From an uncultured Chloroflexia bacterium (lineage in GTDB: Bacteria; Chloroflexota; Limnocylindria; QHBO01), in contig CAWBBG010000027.1 in assembly GCA_963787025.1 (NCBI GenBank), positions 580 through 64,579 on the forward strand: DNA of 64,000 nt. Direction: 5' to 3'. Shown here in pieces: positions 1-64,000 of the stretch. The notes beneath the pieces are model-generated. The model was not told where the DNA came from. It did not search any database and was given only the letters and a program-made list of their open reading frames with translations. The number at the start of each line of letters is the position of its first letter. Positions within the stretch are counted from its first letter, which is position 1. The position numbers and the translations under genes are program-made.

Positions 1-46
1 TGCCTGCGGCCCTAGTAGCCACGACCTGTCGCTGCCTCGTTGCCGA

Positions 47-256
47 TCAGCCCCCGGTGAGCCACAGCAGCAGGTACTGGATCACGTACGGGACGGCGAA
101 GAAGGCCACGATGCCGAGCAGGACCAGCCCCACGTAGATCGCCAGGTGCATGTCCGGCGCGGCGGGCCGCTCCGGGGGCGGATCCGTGCGGAACGGCAGG
201 TGGCTCGGCCGCTGCGGCCGCTGGTGCTCGTAGGGGTGCTGCTTGAGGTCCGGCAC
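47..256 (-). CDS. small membrane protein (69 aa, one C-terminal TM helix)
   Basis: ORF starts 3 nt after the transketolase stop; hydrophobic segment LAIYVGLVLLGIVAFFAVPYVIQYLLLWL. Confidence 0.6.
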   Translation of the reverse strand: MPDLKQHPYEHQRPQRPSHLPFRTDPPPERPAAPDMHLAIYVGLVLLGIVAFFAVPYVIQYLLLWLTGG

Positions 257-259
257 CGC

Positions 260-2634
260 TCAGCCGCCACGCTCGACGGCCGCCAGGAGCTCTGCAGACG
301 CAGCAGCCGGACCTCGCGGTCCGCGGCGTAGCGCTCGATCCCGGCCAGGATCTGATCCGGGCCCAGGTGCGCCTCGTCCATGACCTCCTCGAGGGTGCCG
401 CCGGTCCGCCAGCGGTCGTCCCAGTCGGACGAGAGCGAGTATTCCGCGGCGATCGGCCCATCGACCCAGTCCCGCATCAGCTTGAAGGCGCGGTTGGTGA
501 CCGCCATGCCGTCCAGCGGTCCGCGTCGGAGCAGATCCGCTCGCGGTAGGCGGCGTCCTGCCGCCGGAACAGCTGCGGGCTGATGGCGGCCACGATCCGG
601 ACGTTGATGCCCCGCGGCATCCAGCTCGGGCAGGATCTTGACCAGGTTCGCGGTGGACACGGTGCCCTGCACGTACACCGTCCCGGCCACGGGGCGCTCC
701 GGATCGCGCGTCGCGCAGCAGGTAGGCGCCGCGCGCCGCCTCGAAGTGCGAGTCCATCCCCAGCGCCGCCCGGTCCGGGATCTCGACCGCCGGCCGGGTC
801 AGGTGCAGCGCCACGATGGGCACGTCGGTGGCCAGGGCGGCCGCGCAGCACCACCGGCACCTCGTTGTACTCCCACGGGTGCAGGTCGATGACGTGGCCC
901 TCGGGGAAGAGCTGGGTCACGCCGGTGGCGAAGATGCCGAAGTGGGTGCGGGAGTCCTCCGCCGTCTCGGGGCCGGAGTGGCCGGCGACCCAGATCACCT
1001 TGCCCAGCTTCAGCTGCGTGTCCTGGGCCAGCTGGCTGAAGAGGCGGAATCGCCCGTACTTCAGGTAGCTGAACGAGCCGTAGGTGGAGCAGGCGCCCCA
1101 GAAGCCGTTGAAGGTCGCCAAGGGGTCATCGGCCAGGTTGACGGTGGCCATGCCCGCCATCAGGCCCGCGTTGGTGAACTCGGTGATCTCCTGGGGCAGC
1201 AGCGTGCCGCGCGGGTTCGTCTCGCGGTCGTACCAGCCCCAGCCCGGCATGCCCTCGTAGTCCTTGGCGAAGCCGGAGATGTTCGTGGAGTCGGCGAGGT
1301 CCGCGGAGCAGGCGATGACCAGCGGGCCGACCGTACTCCCTGCGCGCGAAGGCGTTGACCCAGGCGCCCCAGCTGGCGAGCGCCGCCCGGTTGGGCGCCT
1401 TCTCGCCGGGCGCCTTCCAGAGCGACTCGGGGTAGCAGCGGACGTCGGTGATGCGCGGGTCGTCGAAGATCTGCGGCGCCGGGTCCGCCCAGGTTCAGGC
1501 CCTCGACGGTGTCGGGCACCGATGTCGGCCAGCTCCACGAGCCGGTCGCTGATGGCGTCCACCACCTCGGTGTGCGCGCGCAGGACGCCCATCGCCACCG
1601 CGAAGTTGTGGCGCGCCTGGGCCTCTTGCTCGGCCGGATCGCTGGCGCCGGCTGGTCGACCCCGGCGTACTCGACCCCGTGGCGGGCCATGAACTCCTTG
1701 CGCACCGTCCAGAACTCCGGGGCGTTCATGGGCCAGGGCGAGCCGTGGCTCTTGTTGTCGTACTTGCCGTAGCCGCGGCCCTTGCGGGTCTTGAACCAGG
1801 CCGCCGAGGGCACGCCACGCGGGTTCTCGCCCCGCGCCGCCTCGAGGACCGCGCGGGTCACCGGCTCCCACTCGGAGCCGTACAGGGTGCCGGTCACCCG
1901 CCAGTCATAGGCACCGAACCAGGTCTCCGGGGTGCCCGGCACAACACGGCTGATGGCCGTGTCGTCGATCCCGTAGTCGTTCCAGTCGATGAGGAAGACC
2001 AGGTTCGAGAGGCCCAGGCCCCAGGCCGTGTTGCGCGTCTCGTGGCTGGCGCCCGGGGGTCAGGCCGCCCTCGCCCTCGACGGCGAAGACCTTGACCTCC
2101 TCGCAGCCGGCCAGCTTGAGGGCGATCGCCTCCCCGGCCGCCGGCGGCATGCCGTGGCCGGAGGGTCCGGTGTTGAACTTGAGGAAGAGGGTCTTGCCCT
2201 CCATCTCGGCGTGGCCGGCCAGCCCGCCGCGGCGGCGGAGCGTGAGGAGGTCCTCCCAGGTGAGCGCCCAGCGTCCGTCGTCGGGGAAGGCGAACTCGTC
2301 GCGCGGGTCACGCTCGTGCCGTGCGCGCAGCACCTCGTTGAGGACCGCCAGCGTGCTGTAGACCAGCGGAATCGGTGTGGCCTGCGGAGAGGACGAATCG
2401 GTCGGCGAACGGACGCCACGGGCGGCGGATGTCCCAGCGCATGGCGCCGGAGAGGAGCAGCGACAGGAAGAGGTGGACCTTGGACCGCGAGCCGCCGGGA
2501 TGGCCGCTCTGCCGGTAGTTCAGCGAGAGGTCGATGCACTCGTCGATGACCTCGCGAAGCAGCTCCCAGTGCGCGAAGGAGGGCGCCGCCTGCTCGGCCA
2601 GGCGCTCGACGTCGTCGGACTGGACGGCGGTCAT
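260..2634 (-). CDS. tkt: transketolase-like ThDP enzyme (several frameshifts, probably sequencing errors)
   Basis: Motifs spread over frames: SGHPGGSRS, DRFVLSAGH, NTGPSGHG, EGEGG..WNDYGID, SADLADST, HSGPETAEDSRTH; ATG overlaps the aminotransferase stop (ATGA). Confidence 0.8.
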
Positions 2635-3842
2635 CGGCTCGTCTCCGCCGGGGCAGAGACGAGCTCCCCGGTCCGTTCGAGCTTCGCCAGCGATTCCCCG
2701 ACGCGGTCGAGCGCCTTGGTGAGGTTCTCGCGGGAGTTCGCGTAGCTGAAGCGCAGGTACCCCTCGCCGTGGGCGCCGAATGCCGTGCCCGCGAGACCGC
2801 AGACGCCCGCGTCGTAGAGCAGGTGATCCGCGATCTCGTTGCTGCTGCGGCCGAAGCTCTTGACGTTGGGGAAGGCATAGAACGCGCCATGGGGCATGAC
2901 GCAGCTGACCCCGGGAATCGCGTTCAGCCCTTCCACGATGAGCGACCGGCGCCCGATGAACTCGGCCCGCATCGCGTCGGCGGCGTCCTGTGGGCCGGTG
3001 AGCGCCGCGACCGCGCCCACCTGGGCGAAGGCGTTGGTGCAGCTGACGCTGTTGATGACCAGGCGGCTGAAGGACGGGACCAGCCACTCCGGCAGGATCC
3101 CGTACCCGAGGCGCCACCCGGTCATGGCAAAGGTCTTGGAGAATCCGTCCAGGGTGATGGTCCGCTCCGCCATCCCGGGCAGCGTGGCGATCGAGAGCAG
3201 GGAGCCCTCGTACTGGAGCCGGCCGTAGATCTCGTCGGCCAGGACCACGAGGTCGTGCTCGGTGGCGATCCGCGCGATCTCGCGCACGTCATCGTGGCTG
3301 AGGGTCGAGCCGGTCGGGTTCTGCGGTGAGTTGAAGACGATCATGCGGGTCCGGTCGGTCACGAGCGACTCGACCTCCGCGATGTCCATCCGGAAGTCGT
3401 TCTCCTCGCGCAGCGGCGCGGCGACCGGCGTCCCGCCCACGTAGCGCGCCATGCTCTCGTAGATCGGGAACCCCGGGTTGGGATAGATGACCTCGTCGCC
3501 GGGGTTGATCAGGGCGAGCATGGCGTAGAACATGATCGGCTTGGCGCCGGGCGTGACCACCACCTGCCCGGGACTCGTCTGGATCCCCTTCCAGCGCTTC
3601 ACGTCGGCCACGATCGCCTCCCGCAGCGGGGCGATGCCTGTGGCGGCGGTGTAGTGCGTCATCCCCTCCTCGAGCACGGCGTGCGCCGCGGCCTCGGAGA
3701 TGTGGCGGGGCGTGTCGAAGTCGGGCTCGCCGATCTCGAGGTGGATCACCTCTCGACCGGTCGCCTCCAGGGCCCGGGCGCGGGCGGCCGCCTCGAATGC
3801 CGTCTCGGTCCCGATCAGGTCCATGCGGCTGGCAAGCTTCAC
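2631..3842 (-). CDS. PLP-dependent aminotransferase class I/II (aspartate aminotransferase-like)
   Basis: IGEPDF, NSPQNPTG, DEIY, GFSKTFAMTGWRLG; GTG start after GGAGG. Confidence 0.92.
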   Translation of the reverse strand: MKLASRMDLIGTETAFEAAARARALEATGREVIHLEIGEPDFDTPRHISEAAAHAVLEEGMTHYTAATGIAPLREAIVADVKRWKGIQTSPGQVVVTPGAKPIMFYAMLALINPGDEVIYPNPGFPIYESMARYVGGTPVAAPLREENDFRMDIAEVESLVTDRTRMIVFNSPQNPTGSTLSHDDVREIARIATEHDLVVLADEIYGRLQYEGSLLSIATLPGMAERTITLDGFSKTFAMTGWRLGYGILPEWLVPSFSRLVINSVSCTNAFAQVGAVAALTGPQDAADAMRAEFIGRRSLIVEGLNAIPGVSCVMPHGAFYAFPNVKSFGRSSNEIADHLLYDAGVCGLAGTAFGAHGEGYLRFSYANSRENLTKALDRVGESLAKLERTGELVSAPAETSR

Positions 3843-4051
3843 GACGGGTGCCTCCCTGCGCGATACGTATTCTCGGGTCGTCTGCCAGAGTGTACCGATG
3901 GCGCACGCGGCCCGCCGACCGCCATCGGTCCCGTCGCGGCCATGCCGATTAGGCCCATTGCGGAAAGGCTGAGCGCCGCTGGTATACTTTCGCGAGCGAT
4001 GCCACGACCATCCGTCGCTCACCGAGCGCCGAGAGGAGAATTCTGAGTCCC

Positions 4052-4477
4052 ATGACGATGTCCGAGACGACGCCGCAGGCGATCCCGCAGACCGCCCCGG
4101 CCCCCGCTGCCGAGCCGCTCGTCACGCTCACCGACGCCGCCGCCGCGAAGGTCCTGGACCTGCGCTCTCGCGAAGGCAAGGCCGATGCCCGACTCCGGCT
4201 CTTCGTGAAGAGCGGAGGCTGCTCCGGCTTCAGCTACGGCCTCGCGTTCGACGACCGCCTCGCGGACGACGACCGCGTCGAGGACCACGCAGGCGTGCCG
4301 ATCGTGATCGACGCCTTCAGCGCCCAGTACATCGACGGGGCGGAGATCGACTACGTCGATTCGCTGATGGGGTCCGGCTTCGCAATCAACAACCCCAACG
4401 CCGTCTCGAGCTGCGCCTGTGGCTCCAGCTTCAACACCGACGGCTCGCCGGCACGCGCAGGCGGCTGCGCTCACTGA
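4052..4477 (+). CDS. A-type Fe-S cluster carrier (HesB/IscA/ErpA family)
   Basis: GGCSGFSY and NPNAVSSCACGSSF; AGGAG upstream. Confidence 0.93.
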   Translation: MTMSETTPQAIPQTAPAPAAEPLVTLTDAAAAKVLDLRSREGKADARLRLFVKSGGCSGFSYGLAFDDRLADDDRVEDHAGVPIVIDAFSAQYIDGAEIDYVDSLMGSGFAINNPNAVSSCACGSSFNTDGSPARAGGCAH

Positions 4478-4499
4478 TCATCCTCCCCCGGCACGTCAT

Positions 4500-4525
4500 G
4501 GAGCCCCGGAGCGATCCGGGGCTTC
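4500..4525 (+). terminator. GC-rich hairpin, possible terminator
   Basis: ggagccccgga-gcga-tccggggcttc just after the HesB-family gene; no strong U-tract. Confidence 0.5.
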
Positions 4526-4598
4526 GTCGTCTCCGCGGGCCAGATGAGTGGGCACGAAATCTGCTACCGTGCGCCACCCAGTAATCACGGATCAGCAC

Positions 4599-5339
4599 AT
4601 GGCGGCAAGCATCGAAAAGGCCCCCGTCCCGATCAGCGCCGTGGAGCGCATCCGGCGGGAGTTCGCGCAGGCATGGGGCGCCATCGGCGCTGCCTGGGGC
4701 GTGGCCCCCTCGACCGCCGCCGTGCAGGGCTACTTCCTGGTCCACGGCGGCCCGCTGACCGAGCCGGAGATCCGCCGCGCCCTGGGGCTCTCGCACCGCG
4801 CCGCAGCCATGGCGCTCGCCGAATGCACGGAATGGGGCCTCATCGAGCGCACCGAGGCGGGCCGGCGCACCGGCCGGCGTGGGCCGCAGGCGGCCGCCTA
4901 CCTCGCGGTCGGCGATAACTGGGAGTGGTTCCGACGCGTCGCGCGGGCGCGGAAGGAGCGCGAGACGGACCCGGTGGTGCCCGTCATCGCGCGCTGCGCG
5001 GAGCTGGCGGCCACCGAGGCGACGACGGGCGGCCCGGACGCCGCGGAGCTGAGCGATCTCAGCGATCGGCTCGAGGGGCTGCTGCGCTTCGTCCATCTCT
5101 TCGACCGCGGGGTGGGGATCTTCGTGGACGCCTCCCCCACCGCCACGCAGCGGCTCTTCGCCCTCCTCGACGAGCTGGACGACGCCAGCCTGCGGCGGCT
5201 GCTGGCCATCCTGGAGACCGTAGATCCCAACGACCTGGCCCGCGCAACGGACGCGCTCGCCAGCCTGCCGCCGTCCGCCGCGCGCCGGCTGGTCGGCATG
5301 GCCGGCACACCCGGGCTCGCCCGTCTCATCGGGCGCTGA
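4599..5339 (+). CDS. GbsR/MarR-type winged-helix regulator with helical C-terminal extension
   Basis: FAQAWGAIGAAWGV..PLTEPEIRRALGLS..WGLIER..RARKERETDP pattern. Confidence 0.8.
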   Translation: MAASIEKAPVPISAVERIRREFAQAWGAIGAAWGVAPSTAAVQGYFLVHGGPLTEPEIRRALGLSHRAAAMALAECTEWGLIERTEAGRRTGRRGPQAAAYLAVGDNWEWFRRVARARKERETDPVVPVIARCAELAATEATTGGPDAAELSDLSDRLEGLLRFVHLFDRGVGIFVDASPTATQRLFALLDELDDASLRRLLAILETVDPNDLARATDALASLPPSAARRLVGMAGTPGLARLIGR

Positions 5340-5357
5340 CCGAGGAGCGCCCGGGCG

Positions 5358-6812
5358 CTACTCGCCCGATCCGTCGTCGTCGAAGACGCCGGCCCCCGCC
5401 ATCGCCGCAGCCCCGGCACCACCGCCGAGCGCGGCCGGCAGCGGCCGGTGCATGGGCGCGGCCGTCACGTGCTGCGCAACGAGTCCCCGCGTCCCGCGGA
5501 TCTTGAGCTGGTCGAAGAGGAACCCGAACTTGTCGCGCAGATGGCCCGCGACCTCATCGGCGGCGGCGGCGGGCAGGTTCCACAGGTCCGCCTTGAACGG
5601 ACCGATCGCCTTCTTGCGGGTCTTGTAGAGGAACTGCTCCTCCGTCTGGCCCTCCTTGCGCTCATCGGCACAGTGCTCCGCGCACCAGGCCATCATCCGG
5701 TCGTGGAGCTCGGCCGGGAGGCCGCCCTCGTCGTACAGGATGTTCTGGAAGCCGGTCGCCAGGTGGATCTCGGCGGTCCCGTTGCCCGGGAAGTGGTGGA
5801 ACGCCTCGTCGGGTAGCGTGGAGGCACCGTGCTGGACGCAGCCGGCCAGGCCGTACTCGTCGCGCGCCACTGCAGAGAGGCGCTGCATGGTGTCGAAGTC
5901 GATCTTGACCGTCGCCACCGTCCCGTCGGGGAGCACCACGCCGCCATGGCTGGTGCCGGTCTGGATGCTCACCTTGCTGACGCCCGCCGTCCCGGACCCG
6001 TGGAGCAGCCCGAGGTACTCGTTCAGGTACGCGCGCAGCTCCTCCTCCGTGGAGTTCGCCTTGCCCACCTCGCCGATCTCGCCGCCGACCGAAACGGTCA
6101 CCCCGTCCGGCTCAAGCTCGCGGATGAGGCGGGTGAGCTCTGCGGTGTTCGTCGCGTTGGTGTGCTGCTGCTCACGCACGGTTGGCAGGGAGAGGTCCAC
6201 GAGTGTGCTCGAGTCGATGTCGATGTTCAGGAAGCCCGCCCGCACCGCCTCTGTCGTCAGCGCGCGGAGCCCGGCCATCTCCTTCTCCGGGTCGGCCGCC
6301 CACTTCGTCGCGTTGAACTGGAAGTGATCGCCCTGGAGGAAGACCGGACCCGGCCAGCCGGTGCGGATCGCCGCGGCGAGGATCACCGCGGCGTACTCGG
6401 CGGGGCGCTGGTCGGTATAGGCCATCTCGCTCTTGGCGATCTCGAAGATGACCGTACCCGCGTCGCGTTCCATGGCGGCGGCGAAAGCCTGACGAGCGCT
6501 CAGGTACGCGGCGGCCCGGACATTGATGGCCGGGACGGTGAAGTCCGTGGGTGGGAACTCGCCCCGCCCGCGAGCCATGTACAGCTCGTGGATCGAGGCC
6601 GATGGGCATCCGAGCGCCTGGCTGGCCTCCCAGATGACCCAGCGCGCTGCATCGCGCAGCCCGCCGTCGGGGTTGAAGACGGCCTCGCGCACGAGGCGGT
6701 CGATGATCTCCCCGCGGAAGCGGGCGGCATCGGTGATGACGAGGCGGTCGCCCTCGATGGCAGCGGCACCTGAGAGCAGGGCCAACAGCTCCTTGGAAGA
6801 GGAGACGGTCAT
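5358..6812 (-). CDS. class II fructose-bisphosphate aldolase family protein (long form)
   Basis: PAIN, QGDHFQ, DIDSS, GGEIGEVG, GTSHGG, VQHGAS motifs. Confidence 0.88.
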   Translation of the reverse strand: MTVSSSKELLALLSGAAAIEGDRLVITDAARFRGEIIDRLVREAVFNPDGGLRDAARWVIWEASQALGCPSASIHELYMARGRGEFPPTDFTVPAINVRAAAYLSARQAFAAAMERDAGTVIFEIAKSEMAYTDQRPAEYAAVILAAAIRTGWPGPVFLQGDHFQFNATKWAADPEKEMAGLRALTTEAVRAGFLNIDIDSSTLVDLSLPTVREQQHTNATNTAELTRLIRELEPDGVTVSVGGEIGEVGKANSTEEELRAYLNEYLGLLHGSGTAGVSKVSIQTGTSHGGVVLPDGTVATVKIDFDTMQRLSAVARDEYGLAGCVQHGASTLPDEAFHHFPGNGTAEIHLATGFQNILYDEGGLPAELHDRMMAWCAEHCADERKEGQTEEQFLYKTRKKAIGPFKADLWNLPAAAADEVAGHLRDKFGFLFDQLKIRGTRGLVAQHVTAAPMHRPLPAALGGGAGAAAMAGAGVFDDDGSGE

Positions 6813-6848
6813 GATCGGATCACTTCTCCTGGTGGTACGCCACCCATC

Positions 6849-7145
6849 CTAGCGAAGGGCGGAGACGGTGGTGAATGCCAGGAGGAGGGAAACCGGCAGG
6901 CCGATTGTCGCAGCCAGCAGGTACCAGTCGCGCGCAGCCCGCCCGTCGGCCACCCGCCGACGCTGCAGCCTGGCCACCCAGAGGAGCACGGCGCTGAGCC
7001 CGGCGACGTAGAGAACGGCTGCGGTCGACACGACGGCGATCGCGAGGGGTCGGACCGATGCGCAGCTGCCGAAGGCGAGCGGTCCGCCACGGGGGCAGGC
7101 GCTCGCCAGCTCAGCGACGACGAGCCCGCCGGCACCCAGGAGCAC
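6849..7145 (-). CDS. small hypothetical membrane protein (start uncertain)
   Basis: Two to three hydrophobic segments; co-oriented with the upstream respiratory operon. Confidence 0.5.
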   Translation of the reverse strand: MLLGAGGLVVAELASACPRGGPLAFGSCASVRPLAIAVVSTAAVLYVAGLSAVLLWVARLQRRRVADGRAARDWYLLAATIGLPVSLLLAFTTVSALR

Positions 7146-7225
7146 GGCTATCGACCACGCGACGTGGGCGATCAGCAGCTCCCGCGAGGGGCCTCCGTGC
7201 CGTGTGGGCCTGCCGCCGGTGGGGG

Positions 7226-7816
7226 TCAGCCGGCCAGGTAGGCGGCCGAGGTGGCCTCGGCCTCACGAGCCTCGCGACGCGTGACCCGGCGGTACTCGAT
7301 GGCGAAGAAGGCGAGCGCCGCGACCCCCAGCCCCGCGACCAGGGCGCCGAAGGCCAGCGCCTGGATCGGGAACGCCTCCGTGCCCGCCGGCGGGACGAAC
7401 GTGCCGCCCGCCATGTTGAAGGCGAGGAGCGGGATCATCACCAGGTAGACGAAGAGCAGCTGCAGGAAGTCGACGATCCGGATGAGGGCCCAGGCAAAGC
7501 CACGGCGGCCGCGGGCTGCCTGTGTCCAGAGCGCAAGCGCGATCAGGATCACGAAGTTCCCACCACCCACCCCGGCCGCGAAGAGGAACCCGGTGTCAGG
7601 GGAGAGCTTGAGGAAGGGAATGTACTGCGTGACGCCGTAGTAGACGTAGTTCGGCACGTAGGCGATCAGGAAGTAGATGTAGAGGAAGAGCGGCACGCCC
7701 TTCAGGACCGCCACCAACCAGGTCTCGTACCCGAAGAGCAGCCAGCTCATGAAGTCATCGACCTGGCGGATGAGGTTGGCGCCGATGGTTCGCGATCGCG
7801 GTCGTGTCTGGCTCAT
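7226..7816 (-). CDS. uncharacterised multi-pass membrane protein of the Rieske/cytochrome b operon
   Basis: 196 aa with about 4 TM segments; starts 7 nt after the corrected cytochrome c stop. Confidence 0.8.
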   Translation of the reverse strand: MSQTRPRSRTIGANLIRQVDDFMSWLLFGYETWLVAVLKGVPLFLYIYFLIAYVPNYVYYGVTQYIPFLKLSPDTGFLFAAGVGGGNFVILIALALWTQAARGRRGFAWALIRIVDFLQLLFVYLVMIPLLAFNMAGGTFVPPAGTEAFPIQALAFGALVAGLGVAALAFFAIEYRRVTRREAREAEATSAAYLAG

Positions 7817-7823
7817 GGGTGCG

Positions 7824-8631
7824 TCACTGCTTCTGCGTCAGGAGGAATGTGATCAGGGCCTGGAGCTGGTCGTTGGTCACCTGGGACTCCGGGAAGGCGG
7901 GCATCCCCGTCGCCGTGCCGCCGTTGTAGTTGTTGGAGGAGTCCCGGATCCACTTCGTGAAGAAGGTCGCCGGATCGGCTCGCGTAGTCGGACTTCATCT
8001 GGGCCAGGCCGCTGGGCGGATTCGGGAGGCCGGTGCCGATCTCGTTGCCCACGTTCTGCAGGCTCGGGAACGTGCCGGGAACGCCACCCAGGTCCGCCTG
8101 GTGGCAGCTCACGCAGCCGACCGAGTTGTAGACCTGCTTACCTGCCTCGGCCGTGTTGGCCACGGGCGCCTGGCTGGCGTTGGCGTTGGCCTTGGCCCAG
8201 CCGGTGACCAGCGCGGTGAGCGCGTCGATCTGCTGGACGGTGAGAGGCCCGCCCACCTCGGTGCTCCAGGCGGGCATGATCGAGCTCACGTTGCCGGACA
8301 CCACTACGCCGCCGAAGCGGATGACCAGGTTCACGTAGTCGGGATTGACTTTGAGCTTGTTGGCGATGCTGGGGCTGTGGAGGTTCGGGGCGTTGAGACC
8401 CGGCTGGCCCGGGACCGGACCGCCCGTGCCTTCCGGCCCGTGGCAGCGCGCGCAGCCCGCCGCGGCCGGGTCGTTGGGGTTGTTGGCGAAGACCTCCTTC
8501 CCGAACGCGAGCTGCGCCTGCTCGGCACTGGTCTGGCGACCCACGAGGCGCGCGGAGTCGGTGAGCCAGTAGAACATCGTGAAGAGCGCCAGGGCACTCA
8601 CCACGATGACGCCGAGCGTCTTTATTCGCAT
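7824..8631 (-). CDS. membrane-anchored diheme cytochrome c (frameshift near 7975)
   Basis: N-terminal TM; CARCH and CVSCH; axial Met motifs IMPAW and, after the frameshift, GMPAF..LQALITFLLTQKQ*. Confidence 0.88.
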
Positions 8632-8635
8632 TGGC

Positions 8636-9299
8636 TCAGCCTGCGCAGTGCTTGCCGGTCAGGTCGGCCGCCGTGCGTGGGTCGAAGGTCACGGTGCCGA
8701 CCGGCGGACCGGTGACCTTCTTCCCGGTGTCGACGGTGTAGACGCCAGAGCTCCCGACCGAGACCGGGAAGTGATCCATCCCGCGAGGGGCGGGTCCGTC
8801 GCGCTTCTCGCTCAGGATCGTGTACTTGCTGCCGTGGCACAGGCACTCGAACCAGTGGCTCTTCTCGCACAGCGGCGGGATCTGGCAGCCAAGGTGCGGG
8901 CACTTGCGGTAGAGCGCCATGACGGAGCGGTCCTTGAAGGCCAGGGACTCGTCCACCTTCGTTCCGGGGTCGGGGATGTTCGCCGGCTTGCCGTCGACGA
9001 GATCCATGCCCGCCGGCACGTTCACGAAGAAGAGCCGGGCCTTCTGGTACGTATACGGCTGGCCCTTGGCCCAGTCCGGCCAGACGGTCAGGATGTCCTG
9101 TGCCGAGCCCAGCTCGACCTTGCCGCCGAGACCACCGCGTCAGGTTCGGCCAGAGAAATGCGAAGGTACCGCCGAGGAATTCCAGGCTCAGGAGACCCAT
9201 CCCGGCACCCAGCATGCGGCGCATGAAGGTACGGCGGCTGATCTCGCGGGCCGGCTGCGACGTGACGGGTCCATAGGAGAGGTTCGTGTTGCTGCTCAT
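8636..9299 (-). CDS. Rieske [2Fe-2S] subunit (frameshifted in ~9060-9140)
   Basis: Tat-like ISRRTFMRR plus TM; CPHLGC and FECLCHGS boxes; GPAPRGMD. Confidence 0.9.
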
Positions 9300-9910
9300 A
9301 GGTTGAAGAAGATTCCCTCCCATGGCCAGACCCAGTTCCATCCCGGGCCTCTGAAGAAGGAGCCGATGAGGGTGACCAGCAGACCGCCGACCATCAGGCT
9401 CATGAAGAAGACCCAGATCAGCTTGCGGTCGCGGGCCGCCTTGAACGGTGATCGGTCGACGAACGGGATCAACGCCAGGCCCACCAGGTAGAGGGTCGGG
9501 ACCAGCACGCCGGCGACGGTCGGGTTGAAGTAGCTCAGGATCTCCTGGAGGCCCAGGAAATACCACGGCGCCTTGGCAACGTGCGGCGTGTTGCCGGCGT
9601 TCGCCATCTGCTCGAGCGGCGCCTGGATGAGCAGGGAGGTGACGACGAGGAGCCCCATGATGAGCGCCGCCATGAGGAACTCGGCACGGAGCAGGTGCGG
9701 CCAGGTCAGCACCGTCTCGTCGGGTCGCTTGTCGACCCGGACCATCGACTCCTGCTTGACGTAGGCGAGCAGCCGGAACCGCTCGGTACCCGGCACTCCC
9801 GGGGGCCCGGGAAGCTTTGGCCCGCCTCCGCGCTCGACCATGGGTACCCGTGGCGCCTGGGTCGGAGCGTTCTTGTCGGCGGTCGCGTTCGGCCGCTTCT
9901 CGATGGTCAT
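9296..9910 (-). CDS. cytochrome b6 subunit IV-like (C-terminal part of split cytochrome b)
   Basis: TWPHLL..APLEQMAN..TP..KAPWYFLGLQE (Qo-site motif variant), IPFVDRSP. Confidence 0.88.
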   Translation of the reverse strand: MTIEKRPNATADKNAPTQAPRVPMVERGGGPKLPGPPGVPGTERFRLLAYVKQESMVRVDKRPDETVLTWPHLLRAEFLMAALIMGLLVVTSLLIQAPLEQMANAGNTPHVAKAPWYFLGLQEILSYFNPTVAGVLVPTLYLVGLALIPFVDRSPFKAARDRKLIWVFFMSLMVGGLLVTLIGSFFRGPGWNWVWPWEGIFFNL

Positions 9911-9937
9911 GGGTCTGCCGTTCCTATCCTACCGCGC

Positions 9938-10672
9938 TCAGACCGGACCGCTGATGCCGCCGTCCTTCCGGATCCTCCAGAAGTGGACGATCATCAGAAT
10001 CGCGGCGATGAGCGGGAAGGCGATGACGTGCATCACGTAGAAGCGCAGCAGGGTCCCCTGCCCGACCTCGATCCCGCCGAGAAGGAAGAGGGACGACTGC
10101 TGCGAAAGCAATGGGGCGTAGGTGGCCATCTGGGTGCCCACGGTGACGGCCCAGAACGCGATCTGGTCCCAGGGCAGCAGGTAGCCGGTGAAGCTGAGCC
10201 ACAGGGTCGAGAAGAGGAGCAGGACCCCGATCACCCAGTTGAACTCCCGCGGCGGCTTGTAGGCGCCGTGGTAGAAGACGCGGATCATGTGCAGGAAGAC
10301 GGTCAGCACCATGAGGTGCGCGCCCCATCGGTGCATGTTGCGCACGAGCTCGCCGAACGCGACCGAGTTCTCGATGGAGAGGATGTCCTGGTAGGCGCGG
10401 CTCACCGACGGTACGTAGAAGAACATCAGGTAGAGGCCGGTGACCGTCAGCACCAGGAACAGGAAGAAGCTGATGCCGCCCAGGCAGAAGGTGTACGTGT
10501 AGCGAACCGCGTGCCTCTTGACCCGCACCGGGTGCAGGTGGAGGAACACGTTGTTCATCACCGCCAGGGCACGGGTCCGGCTGGTGGACGGATAGGGCTG
10601 GCGGAAGAGGGAGCGCCAGATCTGCGTCTCCTTCAGGCCCCTGTACAGGTCGCCGGGTCCGGGGAAGCTCAT
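9938..10672 (-). CDS. cytochrome b6-like N-terminal subunit
   Basis: FCLGG (heme ci Cys), [39 protein letters not shown]. Confidence 0.93.
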
Positions 10673-12621
10673 CGGCGCACCGCCATCCCCGCCTGCTGAC
10701 CGATCTGCCCCAGCACGTTGTCCTTGTAGCTCTCCAACAGAACCTTCCCGTCAGGCGTGAACCGCTCCAGCTCGAGGCGGTCCATCGTGATGCAGTTGGT
10801 TGGACACCGTTCGACGCAGAGGTTGCAACGGATGCAGCGCTCCTCGTCGATGATCATGGCAATGCCGCGGGGCCACGACTGGAACAGGTCGATCTCCGGA
10901 TCGTCGCCGCCCACCTGCGCCTTGTCGATCATGTAGATCACGCCCTCGGGGCAGACATCGGCGCAGAGTCCGCACAGGATACAGCGTGGCCCGTCGATGT
11001 TGATGTTGTGGTTGCACTGCAGGCAGCGCGACCCTTCCTCGATCGCGGTGCGCGTGTCGTAGCCCACCTCGACCAGGCTGGTGAAGTCGCGCCGCAGCTC
11101 CGGGGGCGCCATGGGGATGTGGTGGCGGGTGAACGCCTCGTAGTCCTTGGGCATGTCGTGCTCGAGGGCCTGGGTGACCACCGCGCGGTTGATGACCGGC
11201 AGCTCCTCGAGGGCCGCGCCACGCTCACCCCGGAGCCAGCGGTCGATGGCCCGTGCGGCGCGGCGGCCCCGCCCTGCCGATTCGATGATCGTGGCCGGGC
11301 CGGTGACGAAGTCGCCGCAGGCGAAGACGCCCGGGGTGCTCGTCTCGAACGTGTCCGGGTTGATCGTCAGGTATCCACGCTTGAACGCGAACTCGTCGCC
11401 ATCGGCGCCGTTGCCGGTGGAAGGCGGCGGGGTGCGCCAGGCGGAGACGGAGCCGCCGCTGAGCACCGAGCGGCTGTCGGTCACGCCCAGATGACGGTTG
11501 AGCTGGCTGCCGTACTGGCCCAGGACGTTGTTGTCGGCGGCCTGGCTGGTGCACGGGACGACCATGTCGCAGGGGACCACGAACTCACTGCCGGGGATCG
11601 GCTCGGCCGAGCGGCGGCCGGAGGCGTCCGGCGGACCCAGGCGCGTGCGGAGGAACTTCATCCCCACCACCTTGCCGTGCTCGTCGCCCACGACCTCGAC
11701 CGGCGAGGCGAAGAACTCGAAGCGCACGCCCTCGAAGCGCGTCTCGTGCTGCTCCTCCTCGTCCACCACCATCTCGTCCGGTCCGCGCCGGTAGAGGATG
11801 GTGGAGGTCTTGGCGCCCAGCCGCAGCGCCGTCCGCGAGGAGTCCATGGCGGTGTAGCCGCCGCCGATGACCAGGACGTGATCGCCCACCCACTGCTCCT
11901 GGCCCAGGTTCGCGCGCTTGAGGAAGTCCACGCCGTAGATGACGCCGTCGAGCTCCTCGCCGGGGACGTTCATGGCCACCGGGAACATGCAGCCGGTTGC
12001 CACCACCACCGCGTCATGGCGCTTGCGGAGCTCGTCCAGCGTGATGTCGCGGCCGATCTCGACGTTGTAGTGGAACTCGACCCCGTGCTTCGCGACCCAG
12101 GCCACGTCGAGCTCGATCACGTCGCGCGGCAGGCGGAAGGCCGGGACGCCGATCAGCGTGGTCCCGCCGCCGGACGGGAGCGCCTCGTAGATGTGGACCT
12201 CGTGGCCGTCGGCCGCCAGGTCCTTCGCCACCGAGAGGCCCGATGGCCCGGCGCCCACGACCGCCACGCTCCGGCCCGTGGATGGGGCCACCTGCACGTG
12301 GTCGGGCATGTTGTTGCCGTAGTGCCAGTCGACGAGGAAGCGCTTCATGGCGCGGATGGCGAGCGGCTTGTCGATGTCCGCGCGGCGGCAGGCCTTCTCG
12401 CACGGGGCGCTGCACACGTACCCGCAGATGGCGGCCACCGGGTTCGGGTCGCGGGCGAGGATGTAGCCCTCTTCGAAGCGACCCTCGGCGGCCAGCATCA
12501 GGTAGCCCCGACAGTTGGTGTTGACCGGGCAGCCTTCCTGGCACTCGATGTTGCACTGCAACCAGTCGACGCCAACCTCGGCGGTCTGGAACCGGAGCGG
12601 AATTGCGTTCTCGGAGATCAA
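10669..12621 (-). CDS. FAD/NAD(P)H-dependent Fe-S oxidoreductase (GltD/NfnB/DsrL-like) with C-terminal 2x[4Fe-4S] ferredoxin
   Basis: [19 protein letters not shown]; GAGPSG; [11 protein letters not shown]; GDFVTGP; RCLQC; [12 protein letters not shown]; [12 protein letters not shown]; TTG start. Confidence 0.92.
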
Positions 12622-12765
12622 GGGCGTCGTTCGCTCATGCTGAGTTCCGCGCAGCGGATCATGGGGGCGAAGTCGCGGCGCGCTCGATGCTACCGTCCGC
12701 GCGCTCGGCGTGTCAAAGCATTTTCTGGTCCGGCCCCGCTCGCCGCGGGACGGCGCGACCCGCGG

Positions 12766-14866
12766 TCAACGGAAGAAGTGGGCCTCCATGATCCTGCGGG
12801 TGATGGGCGCCGCGAAGTCCCCGCCGTTCCCGAGCGGGACGGTGACGACCACCGTGGCGACGGCGATGGTCGGGTCGTTCATGGGCGCGAAGGCGGGGAA
12901 CCACGCATCGGGGTCGGGCCCACCCGTCTCCGCGGTGCCGCTCTTGCCGGCGACCGCGATGGGGAAGCCCAGAAAGGCGCGATGGGCGGTCCCCAGGGAG
13001 GAGGCCACGACCGCGCGCATGGTGGTCACCACGTAGTCCATCACGTCGCGCCGCAGCTGGATGACGTGGTGGTAGGTGGGGTGGCTGTCGTAGACCAGCG
13101 TTCCATCGGGAAGCGTCGCCTTGAGCACGATCCGGGGCTGCCAGAGGATGCCGCGGTTGCCCCAGGCGGCATAGGCGGTGGCCAGCTGCAGCGGGGTGCC
13201 CAGGTACGAGCCCTGGCCGATGGCCAGCTGTATCTGGTCGAACGGCCCGTAGGGGGAGTACTGCCCGTTCCAGCGCTGGTGCGACTCGAAGTAGGCCGCA
13301 TCGGGCAGGATCCCGGCGCTCTCCACCAGGAAGGGGATCCCGGTGGCCTCGCCGAACCCGAAGTTGTGCAGCAGATCGGTCAGCGCGGTCCGGTTCTTCT
13401 CGTAGACCCGGACGCTGAGCGGCATGTAGGTCGTGTTGCAGGAGAGGGCCATGGTGTCGACCCAGGTCCGCAGCCCCGGGAGCGTCTCGTACATCCAGTT
13501 CTTGAACGTGAAGCCCGAGTAGGTCCAGGTACCGGGGCAGAGCATGCGGTCGGTGGTCTTCACCGTGCCGGTCTGCAGCGCCGCGCCCAGGGTGAACGGC
13601 TTGAAGTCCGATCCTGCCGGATAGGCCCCCAGCACCGCCTTGTCGATGATCTGCTCCGACGATGGCTGCGCCAACGGCGCTCCGCCCAGGGTGGTCCCCA
13701 GGGTCATCGCGTTCGGATCGAACCGCGGCAGGGAGGCCAGGACCCAGACGTCGCCGCTCTTCGGATCGATGGCGGCGCTGCCGACGCGTGGATAGCGGGC
13801 CATGGCGGCCTCGGCGGCGCGCTGGAGCTTGGGCTGGATGGTGATCGTGAGGTCGGCGCCCGGCGTCATGTCGGTGTGCAGCACCGTCGTCGGGTCGCCA
13901 CCGGGTCGAACCGCTGAGAGGGTGAACCCCGGCGTTCCGCGCAGGAGGTCCTCTGCGCCGTGCTCGAGCCCGCTGCGGCCCACCCAGTCGCCAGCCTGGT
14001 AGCCCCTGGCGGCGAGGGTCTTCAGGTCATCGGCGGTGATCTTGCTGACGTAGCCGATGGCCTGTCCCGCCAGGTACTCCTGGGGGTAGACCCGCATGCC
14101 GTCCTCGCGGGTCGTGGCAAAGACCGTGCCGTCGGTGGCCACGATCTTGCCCCTCGGCGAGGTCTGACGGCTCAGCTCCAGCGTGCCGTCCGTCCCGAGC
14201 GCGCTGAACAGCGACGCCGGAGTCCAGCGAACCTGCCAGTCACTGGCGCCCCGAACCAGGAGCAGGGTCCTTGACAGGGTCACCGCACCGAACAGGTCCG
14301 TGGTCAGGTCGATCGTCGCGTCGACCGCCATGGCCGGCACCGGCCCCGGGATGATGGGTCCCGGGCTCGCGGGCGCGAATCGGGGATGGCGACGGCGATT
14401 CCGACGCGGATGCCGGGGGAGAGAGGTCCGGGGAGGGGGCGCCCGGCGCCGGGGAGCCGGCGGAAGCGCCAGCGGAGCCCGCCGGGGTGGCTGACGGCGG
14501 CGGGGCGAGGTCCGGCGGCATCGGCTCGGGCGGGAGCGCGGTCGGCACCGCGTCGCCTGCGGTGGCGCTGACCTTCGTCAGGCGGACGAGGCTGGAGAAC
14601 CGGGTGTAGAGGCTCACGAACTGCTCGTGACCGTAGGCGGCCTGGTCCGCCGGCGCGACGAGCTCCCACATGCGCTCGATGTTCCCCGCCATCCAGGCCG
14701 CGAGGAACTTGCGCGCCACGAGACCCGCCCGATCGGTGGGCGGAACCGGGGCGGGGGTCGGGTACGGGGTGGGGCTCGGTCCGACCGAGCAGGCGGCCAG
14801 CACGAGGACCACGCCCACCATCGCCACGGCTCCCCGGCGCAGGCTGCTCCCCCGGCGCGGCATCAT
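12766..14866 (-). CDS. lipoprotein penicillin-binding transpeptidase with NTF2-like N-terminus (frameshift near 14350-14390)
   Basis: Lipobox LVLAAC; SxxK (GSDFK), SCN, KSGT; Pro/Ser-rich linker. Confidence 0.87.
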
Positions 14867-15582
14867 CGGGCCAGCATCACCCGGCGGAATCCCTCGGCGG
14901 CCCGATAGCCGGCCCGCTCGCCGAGCTCCTCCGATGTGCGGCGCAGCCAGCGTTCGGTATCCGCGAACTCCCGGAACTGGCTCTCGTGGCAGCGCAATGC
15001 CGCGATCTTGCGGTCGAGCGTCGCACCGATGTCGACCAGCTGGTTTGCCTCGTTCGTGCTCCACAGGTACAGCTCCGCCACCTTCCAGGGCTGCAGCCCG
15101 GCGTCGAGGTGCTCGCGCAGGTTCAGCGGGTCGCGCGCGGTCGGGAAGACCGCATCCACGGTGACCATCCCCACCGCGCGGTGGTCGGGATGGTTGACCC
15201 ACTCGTTGTTCACGAAGAGGACGGTGGGGTCGTGGGTCATGACGATCTCTGGCCGATATCGGCGGATGGCGTACGTGATCCGCTCCCGCAGCCTCAGGCC
15301 GGGCTCCACCTGGCCGTCCGGCTCGTCGAGAAAGTCGACGCCTTCGACACCCAGCTCGGCCGCGGCGTGCCGCTGCTCCGCCTCGCGAAGGACGCCCAGG
15401 CTGTCGGGGTCGACCGTCGGGTCGTCGCTGCCCTTGTCGCCGCGGGTGACCAGCAGGTATCGGACGCGTGCCCCCTCGTCGATCCAGCGGGCAACCGTGC
15501 CGGCGGCACCGAATTCGATGTCGTCGGGGTGAGCCGCAACGACGAGCACGCGTTCGGGGGTCGGAAGGCGATCAGTCGGCAT
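14863..15582 (-). CDS. PIG-L/LmbE family N-acetyl deacetylase
   Basis: AHPDDIE, TRGDKG, HPDH motifs. Confidence 0.92.
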   Translation of the reverse strand: MPTDRLPTPERVLVVAAHPDDIEFGAAGTVARWIDEGARVRYLLVTRGDKGSDDPTVDPDSLGVLREAEQRHAAAELGVEGVDFLDEPDGQVEPGLRLRERITYAIRRYRPEIVMTHDPTVLFVNNEWVNHPDHRAVGMVTVDAVFPTARDPLNLREHLDAGLQPWKVAELYLWSTNEANQLVDIGATLDRKIAALRCHESQFREFADTERWLRRTSEELGERAGYRAAEGFRRVMLAR

Positions 15583-15719
15583 CGGGTATCCGTGGGGTGC
15601 GGTGTTCGGTCCGTGCGGGATGCGCGGCGCTCGGGCGGGCGCTCTGCGGGCTGCGCAATCCTAGCAGCCGCCCCTGCTCGTGCCGGGCCGGCGCCCCACC
15701 GGGTGGAGCCTCGCCGGCG

Positions 15720-18578
15720 TCATGCCGGCAGCTTCGCCGCCTCCCGCGGTCCGTCGACCCCCGTCTCGCCCGAGGAACCTGCGGGAAGATCCCGGCCGTC
15801 CGCGGCCGAGTCCTTCGCCGGCTTTGGCGCCGTGCGCGACGGGAGGCGGACGAGCCGGTCACGCGGCTCCGCCAGCACCCGCTCTGCCCAGTCCGCGACC
15901 GCCTCGTCGTGGCTGAAGAGGACGACCTGGCGCTCTTGGCTCAGCTCGTGCAGGACGCGGAGCAGGCCGGCGCGCCGCTCCGGGTCCGCCTGCGCGGTCA
16001 CCTCGTCGAGCAGGAGCGGTGCCGTCTCGCCGGTGGTGACCAGGTGCTGCGCCATCGCCACCCGCAGCAGGAGATAGATCTGCTCGCGCGTGCCGGCCGA
16101 CAGCAGCCGTGCCTCGCGCCACGCCCCGCTGGCGGCTTCACGGACCCGGATCGACAGGTCGGCCGGATCGACGCTCACCTCCTCGTAGGCGCCACCGCTG
16201 ACGACGGGCAGCCAGCGCTGCACCGCCGCCGCCAAAATCGGCGCCAGGTCGCGGTGGACCCGGTCCTGCGCGGCCTTCAGGAGCCGAAGGGTCTCGTCCA
16301 CGGTGCCGGCAAGCGCCAGCACGCGGTCGAGCTCCGCGGTCGCGGAGGCGACCGCCTCCTCCGTCTCCGTGACGTCCGGGAGTGCCCCGCGCAGGACGTC
16401 CAGCGCGCCGCGCAGCTCGTGCGCGGCGCGATCCGCCACGGCAACCTGCTCGCGTTCGTCCGCCACGAGGGCATCGAGCTCCGCGCGACCAACGAGGCGC
16501 TCCACTTCGTCCGGGCCGAGGTCGGCGGCCAGCCCCGTCGCTTCGCGGAACTGCCGATACGCGTCGGCGCGAAGCGTTTCGAGCGACCGGCCGTCGAGCA
16601 GGTCGCTGAGCTCGCGCCATTCCTCGATGGCAGACTGGTTTGCGCCCATTGCGTCAGCGCGTCGTCGCTGCCACGCGCGCAGCGCCTCGACCAGAGGCTC
16701 CGGGTCCGGGTCCGCACCAGGCGAGACCTCGACCCGCGACGCGACATCGACCAGGGCGCCTCGCGCAGCCTCGATCGCCCGTTCGACCGCGGCCGCCGTC
16801 TCCTCCGCCGTGCGGCGCGTGGCCAGCTCCCTGCGGATCGAGTCGGCACGCGCGGCCGCCGCGGCCTGGGTGGCCCGCCGCTCGCACGTCGCCTCGTAGG
16901 CGGCCCAGGCGGCTCGCGGGTCGGACTGGCCTGAGACGCCGCGCTCCGCCAACGCGGCCAGCAGCGAGCGCACGGCCGAGCGCGCCCGTTCGTCGAGCTC
17001 CTCGTGCCGCACCCGCCATTCCGCCGCGAGCGCCGCTTCACGGATCCGCCCGAGCGTGCGGTCCGCCAGCGTTTCGAGCGCCGCCGGCTCGTCGGGCCAC
17101 CCATGGTCGCGCGCCTCGGCGGCCGCGGCGGCCCGCTCCGAGGTGGCGCGCGCCTGCGCGTTCCGGTATGGCGTCAGGGCGGCCTCTGCGCTCGCCACCC
17201 CGCGCTGAGCCGCTCTGCGCCCGGCGCCCGAACGCCATGCCCAGGCGACCAGCCCGAGGCCGGCTGCGGCCAGCGCAGCGCCGGCGAGCACGAAAAGCGT
17301 TGCCGCGACGAAGACGCCGACAGCCACGAAGGCCAACCCGAGACCCGTCGCAACCAGGGAAGAACCGCCCGTGGTCGACGCGGCGCCGCGCGCGGTCGCG
17401 AGCTGCTCCTCCAGCGCCTCCACGCCGGCCGGCATGGGGGCCGAGAGGCGACGGGCGACGGACCGCATGGTCTCGGCCGTGCTGACGTCCGCCGGGTCGC
17501 CACCATCCGGCTCCTCGCCGAGCATGGCGATCGCCTCCTCGGCGCGCTCGAGGTCGCGGAGCAGCGCGCGCGCGGCAGGGTCTGGCTGGAGTTCGCCGAG
17601 CGGGGGCTCCGGGAGCTCCGCGAGCTCCGCGGCGAGCGCCTCACTCGGAGCACCGGCGAGGACCACGGGAGCGGGGCGCCGCTCCCAGCCGTCGATCGCG
17701 GCCGCGACCGCGTCGGCATCCGCGTCGCGTGCGCCGAGCGTGGGCGGCGCCACCGGGTGGCGCGCCGACAGCGCAGCGGCGCGATGGGCCACGTCCACGG
17801 CCCGGCGGGCCCGGCCCAGGGCGCGGGCGGCGGTGACGATGGCCAGCGCACGACGGGCATCCGCGAGTCCGTGCTCCGCCTCCTCCGCACGTCGGGTGTG
17901 CTCGAGGTGCTCCGCGTGGCGCGCTCTCGCCACGGCGAGCTCCTGGGTGGCGCGCTCAAGCCGCACGCGCGCCATGCGCAGGGGGCCCTTGGCGGCAACC
18001 GTGTCCGCACCAACAGCCTCCCGACGGAACTCGACGAGGCGCTCGATGGCCTGTGCCGCGGTGGCATCCGTGCCGCGCGTCGCCGCCGCCCGCTGCATCT
18101 GCTCCTGGAGCTGGTCCGCGGCATCCGCCACGGCCATGATCTCCGCCTGGCTGACGGACACCGTCGCGGCGAAGGCATCGCGGTCGAGGCCGAGCCAGCG
18201 CGACGCGTCCGGCGTGCCGTCGAGGATCTCGTCGGAGACGTCACGGCCGAGGACGACGTCCACCGCCCGGCAGGCCACCTTCCCCGCCAGGTCCTGGTGG
18301 ATGTCGATGGTGCGACCGTCGTCGAGGTCGAGACGCGCCTCCACCTCCCAGCGATCGGGGATGTCCCACGGCCGGTGGCGGTCCGACAGCGCGGTGTCCG
18401 CGTTGGTTGTGCGCCCCCGCCCGCGACGGACGCCGGTGATGGCCAGGCGCGTCGCCGCGTGCCAGCTGGACTTCCCCGCCTCGTTTGGCCCCGCGACGAC
18501 GGTCATCCCCTGGGCCAGCTCGAGCGTCTCGTTCTCGAAGGGACCGAAGGCCCGGGCCACGACCCGCTGGATGCGCAC
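15720..18578 (-). CDS. Rad50/SbcC-like ATPase (YhaN-type) with central hydrophobic hairpin
   Basis: Walker A GPNEAGKS; long coiled coil; LSAGTREQ signature; LLLDE; FSH. Confidence 0.88.
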   Translation of the reverse strand: MRIQRVVARAFGPFENETLELAQGMTVVAGPNEAGKSSWHAATRLAITGVRRGRGRTTNADTALSDRHRPWDIPDRWEVEARLDLDDGRTIDIHQDLAGKVACRAVDVVLGRDVSDEILDGTPDASRWLGLDRDAFAATVSVSQAEIMAVADAADQLQEQMQRAAATRGTDATAAQAIERLVEFRREAVGADTVAAKGPLRMARVRLERATQELAVARARHAEHLEHTRRAEEAEHGLADARRALAIVTAARALGRARRAVDVAHRAAALSARHPVAPPTLGARDADADAVAAAIDGWERRPAPVVLAGAPSEALAAELAELPEPPLGELQPDPAARALLRDLERAEEAIAMLGEEPDGGDPADVSTAETMRSVARRLSAPMPAGVEALEEQLATARGAASTTGGSSLVATGLGLAFVAVGVFVAATLFVLAGAALAAAGLGLVAWAWRSGAGRRAAQRGVASAEAALTPYRNAQARATSERAAAAAEARDHGWPDEPAALETLADRTLGRIREAALAAEWRVRHEELDERARSAVRSLLAALAERGVSGQSDPRAAWAAYEATCERRATQAAAAARADSIRRELATRRTAEETAAAVERAIEAARGALVDVASRVEVSPGADPDPEPLVEALRAWQRRRADAMGANQSAIEEWRELSDLLDGRSLETLRADAYRQFREATGLAADLGPDEVERLVGRAELDALVADEREQVAVADRAAHELRGALDVLRGALPDVTETEEAVASATAELDRVLALAGTVDETLRLLKAAQDRVHRDLAPILAAAVQRWLPVVSGGAYEEVSVDPADLSIRVREAASGAWREARLLSAGTREQIYLLLRVAMAQHLVTTGETAPLLLDEVTAQADPERRAGLLRVLHELSQERQVVLFSHDEAVADWAERVLAEPRDRLVRLPSRTAPKPAKDSAADGRDLPAGSSGETGVDGPREAAKLPA

Positions 18579-18580
18579 CG

Positions 18581-19672
18581 TCAGGCGACCTCCAGGTCGC
18601 GCCGGCCCTCGAGCGCACGGAGGCCGGTGAGGACCACGCGCCGGCGCTGGTCCGCGTCCTCGATCGCCTCGGCGGCCCGCACGAAGTGGCCGCGCACCGT
18701 GGTCTCGCGCTCGATCTCCGCCAGGTCGTAGCCGGTCTCCAGCCGCCCGACACGAAGCACAAGGTCCGGAATGGCGCCGGCGATCCTTGCCAGCTCGCGG
18801 CGATCGAGCTCCAGGCTTGGCGCCACCTCGCCGTCGAGGGTGATGCGAATGCAGCCGCTTCGCCCCTCGCGCGCCGCGTCGATGGCGCGCTCCACCTCGT
18901 CGAGGTGCGCGGCCCCGTCCAGGGTCACCACCAGGTCATGGACCTCGCTCACCGCCACGATGCGACGTTCGCGGCGCACGCCGCCGTCGGGGGCGACCTC
19001 CGCCAGGACGGCGCCGCGCTCGCCCTGCTCCCCGAACTCGAGCGGGTCCGGATTGCCCGGGTAGGTGTACCGCTCGGCGTCGCGCGGCAGGTGATAGTGC
19101 CCGAGGAACGCGTGGTGGATCCCAGCAGCGTCCAGCTCCGCGGCGTCGAACGGCGCGTGGGGCTGCTTGCCGCTCTCCTGCCAGCCGAGGGCACCGCGCT
19201 CCGATGCATGTGCCAGCGCCAGGTGGACGCCGCCACGATCCGGGCGGAAGCCGGTGAAGAACGGGTCCGTGTTCGCCGGGGCCCGATGCGCCGCACCCCA
19301 CAGGGTCAGCCCATCGGCGAGGGTCACCGCCTCCAGCGAGGCCTCCCGGAAGACGCGCACGTTGGGGGACCACTCGGTGAGGACGTACGGGCTGCGCGGC
19401 GAGAGCCAGTCATGGTTGCCCGGCGCCAGGAAGACGGGGACCGGTACCGCGGCGAAGCTGGCGCGCAGGAACTCGACGGTGTCCGGGCTGACGCGATCGT
19501 GTTCGAACAGGTCCCCCGCGCAGAGCACGGCGTCCACGCCCTCGTCGGACGCGAGGCGCAGGATCCTGGTCAGCGTCTCGCGGCGGTTGCGACGGCGGAC
19601 CCGCGCCGTCTCGGGGCTGGCCCAGGCGAACGGGGCGTCGAGGTGGAGGTCGGCGAAATGGAGGAGCTTCAT
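18581..19672 (-). CDS. Mre11/SbcD-like metallophosphoesterase nuclease (YhaO-type)
   Basis: ADLHLD, AGDLFE, PGNHD, LGHYH, YPGNP. Confidence 0.92.
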   Translation of the reverse strand: MKLLHFADLHLDAPFAWASPETARVRRRNRRETLTRILRLASDEGVDAVLCAGDLFEHDRVSPDTVEFLRASFAAVPVPVFLAPGNHDWLSPRSPYVLTEWSPNVRVFREASLEAVTLADGLTLWGAAHRAPANTDPFFTGFRPDRGGVHLALAHASERGALGWQESGKQPHAPFDAAELDAAGIHHAFLGHYHLPRDAERYTYPGNPDPLEFGEQGERGAVLAEVAPDGGVRRERRIVAVSEVHDLVVTLDGAAHLDEVERAIDAAREGRSGCIRITLDGEVAPSLELDRRELARIAGAIPDLVLRVGRLETGYDLAEIERETTVRGHFVRAAEAIEDADQRRRVVLTGLRALEGRRDLEVA

Positions 19673-19777
19673 GCGCGATCGGTTCGAAGCGTAGCCGATC
19701 GGCGTGACAGCTCACCTGTCGCGTGGACACGACGACGAGCCGCCTGCGCGGCCGCGCGCCGTGCGCAGGCACCCGCC

Positions 19778-19927
19778 TCAGCCGGGCCGGTCCTCGCGCT
19801 CGTTGACCACCTGCACGACGAGCAGGATGGCGGCGATGACCAGAAGCAGGTTGACGATGGCCCCGATCTGGACCAGGAGCCCCACGAGCCAGAGGACGAG
19901 AACAACGGCGACGGCGACCCAGATCAT
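19778..19927 (-). CDS. 49-aa membrane protein (lmo0937/DUF5670-like)
   Basis: MIWVAVAVVLVLWLVGLLVQIGAIVNLLLVIAAILLVVQVV; ATGA overlap with bcp. Confidence 0.75.
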   Translation of the reverse strand: MIWVAVAVVLVLWLVGLLVQIGAIVNLLLVIAAILLVVQVVNEREDRPG

Positions 19928-20391
19928 GGCCTGGGGAGGACCTCCAGCAGCTGGTCGAGATGGGCCTCGGGGCGGACGCGCGGAAGCACGTGCTCGACGC
20001 GCCCATCGGGCCCGATGACGAAGGTCGTGCGCTCGTTGCCCATGTAGGTCCGTCCGTAGCGGGTCTTCTCGATCCAGACCCCGAAGGCATCGGCCACCCG
20101 GTGCCCCTCGTCGGCAAGGAGCGGGTAGGGCAGCCCGAACTTCTCCCGGAACCGCACGTGGCTCGCCACCGAATCGGGAGAGACGCCGTAGAGCACCGCC
20201 CCCGCCTCCTGCAGGCGCTCCCACCCGTCACGGATGGCGCACGCCTGGGTCGTGCACCCGGGAGTGTCGTCCTTGGGATAGAAGTACAGGACGTAGCGCC
20301 GCCCGGCCAGGGTCTGGTTGGTGACCTGCTCGCCCTGGTCGGTGGTCAGGCTGAAGGGCGGGACAAGGTCACCGGCGATGGGTCTGCTCAT
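19924..20391 (-). CDS. bcp: thioredoxin-dependent peroxiredoxin BCP
   Basis: YFYPKDDTPGCTTQAC, ERTTFVIG. Confidence 0.93.
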   Translation of the reverse strand: MSRPIAGDLVPPFSLTTDQGEQVTNQTLAGRRYVLYFYPKDDTPGCTTQACAIRDGWERLQEAGAVLYGVSPDSVASHVRFREKFGLPYPLLADEGHRVADAFGVWIEKTRYGRTYMGNERTTFVIGPDGRVEHVLPRVRPEAHLDQLLEVLPRP

Positions 20392-20406
20392 GCGGGCATC
20401 GTAGCG

Positions 20407-21394
20407 TCAGGGCTCCATCTCCTCCAGCGCCACGAGCACCGGCGGCAGGTCGCGCGGCTGCAGCCGGTCGACGAGGTCGCGGGCAATCGCCTCGATGGTT
20501 GCGTCCGCGGCCTCCGACAGGGCGTGACCCGCGCCGGGGATCAGCTCCATGGACGGCTCGTCCCCCACCCCGCGGAGCACCTCGTAGAGCAGCCGCGACT
20601 CGTCCGGGTCGGCCCACGCGTCTTCGGCTCCGTGCACCAGGCTCACGGACCGATGGAGCATGGTCGCCAGCGCCATCGGCGGCGTGCGGAATGCCTGCTC
20701 CCAGGCGGCCAGGTTGAGCCGGACCGATCCCGCGGTCCCTGGGAGCGACAACGGCATGGCCCGCTCGTGCCGGGCCACCCGCTCGATGAGCTCCTCGCTC
20801 GATCGATCCAGGGCCGCGACAAACGGATGCTGACGATCGGTCCCCGTCCGGTCCCGTGCCGCGGCGCCGTGGCGCAGGAGCTCCCGACCGGAGCGGGCGG
20901 ATCCGCCGACGAGGGTGAGCGCTCCGATCGCCGGGTCCGCGACGGCCACCGAGAGGCCGATGGCCACTCCCTCTCCGTGGGCCACGATCGCCGGTCCGGG
21001 ACAGGTCGAGCTCGCGGCGGCCGCGCATGGCACCCAGCGCGTCACGCGCATCGTCGATGCGCGTGAAAAGGTCGGCGGCGGCCCAGTCACCCTCGGACGC
21101 GGCGCAGCCGCGGGCGTCGTAGCGGAACGACGCGACACCCACGCCGGCGAGCGCGCGGGCGAGGCGGTCCAGGAGACCCGGGCGGACGGGCGCCATCGGT
21201 CCGGATGCGAACCATCCAGGATGACCCCGGTCGTCGAAGACGCCGTCGCGGTCCCTCGGCAGCCAGGAGGAGAGGAGCAGCGCCCAGGGGTACCGACCGC
21301 GTCGATCTGCCGGCGCCGGCGAATCCGGCAGCAGGAGCTCGCCGGCCAGGGTGATCTCCCCGGCCCGAAACGCAGCCTCCACCGGTCGCGGCAT
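20407..21394 (-). CDS. alpha/beta hydrolase-fold protein lacking the nucleophile Ser (frameshift near 20995)
   Basis: LAGELLLP, RYDARGCAASEG, AHGEG at the nucleophile elbow, HGAED, GAGH. Confidence 0.8.
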
Positions 21395-21419
21395 GCGTCG
21401 AGGGTACACTCGGCCTCCC

Positions 21420-22706
21420 ATGGACGCGCGTTTCCGTCCGCCGCCCGAGCCGGTCGCCTTCCGGCCCGACCCGCGCAGCGACCTGCCCGCGACGGCCGAG
21501 GTCGTGGTGGTGGGAGCCGGGTTCGTGGGGGCCTTTGCGGCGTACCACCTTGCCCGGGCCGGGATGCGACCGCTGGTGATCGAGGCCAACACGCCGGCAT
21601 CGGGGGCCAGCGGACGGCTCTGCGGCCTGGCGCTGACCGGGATCGGCGGGCACTTTGCGCGCGTCACACGGCTCGTCCACGCGGCCGGGGGCCGTTCGAT
21701 CCTGGAGTACACCCGGCGCTCCCTGGATCTGCTGGAGGCCCTGGAGTCCGAGATCCCGGGCGGCATCGAGTGGGAGCGCTGCGGCTCGCTCGATCTGCTC
21801 ACCACCGAGGCGGAGGAGGCGCACGGCCGGTCCCTGGCCGCCGGGCAGGCGGCAGAGGGCCTGGCGGTGGAGGTGATCGGCCCCGGTGCGGCGGTGGATC
21901 TCGCACCGGCCCTCGATCCGACGTCGGTTCGCGCGGCGAAGTGGACCCCCGACGACGGGCAGCTGAACCCGTTCAAGCTCATCTACGGGCTGCTGGAGGC
22001 GGCCGTGGCGCGCGGCGCGCGCGTCGTGACCGGGGTCCGCGTGGAGCGGATCACGGCCCGCGGCGGCCGCGTGGCGGGGGTCGAGACCTCGCACGGCCCG
22101 GTCAGCGCCGGCGCGGTCCTCGTCGCGGCCAACGCCTGGACACCCTTCCTCGTCCCGGCCATCGCTGGCAACCTGACGCCGATCCGGGAGCACGTCATGG
22201 TCACCGAGCGCCTGCCACGGGTCCTGCGCATCGGCTTCGAGACGAACCTGTGCAACGAGTACTGGCGGCAGGAGCCGACCGGCGAGGTGGTCATCGGCGG
22301 ATACGCGACGGCCGACGAGGACGCGGGGATCGGCTCGTACTCGATGACGGTGCGCCCGCGAATTCCACCCCTTCTCGCCGGCCTGCTGGGTCGGTTCCAC
22401 CCGACGCTCCGCGACGCTCGCGTGGTCCGCGCCTGGGCAGGGCTCCTGGATTTCGCCTCGCTCGAGATCCCCATGGCGGGCGGGCTGCCGGCCGCAGATG
22501 GGACGCCGGTTCCCGGCGGGTACGTCGTCTGCGGCCTCACCGGTCACGGTCTCCCGTACGCCCCGATCCTGGGGCTGCTCATGGCCGAGCGCATCGCCGA
22601 TGGCGCACCGCGCACGCTGCCGCTCGATCCGTTCGACCCGGGCCGCTACACCGGCACCGGCCACGCCCCGACCTGGACGGAGGCGTTCGAGGGCGCTCCG
22701 GGCTGA
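21420..22706 (+). CDS. FAD-dependent oxidoreductase, DAO/glycine/sarcosine oxidase family
   Basis: VVGAGFVG, GASG, DGQLNP, RAWAG, GLTGHG. Confidence 0.9.
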   Translation: MDARFRPPPEPVAFRPDPRSDLPATAEVVVVGAGFVGAFAAYHLARAGMRPLVIEANTPASGASGRLCGLALTGIGGHFARVTRLVHAAGGRSILEYTRRSLDLLEALESEIPGGIEWERCGSLDLLTTEAEEAHGRSLAAGQAAEGLAVEVIGPGAAVDLAPALDPTSVRAAKWTPDDGQLNPFKLIYGLLEAAVARGARVVTGVRVERITARGGRVAGVETSHGPVSAGAVLVAANAWTPFLVPAIAGNLTPIREHVMVTERLPRVLRIGFETNLCNEYWRQEPTGEVVIGGYATADEDAGIGSYSMTVRPRIPPLLAGLLGRFHPTLRDARVVRAWAGLLDFASLEIPMAGGLPAADGTPVPGGYVVCGLTGHGLPYAPILGLLMAERIADGAPRTLPLDPFDPGRYTGTGHAPTWTEAFEGAPG

Positions 22707-22713
22707 CCCCCGG

Positions 22714-23508
22714 TCACCCGAGGAGCGGCCGGTAGGCCCCGACCACCAGGCTCACCGCGGTCGCCCCGGCGCCGACAACGAGAGCGGCAAGAAGCAGCAG
22801 CCAGTCACGTCGCGCCATGCGCTGCGGGCGCGCAACCGTACGGTCGCCGCCGGACAGCCCACGGGCCTCCATGGCGCCGGCGAGCCGGGTGGAGCGACGG
22901 ATGGCCCCCACCAGCAGCGCCATGAGCCGGCTGCCCTGGAGCCGCAGCCAGCCGCCGGGCGATCCGGCGGTGACGCCGCGGGCACGCCGGGCCAGGCCGA
23001 GGAGCTGCCACTCGTCGGCCAGCAGCGGCACCAGCCGGAGGGCGGCCAGCGCACCCAGCGCGAATCGTGCCGGTACGCGCAGCTGCTGCACCAGGGCATC
23101 GGCCAGGTCGGTGGGGTCGACCGACGCAAGGGCGACGACGCCGGCCAGCGCGATCCCCAGGATGCGGATCCCCAGCGCGGCGCCGGTCGCCAGGCTTCCG
23201 GCCCGCAGCGCGACCGGCCCCAGGCTGACGAGCACCGAGCCGCGTGGCTCTCCGAGGACCGCGTTCAGCAGACCGATGGCGACTGCCGCGGCCAGGAGCG
23301 GCCAGGAGCGGCGGAGCAGGGTTCCCGGGGAGAGGCCGACCAGCGGAACCGCCACGAGCACGGCGGCCAGGATGAGAGTCCCGGTCACGGCATCGACGGC
23401 GGCAAAACCGAAGATCATGAGGATGGCGGCCGCGCCGATGCGTGCCAGCGGGCCCGTGCGGCTCAGCGGCGCCCGCGGATCGGGAGCGATCGGGACCAGG
23501 AGGCGCAT
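22714..23508 (-). CDS. ECF transporter T component (YkoC-like)
   Basis: TM helices; RRARG and MEARG motifs. Confidence 0.9.
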   Translation of the reverse strand: MRLLVPIAPDPRAPLSRTGPLARIGAAAILMIFGFAAVDAVTGTLILAAVLVAVPLVGLSPGTLLRRSWPLLAAAVAIGLLNAVLGEPRGSVLVSLGPVALRAGSLATGAALGIRILGIALAGVVALASVDPTDLADALVQQLRVPARFALGALAALRLVPLLADEWQLLGLARRARGVTAGSPGGWLRLQGSRLMALLVGAIRRSTRLAGAMEARGLSGGDRTVARPQRMARRDWLLLLAALVVGAGATAVSLVVGAYRPLLG

Positions 23509-23514
23509 GGCTGC

Positions 23515-24972
23515 TCAGTGCGCCCGCGCGGCGAGGCGGAGGGTGCGGTCGGCGAGCGCGGCGACGAAGTCGCGATCGTGGGTCACGAAGCAGACCGCGC
23601 TACCCCCGTCGCGCAGCGCCGCGAGGAGCCCCAGGAGCTCGGCCCAGGTGCGGCGGTCCTGCCCGAATGTCGGCTCGTCGAGGATGATCGCCGCGGGCGC
23701 CGACGCCAGGGCCGTCGCCACCGAGAGGCGCCGCTTCTCGCCGCCGGACAGGGTGAACGGGTTGGCCGCGGCCAGGTGCGCCAGGTGCAGGCGCTCGAGG
23801 AGATCGGTCACCCGGCCACCGATCTCCGCCGCCGGAAGGCGCATGCGGCGCGGACCAATGGCAAGCTCGTCGAGCACGGTGCCGGCAAGGAACTGGTGCT
23901 CCGGCTCCTGGAAGACGCTCCCCACGGTGCGCACCAGCCGGTCGGCCGGCCAGTCCGCCAGCGGCTCGCGACCGTGGCCCGCCTCGAGGGCCTCGCCGGA
24001 GAGGACCGAGCCCCCCGATGGGCGCAGCAGGCCGCCCAGGAGCAGGGCGAGGGTCGTCTTGCCTGAACCGTTCGGCCCCGTGATCGCCAGCGCCTCGGAC
24101 GAGCGGACCTGCACCTCGGCCGGGCCAACCGCGAGGCCCGACGTCCCGGGGTAGCCGAAGGTCGCATCCTCGGCCAGGATCAGGGTTTCGGGCGCCGGCC
24201 GCTCCCGGGTCGCCGGCGGCGGGACCCGGTGGCCCGGAACCCATACGCCGGCCTCCGCCAGCGCCGATCCACGCCGGCGGAAGATGTCCGTTGGCGCACC
24301 GTCCGCCACGACCCCGCCGCCGCCCTCCAGGACCACGGCGCGGTCAACGAGCGGAAGGGCAGCCTCGACGCGGTGCTCCACGATGATGATCGTGGCTTCC
24401 CGGCGCTCCGCGATGCTGCGCAGGACCACGCCAAGCTGCTCGGCGCCTTCGGGATCGAGGTTCGCCGTGGGCTCGTCCAGGAGCAGCAGGCCCGGGCGCA
24501 GCGCGAGGACGCCGGCGAGTGCGAGCCGCTGCTTCTCCCCGCCCGAGAGGGCCGAGGTGGATCGGTCGCGCCCGTACGGGAAACCGACCGCGGCGAGAGC
24601 GGCATCGACCCGGGGCCAGATCTCTCCGCCCGGGACGCGACGATTCTCGAGCCCAAACGCGACATCGTCACCGGCGCGGCCCATGACCAGCTGCGTCTCA
24701 GGGTCCTGGAAGACGACGCCCACCCGGTCGCGCGCCACGCGGGGCACGAGCCCGTCCAGCCGAAGCGTGCCCGACTCCGCCGCGCCGCCTTCGGCGTCGA
24801 GCAGACCGGCCAGGGCCAGCAGCAGGGTCGACTTGCCGGCGCCGGACGGCCCAAGCAGGAGCACGCGTTCGCCGGCGTCGATGCGCAGGTCGACGCCCTG
24901 GAGCGCCCAGGACCGGCGGCCGGCGTGCCGCCAGCCCCAATCCCGCGCCTCGATGGAGACCGGCGGGCTCAT
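23515..24972 (-). CDS. ECF transporter tandem ATPase (YkoD-like)
   Basis: Two ABC domains: GPSGAGKS/LSGGEKQR/DEPT and GPNGSGKT/LSGGEKRR/DEPT. Confidence 0.92.
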   Translation of the reverse strand: MSPPVSIEARDWGWRHAGRRSWALQGVDLRIDAGERVLLLGPSGAGKSTLLLALAGLLDAEGGAAESGTLRLDGLVPRVARDRVGVVFQDPETQLVMGRAGDDVAFGLENRRVPGGEIWPRVDAALAAVGFPYGRDRSTSALSGGEKQRLALAGVLALRPGLLLLDEPTANLDPEGAEQLGVVLRSIAERREATIIIVEHRVEAALPLVDRAVVLEGGGGVVADGAPTDIFRRRGSALAEAGVWVPGHRVPPPATRERPAPETLILAEDATFGYPGTSGLAVGPAEVQVRSSEALAITGPNGSGKTTLALLLGGLLRPSGGSVLSGEALEAGHGREPLADWPADRLVRTVGSVFQEPEHQFLAGTVLDELAIGPRRMRLPAAEIGGRVTDLLERLHLAHLAAANPFTLSGGEKRRLSVATALASAPAAIILDEPTFGQDRRTWAELLGLLAALRDGGSAVCFVTHDRDFVAALADRTLRLAARAH

Positions 24973-25000
24973 GCCCGCAGCGTAGCCCGTGCCCCGCCGC

Positions 25001-25585
25001 TCAGACCGGCTTCTGGAGCCGCCCGGCCGGGAAGACGGAGAGGACGCCGGTCTGGGCCAGCGCCCGCACCAGCAGCCAGCCGCCGATGCCCGCCACGACG
25101 GCGGCGCTGAAGGCGACGATAACCAGGTAGGCAATCTGCCAGCTCGCGTTCCAGCTCGCGTAGTAGAAGCCCAGGTCGAGGAGGGCGCCGCCGACACCGG
25201 AGGCCGCCGCGGCCGCCGCCGACACCGGCAGACTCCAGCCGCGATACAGCAGGAAGGCGAAGATCAGCTCGGCGCCGGCGCCCTGGACGAGCCCGTACAC
25301 CAGGGTCCCCACGCCCCAGGGCGACCCCGCCACCATCTCCACCACCGCTGCCACGGTCTCGGCGAAGATCGCCGCACCCGGCCGTCGCACGACGAGGGGT
25401 GCCACGACCGCTGGAAGCATCCAGACTCCGTAGATGATTCCGCGCGCGGGTGCGAATCCCCAGATGGACGCCTCCCAGACGACGTTCCAGACCTGGAAGA
25501 CGACCCCGAAGACCACCGCGATGACCGCCACGGTCACGATGTCGACCATCCGCCATCCGCTCGCCGGTCGCCCGAACTCCGTCAT
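25001..25585 (-). CDS. ECF S component, thiamine/HMP (YkoE-like)
   Basis: WRMVDIV, RRPGAA..E..A..E, GLVQGAGAEL; TPP riboswitch context. Confidence 0.88.
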   Translation of the reverse strand: MTEFGRPASGWRMVDIVTVAVIAVVFGVVFQVWNVVWEASIWGFAPARGIIYGVWMLPAVVAPLVVRRPGAAIFAETVAAVVEMVAGSPWGVGTLVYGLVQGAGAELIFAFLLYRGWSLPVSAAAAAASGVGGALLDLGFYYASWNASWQIAYLVIVAFSAAVVAGIGGWLLVRALAQTGVLSVFPAGRLQKPV

Positions 25586-26238
25586 CGTTCTCCTCCACCT
25601 TCTGTTGCGATCTCGATCACGAGGAGCGTCCCGTCGGTGACCCGGACCGATGCGCCGATCTCCACGATCTCGTTCGAGAGGCCGCGCGAGCGACCCATGC
25701 GTAGCGTCTCCCCGGTGAGCGGGAAGCGAAGCCCCGACGTCCGCACGCCGGTCGCGTCACCGCCGATCGGCAGCAGCGTCACCGTCGTGCCCACTGCACC
25801 GTCGAGGTTCTGCGCTCCCGGCCCGCACAGGACCCGGACCGTCGTCGGTCCCCGCACGATCCGCAGCGCTACGGGCGCGAAGGCCGGATCCGCGAGCAGG
25901 AGCAGGTTCGCGAGCTCGTGATCCAGCCGCGAGCCACCGATCGCCCCGATGAGCACGACCTCCGTCGCGCCCCTCCGGACGGCCTCGGTGATCGCGAGCT
26001 CCGTGTCGGATGCGTCCTTGTCGCGCGGGTGGCGGATCACCACGGTGCCGTTGGCCGCGAGGCGGTCGACGAGCGTCGGGTCCACCGAGTCGAGATCACC
26101 CACCAGGAGGTCCGGCACGACGCCCGTCTCCGCGAGCCAGCCCGCTCCGCCGTCGGCGGCGACCACGAGCTCTGCCGCGGCCACGAGGTCCCGGTCTGCC
26201 GGAGACGGGGCCCCATCGGCCACCACCACGGCTCGCAT
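25582..26238 (-). CDS. thiN: thiamine diphosphokinase
   Basis: AADGGA, GDLDS, DKDASDTELA, GGSRLDHELAN, GLRFPL, GLSNE. Confidence 0.93.
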   Translation of the reverse strand: MRAVVVADGAPSPADRDLVAAAELVVAADGGAGWLAETGVVPDLLVGDLDSVDPTLVDRLAANGTVVIRHPRDKDASDTELAITEAVRRGATEVVLIGAIGGSRLDHELANLLLLADPAFAPVALRIVRGPTTVRVLCGPGAQNLDGAVGTTVTLLPIGGDATGVRTSGLRFPLTGETLRMGRSRGLSNEIVEIGASVRVTDGTLLVIEIATEGGGER

Positions 26239-26351
26239 CCCGGTCCGTCGCTCCCTTCCATGCGCCCTGCCGCCACCCGGGCGGCACGACATCCATCGGC
26301 TCGGAAGAACGACGAACGGCGCACCCGGGTGGATGCGCCGCGAAGGTGAAC

Positions 26352-26440
26352 ACCGACTCCCTGCGCTGGCATGATCCAGATCAGGTTGGAGGGTCTGCGG
26401 TCGCCCGCACTCTCAGCGCTTCGCGCGCTCCCCTGTCGCT
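26352..26440 (-). ncRNA. TPP riboswitch
   Basis: Minus strand reads GGG..GCTGAGAG..GACCC..AACCTGATCTGGATCATGCCAGCGCAGGGAG upstream of thiN-ECF. Confidence 0.93.
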
Positions 26441-26485
26441 CTTGAGCTGTCACATGCAGCCTAGCACGCGTGCGATGATCCAGCC

Positions 26486-26998
26486 ATGACCGATGCCGCC
26501 ACGCCACCCGACGCAGCGCCCGACCACCGCAACATCGACCGGGTCACCCGGGCCGCCACGGATCGCGGCCTCGAGATCCGTGTGCTCCGCTACCCGGCAG
26601 GGACACGGACGGCGGAGGACGCGGCGCGCGCGGTGGGCTGCCACGTGGCCCAGATCGTGAAGTCGCTCGTCTTCGTGGCCGACGGCCAGGTGGTGATCGC
26701 GCTCGTCTCGGGTGCGGATCGGCTCGACACGGGGCGGCTGGCGACCGTGCTGTCGGCATCGGCCGTGCGCCGCGCGAATGCCGACGAGGCACGCGAGGCG
26801 ACCGGCTACGCGATCGGCGGCATCCCGCCCCTCGGCCACGCGTCGGCGGTGCCCGTGGTCATGGACGAGCACCTGCTCGAGCACGACACGGTCTGGGCGG
26901 CGGCGGGGCTGCCCGACGCGGTCTTCGCCGTGGCCCCGGCAGCCCTCGCCGGGGCCGCCGACGCTCGGGTCGCCGCCGTGGCCGTGGATCGGCCCTAG
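26486..26998 (+). CDS. YbaK/EbsC aminoacyl-tRNA deacylase family protein
   Basis: TRTAEDAA, QIVKSLVF, TGYAIGGIPP, WAAAG. Confidence 0.92.
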   Translation: MTDAATPPDAAPDHRNIDRVTRAATDRGLEIRVLRYPAGTRTAEDAARAVGCHVAQIVKSLVFVADGQVVIALVSGADRLDTGRLATVLSASAVRRANADEAREATGYAIGGIPPLGHASAVPVVMDEHLLEHDTVWAAAGLPDAVFAVAPAALAGAADARVAAVAVDRP

Positions 26999-27501
26999 GG
27001 TCGGTCCGTGCGCAGCGTCACGCGGGTGCCACCGTCGCGGTGCTCCAGGAGCAGCTGCCAGATCGTCCCGATTGACACCTCGAACCGGACCAGCGCCGCC
27101 TGGTCGGCCGGATAGCGACCCACGATCGGGTAGCCCGCCGCGGGGAGCGCCTCGAGGTAGGACTCGTACGGCGCGGACCCCTCGACGTTCAGCATCCAGC
27201 GCGCGATGACCGAGGGATCATCCGCCGGGAGCGGAAGTGCCACCGCGTCCGCCGGCACCGGGAAGCCGGGCGGCAGCGACGGCCGTCCCTGCGGCGTGCT
27301 GGGATGGGGGGTCACGGCAGCAGACGCGCTGGCAAGCGCCGTCGCCTCGAGGGTCCCGGTTCCCTCCGCCGCGCAGGCCGGGAGGAGCCCCAGCAGGGCG
27401 ACGAGCGCCAGGCTCGCCAGCAGGCGAACGCCACCGGGAGCGTCCGCTCGTCGCCCACCCGGCGCGCGTCCGGGCATTTTCGCCATCTCGTTCTCCCTCA
27501 T
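26995..27501 (-). CDS. hypothetical lipoprotein
   Basis: Hydrophobic signal ending LLPAC; LPPGFPVP; ATGA overlap with the M23 stop. Confidence 0.7.
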   Translation of the reverse strand: MRENEMAKMPGRAPGGRRADAPGGVRLLASLALVALLGLLPACAAEGTGTLEATALASASAAVTPHPSTPQGRPSLPPGFPVPADAVALPLPADDPSVIARWMLNVEGSAPYESYLEALPAAGYPIVGRYPADQAALVRFEVSIGTIWQLLLEHRDGGTRVTLRTDRP

Positions 27502-28481
27502 TCCGTCTGGCTGGTCTTCACCACGATCGGCACGTAGAAGGACCCCAGTCGCGCCCAGTCGAACCACCGCACGCTGCTTGCGAACACGTTGAAGGCCTCC
27601 GCGTAGCTCCCAGGAGGCACGGTCGCCCGCAGTCCGAACGTAAACCGACCGACGCCGTCGGGTGGCACCGAACGCTGGTCGAGCACGGTGGGCACCCAGT
27701 TGTACGGCCAGTCCAGCGCGGCGAAACCGCTCGCGTGCGCGGGCGGGTTCCAGGTCCCGAGCATGATCCGCCCCTTCGACACGTCCGACCGCCAGGTCCG
27801 CCCGCCGCGATTCCAGAACTCGACCCAGTGGGTGACGGTCGTGTAGCGCCGGATCACCTCCGTCCCGCTGTTGGACTCGCGTCGATAGGCGGCCAGGAAC
27901 GGAACCCGTCCGGGGTTCGTGGTGAAGAGGCCCGTGTAGATGGGATCGACGGCCCTCCAGGCGCCTCCGGACCGGGCCTGCATCTCCCAGTGGAGGTGCG
28001 CGCCGTAGCACTGTCCGCTGCAGCCGGAGTCCGCGATCCACTGCCCTGCCACTACGGCCTGGCCAACGGAGACCCGCGCGCCGTGGTACGCGAGATGGTA
28101 GTAGAGCGTCCTGCGGCCGTCGGCGTGGGCGAGGAGCACGAAGTTCCCGTACGTGCCGAACTGCACGGTCCCGTAGCCCTCGTAGACGTCGACGACCGTC
28201 CCATCACGCGCGGCCGCGACCGGGCTGCCGAGCGCCATGGGGTAGTCCATGCCGGTGTGACCGTCGTAGACACGGCCGTAGTGCAGGTTGCAGTCGTTCC
28301 AGAGCGTGTTCGCCCAGTCACGCTGATGGCAGGCGCGGCCGTCGCGGTCGACGCCGTAGCTCAGCGAGACGGAGGGGTCGTAGAACGGCAACGTGTAATC
28401 GTCCGCGGCTCGCGCGCCGGTCGCGGAGCCGATGACGGCCACCACCCCGAGTGCGAGGCCGAGGAGAAGCCGGCCGATCAT
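27498..28481 (-). CDS. secreted M23 metallopeptidase with C-terminal Ig-like domain
   Basis: Signal peptide; HTGMD, YYHL, HLHWE; GGAGG upstream. Confidence 0.88.
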   Translation of the reverse strand: MIGRLLLGLALGVVAVIGSATGARAADDYTLPFYDPSVSLSYGVDRDGRACHQRDWANTLWNDCNLHYGRVYDGHTGMDYPMALGSPVAAARDGTVVDVYEGYGTVQFGTYGNFVLLAHADGRRTLYYHLAYHGARVSVGQAVVAGQWIADSGCSGQCYGAHLHWEMQARSGGAWRAVDPIYTGLFTTNPGRVPFLAAYRRESNSGTEVIRRYTTVTHWVEFWNRGGRTWRSDVSKGRIMLGTWNPPAHASGFAALDWPYNWVPTVLDQRSVPPDGVGRFTFGLRATVPPGSYAEAFNVFASSVRWFDWARLGSFYVPIVVKTSQTE

Positions 28482-29554
28482 GATGCGCATCCTCCACAGA
28501 CAGCCCACCGCGCGAGCGGTGACCGGAGTCGGTCCAGCACGTGGCCGGCGTCGTCGACGACCACCGTCTCCCCGTCGCGGAGAACGGCGACCGCGCGGCC
28601 ATCCGGCGCGATCCGCGGCACCGCCCCGTTACCGAGCGGCCGCACACCGTCGCCGTTCGAGCGCACCAGGTAGGACCCGCCGCTCGCCAGCGCGTAGGCG
28701 ACCACCGTCCCGTCCTCGCTGATCGACGGATCGGTCGCCTCCGGGTCCAGGCTCGCCAGGAGCACGGAACGCCCGTCCTCGACGCGCAGCAGCAGCACCC
28801 CCGCTCCCGGACGGTGAGCGACCACGGCGATCGCCCCATCCGCCAGCTCGCGAGCGGCGAGGACCAGGTCAGGCTCCCGGGTCCCCTCGACCGGCCGCGA
28901 ACGGCCCGATTCGGGGTCGACGCTCACCAGGCCGGCGGCGTACGGCGCCTCCGCCGAGGGCAGCGAAACGGTGAGGAGCGCACCGTCGGCCCGGAACGCC
29001 ACCGCACCGGCGAACGGACCGTCCGCGATGGGCGATGCCGACCCGGATGCCGTGTCCACGCGCCACAGCGCCCCGGCGGCGTCCACCAGGGCCAGCCAGC
29101 CGCCCGAGGGGGCGAACGCCGCTCCGGCCGCTCCGTGCACGGCGAGGTGCAGCTGGTCTCCGTGGGCGTCCGCCAGGGTCAGTCCGCCGCTCGGATCACC
29201 GATGTCATCGGCGATGGCTACTGAACCGTCGTCGGCGACGGCGAGCAGCCCCATGGCATCCCGCCGCGAAGCCTCACCTGCGTCCGCGGTGCCGTTCGCG
29301 TCGAGCGGTGAGAGCGTTGGGGCGATTGCCGCGGCACGGACCTCGAGCAGCGCCTGGCTGCCGAACATGCGCGGCACGACCGCGATGGCCCGCCCGGCGC
29401 GATCGGCGTCGCGTGCGTTCAGGGCGGTGACCCTGGGCGGTGGCTGCGCCGCCACCGAAGAGACGAGACCAAGCGAGCCGGCGAGACCGGCGGCCAGAAG
29501 CGCGCCCGCAGCGCCCCGCACTCGGCGCGGGGCGGAACGATGTCGTACGGACAT
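28478..29554 (-). CDS. secreted beta-propeller (TolB/WD40-like) protein
   Basis: Signal peptide; repeats AFAPSGGWLA, AFRADGALL, SISEDGTVVA, RIAPDGRAVA. Confidence 0.75.
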   Translation of the reverse strand: MSVRHRSAPRRVRGAAGALLAAGLAGSLGLVSSVAAQPPPRVTALNARDADRAGRAIAVVPRMFGSQALLEVRAAAIAPTLSPLDANGTADAGEASRRDAMGLLAVADDGSVAIADDIGDPSGGLTLADAHGDQLHLAVHGAAGAAFAPSGGWLALVDAAGALWRVDTASGSASPIADGPFAGAVAFRADGALLTVSLPSAEAPYAAGLVSVDPESGRSRPVEGTREPDLVLAARELADGAIAVVAHRPGAGVLLLRVEDGRSVLLASLDPEATDPSISEDGTVVAYALASGGSYLVRSNGDGVRPLGNGAVPRIAPDGRAVAVLRDGETVVVDDAGHVLDRLRSPLARWAVCGGCAS

Positions 29555-29711
29555 CGGAAACCTCCGTTCGGATCAGATGGATGACAACCGTTCACGGAGC
29601 TCTGCGGGGCTTGGATCACCTCCGGGTTCGTCTGGCGCCGGGCAGCGCGGCATCGAGCCACGGTAGTGGGGCCTGCTTATCACGCCCTTACCGCCCCGTA
29701 TACTCGGCCGG

Positions 29712-30467
29712 ATGTCCCCGATCGACACCCTCCTCGCCGGCCTTGCCGTGCTCGGCGCGGTGCTCCTCGCGGCCGGCGCGGTGTGGATGCGCGCCATCGG
29801 CGCCGACCCCGACCGTGCGCGACGGCTGGCGGGCGCCCGCAGCATGGCGGTCGCCGACATCCTGGATCTCACCGACGCTCCGTCACGGCCGGTCCGCGTC
29901 TCGGGACGCATCCGGTGCGCCGACCCGCTGGTGACGCCGGAGGACGAGCGCCTCGTGGCGTTCCATCGCGACGTCTCCGTGCGCCTGGCGAACGGCCGCT
30001 GGCAGACCATCGAACGCGTGCGCGAGAGCCGCTCATTCGAGCTGTGGGACCACGCCGGCTCGCTGACCATCGACCCCGCCGAGACCGCCGAGCCGCTCAT
30101 CACCATCCCACTGGTCTGGGAGGGCAAGCCACAGGAGCTGGTCGATCCGCACGCCGCCGCGATCCAGCGCCTCGCGGCCCAGACCGGCGCCGCCCCCACC
30201 GCCGCCCGGGCCGTGACACGAACGATCTCCATCGTGGACCCGCTCCTGGTCCTGGCGCAGGTCCGCATCGGCTCCAACGGTGCGTACCTGGAGCCGCCGA
30301 ACGGTGGCTACCTCGTCTCCGCGCTCGAGCTGGACGCCGCGATGCGGCTGCTCGGTGGATCGCGCCACCGCCAGCTCGTCTCAGCCATCGGGATCCTGCT
30401 GGCCGGCGGCGCGCTCGTGGTCAGCGCCCTCATCGCCCTTGTGCTGACCTGGCTGCTGCGAGCCTGA
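29712..30467 (+). CDS. membrane protein with GIDE-like domain
   Basis: N- and C-terminal TM helices; VRVSGRI..PL..P..W..FELWDHAGSLTIDP pattern. Confidence 0.65.
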   Translation: MSPIDTLLAGLAVLGAVLLAAGAVWMRAIGADPDRARRLAGARSMAVADILDLTDAPSRPVRVSGRIRCADPLVTPEDERLVAFHRDVSVRLANGRWQTIERVRESRSFELWDHAGSLTIDPAETAEPLITIPLVWEGKPQELVDPHAAAIQRLAAQTGAAPTAARAVTRTISIVDPLLVLAQVRIGSNGAYLEPPNGGYLVSALELDAAMRLLGGSRHRQLVSAIGILLAGGALVVSALIALVLTWLLRA

Positions 30468-30630
30468 TACCTCGTCCCGACATACGGAGTCGTACCAACC
30501 GCATCGGTACTAACGAGCCATGGTGCCCAGCAATTGCCAGTTCTAGCATCCGATGCACTGTTCCTAACAGAAGCTCCATCGAGTTTCGCAGGGCGACGGA
30601 CACGACCAGACGAGCACAGGAGCAAGAGCA

Positions 30631-33600
30631 TTGGCATCCGAGAGCCGCGACCGGGCGGGCGACCCTCAGGCGCTGATCAGCGTGGCGCAGGCCGCCGCAC
30701 AGCTGGGCGTCCACCCCAACACCATCCGCTCCTGGACCGATGCCGGTCGCCTGCCCGCGTTCCGAATCAACGCCCGCGGTGATCGCCGGTTCCGCCGCGC
30801 CGACGTGGAGATGCTCCTGGCCGAGGGCAGCCAGCAGGCCACGAACCCCATCGTCCCCTCCACCGCACCAACGCGCCGCGACCAGGAGATGGCCGTGCTG
30901 GCGCGGCTCGCCCAGGGCGCCGGGGGTCCGAGCCCGGTGGCCGTCTGCCGGGTGGCCATCGACACGCTGCGAACCCAGCTGGGGTACGAACGGGTCGCGA
31001 TCTACCTCGCCGTGCGCGGCGAGATGTGCCTCGAGACGCATGCCGGCTACCGGTTCGCGCCGCCCGCGACGCTCGACGCGACGACGGTCCAGGCCATCGT
31101 GGACACACCGGCGCACCTTGCGACTGCCGCTCCGGTGGCCCTCCCCGATGTCCGCGTGCCCCTCCGCGCGGGGTCGGAGCTGGTGGGGATCCTGGTGGTG
31201 TCCAGCACCGCTGAAGGCGGCCTCGACGCCGAGGACCTGCCGTTCCTGGAAATCGTCTCGGATGCGCTGGGCACCGCTGTCCAGAACGCGCGCATGCTGG
31301 CACGGGCACGGCGTGAGCTGACCCGTGCCCGCGCCCTGCGCGGCATCGTGCAGGAGGTCATCGGTCAGCTTGACCTGCCGACCGTGCTCGACTCGATCGT
31401 CGATCGCAGCCGCGCCCTCTTCGGAGCGGACAAGGTGGGGCTCTGGCTCGTCCTCGACGAGGACCCACCCTTCCAGCTGGCCGCGTCGCGATCAATCGGC
31501 GATGCGTTCCAGGCACGAGTCCGCTCGCTGACACTGGACAGCCCGGCCGCGGGCGTCCGCGCAATCCTCGAGCGACGAACGCACGTGGTGCAGCACGCCT
31601 CCGCCGACGCGACCGTGGGCACCATGCACGAGATCTATGCCGGCGAGGGGATCGAGACGGCCTGCCTCGTACCGGTCGTCAGCAACGAGCGGACGATGGC
31701 CGTCATCGGCCTCTACCACACCCGGCCGCACGACTGGCCCGCGGACGAGCTCAACCTGGCGCAGGCACTGGCCAACCAGGCGGCGGTCGCGATCAGCAAC
31801 GCCCGGCTGTACCACTCCGTCGCGGACCAGGCGGCCCGCATGCGCTCCATCCAGGATCTCTCTGCGCGCCTGAACCGGCTGACCGACGTGCGCGCCATCG
31901 CCGAAGCGATCGTCGCCCAGGCGAGCACCCTCGCCGAGTACCACGACATCCGCATCTACGAGGTCGACTGGGATTCGCACACCTGCGAGCCCATCGCCTT
32001 CACCCGGCGCCTTCTCGGGGAGGGCGGCGACTTCGTCGAGAAGCTTCGGGTCGAGATCGGTCCAGGGTCCTTCACCGGCACCGTCGCCGAGACGGGCGAG
32101 GCGCTCCTGATCAACGATGCGATGGCCGATCAGCGCGGACTCACCATCGACGGGACCGACGACGTCGAGGAGTCGATGCTCGTGGTCCCCATGCTGTTCG
32201 AGGGCCGCGCGATCGGCGTCCTGGCCCTCAGCAAGCTCGGCACGGACCAGTTCACCAACGACGATCTCCAGACCATGTCGATCTTCGCCGGCTACGCGGC
32301 GCAGGCCATCGCCAACGCGCGGTCCTACGCGCAGCTCGAGCGCCAGTCGGGCGAGCTGGCCCGGCAGCTGCAGTCGCAGCGCCGCCTGCTGGAGATCAAC
32401 GAGCGGCTCCTCCCGACCTTCGACCAGAAGGACGTCCTGGAACTGATCGCCGACGGGCTGCAGAGTGTGGTCCACTACGACAACCTGTCGATCTACCGCG
32501 CCGATCACACCGACCGAGTCCTGCGGCCCATGCTGAGCCGCGAGCGCTATCAGGCGGCCGTGTCGCGCTATCTCATCCCCTTCGGCCGGGGGCTGGCGGG
32601 CTGGGCGGTCGACCACGGCGAGCCGGTGCTTGCCAACGAAGCCCTGACCGATCCACGCGCCGTGCAGATCCCCGACACCCCGGCCGACCCCGAGGCGCTG
32701 TGTGTCGTGCCGCTGCTGAGCGATGGGTTCGTGATCGGCTCCCTGAACATCTCGCGCATCGGCGGCGAGGAGGCGTACTTCTCGGCGTCTGACTTCGACC
32801 TCATCAAGCTCTTCGCCAGCCAGGCCTCGATCGCGCTGCGGAACGCCGCCGCCCACTACGAGGTCAGCCAGCGGGCGGAGACGGACGCCCTGACCGAGCT
32901 GGGCAACCACGGGGCCTTCCAGCGCTACCTGGCCGAGGTCTTCGACAGCGTCGACGCGGAGGCCGGCGAGCCGCCGTTTGGCCTGCTGATGATGGACCTG
33001 GACCAGTTCAAGGACTACAACGACGGGCTCGGCCATCAGGCCGGCGATGCGCTGCTCACCGCCATCGGCAAGGCGATCGTCAAGGCGGCCCGCGGGAACG
33101 ACCGTGTCTACCGCTACGGCGGCGACGAGTTCGCCGTCGTGCTGCAGGACGTGGACCCCGCCACAGCGGCGCTGGCGGGCGATCGCATCCGTCGCGCGGT
33201 GGCGCGGATCACCGCGGGGGAGCCGCACCCGGTCACCATCACGGTGGGCGTGGCCACCTATCCGGGCGACGCCCGGGACAAGAACGCGCTGATCAACGCC
33301 GCCGACACCGCCCTCTACTACGGCAAGCAGGCGGGCGAGAACCGCGTCGTGCGCATTGCCGACGTCCCCCGTGAGATGCGCGCCCTGCGCGGCACCCTGG
33401 ACCAACTGGCCCGGGCGGCCCTCCGGCATCCCGAGGAGGCGGGGTCAATGGAGCAGCTCGTCGAGCAGGCCGCGCGGCTGGGATCCGGGATCGACGACGA
33501 GGCGTCGGCGCTGCGCGACGCGGTCCTGGCCATGGTCCGCGTCCTCGACGCCCAGAGCGCCGCCGGCCGCGGTCACGCCGACCGCGTCGCCCATCTCGCC

Positions 33601-34029
33601 CGCGCGGTGGCGGACCGGCTCGGCTGCCCGCACGACGAGTCGGACACGATAGAGCTGGCCGCGCGGCTGCATGGCCTGGAAGAGATCCCCGCCGAGGCGC
33701 TCGAAGGCGTTCGGTCGCTGCACGGTGTCAGGGAGATCCTCGGCGCCGAGCGCCGCCTGAGCGACGTCTCGCGTCGTCGGGCGCGAGGCCCCGTCTCCCT
33801 GGGTGCGGAGATCGTGGCGGCCGCCAACGCCTACGACGCCCTGGCCGGTGGCCGATCCACGACCCGACGCTCCGCCTCCGCCGCGCTGGCAGCGCTCCCG
33901 GGGAGGGCCCCGGCGGTGCGGCGTGAGGTCCTCGAGGCGGTGGGACGGATCGTCGCGGGGTCGAGCGTGCGGCCCATCACGCGCGGCCGCCGTCGAGTGG
34001 ACCGCGACGCGGAGCGCGGCGCCGCCTGA
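30631..34029 (+). CDS. excisionase-type HTH + 4 GAF + GGDEF diguanylate cyclase + degenerate HD-GYP
   Basis: SVAQAAAQLGVHPNTIRSW..GDRRF; four GAF units ending NAR/RNA; RGND..YRYGGDEF; GHADRV..AARLHG; TTG start after AGGAG. Confidence 0.92.
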   Translation: MASESRDRAGDPQALISVAQAAAQLGVHPNTIRSWTDAGRLPAFRINARGDRRFRRADVEMLLAEGSQQATNPIVPSTAPTRRDQEMAVLARLAQGAGGPSPVAVCRVAIDTLRTQLGYERVAIYLAVRGEMCLETHAGYRFAPPATLDATTVQAIVDTPAHLATAAPVALPDVRVPLRAGSELVGILVVSSTAEGGLDAEDLPFLEIVSDALGTAVQNARMLARARRELTRARALRGIVQEVIGQLDLPTVLDSIVDRSRALFGADKVGLWLVLDEDPPFQLAASRSIGDAFQARVRSLTLDSPAAGVRAILERRTHVVQHASADATVGTMHEIYAGEGIETACLVPVVSNERTMAVIGLYHTRPHDWPADELNLAQALANQAAVAISNARLYHSVADQAARMRSIQDLSARLNRLTDVRAIAEAIVAQASTLAEYHDIRIYEVDWDSHTCEPIAFTRRLLGEGGDFVEKLRVEIGPGSFTGTVAETGEALLINDAMADQRGLTIDGTDDVEESMLVVPMLFEGRAIGVLALSKLGTDQFTNDDLQTMSIFAGYAAQAIANARSYAQLERQSGELARQLQSQRRLLEINERLLPTFDQKDVLELIADGLQSVVHYDNLSIYRADHTDRVLRPMLSRERYQAAVSRYLIPFGRGLAGWAVDHGEPVLANEALTDPRAVQIPDTPADPEALCVVPLLSDGFVIGSLNISRIGGEEAYFSASDFDLIKLFASQASIALRNAAAHYEVSQRAETDALTELGNHGAFQRYLAEVFDSVDAEAGEPPFGLLMMDLDQFKDYNDGLGHQAGDALLTAIGKAIVKAARGNDRVYRYGGDEFAVVLQDVDPATAALAGDRIRRAVARITAGEPHPVTITVGVATYPGDARDKNALINAADTALYYGKQAGENRVVRIADVPREMRALRGTLDQLARAALRHPEEAGSMEQLVEQAARLGSGIDDEASALRDAVLAMVRVLDAQSAAGRGHADRVAHLARAVADRLGCPHDESDTIELAARLHGLEEIPAEALEGVRSLHGVREILGAERRLSDVSRRRARGPVSLGAEIVAAANAYDALAGGRSTTRRSASAALAALPGRAPAVRREVLEAVGRIVAGSSVRPITRGRRRVDRDAERGAA

Positions 34030-34082
34030 CCCGGAGCCCCCCAACGGATTCCCGGGTGGGGACTGCTATCATCGCGACTTCC

Positions 34083-34865
34083 ATGCAGATCCCCGTCCTG
34101 GCTGCCCTGCGCCGGGGTCGACGGCCACTCCGGATCCTGGCGACCATCCTGATCCCGCTGCTCCTGGTCGCCTGCGCCTCCGACGCGACGCCCAGCCGAA
34201 GCGCACCCCTGCCGTCTGCGAGCGGAGACGCGCCCGCGTCGACCCCCACTTCCACCCCGACGCCCACGCCACGGCCGACGCCGGACTACACGAACACGCC
34301 GGACCCGACGCTCTCCGCGCTCATACCCGACACGCTCGGCAGCGCGCCGGTCTACAAGCCCGACCCAACCAGCTACGGCGTCTCCCCCGGCGATGTCGCC
34401 CAGCCCTTCGGCGAGGTCGGCCTGCGCTTCCGCTCGCTGGTCATCGCCTACGTCGTCAGCCCGCGCCTGTCGCTGTACGCCATGCGCGTGGATGGACCCC
34501 CGGTCGATACCGGCGACCTGCGGCCCTACCTCGCCGCGGCGGGACGCTATATCGGCGTCAGCGGCCTTCAGCCCGACGCCTGGAAGGCGGCGGTCGTCAA
34601 CGGCAACCGGGTCTGGACCCGGGGCGAGGACGAGGCGACCCTGCCAAAGACCACCTTCTACTGCTGGAGCGCGGGCCAGTACGTGTTCCTCATGACCGGG
34701 TCGAGCGACGCCACCAACCGCGCGATGGTTTCCGCGCTGCCCGGTCAGCCGGCTCCCACCCCGGTCCCCACGCCGTCGTCGATCGGGAGCGGCTCCCCCG
34801 CGCCTGTCGGTTCGCCGGCCGGGTCCAGCCAGGAGGCCAGTGCCAGCCCGACGTCCGCGGGCTGA
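34083..34865 (+). CDS. hypothetical lipoprotein with Pro/Thr-rich linkers
   Basis: Lipobox LLVAC; PTSTPTPTPRPTP. Confidence 0.8.
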   Translation: MQIPVLAALRRGRRPLRILATILIPLLLVACASDATPSRSAPLPSASGDAPASTPTSTPTPTPRPTPDYTNTPDPTLSALIPDTLGSAPVYKPDPTSYGVSPGDVAQPFGEVGLRFRSLVIAYVVSPRLSLYAMRVDGPPVDTGDLRPYLAAAGRYIGVSGLQPDAWKAAVVNGNRVWTRGEDEATLPKTTFYCWSAGQYVFLMTGSSDATNRAMVSALPGQPAPTPVPTPSSIGSGSPAPVGSPAGSSQEASASPTSAG

Positions 34866-34920
34866 GTCGGGACGGCTCCCCGGTCGGCGGCTCGGTGAAC
34901 GAGCGCGTACCATCGCCCGC

Positions 34921-35959
34921 ATGACGGGCATCGAGCGTTCCGAGGCGGACCGGGGCTTCGACGCCGACTCGGACGACCGCATCGGGCGCAAGCGCGACCG
35001 TCTCGCGCGTCTGCTGCGGGTGGCCTCCATCCTGTACAGCGCGGGGAGCGGAGAGCAGGGCGTGCCGGTGACGGAGATCGCACGCCTGACCGGCATGACG
35101 ACGCGGACCGTCTACCGCGACATCAACGCACTCGACTCGGAGCTTGGCGTCCCCATCTTCCAGGCGGGTCGCGGACGGTACGGGATCGAGCGCAAGTACT
35201 TCCTGCCGCCCCTCCGCCTCTCGGTACCGGAGGCGATCGTCCTCTTCCTTGCCGCGCGCCTCATCGCCCGCTGGAGCGACGAGTACGACCAGGCCGTGGT
35301 GAGCGCCTTCACCAAGCTCGCCGATCTGCTTCCCCAGCCGATCGCCCGCCACGTCGCGGCCACCATGCTGGCGGTGGGCTCCCACTCGCCCAACGAGCCG
35401 TTCACCCGGACCTTCTCGACGGTGGCGCGCGCCTGGGCCGAAGGCCGGGTCGTGGAGATCGACTACGAGCCCGGCGAGGGCACCCGCCGGGTCACGCGCG
35501 TCCGGCCTTACTTCCTGGAGCCCGATGCGGCCCTCCGCAGCGTCTACCTCATCGGCTTCGACGACGGGGCCGATGCGATGCGCACCTTCAAGGTCGAGCG
35601 CATCCGCTCCGCCACGCTGCTGGCCGACCGCTACGAGATTCCCCGCTGACTTCGACCCGGATCGATGGCTGGCGAACTCCTGGGGCATCTGGTCGTCCGA
35701 CACGACGCCCACCGCGGCAGGTGCGCCTGCGGTTCGACTCCGGCGTGGCACATCGCGTGCGCGAGGCGATCTGGCACCGATCGCAGCGGATCACGGAGCT
35801 GGCGGACGGGGGCGTGGAGCTGAGCGTGACGGTGGCCGGCATCGTGGAGATACGACCGTGGATCCTCTCGTGGGGAGACGGCGTGGAGGTCCTTGCGCCG
35901 ACGGAGCTGCGCGATTCGGTGGCCGCGGCGGTTCGGGCTGCCGCGGCGCGCTACGGTGA
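34921..35959 (+). CDS. HTH-WYL-WCX transcriptional regulator (PafB/PafC/DriD-like; two frameshifts near 35642 and 35718)
   Basis: TTRTVYRDINAL HTH; RVRPYFL..VYLIG..RTFKVERI; then FDPDRWLANSWGIW and WHRSQ..WILSWGDGVEVLAPTELR. Confidence 0.9.
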
Positions 35960-36648
35960 GCACCACCCTCGTGGCTGACGCCGACGAGGTCGAGCTCAAG
36001 TACATCGCGGCCGACGCGCGGCCGCTCGAGGCACTGGCCCTGCTCTCGGACCTCGGTCCAGCACGGCTCGGCGCCGTGTCCGTCAACGACGAGATCGACC
36101 GCTATCTCGACACGGCCGACGGCCGCCTGGCCCGCGGCCGCTGGGCCTGCCGGCTCCGGACGCGAGGCGGCCGGACGATCGTCTCGCTCAAGGGCCCCGC
36201 GCGCGCTACCACCGGGGCCGATGCCGCGCTGCACCGCCGCCCCGAGCGGGAGGGGCCGGCTGAGGAGCGCCTCGAACCGGCGGCGTGGCCGCCGTCCCCC
36301 GCCCGAGACCTGCTCCTCGGGCTGGCCGAGGGAGGGTCGCTGGTTGAGCGACTCGTGCTGCACCAGCAGCGAGCCGAGCGTTCCGTCCTCGTCGCCGGCA
36401 AGCGGGTGGGCACCCTGAGCCTGGACCGGGTCGAGGTCCTCAAGGACCGGGAGCCGCTGGGCCGGCTCTTCGTCGTGGAGCTCGAGCTGGCCGTTCCCTC
36501 GGCGGCTGACGCTGCGCTCGTCGACGAGCTCTCGGCGGCGCTCGTGGCGGTCGACGGCCTCTCCCCGGACCCGTCCAGCAAGCTGGAGCATGCCCTGCAC
36601 CTGGTCGATGGCGCGGCGGCCGGAGCCCCGCGCACGCCCCGGCGGTGA
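35956..36648 (+). CDS. CYTH (triphosphate tunnel metalloenzyme) domain protein
   Basis: EVELKY, YLDT, RLR, SLKGP, RPERE, LSLDRV, ELEL, SKL; GTGA overlap with the WYL stop. Confidence 0.9.
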   Translation: MSTTLVADADEVELKYIAADARPLEALALLSDLGPARLGAVSVNDEIDRYLDTADGRLARGRWACRLRTRGGRTIVSLKGPARATTGADAALHRRPEREGPAEERLEPAAWPPSPARDLLLGLAEGGSLVERLVLHQQRAERSVLVAGKRVGTLSLDRVEVLKDREPLGRLFVVELELAVPSAADAALVDELSAALVAVDGLSPDPSSKLEHALHLVDGAAAGAPRTPRR

Positions 36649-38882
36649 TCCGCAATGGATCTCCCCGGCTCTCGGCCGGCGAGGTCGTGGCGCTCGTCGC
36701 CGGGCTGGTCGTCTTCGGCTATCTCGCCTGGGACGAGGCACTCTGGGATCCTCGCCTGGAGACGCCACTGCACCTCATCGCGGCGGGCGCGCTGGTAGGG
36801 CTTGCCTACCTTGCCCTCCGCCGCCGTCCCCTGCCGCGCACGAGCCTCGAGATCCCCATCCTCGTCCTCCTGGTCGCGATCGGGGTGGCGACCATCGCCA
36901 GCCAGAATCCGGGGCTCTCCGCGCGATCGCTCGCCATCAGCCTCACCTGGGCGCTCCTGCTCGGGGTGGCCCTGGTCGTGGTGCATCGGCGCCCGACCCT
37001 GACCGCGGTGACGGTCATCGTCCCGATCACCATCCTTGCCCTGTTGACGTTGGCCGAAATGATCGGCCGGCGCATCGGATGGGCCACGGCCGGTGCACCG
37101 GGGCTGCCTCCCATCCGGCTCATCGGCGAGTCGACCCCGTTCGGCTCGGTCGCGGTCGCCCCCTTCGTCCTGTCCGCGTGCTTCGCGCTCACCCTGCTGG
37201 TGCCGCGGCGCAGGATGCGGCTGACGCTCCAGGCGGCGGTGCTGGCGGTCGGTCTGCCGCTGACACTGCTCTCCGGTTCGCGCTCCGCCTGGCTCGCTCT
37301 CGCCGTCGCCGGAGTGGCAATGCTCGCTCCCGCCCTGCGCCGCCTTCGCTTCCGGATCCGCCCGCCCATCTCGCCCGGCGCCATCGCGGGCTGGATTGTC
37401 GCCGCCGTCGCCGCCGTGGCCGTGGCCGTCTACGCGGAGCCGCGGCTCACCGCGGTCAGCTCGCTCCTCTACCGTGAGCACCTGTGGCGCGACACCCTCC
37501 GCGCCTGGTCGGCAGCTCCCGTGCTGGGCATCGGACCAGGGGTGATGCCGTACGCCCGCCAGGCGGCGGCGCCGGCGGGCAGCTTCCCCGTGCACCAGCC
37601 GCACTCGCACAACCTTGCCCTGGGCGTCCTGGGCGACGCGGGGCTCGTGGGCCTGGTTGCCGCACTGGGCCTGGTCGCGGCCTTCATCTGGGTCGCCGGA
37701 CCGCATCGGTCACGCTCGCTCCGCGGGCGCGCGGCCTCGTCGCTGCTCATCGGGTTCGCGGTCGCCGGCCTGTTCGAGGATCTCACGTTCGTGCCGGGCT
37801 TCGACCTCCTGGTCCTCCTCCTGGCGGCCGTGGCACTCCACGATGCCGGAGCGATCCGCTGGGCACCCCTGCGCGGGGCCGCCGGCCCTGCGCCGATCCG
37901 GCGCGGAAGCCGCACCCTCACCGCGTTCACCGTCGCCGCGCTGGGGCTGGGCGCCATCGCCCTCGTCGTCCCCACCGTCCTCGTCGACACGGCCGGGATC
38001 GTCTATCGCGTGGCATCCGACCACGCCTGGGCGGGCGAATGGTCGAGCGCCGAGGCGGGCTACGAACTCGCGGTGCGCCTCGATCCCTGGCATCCGGCCG
38101 GCCCCAAGTCGCTGGCGGTCGCCGCAGACTACGCCGGAGACCCCTCCCTGGCCCTCGGCGCTGCGCGCCGGGCATCGCAGCTGAATCCGGGCGACGCCGC
38201 GACCTGGGCGAACCTCGCGATCCTGTGCCAGGCCGCCGGTGACCGCGGCTGCGCGCTGACCGCGGCCGGACGGGCAGTCGCCTATGCGGCGGTCGGGGGT
38301 CGCGAGGTGATCAATGCCGCCATCGTCTACGAGAAGCTGGGCGAGCACGCGCTGGCCGATGCCGCCTACCGCCGCTCCATGCTGACCACGGTCGACACGA
38401 CGCTCACCCTGTCGTGGCCGCGCCGCGTCGATCCCGGCACGACCATCCCGGCCGAGGTCAACCAGACCACGGGAGCGCTGGACCTGCTCGTGGCGCGTCG
38501 CATGAACGGCGAGGCGATCTCTCCGGAGCGCTACACGGTGCCTGCCATCCGCGCCCTGGCCTACGCGATCCTGGGCGACCGACGCGCGGCATCGGATGCG
38601 CTGGCCGCCGCCGAGCGCATGGACCCGGCGGACGTCATGACCTGGGACATCGCGGTCCTGCTGCAGCGGCACTGGGGCGAGGACGCGACCCGAGCCGCGC
38701 AGACCGGGGCTGCGCTGCGGGGCGGCCCGCTCGCGACCGGACCATCGGCGCCGCGCAGGATGGTCTGGGACATCGCCTCGTTCCGGCCCTATCCCGGCGA
38801 CGGCCTGATCAGCAACGCCGAGCGGCTCCTGCCGAAGACGCCCTGGCCCGCGATCCTCGAACCCCTGCTCCCGACCCCCTGA
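36645..38882 (+). CDS. O-antigen ligase (Wzy_C)-like membrane protein with C-terminal TPR-like repeats
   Basis: Many TM helices; SGSRSAWLA, R..LW..PVLGIGPG, HSHN..GLVGL; helical repeats such as AVRLDP and ASQLNP. Confidence 0.87.
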   Translation: MIRNGSPRLSAGEVVALVAGLVVFGYLAWDEALWDPRLETPLHLIAAGALVGLAYLALRRRPLPRTSLEIPILVLLVAIGVATIASQNPGLSARSLAISLTWALLLGVALVVVHRRPTLTAVTVIVPITILALLTLAEMIGRRIGWATAGAPGLPPIRLIGESTPFGSVAVAPFVLSACFALTLLVPRRRMRLTLQAAVLAVGLPLTLLSGSRSAWLALAVAGVAMLAPALRRLRFRIRPPISPGAIAGWIVAAVAAVAVAVYAEPRLTAVSSLLYREHLWRDTLRAWSAAPVLGIGPGVMPYARQAAAPAGSFPVHQPHSHNLALGVLGDAGLVGLVAALGLVAAFIWVAGPHRSRSLRGRAASSLLIGFAVAGLFEDLTFVPGFDLLVLLLAAVALHDAGAIRWAPLRGAAGPAPIRRGSRTLTAFTVAALGLGAIALVVPTVLVDTAGIVYRVASDHAWAGEWSSAEAGYELAVRLDPWHPAGPKSLAVAADYAGDPSLALGAARRASQLNPGDAATWANLAILCQAAGDRGCALTAAGRAVAYAAVGGREVINAAIVYEKLGEHALADAAYRRSMLTTVDTTLTLSWPRRVDPGTTIPAEVNQTTGALDLLVARRMNGEAISPERYTVPAIRALAYAILGDRRAASDALAAAERMDPADVMTWDIAVLLQRHWGEDATRAAQTGAALRGGPLATGPSAPRRMVWDIASFRPYPGDGLISNAERLLPKTPWPAILEPLLPTP

Positions 38883-38890
38883 CCGACGGT

Positions 38891-38926
38891 CCGCGCACGG
38901 GTCAGCCGCGCACGGGTCAGCCGCGC
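38891..38926. repeat. 15-bp tandem repeat (about 2.4 copies)
   Basis: ccgcgcacgggtcag ccgcgcacgggtcag ccgcgc, between convergent genes and overlapping the pseudo-ligase stop. Confidence 0.8.
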
Positions 38927-39618
38927 TCGAGCGGCAGCCGCAGCAGCAGGGCCAGCGTCGGACGGGGACGCGGCTCGGGTGGGACGACGGGAACCCGCAG
39001 CCAGGCGTCGCCGCCGGGACCGCCGCGGTAGCGTGCGTCGAGGCGGCGCGCCGACAGCCCCTCGATGCCCAGCAGCGCGAGCGCCTCGGCGACCAGCGTC
39101 CCCTCCCCGGGGTAGCCGTGCCCAACGATGGCGCGGTCACCGGGGGGCAGCACCTCGTTCAGGCGCGCCCGCCGCGTGGAGAACGGCCGGCTCAGCAGGG
39201 AGGCACCGCCGCTCCACAGCAGGTCGGACGCAACGTAGGCGGGACGCCCCGGGGAACGGCGCACCCGCGACCCGCGACCGAGCCGCTGCCGGAGCAGCCC
39301 ACCGTCCGGCCGTCCCGCCTCGTCGAGCACGAGGAGGGTCCCGTCGAGCACGACGCCGTCCGCGGTCAGCTGGCGAGAGAGGTCGCCCAGCTCCGGGAAC
39401 GACGCGAGCGCATCAGAGAGCCCGGCCACCTGGAGACGCAGCCGGCCGCCCTCGACGAACGTCACGCATCGCACGCCCGGCCACCAGGGCTCAAACCAGA
39501 ACGCCGGGTCGTCGAAGGGCGCGTCCACGGTCGTCGCCTGCATCGGCCGCAGGCGCTCGGGTAGCTGCGCGGTCGTTCGGTTCGTCTCGAGTGGGAGGCT
39601 GAGCTGGTCGTTGGTCAC
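38917..39618 (-). CDS. apparently inactive ATP-dependent DNA ligase adenylation domain (LigD/LigC-like) with putative beta-clamp motif
   Basis: RPMQA..PFDDP.FWFEPWWPG, FPEL, VVLDGTL, YVASDLL, RRARL, GIEGLSARR..Y..G..WLRV; no Lys in the protein; N-terminal QLSLPL. Confidence 0.85.
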   Translation of the reverse strand: MTNDQLSLPLETNRTTAQLPERLRPMQATTVDAPFDDPAFWFEPWWPGVRCVTFVEGGRLRLQVAGLSDALASFPELGDLSRQLTADGVVLDGTLLVLDEAGRPDGGLLRQRLGRGSRVRRSPGRPAYVASDLLWSGGASLLSRPFSTRRARLNEVLPPGDRAIVGHGYPGEGTLVAEALALLGIEGLSARRLDARYRGGPGGDAWLRVPVVPPEPRPRPTLALLLRLPLERG

Positions 39619-39628
39619 GCCCGAAAGG

Positions 39629-40552
39629 CTACGCGGTCTTGCGCCGGCGGACCGGCCGCTTCTCCTCCGCCGTGGTTGCCTTCCGAGCCGATGCGGGCCT
39701 CGCGCGACCGCGCGACGTCGCGGACTTCGGCGTTCGCTTCGTGCCCTTCTCGGCCGGCGACGCGCGCCGCCCCTCGCGCGCCTTCGCCACCGATGCCTCC
39801 AGGGCGGCCATCAGGTCTGCGATATGCGTCGGCTCCGCATGCGCCGCGGGTTGTGGCGCCTCGCCGGCGACCTTGGCCTCGATCACCCCCATCAGCGCCT
39901 CGCGGTACTCGTCGCGGTACTCCGTCGCGTCGAACGCGCCGGTCATGCTCGCCACGAGCTGCTCGGCCATGGTGCGCTCGCCCGGCTTGATCTCGACCTG
40001 GTCCTCCGGCAGGGTCAGCTCGTCCAGCGCGCGGACCTCGTCGGGCCAGTGCAGGGTGGTGAGCAGCATGGTGCTCGCGTGCGGGCTGAGCGCGGCGAGC
40101 TGCTCGCGGTCCTTGAGGACGATCTTGCAGATGGCGGTCTTGCCGGCATCGGCCAGGACAGCCTTGAGCAGGTAGAAGGCCTTGCGGCCGATCTCGTCCG
40201 GCTCCAGGTAGTACTCCTGCTTCACGAAGCGGGCGGAGGAGTCATCGGCCTCGCGGGCATCGACGAACTTCTCGATCTCGATGGCGCGGACCGTCTTGAG
40301 CGGGACCGACGCGAGGTCCTCCTCGGTCACGACGACGTACTTGCCCTTGCTCCACTCGTAGCCGCGAACCGTCTCCGAGCGCGGGATCACCTCGTCGTGG
40401 TGCGGGCAGTAGATCTTCATCTGGATCCGGTTCAGGCAGCTGGCGTGGAGCAGGTTGAAGCCGATGCTGGTGCTCTCGGTGGCCAGGTACAGCTTGACCG
40501 GGATGGTGACCAGTCCGAACTGGATCGCCCCCCGCCACATCGATCGTGCCAT
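39629..40552 (-). CDS. ku: NHEJ DNA end-binding protein Ku
   Basis: MARSMWRGAIQFGLVTIPVKLY, RGYE, YYLEPD, YRDEYRE, DLMAALEASV, basic tail. Confidence 0.96.
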   Translation of the reverse strand: MARSMWRGAIQFGLVTIPVKLYLATESTSIGFNLLHASCLNRIQMKIYCPHHDEVIPRSETVRGYEWSKGKYVVVTEEDLASVPLKTVRAIEIEKFVDAREADDSSARFVKQEYYLEPDEIGRKAFYLLKAVLADAGKTAICKIVLKDREQLAALSPHASTMLLTTLHWPDEVRALDELTLPEDQVEIKPGERTMAEQLVASMTGAFDATEYRDEYREALMGVIEAKVAGEAPQPAAHAEPTHIADLMAALEASVAKAREGRRASPAEKGTKRTPKSATSRGRARPASARKATTAEEKRPVRRRKTA

Positions 40553-40768
40553 CGATCGTTCGTCCCTCGCGTTTCGCGGCCGCGCCCTCGCATGGCCCCG
40601 TGGGGACGGCGCGGGCGGTGACTATACACCGGCGCACCAAGCGATCCGGACCCTCCGTCAAGGTCGGGTCGAGCGTGCCGGCCCCGGACCCCGGTACGCC
40701 GGAGGTACCACTCCGATGGGCCCATTCCGCCATTGCCGCGGACGGTGCGCGGCCGCCACACTCTCTTC

Positions 40769-41203
40769 ATGACCGCGTCGCCGTTCTCCATGACACTGCC
40801 CGCAACCCGTGCCTCCGTCGAGGAGGAGCCGCTGCGCGCCTATGTCCTCGAGGATGATCCGGACATCGCCGCGCTCGAGGCCGACCTGCTCCGCGAGCTC
40901 GGCTACACCGTGGTCACCTGCTCACGGATCGTGGAGCTCGGGGATCTGATGGCGGTGGCCCTGCCGCATGTCCTGGTCGTGGACGTCATGCTGCCCGACG
41001 GCGACGGCGGCGACATCGCGGAGCTCCTCCGTCAGACCTGGCCCGGCATCCCGGCCGTCTTCGTCAGCGCGGTCTCCCATAGCCGGCTCTCCGAGCTTGA
41101 GCGACTGGGTCCCATCCTGGCCAAGCCGTTCGACATCGATCGGTTCCGCGACGCCGTGGCGGACGCCGTCGAGGCGCCGTCGGAACGCTGGGCTTCGCGC
41201 TGA
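40769..41203 (+). CDS. single-domain response regulator (receiver)
   Basis: LEDDP, VVDVMLPDGDG, VSA, KPFD; alternative start at 40790. Confidence 0.87.
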   Translation: MTASPFSMTLPATRASVEEEPLRAYVLEDDPDIAALEADLLRELGYTVVTCSRIVELGDLMAVALPHVLVVDVMLPDGDGGDIAELLRQTWPGIPAVFVSAVSHSRLSELERLGPILAKPFDIDRFRDAVADAVEAPSERWASR

Positions 41204-41222
41204 CCGGATGCGGTAACCGCCC

Positions 41223-41987
41223 ATGCGCGTGATCCGGCTGGCTGACACGAACGTCCTTCGGCGCGGGCCGGCCGTCCTCGCCGCCCTGATGCTCACCGTG
41301 GGCGGCGTCTCCTCGGTGCTCGCCATCGTTGCCCCGGCGCGCCGTCCGGAGGCGAGCGCCCTCCTGGCGATCGTCGCCGCCCTGGCACTGGGCGTCGGCG
41401 CCGGGTGGTTGGGGCAGCTGGTCCGCCTGCATCGCAGCGGCGCACCCGAGGACCTGGTCCGCCTCCTTTCCGGCTCGCTCGACGACGCCTATCTGCTCCT
41501 CCTCAGCCCGCGCCTCCCCGGGGTCCCCGCGGAGGTCGAGGCGCTCCTGGTCGGGCCGCCGGGCGTGCGCACCGTGATCGTCCGGCGCTGGCATGGCCGC
41601 TACCGCGTCCGAGGGCACGGCTGGGATTTCGACGCACGCGGACACAGGGGCTGGATCCCCTGCATCACGAACCCCTCGTTCGAGGGCACCGCGGCCCGCA
41701 ACGCTGTGGCGACCTGGGCCCGCGGCGCGGGCCACGAGAACCTGCCCATCGAGCCGGCGATCGCGTTTCCCGACCGGCACAGCCGGCTGGTCCTCGAAGA
41801 GCCGGAACCGGAGATCATCACCATCCACAACGTGCCGTGGTGGGCGAACGGCATGGGACGGGTCCAGCGGATGAACGCCGAGCGGGTCATCACCTTCGCA
41901 GAGGCAGTGATCGACGCGTCCCGGGCCGGTGGCGGCAACGGGCCGATGGCGGCCGACGACACCCGTCTCACCCACCACGCCAGCTGA
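41223..41987 (+). CDS. membrane-anchored NERD-like protein with degenerate active site
   Basis: Two N-terminal TM helices; EVEALLVGPPGVRTVIVRRWHG..W..NP pattern. Confidence 0.72.
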   Translation: MRVIRLADTNVLRRGPAVLAALMLTVGGVSSVLAIVAPARRPEASALLAIVAALALGVGAGWLGQLVRLHRSGAPEDLVRLLSGSLDDAYLLLLSPRLPGVPAEVEALLVGPPGVRTVIVRRWHGRYRVRGHGWDFDARGHRGWIPCITNPSFEGTAARNAVATWARGAGHENLPIEPAIAFPDRHSRLVLEEPEPEIITIHNVPWWANGMGRVQRMNAERVITFAEAVIDASRAGGGNGPMAADDTRLTHHAS

Positions 41988-41993
41988 CGGGGT

Positions 41994-42632
41994 CTATCCC
42001 TCCTGCGTTCCCGCGGGACCCTCTCGACCGTGGTCGCGCGCATCCCGCGCCGTGAGCCAGCCCCTGGCCGTCTGCTCGTCAAGGATCTCCGCGAGCAGCT
42101 CGTCAGGGCGCTCATCGTCGGCGACCAGGAGAACATGGGCGTGGCGGCGCTGGACGGCGACCGCCTCGACCGACCGGGCAACCTCCGGATGCTCGGCCGA
42201 GACGATGGCCGCATCGGTGACGGTCACGAACCGGTCCGCCGCGTTGAGCAGCCCGTCCACCGGGCGACTCCCCTGTGGGACGTGGATCGTGCCGGTCACC
42301 CGGAAGGGCGGGACCCCGATCTGGGCCTTCACGGCTCGCTTGGGGATGCGCATCTCGGGGCGCGGGGTTCCCTCCGTGGCCGCGACGCAGAGGAGCACCT
42401 CGTCGAGCGCGACATGTACCTGGCGCGCGCCGAGCGTCGCGGTCGGGTCCGCGAACTCTGAGACGGTCGCCTCCTCCACCAGCAGGTGGGTCGACGTGAC
42501 CTGGTTGAGGATGTCGCCGACGCGCGAGAACCGCGTGGCCGTGGAGCCTGAGACCCGGTAGGCGGCGGTGTAGAGGTCCAGGCTCACCCGCGGGAGGGCC
42601 GCGTCGAACGGGTCGGCAGCGAACGCGTTCAT
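41994..42632 (-). CDS. hypothetical protein with two tandem beta-rich repeats (DUF6812-like)
   Basis: Internal duplication YRVSGS..RVGDILN..LLVEEATV versus FRVTGT..RPVDGLLN..VTVTDAAI. Confidence 0.75.
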   Translation of the reverse strand: MNAFAADPFDAALPRVSLDLYTAAYRVSGSTATRFSRVGDILNQVTSTHLLVEEATVSEFADPTATLGARQVHVALDEVLLCVAATEGTPRPEMRIPKRAVKAQIGVPPFRVTGTIHVPQGSRPVDGLLNAADRFVTVTDAAIVSAEHPEVARSVEAVAVQRRHAHVLLVADDERPDELLAEILDEQTARGWLTARDARDHGREGPAGTQEG

Positions 42633-42719
42633 GGTCCGCCGATCCTAGCAGGCCCGGTGGCAGCGCCGGGACCGACGCAGGTGTTGACGGGCACCATCGG
42701 TCCGTGCTCTGCTTCCGCC

Positions 42720-43322
42720 GTGCTCCCCTGGCAGAAGCGGACCCGTGACCCCGATCTCCTGAAGCGCATCCCGCCCGGGCAGGTGCTGACCGAGAAGTTC
42801 CCGGTGCTGCACTTCGGACGGACCCCCGAGTACCCGGACCTGTCCGGCTGGGACTTCCGGGTCTTCGGCGACGTCGAGAGCCCGTTCCGCCTGAACTGGG
42901 CGGAGTTCCGCGCGCTGCCGACCGCGGAGGTGACCCTGGACATCCACTGCGTCACGCGCTGGTCCAAGCTCGATACCAGCTGGGAGGGCGTTCCCTTCAC
43001 CCACGTGGCGGAGGTCGCCCAACCGAAGCCCGGGGCGTGCTTCGTGATCTTTCACGCGGAGTCCGGCTACACCGCCAACGTGCCGCTCGAGATCGCCATG
43101 CAGCCGGAGTGCCTCCTTGCCTGGAGCTTCGGCGGCGAGCCGCTGGAGCCGGAGCACGGATACCCACTACGCGCCATCGTGCCGGGCAGGTACTTCTGGA
43201 AGAGCGCGAAGTGGCTGCGCGGCATCGAGTTCGCGACGGAGGACCGGCTCGGCTTCTGGGAGCGCAACGGCTACAACAACAGCGCCGACCCCTGGAAGGA
43301 AGAGCGGTTCGCCGACTTCTGA
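42720..43322 (+). CDS. sulfite-oxidase-family molybdopterin oxidoreductase (YuiH-like, no export signal)
   Basis: RIPPGQ, DIHCVTRWS, HGYPLR, YFWKSAKW, GFWERNGY. Confidence 0.92.
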   Translation: MLPWQKRTRDPDLLKRIPPGQVLTEKFPVLHFGRTPEYPDLSGWDFRVFGDVESPFRLNWAEFRALPTAEVTLDIHCVTRWSKLDTSWEGVPFTHVAEVAQPKPGACFVIFHAESGYTANVPLEIAMQPECLLAWSFGGEPLEPEHGYPLRAIVPGRYFWKSAKWLRGIEFATEDRLGFWERNGYNNSADPWKEERFADF

Positions 43323-43384
43323 CCGATCACCGCCGAGGGCGTCCGCCTGCCCCGTCCGGCGTGGCCGCTAGAATCGCGCAGCAG

Positions 43385-43696
43385 ATGCATCCGTTCGTCC
43401 GGTACCTGGTGGTCGGCGTGGTGGCGATGATCGTGGTCGGCGCCCTCATCGCCGTTGCCCTGCTGGCCCGAGACACGCACGTCTCCGTCCTGTCCCTGCT
43501 CGCCGCCGGGATCATCAGCATCGTCACCGGCGTGCTCATCTTCGTGGAGGCCTGGATCTGGTCCCAGCGTTCGTGGCGCAGCGGCTACAACGGTCGATCC
43601 GCGGCGATCGCCACCGTGGGGGGCCTCGCGATCGTGGCCGCCGCGGGGGCCTTGGCGGCGACCGTGATCCTGGTGCTCACCTTCGGGCTGGGCTGA
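43385..43696 (+). CDS. small 3-TM membrane protein
   Basis: MHPFVRYLVVGVV...; TAGAAT 10 nt upstream of the ATG. Confidence 0.72.
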   Translation: MHPFVRYLVVGVVAMIVVGALIAVALLARDTHVSVLSLLAAGIISIVTGVLIFVEAWIWSQRSWRSGYNGRSAAIATVGGLAIVAAAGALAATVILVLTFGLG

Positions 43697-43752
43697 GCGC
43701 GGTACGATCTGTGCGCGAGGCGGACGATCGCCCAAGCCCGGCTCGCCCCGGC

Positions 43753-43829
43753 GCCCCCATCGTCTAGAGGCCTAGGACGCCACCCTTTCAAGGTGGAGAT
43801 CACCGGTTCGAATCCGGTTGGGGGTACCA
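43753..43829 (+). tRNA. tRNA-Glu (anticodon TTC)
   Basis: Acceptor gccccca/tgggggt; anticodon arm ccacc-ctTTCaa-ggtgg; T-arm GGTTCGAATCC; encoded CCA. Confidence 0.96.
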
Positions 43830-43877
43830 CGCCTCCCCCGCCCGTGGGCTCCTTCCACGCGCGCTCGATGGTCAGCC

Positions 43878-43999
43878 GGACGAGCCGTGCGACCGTCGAA
43901 TTCGTGATCAGGCGCCGCCGACGGTCATACGGGTTGATGGACGAGCCGTGCGACCGTGGAATACGTGACCGGGCGCCGCCGACGGTCATACGGGTCGCT
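43878..43999. repeat. two tandem 61-bp imperfect repeats with an internal inverted repeat
   Basis: ggacgagccgtgcgaccgt(c/g)gaat(t/a)cgtga..gcgccgccgacggtcatacgggt at 43878 and 43939. Confidence 0.85.
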
Positions 44000-44026
44000 G
44001 GGCGAACGATCCTCGCGACCGCCTCG

Positions 44027-44206
44027 TCAGATGTGGTTGATCTCGACGCGATCGCCGCAGTTGGGGCAGGTCATGATCAGGAGCTTGGGATCCTCTGGAA
44101 GTGGCCGCCAGGAGGTGACGCAGGCCTCGTTGAGGCGCTCGCCGCAGTGCGGGCACTCGGAGCCGATCTCCAGCCACTGGTCCCGGGGGACGTTCTGGCG
44201 GCCCAT
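44027..44206 (-). CDS. 59-aa zinc-ribbon protein
   Basis: CPHC..CPNC; start overlaps the upstream stop (TGATG). Confidence 0.78.
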   Translation of the reverse strand: MGRQNVPRDQWLEIGSECPHCGERLNEACVTSWRPLPEDPKLLIMTCPNCGDRVEINHI

Positions 44207-44676
44207 CAGGCGCGCTCCCCAGCATCCGGGGCGGGCGTGGCGCTGCCCGACGACGCGGGCGGCGGCGGCTCCCACCCGGCCTTGCGGGCGGGGGCGTCGG
44301 CACCCTCCGCCTCCATGATGGCCGCCCGGGTCTCCTCGTGGCGCGCATCCTGGGCGAGGAGCGGGTACGCCCGCGCCGCGTGCCCGGGCCAGAGACCCAC
44401 GCTGCCGTCGCGGATCATGACCATGGTCCTCGTGTAGGTCGAGGTCACGTCCCGGGTGGAGCGGTCCAGCACCTCGTAGGTGTGGCCGGTCACCTCGCGC
44501 AGCGCGTCCGGCAGGGTTTCGACCAGGTAGGCCGGATCGGGGTTGCGGCGCAGCGCGATGTCGATCGCCGCGAGCGCCTGCTCGTCGAGCAGGCCGCGCG
44601 GCAGCGGCCGGCTGATGAGCGCCATCCGGGGATCGCGGCTGGGGCCTTTGAGGGTGCGAACCAGCGACTTGAGCAT
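44206..44676 (-). CDS. hypothetical protein (156 aa)
   Basis: Protein-like composition; TACAAT 9 nt upstream of the ATG. Confidence 0.72.
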   Translation of the reverse strand: MLKSLVRTLKGPSRDPRMALISRPLPRGLLDEQALAAIDIALRRNPDPAYLVETLPDALREVTGHTYEVLDRSTRDVTSTYTRTMVMIRDGSVGLWPGHAARAYPLLAQDARHEETRAAIMEAEGADAPARKAGWEPPPPASSGSATPAPDAGERA

Positions 44677-44879
44677 CGGAAACCGATTGTAGCGTCGCGC
44701 GCCGCCCGCCGGCGGCGCGCCATCGGTCCGGCCGGAGCGTCGAGGGCCATGGGCGACGTACCCGGGTATACTTCACCCCCCGTGAGGAACCCCGAGAGCC
44801 CCTTGAGCACCGGAGCCGCGTGACTCGCTCCGGAGGGCGCCGTTCCGCCATCTGAGCAACAAGGAGACAGCCCTTCATC

Positions 44880-45752
44880 GTGCGTGTCAGAAAAGCCGTC
44901 CTGCCCGCGGCAGGCTTCGGCACCCGTTTCCTCCCGGCCTCCAAGGCGACCCCCAAGGAGATGATGCCGCTGGTGGATCGCCCAATCATCCAGTACGCCG
45001 TCGAGGAGGCGGTCGCGTCCGGGATCGAGCAGATCATCATCGTGATCGCCACCGGACACAGCGCGATCGAGGATCACTTCGACTCCAACCCCACCCTCGA
45101 GCGCTGGCTGGAGGAGCGCGGCGATATCGAGATGCTGCGGGCCGTGCGCCGGATCAGCGAGGTCGGGACCATCGCCTTCGTGCACCAGAAGGAGCAGCTG
45201 GGCCTGGGTCACGCGGTGCTGATGGCCAAGGAGCTTGTCGGCGACGAGCCGTTCGCCGTGCTGCTCTCCGACGACGTCATGCTCAACCCCGGCGGTCCAC
45301 CGGTGACCGCGCAGCTGATCGACGCGCACTACGCCCATCGCGGCTCCGTGCTCGCGCTGCAGCGCGTCTCCCCGAACGACGTGAGCCGGTACGGCATCGC
45401 CGCGCCCCGGCACGAGGAGGGGCCCCTGATCGAGATCGAGGACCTGGTCGAGAAGCCGGCCGTGGGGGAGGCACCGTCCGACCTCGCGGTGCTGGGCCGC
45501 TATGTCCTCTCCCCCAAGATCTTCGACATCCTGGAGACGACGACCCGGGGTGCGGGCGGCGAGATCCAGCTGACCGACGCCATCCGCGCCCTGAGCCATG
45601 AGCAGCCGGTCTTCGGCTACCAGTTCGCCGGTGAACGGCACGACGCCGGGACCCGGCTGGGGTGGCTGAAGGCGACCATCGCCCTCTCGCTGCAGTCCGA
45701 CGACGCCGACGAGCTTCGTACGTTCGTCCGCGGGCTCGACCTGCGAGACTAG
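44880..45752 (+). CDS. galU: UTP-glucose-1-phosphate uridylyltransferase
   Basis: KAVLPAAGFGTRFLPASKATPKEM, QLGLGHAV, LVEKP, GEIQLTDA. Confidence 0.95.
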   Translation: MRVRKAVLPAAGFGTRFLPASKATPKEMMPLVDRPIIQYAVEEAVASGIEQIIIVIATGHSAIEDHFDSNPTLERWLEERGDIEMLRAVRRISEVGTIAFVHQKEQLGLGHAVLMAKELVGDEPFAVLLSDDVMLNPGGPPVTAQLIDAHYAHRGSVLALQRVSPNDVSRYGIAAPRHEEGPLIEIEDLVEKPAVGEAPSDLAVLGRYVLSPKIFDILETTTRGAGGEIQLTDAIRALSHEQPVFGYQFAGERHDAGTRLGWLKATIALSLQSDDADELRTFVRGLDLRD

Positions 45753-45810
45753 AAACCGATAGGATCGCCCGACCGTCCCCATCGGGGCGGCACATGGGAG
45801 GACTGATCGC

Positions 45811-47451
45811 GTGGAGATGATCGGCCGGGAGATCGGAGGCCGCTACCGCCTCGAGGCCCCCCTCGGCGAGGGCGGGATGGCCACGCTGTGGCGCGCGGTC
45901 GACCAGCAGCTCGACCGCGAGGTCGCGGTGAAGATCCTCCGCCCGCAGTACTCGGCCGACCCTGGATTCGCCGGGCGCTTCCGGCAGGAGGCGCGGGCCG
46001 CCGCCTCGCTCTCGCACCCGAACATCGTCAGCGTCTATGACTACGGCACCGACCCGGACGGCGAGACGCAGTACATCGTCATGGAGCTGGTGAACGGGCA
46101 GGACCTGGCCGCCATCCTGCGCGAGCGCGGCCGGATCTCGACCGACGACGCGGTCCAGGTGGCGATCGCCGTTGCGTCCGCGCTGGAGGCCGCCCATCGG
46201 CGCGGGATCGTCCACCGCGACGTGAAGCCCGGGAACATCCTGATCACCGACGAGGGTGATGTGAAGGTGACCGACTTCGGCATCGCGCGTGCCGTGGCGG
46301 AGGCCTCCATGACGGTGACCGGCACCACCCTGGGCAGCGTCCACTACTTCAGCCCGGAGCAGGCGCGCGGCGACGAGGTGACCGGGCGGTCAGACGTCTA
46401 CGCCCTCGGCATCGTCCTGTACGAGATGCTCACCGGCCGTCGCCCCTTCGAGGGCGACTCGGCCGCGGGGGTCGCGCTCAAGCGGCTCACCGACGATCCG
46501 CCGCGGCCACTGGTCGCGGGCGTCCCGCTGCCGCCCGGCCTGGAGGCGGTCCTGCGCCGCGCCCTCGAGCGCGAACCCGCCCGGCGCTTCCCGGATGCGG
46601 GCTCGTTTGCCGAGGCGCTGCGCACCTGGCGACAGGATCCCGGGTCCGCACCGGCCGGCCTGGTGGGCACCTTGCCCCCGCCGCCCGCCGCGCTGCCGCC
46701 TGCCGGAGAGCCGACCCTCTACGTTCCGCCGCCCGTCGCACGCCCCTCCGACCGGGCTCCGTATGCAGGCCCACCCCGCATCCAGGCGCGGCCCGCCCGC
46801 CAGCAGGGCCAGCCGTGGTGGATCTGGCTCCTCGCCGTCCTGGCAGTCCTGCTCCTGGGGGTCATGGGTTTCCTGGGGGCGCAGATCTGGGCCGCCCTGA
46901 GCCCAGGCAGCACGCCCGCGCCATCGGTCGCCACCTTCGACCTGCCCAACTGGGTCGGAGGAACCATCACCCAGGCAAGGGCCGATGCCAGCCAGCGTGG
47001 ACTTCTGGTGGATCAGCAGACCCAGAATTCCGACAGGATCCCGGTCGACGAGGTGATCAGCACCAATCCGGCCGCCGGGTCGGCCGTCAGCCGTGGTGAC
47101 ACCATCACGGTGGTCGTCTCCGCCGGAACCGAGACCGTGAGCGTCCCGCGCCTGGTGGGCCAGACCAGCGCGCAGGCGCAGGCCACGCTCAACGGCGTGG
47201 GCCTCCAGCTGGGCAACGTGAACCAGGAGTACTCGGCCGACCAGCCTGAGGGCGCCGTGACACGCTCCGTGCCGGGCGAAAGCGAGACCGTGCCGAAGAA
47301 CTCGCAGGTCGACATCTGGCTCAGCAAGGGCCCGGAGCCCACCCCGACGCCGTCACCGTCGCCAACCCCCACCCCGACCCCGGTGCCCACCCCCACCCCG
47401 ACGCCGACGCCGGTGCCCACCCCGACGCCGACGCCGATGCCGGGGCCGTAA
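45811..47451 (+). CDS. pknB: Ser/Thr kinase with TM, two PASTA domains and a (PT)n tail
   Basis: GEGGMA, VAVK, HRDVKPGN, DFGIA, SPEQARG; two PASTA units. Confidence 0.93.
   Translation: MEMIGREIGGRYRLEAPLGEGGMATLWRAVDQQLDREVAVKILRPQYSADPGFAGRFRQEARAAASLSHPNIVSVYDYGTDPDGETQYIVMELVNGQDLAAILRERGRISTDDAVQVAIAVASALEAAHRRGIVHRDVKPGNILITDEGDVKVTDFGIARAVAEASMTVTGTTLGSVHYFSPEQARGDEVTGRSDVYALGIVLYEMLTGRRPFEGDSAAGVALKRLTDDPPRPLVAGVPLPPGLEAVLRRALEREPARRFPDAGSFAEALRTWRQDPGSAPAGLVGTLPPPPAALPPAGEPTLYVPPPVARPSDRAPYAGPPRIQARPARQQGQPWWIWLLAVLAVLLLGVMGFLGAQIWAALSPGSTPAPSVATFDLPNWVGGTITQARADASQRGLLVDQQTQNSDRIPVDEVISTNPAAGSAVSRGDTITVVVSAGTETVSVPRLVGQTSAQAQATLNGVGLQLGNVNQEYSADQPEGAVTRSVPGESETVPKNSQVDIWLSKGPEPTPTPSPSPTPTPTPVPTPTPTPTPVPTPTPTPMPGP
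47338..47436 (+). repeat. Pro-Thr coding low-complexity repeat at the PknB C-terminus
   Basis: PTPTPSPSPTPTPTPVPTPTPTPTPVPTPTPTP. Confidence 0.85.
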
Positions 47452-47559
47452 CCCGTAGGTATCGCGCGCGGCATCGGCTCGGCCGGACGGGTCCGGTGCT
47501 AGCATCACCGCACTGCCAGTGACCCAGTTGGCATATCGCGGAGGCACACGACCAAGACA

Positions 47560-47883
47560 ATGACGGCCCCGATCACGGTCGATGAAACGACCTTCGAGGC
47601 GGAGGTTCTGAACGCCGAGAAGCCCGTACTCGTGGACTTCTGGGCGCCCTGGTGCGGCCCATGCCGGCTCGTCTCCCCCGTGGTGGAGGCGCTCGGCCAG
47701 GCGCACTCGGAGAAGCTGCAGACCGCCAAGGTGAACACCGACGAGAACCAGCAGCTGGCGATGCGCTACAGCATCTTCAGCATCCCCACCCTGATCGTCT
47801 TCAAGGATGGCCGCGAGGTGACTCGCCTCGTGGGCTACATGCCGCAGGAGGCCATGGAGGAGCGTCTGTCCCAGTATCTCTAG
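47560..47883 (+). CDS. trxA: thioredoxin
   Basis: DFWAPWCGPC, SIPTL. Confidence 0.96.
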   Translation: MTAPITVDETTFEAEVLNAEKPVLVDFWAPWCGPCRLVSPVVEALGQAHSEKLQTAKVNTDENQQLAMRYSIFSIPTLIVFKDGREVTRLVGYMPQEAMEERLSQYL

Positions 47884-48025
47884 GGCGGCCACCCCGCGAC
47901 GCGCACGGCCCAACGAGCCGGCCCCGGCAGGGCCGGCTCTCGACTTAGCCACACGGCCCGGCGCCGCCGCGCCGACGGGCGCGTCCCGAGCCGTTACACT
48001 CCGAGCACGGAGGAGAGCGCTGCCC

Positions 48026-48583
48026 GTGATCATCAAGACCGATCGACGGACCGGGACCGATCGTCGCCAGACCGGCGCCTCGGTCTCACAGGACCGTCGG
48101 AGCGGGGACCGTCGCACGATGTGCTGGGAGGTCGAGAACTGCGACCTCTCGATCCGCTACCGATGCCCGGCCTTCATCCTGCGCCGCCCGTGCTGGGAGC
48201 TCTGGGCGGTGGAGGGAATCGGGCCAGCACGTGCCTGCTGCCATGACGGGAAGGACTGCGAACCGGGCCGCTGCGCGATCGCCGAAAAGCGCTTCGAGGG
48301 GTCCGCTGAACCGCTCACCGTGCACATCGGTCGGCGCGGCATGCCGCTCGGCTACAACCGGCCGCGGCGCCATTCCTGCCCGCATTTCTACCTCACCCAC
48401 GGCAGCAAGGGGCGCGTCCCGGTGCAGGCGCCACAGATGCTCCGCACCCTGATGCGCCAGGAGGGTGTCGTGAGCCGATGCGAGCTGCGCGCCGGTGTTC
48501 ATCTCGACACCGGATACGTCACTGACCTGTGCCTCACCGGCCAGTTCCCCGACTGTGTCTTCCTCGAGGACGAGAACGGGTGA
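48026..48583 (+). CDS. Cys-rich hypothetical protein (four DRR repeats + two-CW-like domain + 4-Cys domain)
   Basis: GGAGG RBS; DRRTGTDRR..DRRSGDRR; CWE..C..CPA..CWE..CC..C..C; CPH..C..CL..C. Confidence 0.8.
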   Translation: MIIKTDRRTGTDRRQTGASVSQDRRSGDRRTMCWEVENCDLSIRYRCPAFILRRPCWELWAVEGIGPARACCHDGKDCEPGRCAIAEKRFEGSAEPLTVHIGRRGMPLGYNRPRRHSCPHFYLTHGSKGRVPVQAPQMLRTLMRQEGVVSRCELRAGVHLDTGYVTDLCLTGQFPDCVFLEDENG

Positions 48584-48590
48584 GCGCGCG

Positions 48591-49946
48591 CTGACCACCC
48601 CACCGCCCGCGACGCTCGACTACGCCGCGGCCGTCTCCCAGCTCCAGGCACGGGGTAGGTTCGGCATGAGCCTGGGCCTGCAGCGAATCGAGCGCCTGCT
48701 CGCCGAGCTGGACCATCCCGAGCGCCGGCTGCGCGGAGCGCTGGTCGCCGGCACCAACGGGAAGGGCAGCGTGGTGGCCATGGCACGCGCCATCCTGCAG
48801 GCATCGGGACAGCGCGTGGGCACCATGCCCAAGCCGCACCTGGTCAGCTACCGCGAGCGGATCGCGGTGGACGGCGAACCGGTGTCCCGCGATCGGTTCG
48901 CCGCCGCGGTGAGCGAGGTGCTGCCCGCGATCGACCGGGTGGCCGCGGCGGTGGGAGCGCCCACCGAGTTCGAGGCGCTCACCGCGGCGGCGCTGCTGGA
49001 GCTCTCGCGGAGCCGCATCGACCTGGCCGTCATCGAGGTCGGCCTGGGCGGACGCCTCGACGCGACCAATGCCGCGGACCTGGGCGTGGCGGTCGTCACC
49101 AACGTCTCGCACGATCACGAGCGCCACCTGGGATCGACCCTGGCCCGTATCGGCGCCGAGAAGGCAGCGATCATCAAGCCGGGGAACCTGGCGGTCACCG
49201 GGGCCGCCGGGCGGGGACTGGCACCTATCGTCGCGCGAGCCGACGCGGTGGCGGCCCGGCTGCGCCGCGCAGGCCGCCACCAGCCATACCAGGCGACCCT
49301 GCGCTCGGTGGGCTGGGACGGCATCCTCGTCGACCTGACGACTCCCACCGCGCACCTCGGCGAGGTCGCCATCGGCCTCCTCGGGGCGCACCAGGCGGCG
49401 AATGCCGCCGTCGCCGTCGCGGTCGCAGAGGCGATCGCGGAGGACGCGGCGCGGCGCGGGACGGCGATCCGGGTGGGGGAGGCCCAGGTGCGACGAGGTC
49501 TCGAAGCCGCGCGCTGGCCGGGCCGGCTGGAGCTCCTGGACGGGGCGCGCGCGGGCGTGGGTCCGGTGCTCCTCGACGGCGCACACAACCCCGCTGGAGC
49601 GGCCGCCCTGGCTCGCGCCCTCGCCGACCTGGGCGCCACGCGCAGCCCGCTCCTCTTCGGGGCCATGCGCGACAAGCGGGTCCGTCGCGTCCTGCGGCCG
49701 CTTGCCGGCGCCGGGCTGCGCCCGGTCTTCACCGCGGTCGAGGATCCCCACGCCCGGCGGCCGGCGGAGCTGCTGCGTGCCTGGCGGGCCATCGGCGGGG
49801 AGGGCGGCGCGGCGGTCGACGGCGTGGAGAGCGCGCTGCGTCGGGCGGCATCCCTTGCGCACGGCGACCAGCCGGTCGTGGTGGCCGGCTCCCTGTACCT
49901 GGTGGGCGCGGTGCGCAGCCTGCTCACCGGCGAGCAGGAGGGCTGA
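48591..49946 (+). CDS. folC: folylpolyglutamate synthase/dihydrofolate synthase (start uncertain)
   Basis: AGTNGKGS, PHLVSYRERI, EVGLGGRLDATN, WPGRLE, DGAHNP, GSLYLVG. Confidence 0.93.
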   Translation: MTTPPPATLDYAAAVSQLQARGRFGMSLGLQRIERLLAELDHPERRLRGALVAGTNGKGSVVAMARAILQASGQRVGTMPKPHLVSYRERIAVDGEPVSRDRFAAAVSEVLPAIDRVAAAVGAPTEFEALTAAALLELSRSRIDLAVIEVGLGGRLDATNAADLGVAVVTNVSHDHERHLGSTLARIGAEKAAIIKPGNLAVTGAAGRGLAPIVARADAVAARLRRAGRHQPYQATLRSVGWDGILVDLTTPTAHLGEVAIGLLGAHQAANAAVAVAVAEAIAEDAARRGTAIRVGEAQVRRGLEAARWPGRLELLDGARAGVGPVLLDGAHNPAGAAALARALADLGATRSPLLFGAMRDKRVRRVLRPLAGAGLRPVFTAVEDPHARRPAELLRAWRAIGGEGGAAVDGVESALRRAASLAHGDQPVVVAGSLYLVGAVRSLLTGEQEG

Positions 49947-49951
49947 TCCGC

Positions 49952-50803
49952 GTGGAGCTGCACCTCGGTGAGAAGACCCTGATCATGGGGATCGTCAACG
50001 TGACCCCGGACTCGTTCTCCGGCGATGGCCTGGCGCCAATCGACCGTCCGATACACGAGGTCGTCGACGCGGCGCTGGCACAGGCTGCCGCCTTCGTCGA
50101 GGCTGGCGCTGAGATCCTCGACGTCGGCGCGGAGTCGACGCGGCCCCGATCGATCTACGGCGATCGCCCCGAGGTGGACCCGGCGACGGAGGAGGCGCTG
50201 GCGATCCCCGTCGTGGCGGCGCTGGCGGAGCGGTTCGCGGGACGGGCGCTGGTCAGCATCGACACCAGCCGCGGGCCGGTCGCGGAGGCCGCCCTGGCAG
50301 CGGGCGCCGCCATCGTGAACGACGTCTGGGGGGCCCGGCGTGACCCGGGGACCGCGCGGGCCGCCGCAGAGGCCGGCGCCCACCTCGTCCTGATGCACAA
50401 CCAGGACGGCGCCAACTACGAGGACGGCGTGCTCGAGACGGTCGTCGCTTGGCTGCGCGGGGCGGTCGACGCGGCGATCGAGCTGGGCGTGCCGCGCCAT
50501 CGGCTCATCGTGGATCCCGGCATCGGCTTCGGCAAGACGGTCGCACAGAACGTGGAGCTCCTCCATCGGCTCGGCGAGCTCAAGTCGGCCCTCAAACTGC
50601 CGGTGCTGGTGGGGACCAGCCGCAAGCGCTTCATCGGCGAGCTGCTGGGCGGGCTGCCGCCCGAACAGCGGGCGGAGGGCACCGCCGCCACCGTGGCCCT
50701 GGCCATCGCCGGGGGAGCCGACATCGTGCGGGTCCACGATGTCGCGCACGTGGCACGCACGGTGCGCGTCGCGGACGCCATCGTCCGCTTCGTCCGGGAG
50801 TAG
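49952..50803 (+). CDS. folP: dihydropteroate synthase
   Basis: MGIVNVTPDSFSGDG, GAESTRP, DPGIGFGK, SRKRF, RVHDV. Confidence 0.96.
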   Translation: MELHLGEKTLIMGIVNVTPDSFSGDGLAPIDRPIHEVVDAALAQAAAFVEAGAEILDVGAESTRPRSIYGDRPEVDPATEEALAIPVVAALAERFAGRALVSIDTSRGPVAEAALAAGAAIVNDVWGARRDPGTARAAAEAGAHLVLMHNQDGANYEDGVLETVVAWLRGAVDAAIELGVPRHRLIVDPGIGFGKTVAQNVELLHRLGELKSALKLPVLVGTSRKRFIGELLGGLPPEQRAEGTAATVALAIAGGADIVRVHDVAHVARTVRVADAIVRFVRE

Positions 50804-50812
50804 GGTGCCCCG

Positions 50813-51184
50813 ATGACCGATTCCGACCGGATCACCCTGCGCGGCATGCGCTTCCTGGCCCACCACGGGGTCACGCTCGACGAGCGCCTGGAGCCACAGC
50901 CCTTCGAGGTCGACGTTGAGCTGGAGATGGACCTCGACCGCGCCGCGACGAGCGATGAGCTGGCCGACACGGTCGACTACTCGGCCATCTTCAGCCTCGT
51001 GGCACGGATCGTCGAGGAGCGCAGCTTCCGCCTGATCGAAGCGCTGGCCGGCACCATCGCCGACGAAGTGCTGGAGTCCACCGCTGCCCACCGCGTCCTC
51101 GTCCGGGTTCGCAAGCCGCGGGCACCGCTGCCAGGCCCATTCGAGTCGGTCGAGGTGACCGTCCGCCGACCCCGGGACACCTAG
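50813..51184 (+). CDS. folB: dihydroneopterin aldolase
   Basis: HHGV..E..QPFEVD, SDELADTVDY, LIEALA, RKP. Confidence 0.94.
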   Translation: MTDSDRITLRGMRFLAHHGVTLDERLEPQPFEVDVELEMDLDRAATSDELADTVDYSAIFSLVARIVEERSFRLIEALAGTIADEVLESTAAHRVLVRVRKPRAPLPGPFESVEVTVRRPRDT

Positions 51185-51223
51185 CGCAGGACCACCGGGC
51201 CGCACGCCCGGGGGCCGGTGCGC

Positions 51224-52474
51224 TCAGGGTGTCTGCTTGGGCAGGGTCCCCAGGGTGACCTTCACGGTGCGCTCGGTGCCGTTGCGCAGGATGGTCAGGG
51301 TCACGGTGTCGCCCGGCGCGTGCGGCACGATGAGGCTCGACAGGTCGTGGTTCGCGTCGACCCGGGTACCGTCGAGCGTGAGCACCACGTCCCCCTCCTT
51401 GAGACCCGCGGCGGCGGCCGGGCTGTCGACGAAGACGGCCGGGCGGCCGGGATCCGACGAGCTCACCAGCGCGCCGTAGTCGACGGATAGGTTTCGCTCC
51501 TGGGCCAGGCCCTTGGTGACGGCCGTGTAGAAGACGCCGATCCAGGGCCGCGAGATGGGCTTGCCGCCGAGCGCCTGGGCCAGGATGGGCTTGGCAATGT
51601 CGATGGGGATCGCAAAGCCGATCCCCTGCGCGTCCTGGTTCACCGCGGTGTTGATACCGATCACCATGCCGCCCGAATCGACGAGCGGCCCGCCGGAATT
51701 CCCCGGATTGATGGCGGCGTCGGTCTGGATCAGGTGGTTCAACGCCTCGGAAGACGCGCCCCCGGCATCACCGGCGGTGATCTGCCGGCCGAGCCCGGAG
51801 ACGACGCCGGTGGTCACCGTGTTCTCGAAGTCGCCCAGCGGGTTGCCGATGGCGATGGCCACCTGGCCGGGCTGCAGGCTGGCGGAGCTCCCAAGCCGTG
51901 CGGTCGGCAAGCCGCTGGCCTGCACGCGGACGATCGCCAGGTCGGTTAGCGTGTCGATGCCGTAGAGCGTGGCAGGAAGGGTCCGCGTGTCGTTGAGGCG
52001 CACCGACAGCGTGTCGGCGCCGTCCACGACGTGCCGGTTGGTGAGGATCCAGCCATTCGCGTCGAAGATGAAGCCGGAGCCGATACCGTTGCCGGCAGCG
52101 TTCGTCCCGCTCTGCGAGATGATGGTCACCACCGCGGGGGTTACCGCGCGCACCGCGTCGATCACCGCGGACGACTCCTGCAGGGTGTTGCTGACCAGGT
52201 TCGAGCCCGAAGTCGTGGCGGTGCCCACCGTCGAGTTCTGCAGCAGGTCCGAGACGGCGACGGCGCTCAGCGACCCGGAGACGATGCCGACCACCAGCGC
52301 CACCACGACGACCGGGACCAGGCCGGGACGGCGCGGCTCGGGCTGCAGCTCGGGCACCGGCGGCCGAGAGGACCACGCGGGCGCCGACCGCTGCCATTCG
52401 GCATCGGTGCCGTTCGGCGGAGGGCCGTAGTGCTGGTATTCCACGGGATTGGTCTCGCGCTGCTCCTGGGTCAT
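51224..52474 (-). CDS. htrA: HtrA/DegP serine protease with TM anchor and one PDZ domain
   Basis: TNRHVV, DLA, QTDAAINPGNSGGP; C-terminal PDZ. Confidence 0.92.
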   Translation of the reverse strand: MTQEQRETNPVEYQHYGPPPNGTDAEWQRSAPAWSSRPPVPELQPEPRRPGLVPVVVVALVVGIVSGSLSAVAVSDLLQNSTVGTATTSGSNLVSNTLQESSAVIDAVRAVTPAVVTIISQSGTNAAGNGIGSGFIFDANGWILTNRHVVDGADTLSVRLNDTRTLPATLYGIDTLTDLAIVRVQASGLPTARLGSSASLQPGQVAIAIGNPLGDFENTVTTGVVSGLGRQITAGDAGGASSEALNHLIQTDAAINPGNSGGPLVDSGGMVIGINTAVNQDAQGIGFAIPIDIAKPILAQALGGKPISRPWIGVFYTAVTKGLAQERNLSVDYGALVSSSDPGRPAVFVDSPAAAAGLKEGDVVLTLDGTRVDANHDLSSLIVPHAPGDTVTLTILRNGTERTVKVTLGTLPKQTP

Positions 52475-52537
52475 GCGGGGCTCCTGATCGTCACCCGTGC
52501 CCGTTGCGGCGGCGGAGCGCGGAAGGTGAAGATTCAT

Positions 52538-54112
52538 TCATGTTGCCCGATCGGCTCCAGGCCCGCCCTCGGGGCTCCTGCCGGGATCGCGCCGGCCGCG
52601 GCGGGTCGGAGGAGTGGGCTCGGGCGCCGGCTCGGCGACCGGCTCCGCGCTCCGCGGCAGGGTGACGGTGAAGACGGTTCCCTTGCCCACGACGCTGGCC
52701 ACGGCGATGTCGCCCCCGTGCATGTCCACGATGGATCGCGCAATGGCGAGCCCCAGCCCGGACCCGGAGGCGCGCGCCTCCCCGACGTTCGTGCCGCGGT
52801 AGAAGCGCTCGAAGATGCGCGGGAGCTCCGACTCGGGGATCCCCGGGCCGCTGTCGCGCACCGTGATCTCCGCCGCCTCGGGGGCGTCGGCCACGCCGAT
52901 CGCGACCTCGCCGCCGGGCTCGGTGAACTTCAGGGCGTTGCCCACCAGGTTGTCGACCAGCTGGACCACCCGCTCGCGGTCGAAGCGCAGGACCACCGGC
53001 TCCGACGGCACCGCGGAGGTCAGGGTGACGCCCCGCTCGTCGGCATCCTCGGCGTGAGCCTCGACGACCGCACGGATCGGCTCGCGCAGGTCTCCCTCGC
53101 GGACGTCGAGCGGGAAGATGCCGGCCTCGATCCGCGACAGGTCCAGCAGGTTGGTGGAGAGCCACTCGAGGCGGTGCAGCTGCTCGCTGGAGCGGGCCAG
53201 GAACTCCTGGCGCGTCACCTCGTCCACGGATCCTTCGCGCTGCAGCTCCGTGAAGGTGCGAAGCGCGGCGATCGGGGTGCGCAGCTCGTGTGAGACGTCG
53301 GCGACGAACTCGCGAAGGCGGTCCCTGTCCGCCTCGAGGAGGCGCAGGGACTCGGATAAGCGGTCGGCCATCACGTTGAACTGCGACGCGAGCTGGTCGA
53401 TCTCCACCACGCCCGAGGGAGGAACGCGCTCCTCGAGATGGCCCTGCGCCAGGCGCGCGGAGACGATGCGGAGATGGCTGATGGGCCCTGTGAGCTGCCG
53501 CGACGCAACGAAGCCCAGCAGGATCGAGCCGATGAGCGCGATCACGCCCGCAGCGACCAGGGTCCCGCGCACCTGGTCCAGCGTCGCGGCGCGCGATGTG
53601 TATGGGTCGGAGACGGTGACCTCCAGCGTGAACTGGTTCTGGGGCTGGCCCGGCGACTCCGGGGCCAGATCCATCGAGAATTGCTTGACCTGCTTCCCGA
53701 CGTCGGGATCCGGGGCCAGGCCCTGCTTGAGGAGCGATGCCGCGGCCGGTGAGGCGTTGATCGTGTAGCCGCTGCCCAGGTCGCGGATGGTGACGGTTGC
53801 CCTCGCGATCTGCACGCCGAAGGAGACCGCCGGCTTGACATACGCGTTGTCGCGCAGCTCGGGGTCGTTGACGTTCGTCAGACCCTCCTCGATCGCCTGG
53901 TTCATGTTGCTCGTGATGTACAGCTTGATCGACTCCGCCGCGGAGACGAGCTGCTGCTCAGCCTGCTGGACGAAGTACCCGGGAAGGATCTGGCTCAGGG
54001 CGATGCCCGAGAGCAGGAGGGCGGACAGCGCGACGCTCGCCAGGGAGAGGACCAGGCGGACGTCGAGGCGGCGGAGCAACCCGGCCGTGGCGTCAGTCCT
54101 CGGAGAAGGCAT
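52538..54112 (-). CDS. HAMP-domain sensor histidine kinase
   Basis: Two TM helices; HAMP; SHELRTP, NALKF, DSGPGI, GSGLGL. Confidence 0.94.
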   Translation of the reverse strand: MPSPRTDATAGLLRRLDVRLVLSLASVALSALLLSGIALSQILPGYFVQQAEQQLVSAAESIKLYITSNMNQAIEEGLTNVNDPELRDNAYVKPAVSFGVQIARATVTIRDLGSGYTINASPAAASLLKQGLAPDPDVGKQVKQFSMDLAPESPGQPQNQFTLEVTVSDPYTSRAATLDQVRGTLVAAGVIALIGSILLGFVASRQLTGPISHLRIVSARLAQGHLEERVPPSGVVEIDQLASQFNVMADRLSESLRLLEADRDRLREFVADVSHELRTPIAALRTFTELQREGSVDEVTRQEFLARSSEQLHRLEWLSTNLLDLSRIEAGIFPLDVREGDLREPIRAVVEAHAEDADERGVTLTSAVPSEPVVLRFDRERVVQLVDNLVGNALKFTEPGGEVAIGVADAPEAAEITVRDSGPGIPESELPRIFERFYRGTNVGEARASGSGLGLAIARSIVDMHGGDIAVASVVGKGTVFTVTLPRSAEPVAEPAPEPTPPTRRGRRDPGRSPEGGPGADRAT

Positions 54113-54788
54113 AGCCGACCCCGCGCACCGTCACGATATACCGTGGCTGGGCGGGATCCGGCTCGATCTTCTCTCGAATGTGGCTGACGTGAACGTTGAT
54201 GGTCCGTTCGTCCTGGTCGAGCGCGTCGTAGTCGCGGACGAGCTCCAGGAGCTGGCCACGGGTGTAGACGCGACCCGGCTTCGACGCGAGGTGGCGAAGC
54301 AGGTCGAACTCCGTGGTGGTGAGGGCGATGCGCGTCCCGTCGCGGGTGACGCGGCGGCGCTCCAGGTCGATCACCAGGTCGCCGCGGCGCAGGACGCGGC
54401 CGGTCTGGGTGTCGGCGAGCTCGCCGTAGGCCCGCCGCAGGAGCGCCTTGATGCGGCTCGCCAGCTCGCGGATGCTGAACGGCTTGACGAGGTAGTCATC
54501 CGCACCGATCTCGAGACCGACGACCTTGTCGACCTCGTCGGAGCGCGCGGTGAGGAACAGGATCGGCACGCGCGAGTCGTGGCGAATGCGGCGACAGACC
54601 TCGAACCCGTCGATACCCGGCAGACGCACGTCGAGCACCACCAGCTCCGGTGCCAGCTCGGCGAAGCGCGCGATGGCGTCCTCGCCGGTTGGGGCGAGGG
54701 AGACCGTGTGACCCTCGCGCTCGAGGGCGACCTGCAGGCCTCGAGCGACGGCTGGCTCGTCCTCGACGACCAGGATGTTGGCTGCCAT
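54093..54788 (-). CDS. OmpR-family response regulator
   Basis: VEDE, LDVRLPG, GADDYLVKPF, TVRGVGY. Confidence 0.95.
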   Translation of the reverse strand: MAANILVVEDEPAVARGLQVALEREGHTVSLAPTGEDAIARFAELAPELVVLDVRLPGIDGFEVCRRIRHDSRVPILFLTARSDEVDKVVGLEIGADDYLVKPFSIRELASRIKALLRRAYGELADTQTGRVLRRGDLVIDLERRRVTRDGTRIALTTTEFDLLRHLASKPGRVYTRGQLLELVRDYDALDQDERTINVHVSHIREKIEPDPAQPRYIVTVRGVGYAFSED

Positions 54789-54951
54789 GGCCCACGGATT
54801 ATAGGGAGGAATCGGCGGGCGCCGGTCCGGGTGGCCCGGAACGACGCCTTGCCGCGGTCGCGAGCCGCTGGTACCATCCGGGCTCGCACCCGAAGTGATC
54901 GCACGTTGCCCGGCCATGCCCCGGGCCGTTTCGAGGAAGATCTGAGCACCC

Positions 54952-55641
54952 ATGGCCAACGAGATCGCCGTTGACGCGCGCGTCGCGCTCGGCAAGCAGA
55001 ACCGCCGCCTTCGCCAGGAAGGCAAGGTCCCCGCCGTCGTCTACGGCAAGGGCAAAGGGTCCACCGCCGTCGAGATGGATGCCAAGGCGTTCGAGCAGCT
55101 GTATCGCGCCGTCGGACGTTCGACCCTCGTCCAGCTCACCATCGGCGAGGGCCGCGCGGAGAGCGCAATCATCAAGTCGGTCCAGCGAAACCCGCTCACC
55201 GGGAACCCGCTGCACGTCGACTTCTTCCTCGTGGACCTGAAGGCGGCCATGGAGGTCGAGATCCCGCTCACCTTCACCGGCACCGCCCCTGCCATCGACC
55301 TCAACGGCGGAACCCTGCTGACGAACCTCAGCCGGGTCAAGGTCCGCGCCCTGCCCGGCAATCTGCCGCATGAGATCGAGGTCGACATCTCACCGCTCGT
55401 CGACCTCGAGGCGGCGATCCACATCAGCGACATCCTGACCGACGAGAACGTGCAGGTCCTGGGAGACCCGGACGAGCTCGTCGCCAAGGTGCTGCCGCCG
55501 CGGATCGAGGAGGAGCCGGTCGTCGAGGCCGGGGAAGCGGAGCTCGCGGAGGGCGAGGTTCCCGCCGAGGGCGAGGCGGCGGAGGCAGCCGGCGGCGAGG
55601 GTGCGGCAGCGGCCAGGGACGAGGGCGCCCCGGAGGGCTGA
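54952..55641 (+). CDS. rplY: 50S ribosomal protein L25 (long CTC form)
   Basis: RRLRQEGKVPAVVYG, HVDF, acidic tail. Confidence 0.95.
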   Translation: MANEIAVDARVALGKQNRRLRQEGKVPAVVYGKGKGSTAVEMDAKAFEQLYRAVGRSTLVQLTIGEGRAESAIIKSVQRNPLTGNPLHVDFFLVDLKAAMEVEIPLTFTGTAPAIDLNGGTLLTNLSRVKVRALPGNLPHEIEVDISPLVDLEAAIHISDILTDENVQVLGDPDELVAKVLPPRIEEEPVVEAGEAELAEGEVPAEGEAAEAAGGEGAAAARDEGAPEG

Positions 55642-55648
55642 CCCTCGT

Positions 55649-56584
55649 CTACCGCTCCTGCGAGGTCTCCGGGTCGAACGCGTCCCGCAGGCCGTCGCCC
55701 AGGAGCGTGAAGCCAACCAGGCTGACCGCCAGGGCGACCATGGGCGGCACCACGAGCCAGGGCCAGGTGGTCATGTGCCCCGCGCCGTACTGGATGAGGC
55801 TTCCCCACGATGCCCGCGGCATCTGCACGCCCAGGCCCAGGAACGACAGGGTCGACTCCAGGATGATGGCTCCGGGCAGGCCGACCGAGACCCCGACCAC
55901 GACGGGGCCGATCGCATTGGGCAGGATGTGCCGTGTCACGATCTGCCAGCCGGGCACCCCCATCGCCCGTGCCGCGTCGACGTACTCGCGATGCTTGATG
56001 CTCAGTACCTGGGCGCGGACCAGCCGGGCCATGGTCACCCAGGCCGAGAGACCAATCGCCACGAAGACGATGAACAGGCCGTTGAGCCAGCGGAAGAGCT
56101 CGGTCCCCACCACGGCCGACGTGACCAGGATCACGAAGAGGAGGTCCGGGAAGGCGTACATCACATCCGTGAAGCGCATGAGCAGGGTCTCCGTCCGCCC
56201 GCCGCGCCAGCCCGCCACCGCACCGATGGGCACCCCCACCAGGAGCACCACCACCTGGGCAATGATCGCGACCGTCATCGACACCTGGGCGCCGTCGATC
56301 GTCCGGCTGAAGAGGTCGCGGCCCAGCTCGTCGGTGCCGAACAGGTGCCCGGGCGAAAACGGCGGCAGCGGGCCCTTGTTCGCGACGACCGCCTGGAGAT
56401 CCTGCACGCGGTAGTCCCACGGCGCCAGGATGGGACCGATGATTCCCAGCAGCACCAGCCCGGCGACGATGCCCAGGCCGGTCACGCCGGACCGGCTGCG
56501 GAACAGGCGGACCACGGATGCGGTCCAGTACCCCCGACCGTGGTGCTCGTTCCGCGCCCGGCGCGCGGCCGCCAGCTGGGCCAT
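55649..56584 (-). CDS. peptide ABC transporter permease (OppC/DppC-like)
   Basis: HLFGTDELGRD, YVDAARAMG, HILPN, LGDGLRDAFDP. Confidence 0.94.
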   Translation of the reverse strand: MAQLAAARRARNEHHGRGYWTASVVRLFRSRSGVTGLGIVAGLVLLGIIGPILAPWDYRVQDLQAVVANKGPLPPFSPGHLFGTDELGRDLFSRTIDGAQVSMTVAIIAQVVVLLVGVPIGAVAGWRGGRTETLLMRFTDVMYAFPDLLFVILVTSAVVGTELFRWLNGLFIVFVAIGLSAWVTMARLVRAQVLSIKHREYVDAARAMGVPGWQIVTRHILPNAIGPVVVGVSVGLPGAIILESTLSFLGLGVQMPRASWGSLIQYGAGHMTTWPWLVVPPMVALAVSLVGFTLLGDGLRDAFDPETSQER

Positions 56585-57531
56585 CAGCCGGATGCGGTCT
56601 GGTCGCGCAGGCGCGGGTCGATGAACCCGTACGCGATGTCGACGGCCGCGTTGAGGACGGCCACCAGGGCCGCGTAGAAGACGGTGATCCCCATCACCAG
56701 GGTGTAGTCCCGGAAGCGAATCGCGTTCCAGTACAGGTTGCCGAGCCCCGGAATGCGAAACACCTGCTCGATGACGATGGAGCCGGTGATCACCACGCCC
56801 AGGAGCGGCACGGCGATGGTCAGGAGCGGGACCATGGCGTTGCGGATCATGTGGAAGCGCACGATCCGCTCCTCCTCGAGACCCTTGGAGTGCGCAGTGC
56901 GGATGTAGTCAGCATGGATGACGTCGAGCATGGAGGCCTTCGTCTGGCGTGCGATGGTCGCCATCGGCAGGCCGGCCAGCGCGATGGTCGGCAGCACCCA
57001 GGCCCGCGGGCCGTCCCAACCGAAGGACGGGAACGGTCCCGCGTCGGGCCGGAACTCCGGGGCCCCCAGGAAGAGCTGGAGCAGCGTTCCCAGCATGAAG
57101 GCCGGCGCGGCCATCCCCAGCATCGCGACCGCGGTCGCGGCGTAGTCGTAGAAGGTCTTGTGGCGGATCGCGGCGATGAGGCCCAGGGGAACCCCCAGCA
57201 CCACGGCCAGGCCGAAGGCCATGAGACCCAGCTGGATTGTGGGCCACAGGCTGTTGCCGATGAGCCGGGCGACCTGGTAGGGGCGTTCGGTCACCGTCAG
57301 CCCCAGGTCCCCCGTGAGCAGGCCGCCGACCCACTTGAGGTACTGGACGGGCAGGGGCTGGTCCAGGCCGAACTTCACGTCCAGCGCCGCTCGCTGCGAC
57401 GGCTGCATCTGCCGGCCCTCCCGGTTCCAGGGGCTGCCCGGCGTGTTGTGCATGACCAGGAAGGTGATCATGGTCGCCACCAGCAGGACCGGGACGATCC
57501 ACAGAATGCGCCGGACGGCGTAGCTCAGCAC
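56584..57531 (-). CDS. peptide ABC transporter permease (OppB/DppB-like)
   Basis: GLDQPLPVQY, YIRTAHSKGL, IEQVFRIPGLG, DPRLR. Confidence 0.94.
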   Translation of the reverse strand: MLSYAVRRILWIVPVLLVATMITFLVMHNTPGSPWNREGRQMQPSQRAALDVKFGLDQPLPVQYLKWVGGLLTGDLGLTVTERPYQVARLIGNSLWPTIQLGLMAFGLAVVLGVPLGLIAAIRHKTFYDYAATAVAMLGMAAPAFMLGTLLQLFLGAPEFRPDAGPFPSFGWDGPRAWVLPTIALAGLPMATIARQTKASMLDVIHADYIRTAHSKGLEEERIVRFHMIRNAMVPLLTIAVPLLGVVITGSIVIEQVFRIPGLGNLYWNAIRFRDYTLVMGITVFYAALVAVLNAAVDIAYGFIDPRLRDQTASG

Positions 57532-57646
57532 GGATCCCTCTTCACCAGCGAGCAGCAGGAGACGCCGCGGCGGGCGAGCGCCGGGCGTCCACTACACATA
57601 CCCGCGAAAGGCGCGAGGGGTTCAGGCGCATCGGCGTCGGCGGCGG

Positions 57647-57985
57647 TCACATGTCCGCGGAATAGCGGCGCTCTCCGGTCGCGGGATCCACGTAGACGCG
57701 CATCCGGCGCCCGGAGGTCGGGTCGACGAAGCGCTCGTCCGTGGGTCGGAACGGCGGGCCAGGCGGTGCCGGCTCGCCCCCGCCCGGGCCGGGCTCGCCG
57801 CTGGTGTGCTCGGACGCCGCGGATCGGTAGCGCGAGCGCTCCAGCACGACGGCGAGGATGCCCGCGGCACCCACAACGACGGCCCACAGACCGGGCGCCG
57901 GGTTACCGGACGCGATGGCGGCCAGGCCACCCACGAAGACCAGCGCCGCCACGACAGCGACGAAGAATCGCACGGTAAGGAGCAT
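57647..57985 (-). CDS. small 2-TM membrane protein
   Basis: Two TM helices, then FRPTDERFVDPTSGRRMRVYVDPATGERRY. Confidence 0.8.
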   Translation of the reverse strand: MLLTVRFFVAVVAALVFVGGLAAIASGNPAPGLWAVVVGAAGILAVVLERSRYRSAASEHTSGEPGPGGGEPAPPGPPFRPTDERFVDPTSGRRMRVYVDPATGERRYSADM

Positions 57986-58006
57986 GGACGGTTCGCTCCT
58001 CTCCGC

Positions 58007-58351
58007 CTACTCGAGCGGCTGCGGCGCGTTGGCGTCCGCCACCAGCGTCACAGCCGTGCCGTAGGCCACGATCTCCGTCATCGTGTTGCCGAGCTCGCTC
58101 GAGTCGAAGCGCATGCTGATGACGGCGTCGGCGCCCATCAGGGAGGCGTTCTCCACCATCCGGTCGAGCGCCTGTCGACGGGTGTCCTCCAGCAGCTCGG
58201 TGTATTCGTGGATCTCGCCGCCCACCAGCGAGCGCAACCCGGCGGCGATGTTGCCGCCGAGGCCCCGACTGCGGACGACAAGGCCAAAGGTCTGCCCCTT
58301 CGTCTCGGCGATCCGGTGGCCGGCGACGAAGGGGGCGGTGCTGACGATCAT
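58007..58351 (-). CDS. YbjQ/UPF0145 family protein
   Basis: VGGEIHEYTELL..R..AL.RM..GADAVISMRFD..AYGTAV. Confidence 0.92.
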   Translation of the reverse strand: MIVSTAPFVAGHRIAETKGQTFGLVVRSRGLGGNIAAGLRSLVGGEIHEYTELLEDTRRQALDRMVENASLMGADAVISMRFDSSELGNTMTEIVAYGTAVTLVADANAPQPLE

Positions 58352-58589
58352 CGAATGTGCTCCTTGACGTATTCGGGCGAGCGTAGGTGAGTCTAGTCAT
58401 CCGGCAGCCTCCAGGCCGCGCCGCAGGCTCCCCCCAACGGAATCCTGCCGTGAGGAGCGCGGAGTCGATGCTGGTCGTCACGATCCACGGGCGCCGATCT
58501 GCGGAGGACGCGCGCCACAATCGTTGACCCGGTACTACCGAGGCACCGATACTTCCCCCTCACGACCGTCAGGGAAGGCCAGCTTCCGC

Positions 58590-61500
58590 ATGAACTGCGC
58601 GCAATGTGGAGCCGCGAACGAGGCCGGCAGGAAGTTCTGCCTGGACTGCGGCACGCGGCTCGTGGTGAGCTGCGCCGTCTGCGGAAGCCCGAACACGCCC
58701 GGCGCCCGCTTCTGCGGTGAGTGCGGGTCGCCGATCGCCGAGGCGCCGGAGGAGACGGCACCGGTCCCCGATGCCACCGCGACGCCCATGGAGGCCCCCA
58801 CCGCGGAACGGCGCACGGTCAGCGTCCTCTTCGCCGACCTGGTCGGCTTCACCACCATCTCCGAGTCACGGGACGCTGAGGCAGTCCGGGACCTGCTGAA
58901 CGGGTACTTCGAGACCTGCCGCGAGGTCATCGGTCGGTATGGGGGCACGGTCGAGAAGTTCATCGGCGACGCCGTGATGGCGGTCTGGGGCACGCCGATC
59001 TCCCGCGAGGACGACGCGGAGCGTAGCGTGCGCGCCGCACTCGAGCTCGTCGACGCGGCGGCGCGCCTGGCCGAGCAGGTCAACGTTCCGGAGCTGGCGC
59101 TGCGCGCCGGCGTCCTGACCGGTCAGGCGGCGGTGACCCTGGGCGCGACCGACATGGGCATGGTCGCCGGGGACATGGTGAACACCGCATCCCGCCTGCA
59201 GTCCGCCGCGCAGCCGGGGACCGTGCTGGTCGGTGAGGCGACCCTGCGCGCCGCGTCGGAGGCGATCGCCTTCGAGCCCGCCGGCGAGCTCACCCTCAAG
59301 GGGAAGTCCGCCCCGGTCCCCGCCTTCCGGGCGCTCCGGGTGGTGGCCAAGCGAGGCGGGGTCGGGCGCGCGGAACAGCTGGAGCCGCCGTTCGTGGGCC
59401 GCGACAGCGAGCTGCGGCTCATCAAGGACTTCTTCCACGCCACCGCGCGAGAGCACGGCGTCCGCCTGGTGTCGGTGATGGGCCAGGCCGGCATCGGCAA
59501 GAGCCGCCTGGCGTGGGAGTTCCACAAGTACCTCGACGGGCTCACCGAGACGGTCTACTGGCACCAGGGCCGCTCCCCGTCATACGGCGACGGGGTGAGC
59601 TTCTGGGCACTGGGCGAGATGGTGCGGATGCGCGCCGGCATCGGCGAGGGAGATGACGAGGAGCAGACTCGGACCAGGCTGGGCGAGACCCTCCGCCAGT
59701 TCGTCCCAGACGCCGACGAGCGCAAGCGCCTGGAAGGCCCGCTCCTCCAGCTGCTGGGCATCGGCGCCGCGCAGGGGCGTGAGCGCAGCGAGCTGTTCAG
59801 CGCCTGGCGCACCTTCTTCGAGCGCCTGGCTGATGCCAACACGGTGGTCATGGTCTTCGAGGACCTCCAGTGGGCCGATGACGGCCTGCTGAACTTCATC
59901 GAGGAGATGCTGGCCTGGGCGCGTGGACGTCCGATCTACATCATGACCCTCGCCCGCTCCGAGCTGCTGGACCGGCGGCCGACCTGGGGAGCCGGGCAGC
60001 GCGCGTTCACCTCGCTAGGCCTGCCGCCGTTGACCGATGACGAGATGGCCACCCTGCTCAACGGCATCGTCCCCGGGCTGCCGGACCCGGTGGTCGCGGC
60101 GATCGTGGCGCGGGCAGAGGGGATTCCGCTCTACGCCGTCGAGACCGTTCGGACCCTGCTGAACGACGGGCGCATCGAGCGCGACGGGGACACGTACACG
60201 CCCGTGGGAGACCTGAGCCAGATGGCGGTCCCCGAGTCCCTGCACGCGCTCATCGCGGCCCGGATCGACCACCTGGCACCGCGGGAGCGGACCCTGATCC
60301 AGGATGCATCGATCCTGGGCCTCTCCTTCAGCGTGGCGGCGCTCTCCGCGGTGACCGCGGAACCTGCCGACGCGGAGACGGTGCTCCGTCACCTGGTGCA
60401 GCGGGAGCTGCTCTCCCTCGACGACGATCCACGCTCGCCCGAGCGCGGCCAGTTCCGCTTCGTGCAGGGGCTGCTCCGCGAAGTGGCGTACGGAACCCTG
60501 TCGCACAAGGACCGACGCGCGCGGCACCTCGCCGCGGCGCGCTACTTCGAGACGCTCGGCGACGAGGAGCTGTCCGGCGTGCTGGCCCAGCACTACCTTG
60601 ACGCGTACCGCGCCCAGCCGGAAGGGCCCGAGGGAACCGCCGTCGCCACCCAGGCACGCATCGCCCTTCGCGCGGCCGCCCAGCGCGCAACGGAGCTCGG
60701 GTCGCTCCGACAGGCCCAGCGCTACCTGGAGGATGCCCTCGAGGCGGTCACCGATCCCGCCGAGGAGCTCGAACTCCACTTCGCCGCCGGCAACGCGGCG
60801 GCCAACGCCGCGTACCTCGAAGAGGCGGAAGCGCACATCCTGCGTGTGATCGAGCTGGCCACCGAGATCGGGGACGACGGCGCACGACGGCGCGCCATCG
60901 CGCGGCGCGCAGGGCTCCTGGTGGAGGGGCACCAGGAGCAGGGACGCAAGCTCCTCGTCGACGCACTGGCGGAACCGGGACTGCAGCCCGCGGATCCCGG
61001 CTTCATTGAGCTGTCCATGCAGCTGGCGACGCTCGAGATGCGCCTGTCGAACGCTACCAAGGCGATCGAGGTCGCAGATCGGGCCCTGGCAGCCATGGAG
61101 GCTGCAGGCGCGGAGGACCTGGTGGTCCAGACGCTCATCACCCGCGGCGTGGCGCTGGCCAACATCAACCGGCAGATCGAGGCGGTCGTCACCCTCACCG
61201 GCGCCAAGGCGATCGCGGAACGCCACGGCATGCTGGGCGAGGCACTGCGGGCAGCCGTGAACCTTGGCTACGTCCTCGAGTCCGAGGATCCGCTGCTGGG
61301 CTTCCAGGTCTCCAAGGAAGGCTACGAACAAGCGTCGCGCTTCGGCATCACCTGGGCGATGCGCTACCTGCTCGGCAACGCCTGCGACGGCGCGTTCGCG
61401 GTGGGCGACTGGGACTGGGCTCAGCGCGAGGTGCGCAAGCAGCTGGACCAGGGTGTCGAGGCCCGGGAGCGGCTCTGGTACGAGTCCATCGACCTGATCA

Positions 61501-62135
61501 TCCGCGCCCTGCGCGGCGAAGAGGTCCGAGCCGCAGGAGAGCAGCTCCTCGAGCTGGCCGGCGGGTACGACGACGTCCAGTACCGGCTCTTTCCAACCAG
61601 CGTGCTGATCCAGGCCGGTCTTGCCCACGGGCGGCTCGCCGACGTGCGCCGCCTGGCCGACGAGACGCTGGCGCTCGGGTTCCACGGCCTTGAGGCGGCG
61701 GTGGCCGGTGCACGGGCCTCGATCTGGGAGGGAGATCCCGCGGCGACGCGGCGCTACCTTGCGGCGTACGAGGGTGCCCGTCCCGGCCGCAGGACCGACG
61801 CCATGCGCACGACCATCGAGGCCGGAGCCGCCATGCTCGAGGGTCGTGCGGCCGAGGCGCGCCAGCTCTACGCCGACGCCCAGCGCCGGTGGGACGAGCT
61901 TGGCCTCACGACGTTCCTCGCCCTCTGCCGGATCGACCTGCTGGAGACCGGCGCCATGGAGCCCGCGGAGCGCCGACGCGCGGCCGACGAGGCACGGGCC
62001 TTCTTCGAGCCCCTGGGTGCGGCGCCGCTGCTGGCCCGGATCGACGCCGCCGAGCGGCGCACGAGAGCCACCCCATCGGCCGCCTCCGTCCGTGGCCCGG
62101 TGGCGGAGACCACGACCCTCGTCGACGGGCGCTGA
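58590..62135 (+). CDS. double zinc ribbon + class III adenylate/guanylate cyclase + AAA/STAND ATPase + helical repeats
   Basis: Four CxxC; FADLVGFT, KFIGDAV, GDMVNTASRLQ; GQAGIGKS; FEDLQWAD; GIPLY. Confidence 0.93.
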   Translation: MNCAQCGAANEAGRKFCLDCGTRLVVSCAVCGSPNTPGARFCGECGSPIAEAPEETAPVPDATATPMEAPTAERRTVSVLFADLVGFTTISESRDAEAVRDLLNGYFETCREVIGRYGGTVEKFIGDAVMAVWGTPISREDDAERSVRAALELVDAAARLAEQVNVPELALRAGVLTGQAAVTLGATDMGMVAGDMVNTASRLQSAAQPGTVLVGEATLRAASEAIAFEPAGELTLKGKSAPVPAFRALRVVAKRGGVGRAEQLEPPFVGRDSELRLIKDFFHATAREHGVRLVSVMGQAGIGKSRLAWEFHKYLDGLTETVYWHQGRSPSYGDGVSFWALGEMVRMRAGIGEGDDEEQTRTRLGETLRQFVPDADERKRLEGPLLQLLGIGAAQGRERSELFSAWRTFFERLADANTVVMVFEDLQWADDGLLNFIEEMLAWARGRPIYIMTLARSELLDRRPTWGAGQRAFTSLGLPPLTDDEMATLLNGIVPGLPDPVVAAIVARAEGIPLYAVETVRTLLNDGRIERDGDTYTPVGDLSQMAVPESLHALIAARIDHLAPRERTLIQDASILGLSFSVAALSAVTAEPADAETVLRHLVQRELLSLDDDPRSPERGQFRFVQGLLREVAYGTLSHKDRRARHLAAARYFETLGDEELSGVLAQHYLDAYRAQPEGPEGTAVATQARIALRAAAQRATELGSLRQAQRYLEDALEAVTDPAEELELHFAAGNAAANAAYLEEAEAHILRVIELATEIGDDGARRRAIARRAGLLVEGHQEQGRKLLVDALAEPGLQPADPGFIELSMQLATLEMRLSNATKAIEVADRALAAMEAAGAEDLVVQTLITRGVALANINRQIEAVVTLTGAKAIAERHGMLGEALRAAVNLGYVLESEDPLLGFQVSKEGYEQASRFGITWAMRYLLGNACDGAFAVGDWDWAQREVRKQLDQGVEARERLWYESIDLIIRALRGEEVRAAGEQLLELAGGYDDVQYRLFPTSVLIQAGLAHGRLADVRRLADETLALGFHGLEAAVAGARASIWEGDPAATRRYLAAYEGARPGRRTDAMRTTIEAGAAMLEGRAAEARQLYADAQRRWDELGLTTFLALCRIDLLETGAMEPAERRRAADEARAFFEPLGAAPLLARIDAAERRTRATPSAASVRGPVAETTTLVDGR

Positions 62136-62304
62136 TCCGGCGCCAAGCGCGTCAGAGAGAACGCCTCTCGTAGCGCCTGTGCACAAATGGCCCGATGGAA
62201 CTATTGCCAGACGGTTAAGGTTGGGCTACAACTGGCACGCGTCGCCGACGTTTCTCCCGTCATCCCACAGGAGAGAGGGCGACCCGCGACGGAGGAAGGG
62301 TCTC

Positions 62305-64000
62305 CTGAACCCCTTGCGCGCGCTGCCCAAGCGCACGGCCGGTCGATTCGTGATCGTCGGCGTTGTCGCGCTCGTCCTGCTCGGCGCGGGGCTGTGGGTC
62401 GCCTTCCCGAAACCGGCCCCGGCCATCACGGCCACACCTCCGCATCGCCCCTCGATCCCGATCCTCGCGAGCGTCGGCCTGTCCGGCCGCACCGCCCCCG
62501 CCACAGCCTATCCCGGCGAGAGCGTGATGGTGACCGGGCACGCCCTCGGGACCGCCCCGCTTGTATGGCTGGAGCTGTGGGACGGTTCGACCGAGGTGGC
62601 GGCCACCCGGCAGGTCGGCTCCGCACCCGCGTTCCACGCGGTCTGGGACTGGCACCCGACGAGACCCGGCGAGCACATCCTCTTCACGCGGGCCGTGGAC
62701 GCGGACGGGCGCGTGGCGCAGTCCGATCCGGCTCGCCTCACCGTTGGCGGCGACGCTCTCCCCGACACGGGGGGGCAGGCGTCGGGATCACCAACACTCG
62801 GTGAGCCAGCCGGATCCGGTGGCGGGCCGACCGCAGCGCCGGCATCAGCCCTGCCGCCGCCCCAGGCCACGGCGAGCGTGGACGGGTGTACTGCGACGGT
62901 GGACGTCTCGCCCCAACCGGGGACCGCGACCGGCTTCGCGTTCCTGGCGCTGGCGCCTGGGGCGACGACCTTCCTCCCGCTGGGAACCGTCGCGGCATCA
63001 TCGGGGACGCCCGGACGCCTGGTGGCTGCGCTCCCCGCGGGAGATACGCTGCTGACCGTGACGGCCTTCAACGCCAGCCTGGAGACCTACGGGACGCCCG
63101 TCATGGTGCACGCGCCCGAGAGCTGCGACGTGGCATCGGGCTGGACCGGAAGCCTCAGCCTCGACCATGGTGTGCTCATGCCGGCTCCTCACCCGGACCG
63201 GGCCTATCTGTATGTAACGCAGGACAGCGGCACGGCCCAGCGTGTTCCCGAGGATCCCACGGCGTTCATCGAACCCACCGACGGCGCATTCGACTTCAGT
63301 CACGATCTTCCCGCGGTCACCGGGGAGCACCTCCACATCGAGGCGTGGGGCTGGAGCGCCGGCCAGCTCGCATCGCTCGGAACCGGCGACTGGAGCGCGC
63401 CGCCATCGGCTCCGGCCTCGACGAATGCGTCGTCGAATACGGCCGAGGCGTCGGCGACCTGGTACCTGGGCGCCACTCCTGCGATCGGACTCTCCACCAA
63501 GCTCGACGTGCTGCGCCACGCGATCACCACCGGATGCGGGCGCGAGTTCTGCGACGGACAGGAGCCGGTCACCCACGACGAGCTGCAGCGGCCGGAGCAG
63601 GGCTCGACCGGTCCCGATGCGCGCAACTTCTCCTGGTCCACCTCGCTTGCCGATGTCAGGAGTCTGGTCTGGCAGGTCCTCCCCTACCCGGTCGGTGGCA
63701 CGCCCGACCTGGCGCCGCCGTTTCTCGTCGATTCCGGAACGGTGCCCGTCGACCCGGGCTCGACCTCGGGCGAGTTCAGCATCGACTTCCGGCCGCATCT
63801 CGTCTCCGCTCCCCTGTCGCAAACGGACATCGGTGACACCGCCAAGCTCAGTGGATCGGTCGCCAGCTCGATCTTCGGGGCGGCCTCCAGCGGCGGGGGA
63901 ACGGCGACTCCTTCAGCCAGCGCGTCTGCCCCGCGGGCGGCGCGCACCGGCGGTGCCGTGATTCCGGGCTCGTTCGACTCGGCCACCACCGACGCACAGC
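62305..64000 (+). CDS. membrane-anchored/secreted protein with Ig-like domain (truncated by window end)
   Basis: GGAGGA RBS, CTG or TTG start; TM FVIVGVVALVLLGAGLWVAF; WDWHPTRPGEHILFTRAVDADGRVAQS; the frame appears open to the end. Confidence 0.75.
   Translation, partial: MNPLRALPKRTAGRFVIVGVVALVLLGAGLWVAFPKPAPAITATPPHRPSIPILASVGLSGRTAPATAYPGESVMVTGHALGTAPLVWLELWDGSTEVAATRQVGSAPAFHAVWDWHPTRPGEHILFTRAVDADGRVAQSDPARLTVGGDALPDTGGQASGSPTLGEPAGSGGGPTAAPASALPPPQATASVDGCTATVDVSPQPGTATGFAFLALAPGATTFLPLGTVAASSGTPGRLVAALPAGDTLLTVTAFNASLETYGTPVMVHAPESCDVASGWTGSLSLDHGVLMPAPHPDRAYLYVTQDSGTAQRVPEDPTAFIEPTDGAFDFSHDLPAVTGEHLHIEAWGWSAGQLASLGTGDWSAPPSAPASTNASSNTAEASATWYLGATPAIGLSTKLDVLRHAITTGCGREFCDGQEPVTHDELQRPEQGSTGPDARNFSWSTSLADVRSLVWQVLPYPVGGTPDLAPPFLVDSGTVPVDPGSTSGEFSIDFRPHLVSAPLSQTDIGDTAKLSGSVASSIFGAASSGGGTATPSASASAPRAARTGGAVIPGSFDSATTDAQ

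What the first reader, a model, noticed from the sequence alone, without database searches (positions are those of the whole stretch)
38917..40552. Ku followed by a lysine-free pseudo-ligase bearing a beta-clamp motif: candidate new NHEJ-replisome adaptor
Seen: 10 nt after ku is an intact 233-aa ORF with the LigD/LigC adenylation-domain pattern but with the catalytic positions changed: motif I KxDG to WWPG (multi-base changes, so not a read error), motif III DGE to DGT, FD to SD, EGxxxK to EGLSAR, and motif V K to R. The protein has no lysine, so it cannot form the lysyl-AMP intermediate, and it lacks the OB domain. Its N-terminus is QLSLPL and its C-terminus has a similar LRLPL. Established: QLSLPL is the Hda-type sliding-clamp motif, and ImuB is a precedent for a dead repair enzyme acting as a clamp-binding scaffold. 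Inference: a ligase mimic that binds Ku and tethers DNA ends to the clamp, or blocks or recruits the active ligase.
Basis: partly seen in the sequence, partly recalled or inferred. Interest (0 to 1): 0.85.

Follow-up and report, generated by a model that had tools for sequence, protein, structure and literature searches.

The report
Dead ligase partner of bacterial Ku
Right after the DNA-end-binding gene ku, this soil bacterium and hundreds of its relatives keep a shortened DNA-ligase look-alike that can no longer join DNA but carries two conserved docking tails, so it most likely acts as a non-enzymatic helper in DNA break repair.

Summary
Ten bases after ku (39629-40552, minus strand) lies an intact 233-aa gene (38917-39618). 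It is a LigD/LigC-type adenylation (NTase) domain with no OB domain, and every nucleotidyl-transfer residue is replaced (KxDG to WWPG, DGE to DGT, FD to SD, two Lys to Arg).

It is a family under purifying selection (dN/dS about 0.14), not a wreck. FE[PA]WWPG occurs in 80 of 80 species-level loci, and ku sits directly upstream in 77 of 80.

Both conserved motifs lie in low-confidence tails:
- N-terminal QLxLP[VIL]. In this genus it is QLSLPL, the same hexapeptide as E. coli Hda's clamp-binding motif.
- C-terminal RPxLAL[IL]xRLPL.

In sister families the gene after ku is an active ligase (NTase plus OB) with a homologous C-tail and a weaker N-terminal hydrophobic motif. The pseudo-ligase is therefore most likely a degenerate descendant of a ku-coupled ligase that kept only its binding functions.

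A Ku2-pseudo-ligase model got weak support (0.51, best control 0.00). Binding to the sliding clamp fits the sequence but was not tested. "Lysine-free" is partly compositional. No description was found in the literature searched.

The parts
39629..40552 (-). ku, 307 aa. Core plus basic C-terminal extension ending RRRKTA; 21 Lys.
   Evidence: Pfam Ku 2e-40; TIGR02772 2.8e-80; only Ku match in the assembly; composition; C-terminal tip conserved in 50-row alignment A3.
39619..39628 (-). 10-nt spacer between the ku stop (TAG) and the GTG start of the pseudo-ligase. The layout suggests translational coupling.
   Evidence: Sequence. In 69 parsed ku/pseudo-ligase pairs the spacer is 4-13 nt (one of 25), and the start is GTG in 67 of 69.
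38917..39618 (-). Pseudo-ligase gene, 233 aa plus stop. A LigD/LigC-type NTase domain without a nucleophile and without an OB domain.
   Evidence: AF2 model pLDDT 89.7. Foldseek top matches are ATP-dependent DNA ligases, including LigD 6nhx/1vs0. dN/dS 0.08-0.19.
39589..39606 (-). Codons for residues 5-10, QLSLPL. N-terminal linear motif, family consensus [DE]QLxL[PS][VIL], identical to Hda residues 6-11.
   Evidence: QLxL found in 94 of 101 related loci, with synonymous Leu codons CTC/CTG/CTT. pLDDT 56-68 and no secondary structure. Hda motif in PMC5397184.
38989..39558 (-). Folded NTase (adenylation) domain, residues about 21-210.
   Evidence: pLDDT 92-98 over most blocks; Foldseek; phmmer alignment to LigD.
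39469..39495 (-). Degenerate motif I, F42-E-P-W-W-P-G-V-R50, in place of fE-x-K-x-D-G-x-R.
   Evidence: FE[PA]WWPG in 80 of 80 GTDB loci and in all 120 listed database relatives.
38929..38955 (-). Codons for L222-L230 (LALLLRLPL). C-terminal linear motif behind a Pro-rich linker, family consensus RP-T-L-A-L-[IL]-[LQ]-R-L-P-L.
   Evidence: Strict pattern in 73 of 79 complete C-termini. Relaxed pattern in 94 sequences with varied codons. pLDDT 65-76 and no secondary structure. The same tail follows the OB domain in P0263.

Best explanation
The gene encodes a non-catalytic 'pseudo-ligase' that works as an accessory subunit of the Ku end-joining machinery.

Origin. It most likely descends from a stand-alone ligase encoded directly behind ku. 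That ligase already had a homologous docking tail at its C-terminus and a hydrophobic motif at its N-terminus. In this family (f1 here) the OB domain and every adenylation residue were lost, while the NTase fold and both tails were kept by selection.

Proposed mechanism:
1. It is co-made with Ku through the coupled GTG start.
2. The NTase body binds Ku, and possibly the DNA end, much as the LigD ligase domain does.
3. [quoted passage not shown] The C-terminal LxLxLRLPL tail docks to a second site, either the other clamp protomer or Ku.
4. Ku-bound ends are thereby tied to clamp-marked DNA, while sealing is left to the separate LigD or LigC.

Shown: homology, loss of catalytic residues, selection, synteny, low-confidence tails with conserved motifs, and relatives with active versions.
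Inferred: Ku binding (my odds about 0.75) and clamp binding (about 0.5).
For: Catalytically dead:
- The alignment to LigD shows Lys481 to Trp, Asp to Pro, Glu to Thr, Phe to Ser and two Lys to Arg.
- No OB domain.
- No stand-alone OB gene in the assembly; PF04679 hits only LigD and LigC.

Under selection:
- 795 database relatives at E<=1e-3 among 8000 scored candidates. The top 120 are 200-246 aa, and all carry FEPWWPG.
- 288 relatives among one-per-species genomes.
- dN/dS 0.08-0.19, mean 0.14, in 15 same-genus pairs.

Coupled to ku:
- ku is directly upstream on the same strand in 21 of 22 relatives' loci; the other is cut by a contig end.
- The same holds in 77 of 80 GTDB loci; 2 are cut and 1 has overlapping matches.
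- The spacer is 4-13 nt (one of 25) in 69 parsed pairs, with a GTG start in 67 of 69.

Ku binding:
- Ku2 + pseudo-ligase complex, weak support. ipSAE 0.51 (runs 0.55, 0.51, 0.47), best of 3 controls 0.00.
- The mark was reached by 58 of 80 solved complexes and 2 of 110 mismatched pairs, but at 0.60 or under by only 7 of those 80 and by both mismatches that passed.
- The runs agree in at least 27% of contacts, and the partner pLDDT is at least 73.
- Published precedent: the M. tuberculosis Ku C-terminus contacts the LigD ligase NTase residues D522, K579 and L580, and L580E weakens binding (abstract and section 25 of PMC13717202).
- By my hand mapping of the alignment, K579/L580 fall on R152/L153. 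L153 is invariant in alignments A1, A2 and A4.

Tails are linear motifs:
- pLDDT 56-76 and no secondary structure.
- They are conserved at the protein level with varied codons.
- The C-tail also follows the OB domain in P0263.

Clamp reading:
- Residues 5-10, QLSLPL, equal Hda 6-QLSLPL-11, whose Leu7, Leu9, Pro10 and Leu11 sit in the clamp cleft.
- The commonest family form, QLPLPV, resembles ImuB's validated 352-QLPLWG-357.
- One relative without the motif I Lys starts MPQLSLF, the pentapeptide form.
- This genome's own DinB carries QLTLF.

Ancestry:
- In 7 of 7 loci from families f2/f5 the gene after ku is a ligase with KWDG, DGE, FDLLY, VAKRR, DWLK and sequence beyond the NTase domain, and with a homologous C-tail (RPRL[IV][VL]L.SL..).
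- A metagenomic clade (P0147, Pfam NTase + OB) with DQLQIELES and LTRFPF tails follows ku in 30 of 34 loci. The other 4 lack upstream sequence.
Against: - No clamp test was run. The one complex job went to Ku, so clamp binding rests on motif likeness only.
- In the closest active ku-coupled ligases the N-tail is [HQ]P[IV]L[IL]DV, mostly without Gln. The ancestral tail was therefore not a canonical clamp motif.
- Position 6 of the motif is not hydrophobic in 16 of 94 sequences.
- The tails track ku-coupled ligases, which fits a Ku-docking role equally well.
- The Ku complex pass is in the weak band and gave no interface.
- In five f3 genomes a related protein that also lacks the motif I Lys and the OB domain (FEP[ST]WGG) keeps both tails, although ku lies on another contig.
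- Trees do not resolve which active ligase is the sister group; deep supports are 0.16-0.69.
- The AF2 model gives no information on DNA or nucleotide binding.
- No RNA data are available.
Confidence: 0.5

Rival explanations
1. Ku-docking structural subunit with no clamp involved. Both tails are bacterial 'Ku-binding motifs'. They once recruited a POL-less stand-alone ligase to Ku, and the dead remnant is kept for a purely structural role at Ku-bound ends, such as end bridging, protection or complex stability. This would be a natural counterpart of catalytically inactive Lig4.
For: - Homologous tails occur on active ligases directly behind ku in two separate lineages.
- The nearest active relatives' N-tail lacks the Gln of clamp motifs.
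- Both tails show alternating hydrophobic residues, a pattern I read as strand-forming.
- Ku is a symmetric dimer that could take two similar tails.
- The Ku2 complex gave a weak pass: 0.51 against a best control of 0.00, with the calibration counts given under the best explanation.
- In G023, Ku lacks its basic C-terminal extension and no pseudo-ligase follows it (one case).
- A structural role for inactive Lig4 is in print (titles and abstract starts only, PMC9638927 and PMC11754673).
Against: - The hexapeptide is identical to Hda's, and the family switches between the two known clamp-motif forms, QLSLF and QLxLxL. This would then be coincidence.
- Related tail-bearing proteins persist away from ku in five genomes.
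- No bacterial Ku-binding peptide motif was found in the papers searched.
Confidence: 0.3
2. Ligase decoy or regulator. The dead NTase domain occupies the surface of Ku that normally receives the LigD ligase domain. It thereby delays or gates ligation (an anti-ligase), or hands the end over to LigD.
For: - The NTase fold is retained, including the helix whose LigD counterpart (K579/L580) contacts the Ku C-terminus.
- Intact LigD (908- and 951-aa frames) and LigC are encoded elsewhere in same-genus genomes.
- Coupled translation would give near-equal amounts of Ku and the pseudo-ligase.
Against: - It does not explain why two flexible tails are conserved as strongly as the core.
- No data on competition exist.
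- The complex model gave no interface.
Confidence: 0.12
3. Residual chemistry or ligand sensing. The pocket, lined with Arg in place of Lys, still binds a nucleotide or a 5'-phosphate or adenylylated DNA end, and acts as an end sensor or uses another nucleophile.
For: - R50 (the motif I Arg), R191 and R208 keep positive charge at the phosphate-contacting positions.
- R50, R191 and R208 are invariant in A4.
Against: - No Lys anywhere in the protein.
- The adenine-stacking Phe is Ser and the ribose-contacting Glu is Thr.
- Trp-Trp-Pro replaces K-x-D in 80 of 80 loci.
- By recalled knowledge, covalent nucleotidyl transferases of this fold use the motif I Lys.
Confidence: 0.05
4. A decaying ligD/ligC fragment or an annotation artefact with no function.
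For: - It is truncated relative to ligases.
- This assembly does show frameshifted genes elsewhere.
- The gene caller behind the database started this copy at Met26 (P0001, 208 aa).
Against: - dN/dS is about 0.14.
- The gene is intact in all 21 relatives' loci parsed. In the 80 GTDB loci motif I is found in all and 73 of 79 complete ends carry the C-tail.
- The GTG start is conserved directly behind ku.
- The residues upstream of Met26 are conserved at the protein level with synonymous changes.
Confidence: 0.01

Closest known systems
LigD ligase domain / LigC (bacterial ATP-dependent NHEJ ligases, Pfam PF01068 + PF04679)
   Same: Same NTase fold and the closest sequence relatives (1vs0/6nhx 1.8e-15; Foldseek). 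Encoded with ku. The helix matching the LigD residues that touch the Ku C-terminus is retained.
   Different: No motif I Lys, motifs III, IIIa, IV and V altered, no OB domain, no POL or PE domains, and two conserved terminal peptide motifs. It cannot be filed as a ligase.
ku-coupled stand-alone ligases with homologous tails (Limnocylindria families f2/f5; metagenomic clade P0147)
   Same: Same position directly behind ku. Homologous C-terminal tail (RPRL..L.SL.. / LTRFPF) and an N-terminal hydrophobic motif.
   Different: These keep KWDG, DGE, FDLL, VAKRR and DWLK. P0147 has an OB domain (Pfam), and the f2/f5 proteins have extra sequence beyond the NTase domain. They look active. As far as my searches show they are themselves undescribed.
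ImuB (catalytically inactive Y-family polymerase, mycobacterial mutasome)
   Same: A dead repair enzyme kept as an adaptor that carries a clamp-binding motif, QLPLWG, close to this family's QLPLPV (passages of PMC10421592).
   Different: Different fold and pathway. ImuB's clamp binding has been shown experimentally; here it is only inferred.
Hda (E. coli regulator of DnaA)
   Same: Identical N-terminal hexapeptide QLSLPL at nearly the same distance from the N-terminus (residues 6-11 against 5-10), on a flexible segment (passages of PMC5397184).
   Different: An AAA+ protein with no relation to ligases or Ku.
Catalytically inactive DNA ligase IV in eukaryotic NHEJ
   Same: A ligase body that supports end joining structurally while another ligase seals (titles and abstract starts only, PMC9638927 and PMC11754673).
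   Different: An engineered point mutant of a full-length eukaryotic ligase, not a naturally evolved, truncated bacterial protein.

Membership tests
ATP-dependent DNA ligase (LigD-LIG / LigC type) | Nucleotidyltransferase (adenylation) fold | tested here: met
   Pfam PF01068 33.9 bits against a cut-off of 26.2. AF2 pLDDT 89.7. Foldseek E 1.9e-14 to 3.9e-11 to DNA ligases including LigD.
ATP-dependent DNA ligase (LigD-LIG / LigC type) | Motif I lysine nucleophile (KxDG) | tested here: not met
   Trp45 aligns with Lys481 of LigD. WWPG in 80 of 80 loci. No Lys in the protein.
ATP-dependent DNA ligase (LigD-LIG / LigC type) | Motifs III (DGE), IIIa (aromatic-D), IV (EGxxxK), V (K) | tested here: not met
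   DGT, SDLL, EGLSAR and WLR in the alignment; conserved in A2 and A4.
ATP-dependent DNA ligase (LigD-LIG / LigC type) | OB-fold domain (PF04679) after the NTase domain | tested here: not met
   No Pfam hit. The protein ends 23 residues after motif V, and a convergent gene ends 35 nt past the stop.
NCBIfam NHEJ ligase models (TIGR02779, NF007210) | Score above the curated cut-off | tested here: not met
   79.6 bits against 227.75, and 96.4 bits against 989.
Sliding-clamp-binding proteins (QL[SD]LF / QLxLxL motif) | Motif matching the consensus in a flexible terminus | tested here: met
   Residues 5-10 are QLSLPL, with pLDDT 56-68 and no secondary structure. Identical to Hda 6-11.
Sliding-clamp-binding proteins (QL[SD]LF / QLxLxL motif) | Motif conserved among orthologues | tested here: met
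   QLxL in 94 of 101 loci. Position 6 is V, I or L in 78 of those 94. The set for the per-position counts was chosen by QLxL itself, so only the codon variety and positions 3, 5 and 6 are informative there.
Sliding-clamp-binding proteins (QL[SD]LF / QLxLxL motif) | Physical binding to the DnaN cleft | not tested
Bacterial NHEJ operon partner of Ku | Conserved adjacency and co-orientation with ku | tested here: met
   21 of 22 loci and 77 of 80 loci. Spacer 4-13 nt (one of 25) in 69 parsed pairs.
Bacterial NHEJ operon partner of Ku | Direct binding to Ku | tested here: inconclusive
   Weak support only: ipSAE 0.51 against a best control of 0.00, in the band where passes are more often wrong than right unless the guess was likely beforehand.
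Pseudoenzyme scaffold (ImuB-like logic) | Catalytic residues lost, yet purifying selection | tested here: met

The most novel reading that the evidence does not exclude
The pseudo-ligase is a two-handed sliding-clamp binder. The N-terminal QLxLPΦ motif and the C-terminal [IL][LQ]RLPL motif each take one cleft of the DnaN dimer, while the body rides on Ku. This would make the first physical link between bacterial end joining and the replication clamp. Because related tails also sit on active ku-coupled ligases, clamp-assisted end joining would then be a wider, unrecognised mode of bacterial NHEJ.
Probability: 0.3. Interest if true: 0.88.

Novelty: new variant of a known kind. Interest (0 to 1): 0.72.

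Why it matters
Bacterial end joining is taught as a two-protein system, Ku plus LigD. Here a large soil and freshwater lineage has kept a third, non-enzymatic component that is translationally coupled to Ku and derived from a ligase. Relatives were found in 288 species-level genomes.

If it binds Ku, it is a natural experiment on the structural, non-catalytic role of NHEJ ligases. So far that role has been seen only with engineered Lig4 mutants. If its Hda-type tail binds the sliding clamp, it would connect break repair with the replication machinery in bacteria.

Either way it supplies two short, portable peptide motifs and a small, well-folded domain that can be tested with simple binding assays. 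It also flags that automatic annotation names these proteins 'LigD' or 'hypothetical' and often starts them at Met26, cutting off the N-terminal motif.

Tried and rejected
- Decaying pseudogene: rejected (dN/dS, conservation).
- 'Lysine-free' as a special signal such as avoidance of modification: set aside. 63 of 496 ORFs of 180-300 aa in this genome also lack Lys. The loss of 7 Lys relative to LigD or LigC cores is explained by loss of catalytic constraint plus a GC-driven Arg bias.
- Split ligase with a separate OB gene: no stand-alone PF04679 hit in the assembly.
- Fused forms: a 'longer' search found none at E<=1e-20, which the tool itself calls weak evidence.
- Defence-system component: no PADLOC hit for the pseudo-ligase, Ku or the second paralogue.
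- Other proteins of this genome with the same tails: none under strict patterns.
- Promoter and terminator scan of 38700-40900: nothing found, uninformative.
- Expression: no RNA holder listed for the stretch. Read laying was not used, because only contigs of DNA runs were on offer.
- Phylogeny: an IQ-TREE run hit the time limit. The FastTree trees support the WWPG clade (SH-like 1.0 and 0.998) and the [ST]WGG clade (0.97) but leave the deep nodes unresolved at 0.16-0.69. I therefore do not claim a sister group or the number of independent Lys losses.
The DnaN alignment A5 was prepared and left unused.
- Literature: nothing on a catalytically dead DNA ligase in bacterial NHEJ or on a Ku-clamp link. 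Searches were made, plus passages of PMC8656161, PMC7470946, PMC10140301 and PMC13212565. Subscription papers and supplements were not visible.
- ESM Atlas only returned 'hypothetical protein' and ligase-domain clusters from Chloroflexota.
Full report
WHAT IS THERE. On the minus strand, ku occupies 39629-40552 (307 aa; Pfam Ku 2e-40, TIGR02772 2.8e-80). It is the only Ku match in the assembly. Its TAG stop is followed by ten bases and a GTG at 39618, which opens a 233-aa frame ending at 38917. A convergent Wzy_C/TPR gene ends at 38882, so nothing can follow in the same gene.

The 233-aa protein hits only the adenylation domain of ATP-dependent ligases (PF01068, 33.9 bits, cut-off 26.2). It stays far below the curated cut-offs of the NCBIfam NHEJ-ligase models. 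Its best solved relatives are the M. tuberculosis LigD ligase domain entries (1.8e-15). That alignment shows these changes:
- fEgKWDGyR against fEpWWPGvR
- DGE against DGT
- FDLL against SDLL
- EGviaK against EGLSAR
- wvK against WLR

The protein has no Lys and 29 Arg. An AlphaFold2 model built on 93 family sequences is confident (mean pLDDT 89.7) for residues about 21-210. Foldseek places it among DNA-ligase NTase domains. Residues 1-20 and 211-233 have pLDDT 56-76 and no secondary structure.

IT IS A FAMILY UNDER SELECTION.
- A word-index search gave 795 relatives at E<=1e-3 among 8000 scored candidates. The 120 listed are 200-246 aa and 61-82% identical (one is the window's own protein). 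Where named they come from Limnocylindria/Chloroflexota, and all carry FEPWWPG.
- In the 50%-identity representative library only 20 clusters score below 1e-30; beyond that come ordinary LigD/LigC ligases.
- A pattern scan of one genome per species found 288 relatives. The best 80 are almost all labelled Chloroflexota or Limnocylindria, and a few carry other phylum labels.
- Among 23 genomes of the window's family, 21 have an orthologue (two of these genomes are unpublished).
- Pairwise dN/dS among six same-genus genes is 0.08-0.19, mean 0.14, at dS 0.5-1.0.
- In the 80 species loci, motif I reads FE[PA]WWPG in 80 of 80, and Lys counts are 0 (57) or 1 (11) in the 68 counted.

COUPLING TO KU.
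- ku lies immediately upstream on the same strand in 21 of 22 relatives' loci; the other is cut by a contig end.
- The same holds in 77 of 80 species loci. Two are cut, and one has overlapping matches in different frames.
- In 69 parsed pairs the spacer is 4-13 nt (one of 25), and the start codon is GTG in 67.
- The gene call stored in the database for this very copy starts at Met26 (208 aa). By my count about 30 of the 120 listed relatives are called the same way.
- The residues upstream of Met26 are conserved as protein while their Leu codons vary (CTC, CTG, CTT). The long form is therefore the real one.

THE TWO TAILS.

N-terminus. QLxL is present in 94 of 101 loci. The seven others are:
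- QLRF (1)
- EPLPLE (1)
- RLELHV (2)
- no motif (1)
- an N-terminus cut by a contig end (1)
- a frame running off its contig (1)

Within the 94, position 5 is Pro (73) or Ser (16), and position 6 is Val, Ile or Leu in 78. In this genus the motif is QLSLPL. That is the hexapeptide 6-QLSLPL-11 with which E. coli Hda fills the clamp cleft (passages of PMC5397184). The commonest form, QLPLPV, resembles ImuB's 352-QLPLWG-357 (passages of PMC10421592). This genome's DinB carries QLTLF.

C-terminus. Behind a Pro-rich linker lies RP-T-L-A-L-[IL]-[LQ]-R-L-P-L. The strict pattern is found in 73 of 79 complete ends. The misses are three with Gly for Pro, one with the motif outside my 16-residue window, and two divergent ends. 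In the 362-aa relative P0263, which still has an OB-like region, the same tail follows that region. It therefore behaves as a portable module. No other protein of this genome has either tail under strict patterns.

WHERE IT CAME FROM.
- In seven of seven loci from the sister families f2 and f5, the gene after ku is a stand-alone ligase of roughly 330-350 aa, judged from stop-to-stop frames of 357-670 aa. It has FE[VL]KWDG, DGE, FDLLY, VAKRR, DWLK and sequence beyond the NTase domain.
- Its C-terminus reads [DE]RPRL[IV][VL]L.SL.., clearly the same tail. Its N-terminus reads [HQ]P[IV]L[IL]DV.
- A more distant metagenomic clade (P0147; Pfam NTase + OB) has FEVKWDGLR, an N-terminal DQLQIELES and a C-terminal LTRFPF. 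It follows ku in 30 of 34 loci, and the other four lack upstream sequence.
- Other relatives lack the motif I Lys in different ways: EPSWDG, EPRWGG, EPAWGG, and EPLYDG with an N-terminal QLSLF. These keep the N-terminal motif, and P0263 and P0235 also keep the C-tail.
- Five f3 genomes hold an OB-less FEP[ST]WGG form with both tails while ku lies on another contig.
- FastTree trees support the WWPG clade (1.0 and 0.998) and the [ST]WGG clade (0.97) but not the deep branching.

The descent of the pseudo-ligase from a ku-coupled, tail-bearing ligase therefore rests on position and shared tails, not on the tree.

ACTIVE LIGASES.
- Same-genus genomes have intact LigD (908- and 951-aa frames, KWDGYR) and LigC-like genes. 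Relatives also hold a 574-583-aa ligase about 3-5 kb from the pair.
- In this assembly ligD is split over two frames and ligC over three. The third ligase is missing between 42632 and 42657.
- A dnaE-family gene and the WYL regulator in the window are also split. Assembly indels are therefore as likely as real decay, and I cannot tell which.

HOW IT LIKELY WORKS.

Shown: it cannot be adenylylated, it is selected, it is made next to Ku, and it keeps a folded NTase body plus two conserved flexible tails.

Inferred, step 1: it binds Ku.
- The prior is good. Published work places part of the Ku C-terminus interface on the NTase part of the LigD ligase domain (D522, K579, L580; abstract and section 25 of PMC13717202).
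- By my mapping of the alignment, K579/L580 fall on R152/L153. L153 is invariant.
- The Ku2-pseudo-ligase model passed only weakly. ipSAE was 0.51 (0.55, 0.51, 0.47) with a best control of 0.00.
- The mark was reached by 58 of 80 solved complexes and 2 of 110 mismatches, but at 0.60 or under by only 7 of the 80 and by both mismatches that passed.
- The runs agree in at least 27% of contacts, the partner pLDDT is at least 73, and no interface was given.

Inferred, step 2: the N-terminal tail binds the sliding clamp.
- For: exact identity with Hda's motif, and the family's use of both known motif forms.
- Against: the Gln-less version in the nearest active relatives, and the association of the tails with ku-coupled ligases in general.

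I put Ku partnership at about 0.75, clamp binding at about 0.5, and the whole adaptor model at about 0.5. The main rival, that the tails dock on Ku itself and the protein is a purely structural or gating subunit, is at about 0.3-0.4 together with the decoy variant.

LYSINE. Lys is 1.5% of residues here, and 13% of ORFs of similar length have none (crude gene calls). What matters is that the seven Lys of a same-genus LigD or LigC core are all gone, while Ku next door has 21.

NOVELTY. Searches of the held library found no dead DNA ligase in bacterial NHEJ and no Ku-clamp link. Two ligase reviews do not mention one (passages only). Database names are 'hypothetical protein' or 'LigD'. I rate it a new variant of a known kind: a pseudoenzyme offshoot of the NHEJ ligases. 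The clamp link is the bold and still open part.

Noticed in passing
own genome C22:25274-26050 (locus L002:1345-2121, +): A second short ligase-like paralogue, 258 aa, PF01068 9.6e-10. Motif I reads VEPCWKGMR (Cys at the Lys position, Lys two residues later) and motif III reads IDGVW. It has no OB domain. Matches of about 25-29% identity in frames of similar length occur in many relatives. It may be another non-canonical or dead ligase family.
   Followed up: partly
own genome C2:~39900-42700 (ligD), C6:~20000-21350 (ligC-like), C10:61687-62461 (dnaE-family); window ~35500-36540 (WYL/PafBC-like regulator): These genes are each split over two or three reading frames relative to intact same-genus orthologues. 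This is either indel errors of the assembly or real decay. Both lysine-bearing ATP ligases of this assembly are affected near motif I.
   Followed up: partly
window 42632-42657: In same-genus G005 a 576-aa ATP-dependent ligase with an extra N-terminal region and a 776-aa gene lie between the DUF6812 gene and the molybdopterin oxidoreductase gene. Here the two flanking genes are 24 nt apart, and no such ligase was found in the 81%-complete assembly.
   Followed up: partly
locus L250 (G023:C77), Ku at 1237-2031 (-): This is the one complete family genome (95% complete) without a pseudo-ligase. Its Ku is 264 aa and lacks the basic C-terminal extension, and the WYL regulator gene abuts it. This could be co-loss of the Ku tail and the pseudo-ligase, but it is a single case.
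   Followed up: partly
window 39629-39650 (Ku C-terminus) and loci L165-L197: The extreme C-terminus of Ku reads RRRK[TS]A in nearly all of the 73 family Ku sequences parsed. It reads [RA]RRKAS in 24 of 25 Ku sequences of the distant metagenomic clade, whose Ku is only about 40% identical. A conserved tip on an otherwise variable basic tail.
   Followed up: no
window 30631-36648 and 40733-41203: The neighbourhood conserved with relatives: a 1132-aa MerR-HTH/GAF/GGDEF protein, a WYL/PafC-like regulator, a CYTH-domain protein and a Wzy_C/TPR membrane protein on one side of the pair, and a receiver-domain protein on the other. The WYL regulator could control ku, but this was not examined.
   Followed up: no
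window 43753-43829 (+): tRNA-Glu (anticodon TTC).
   Followed up: no
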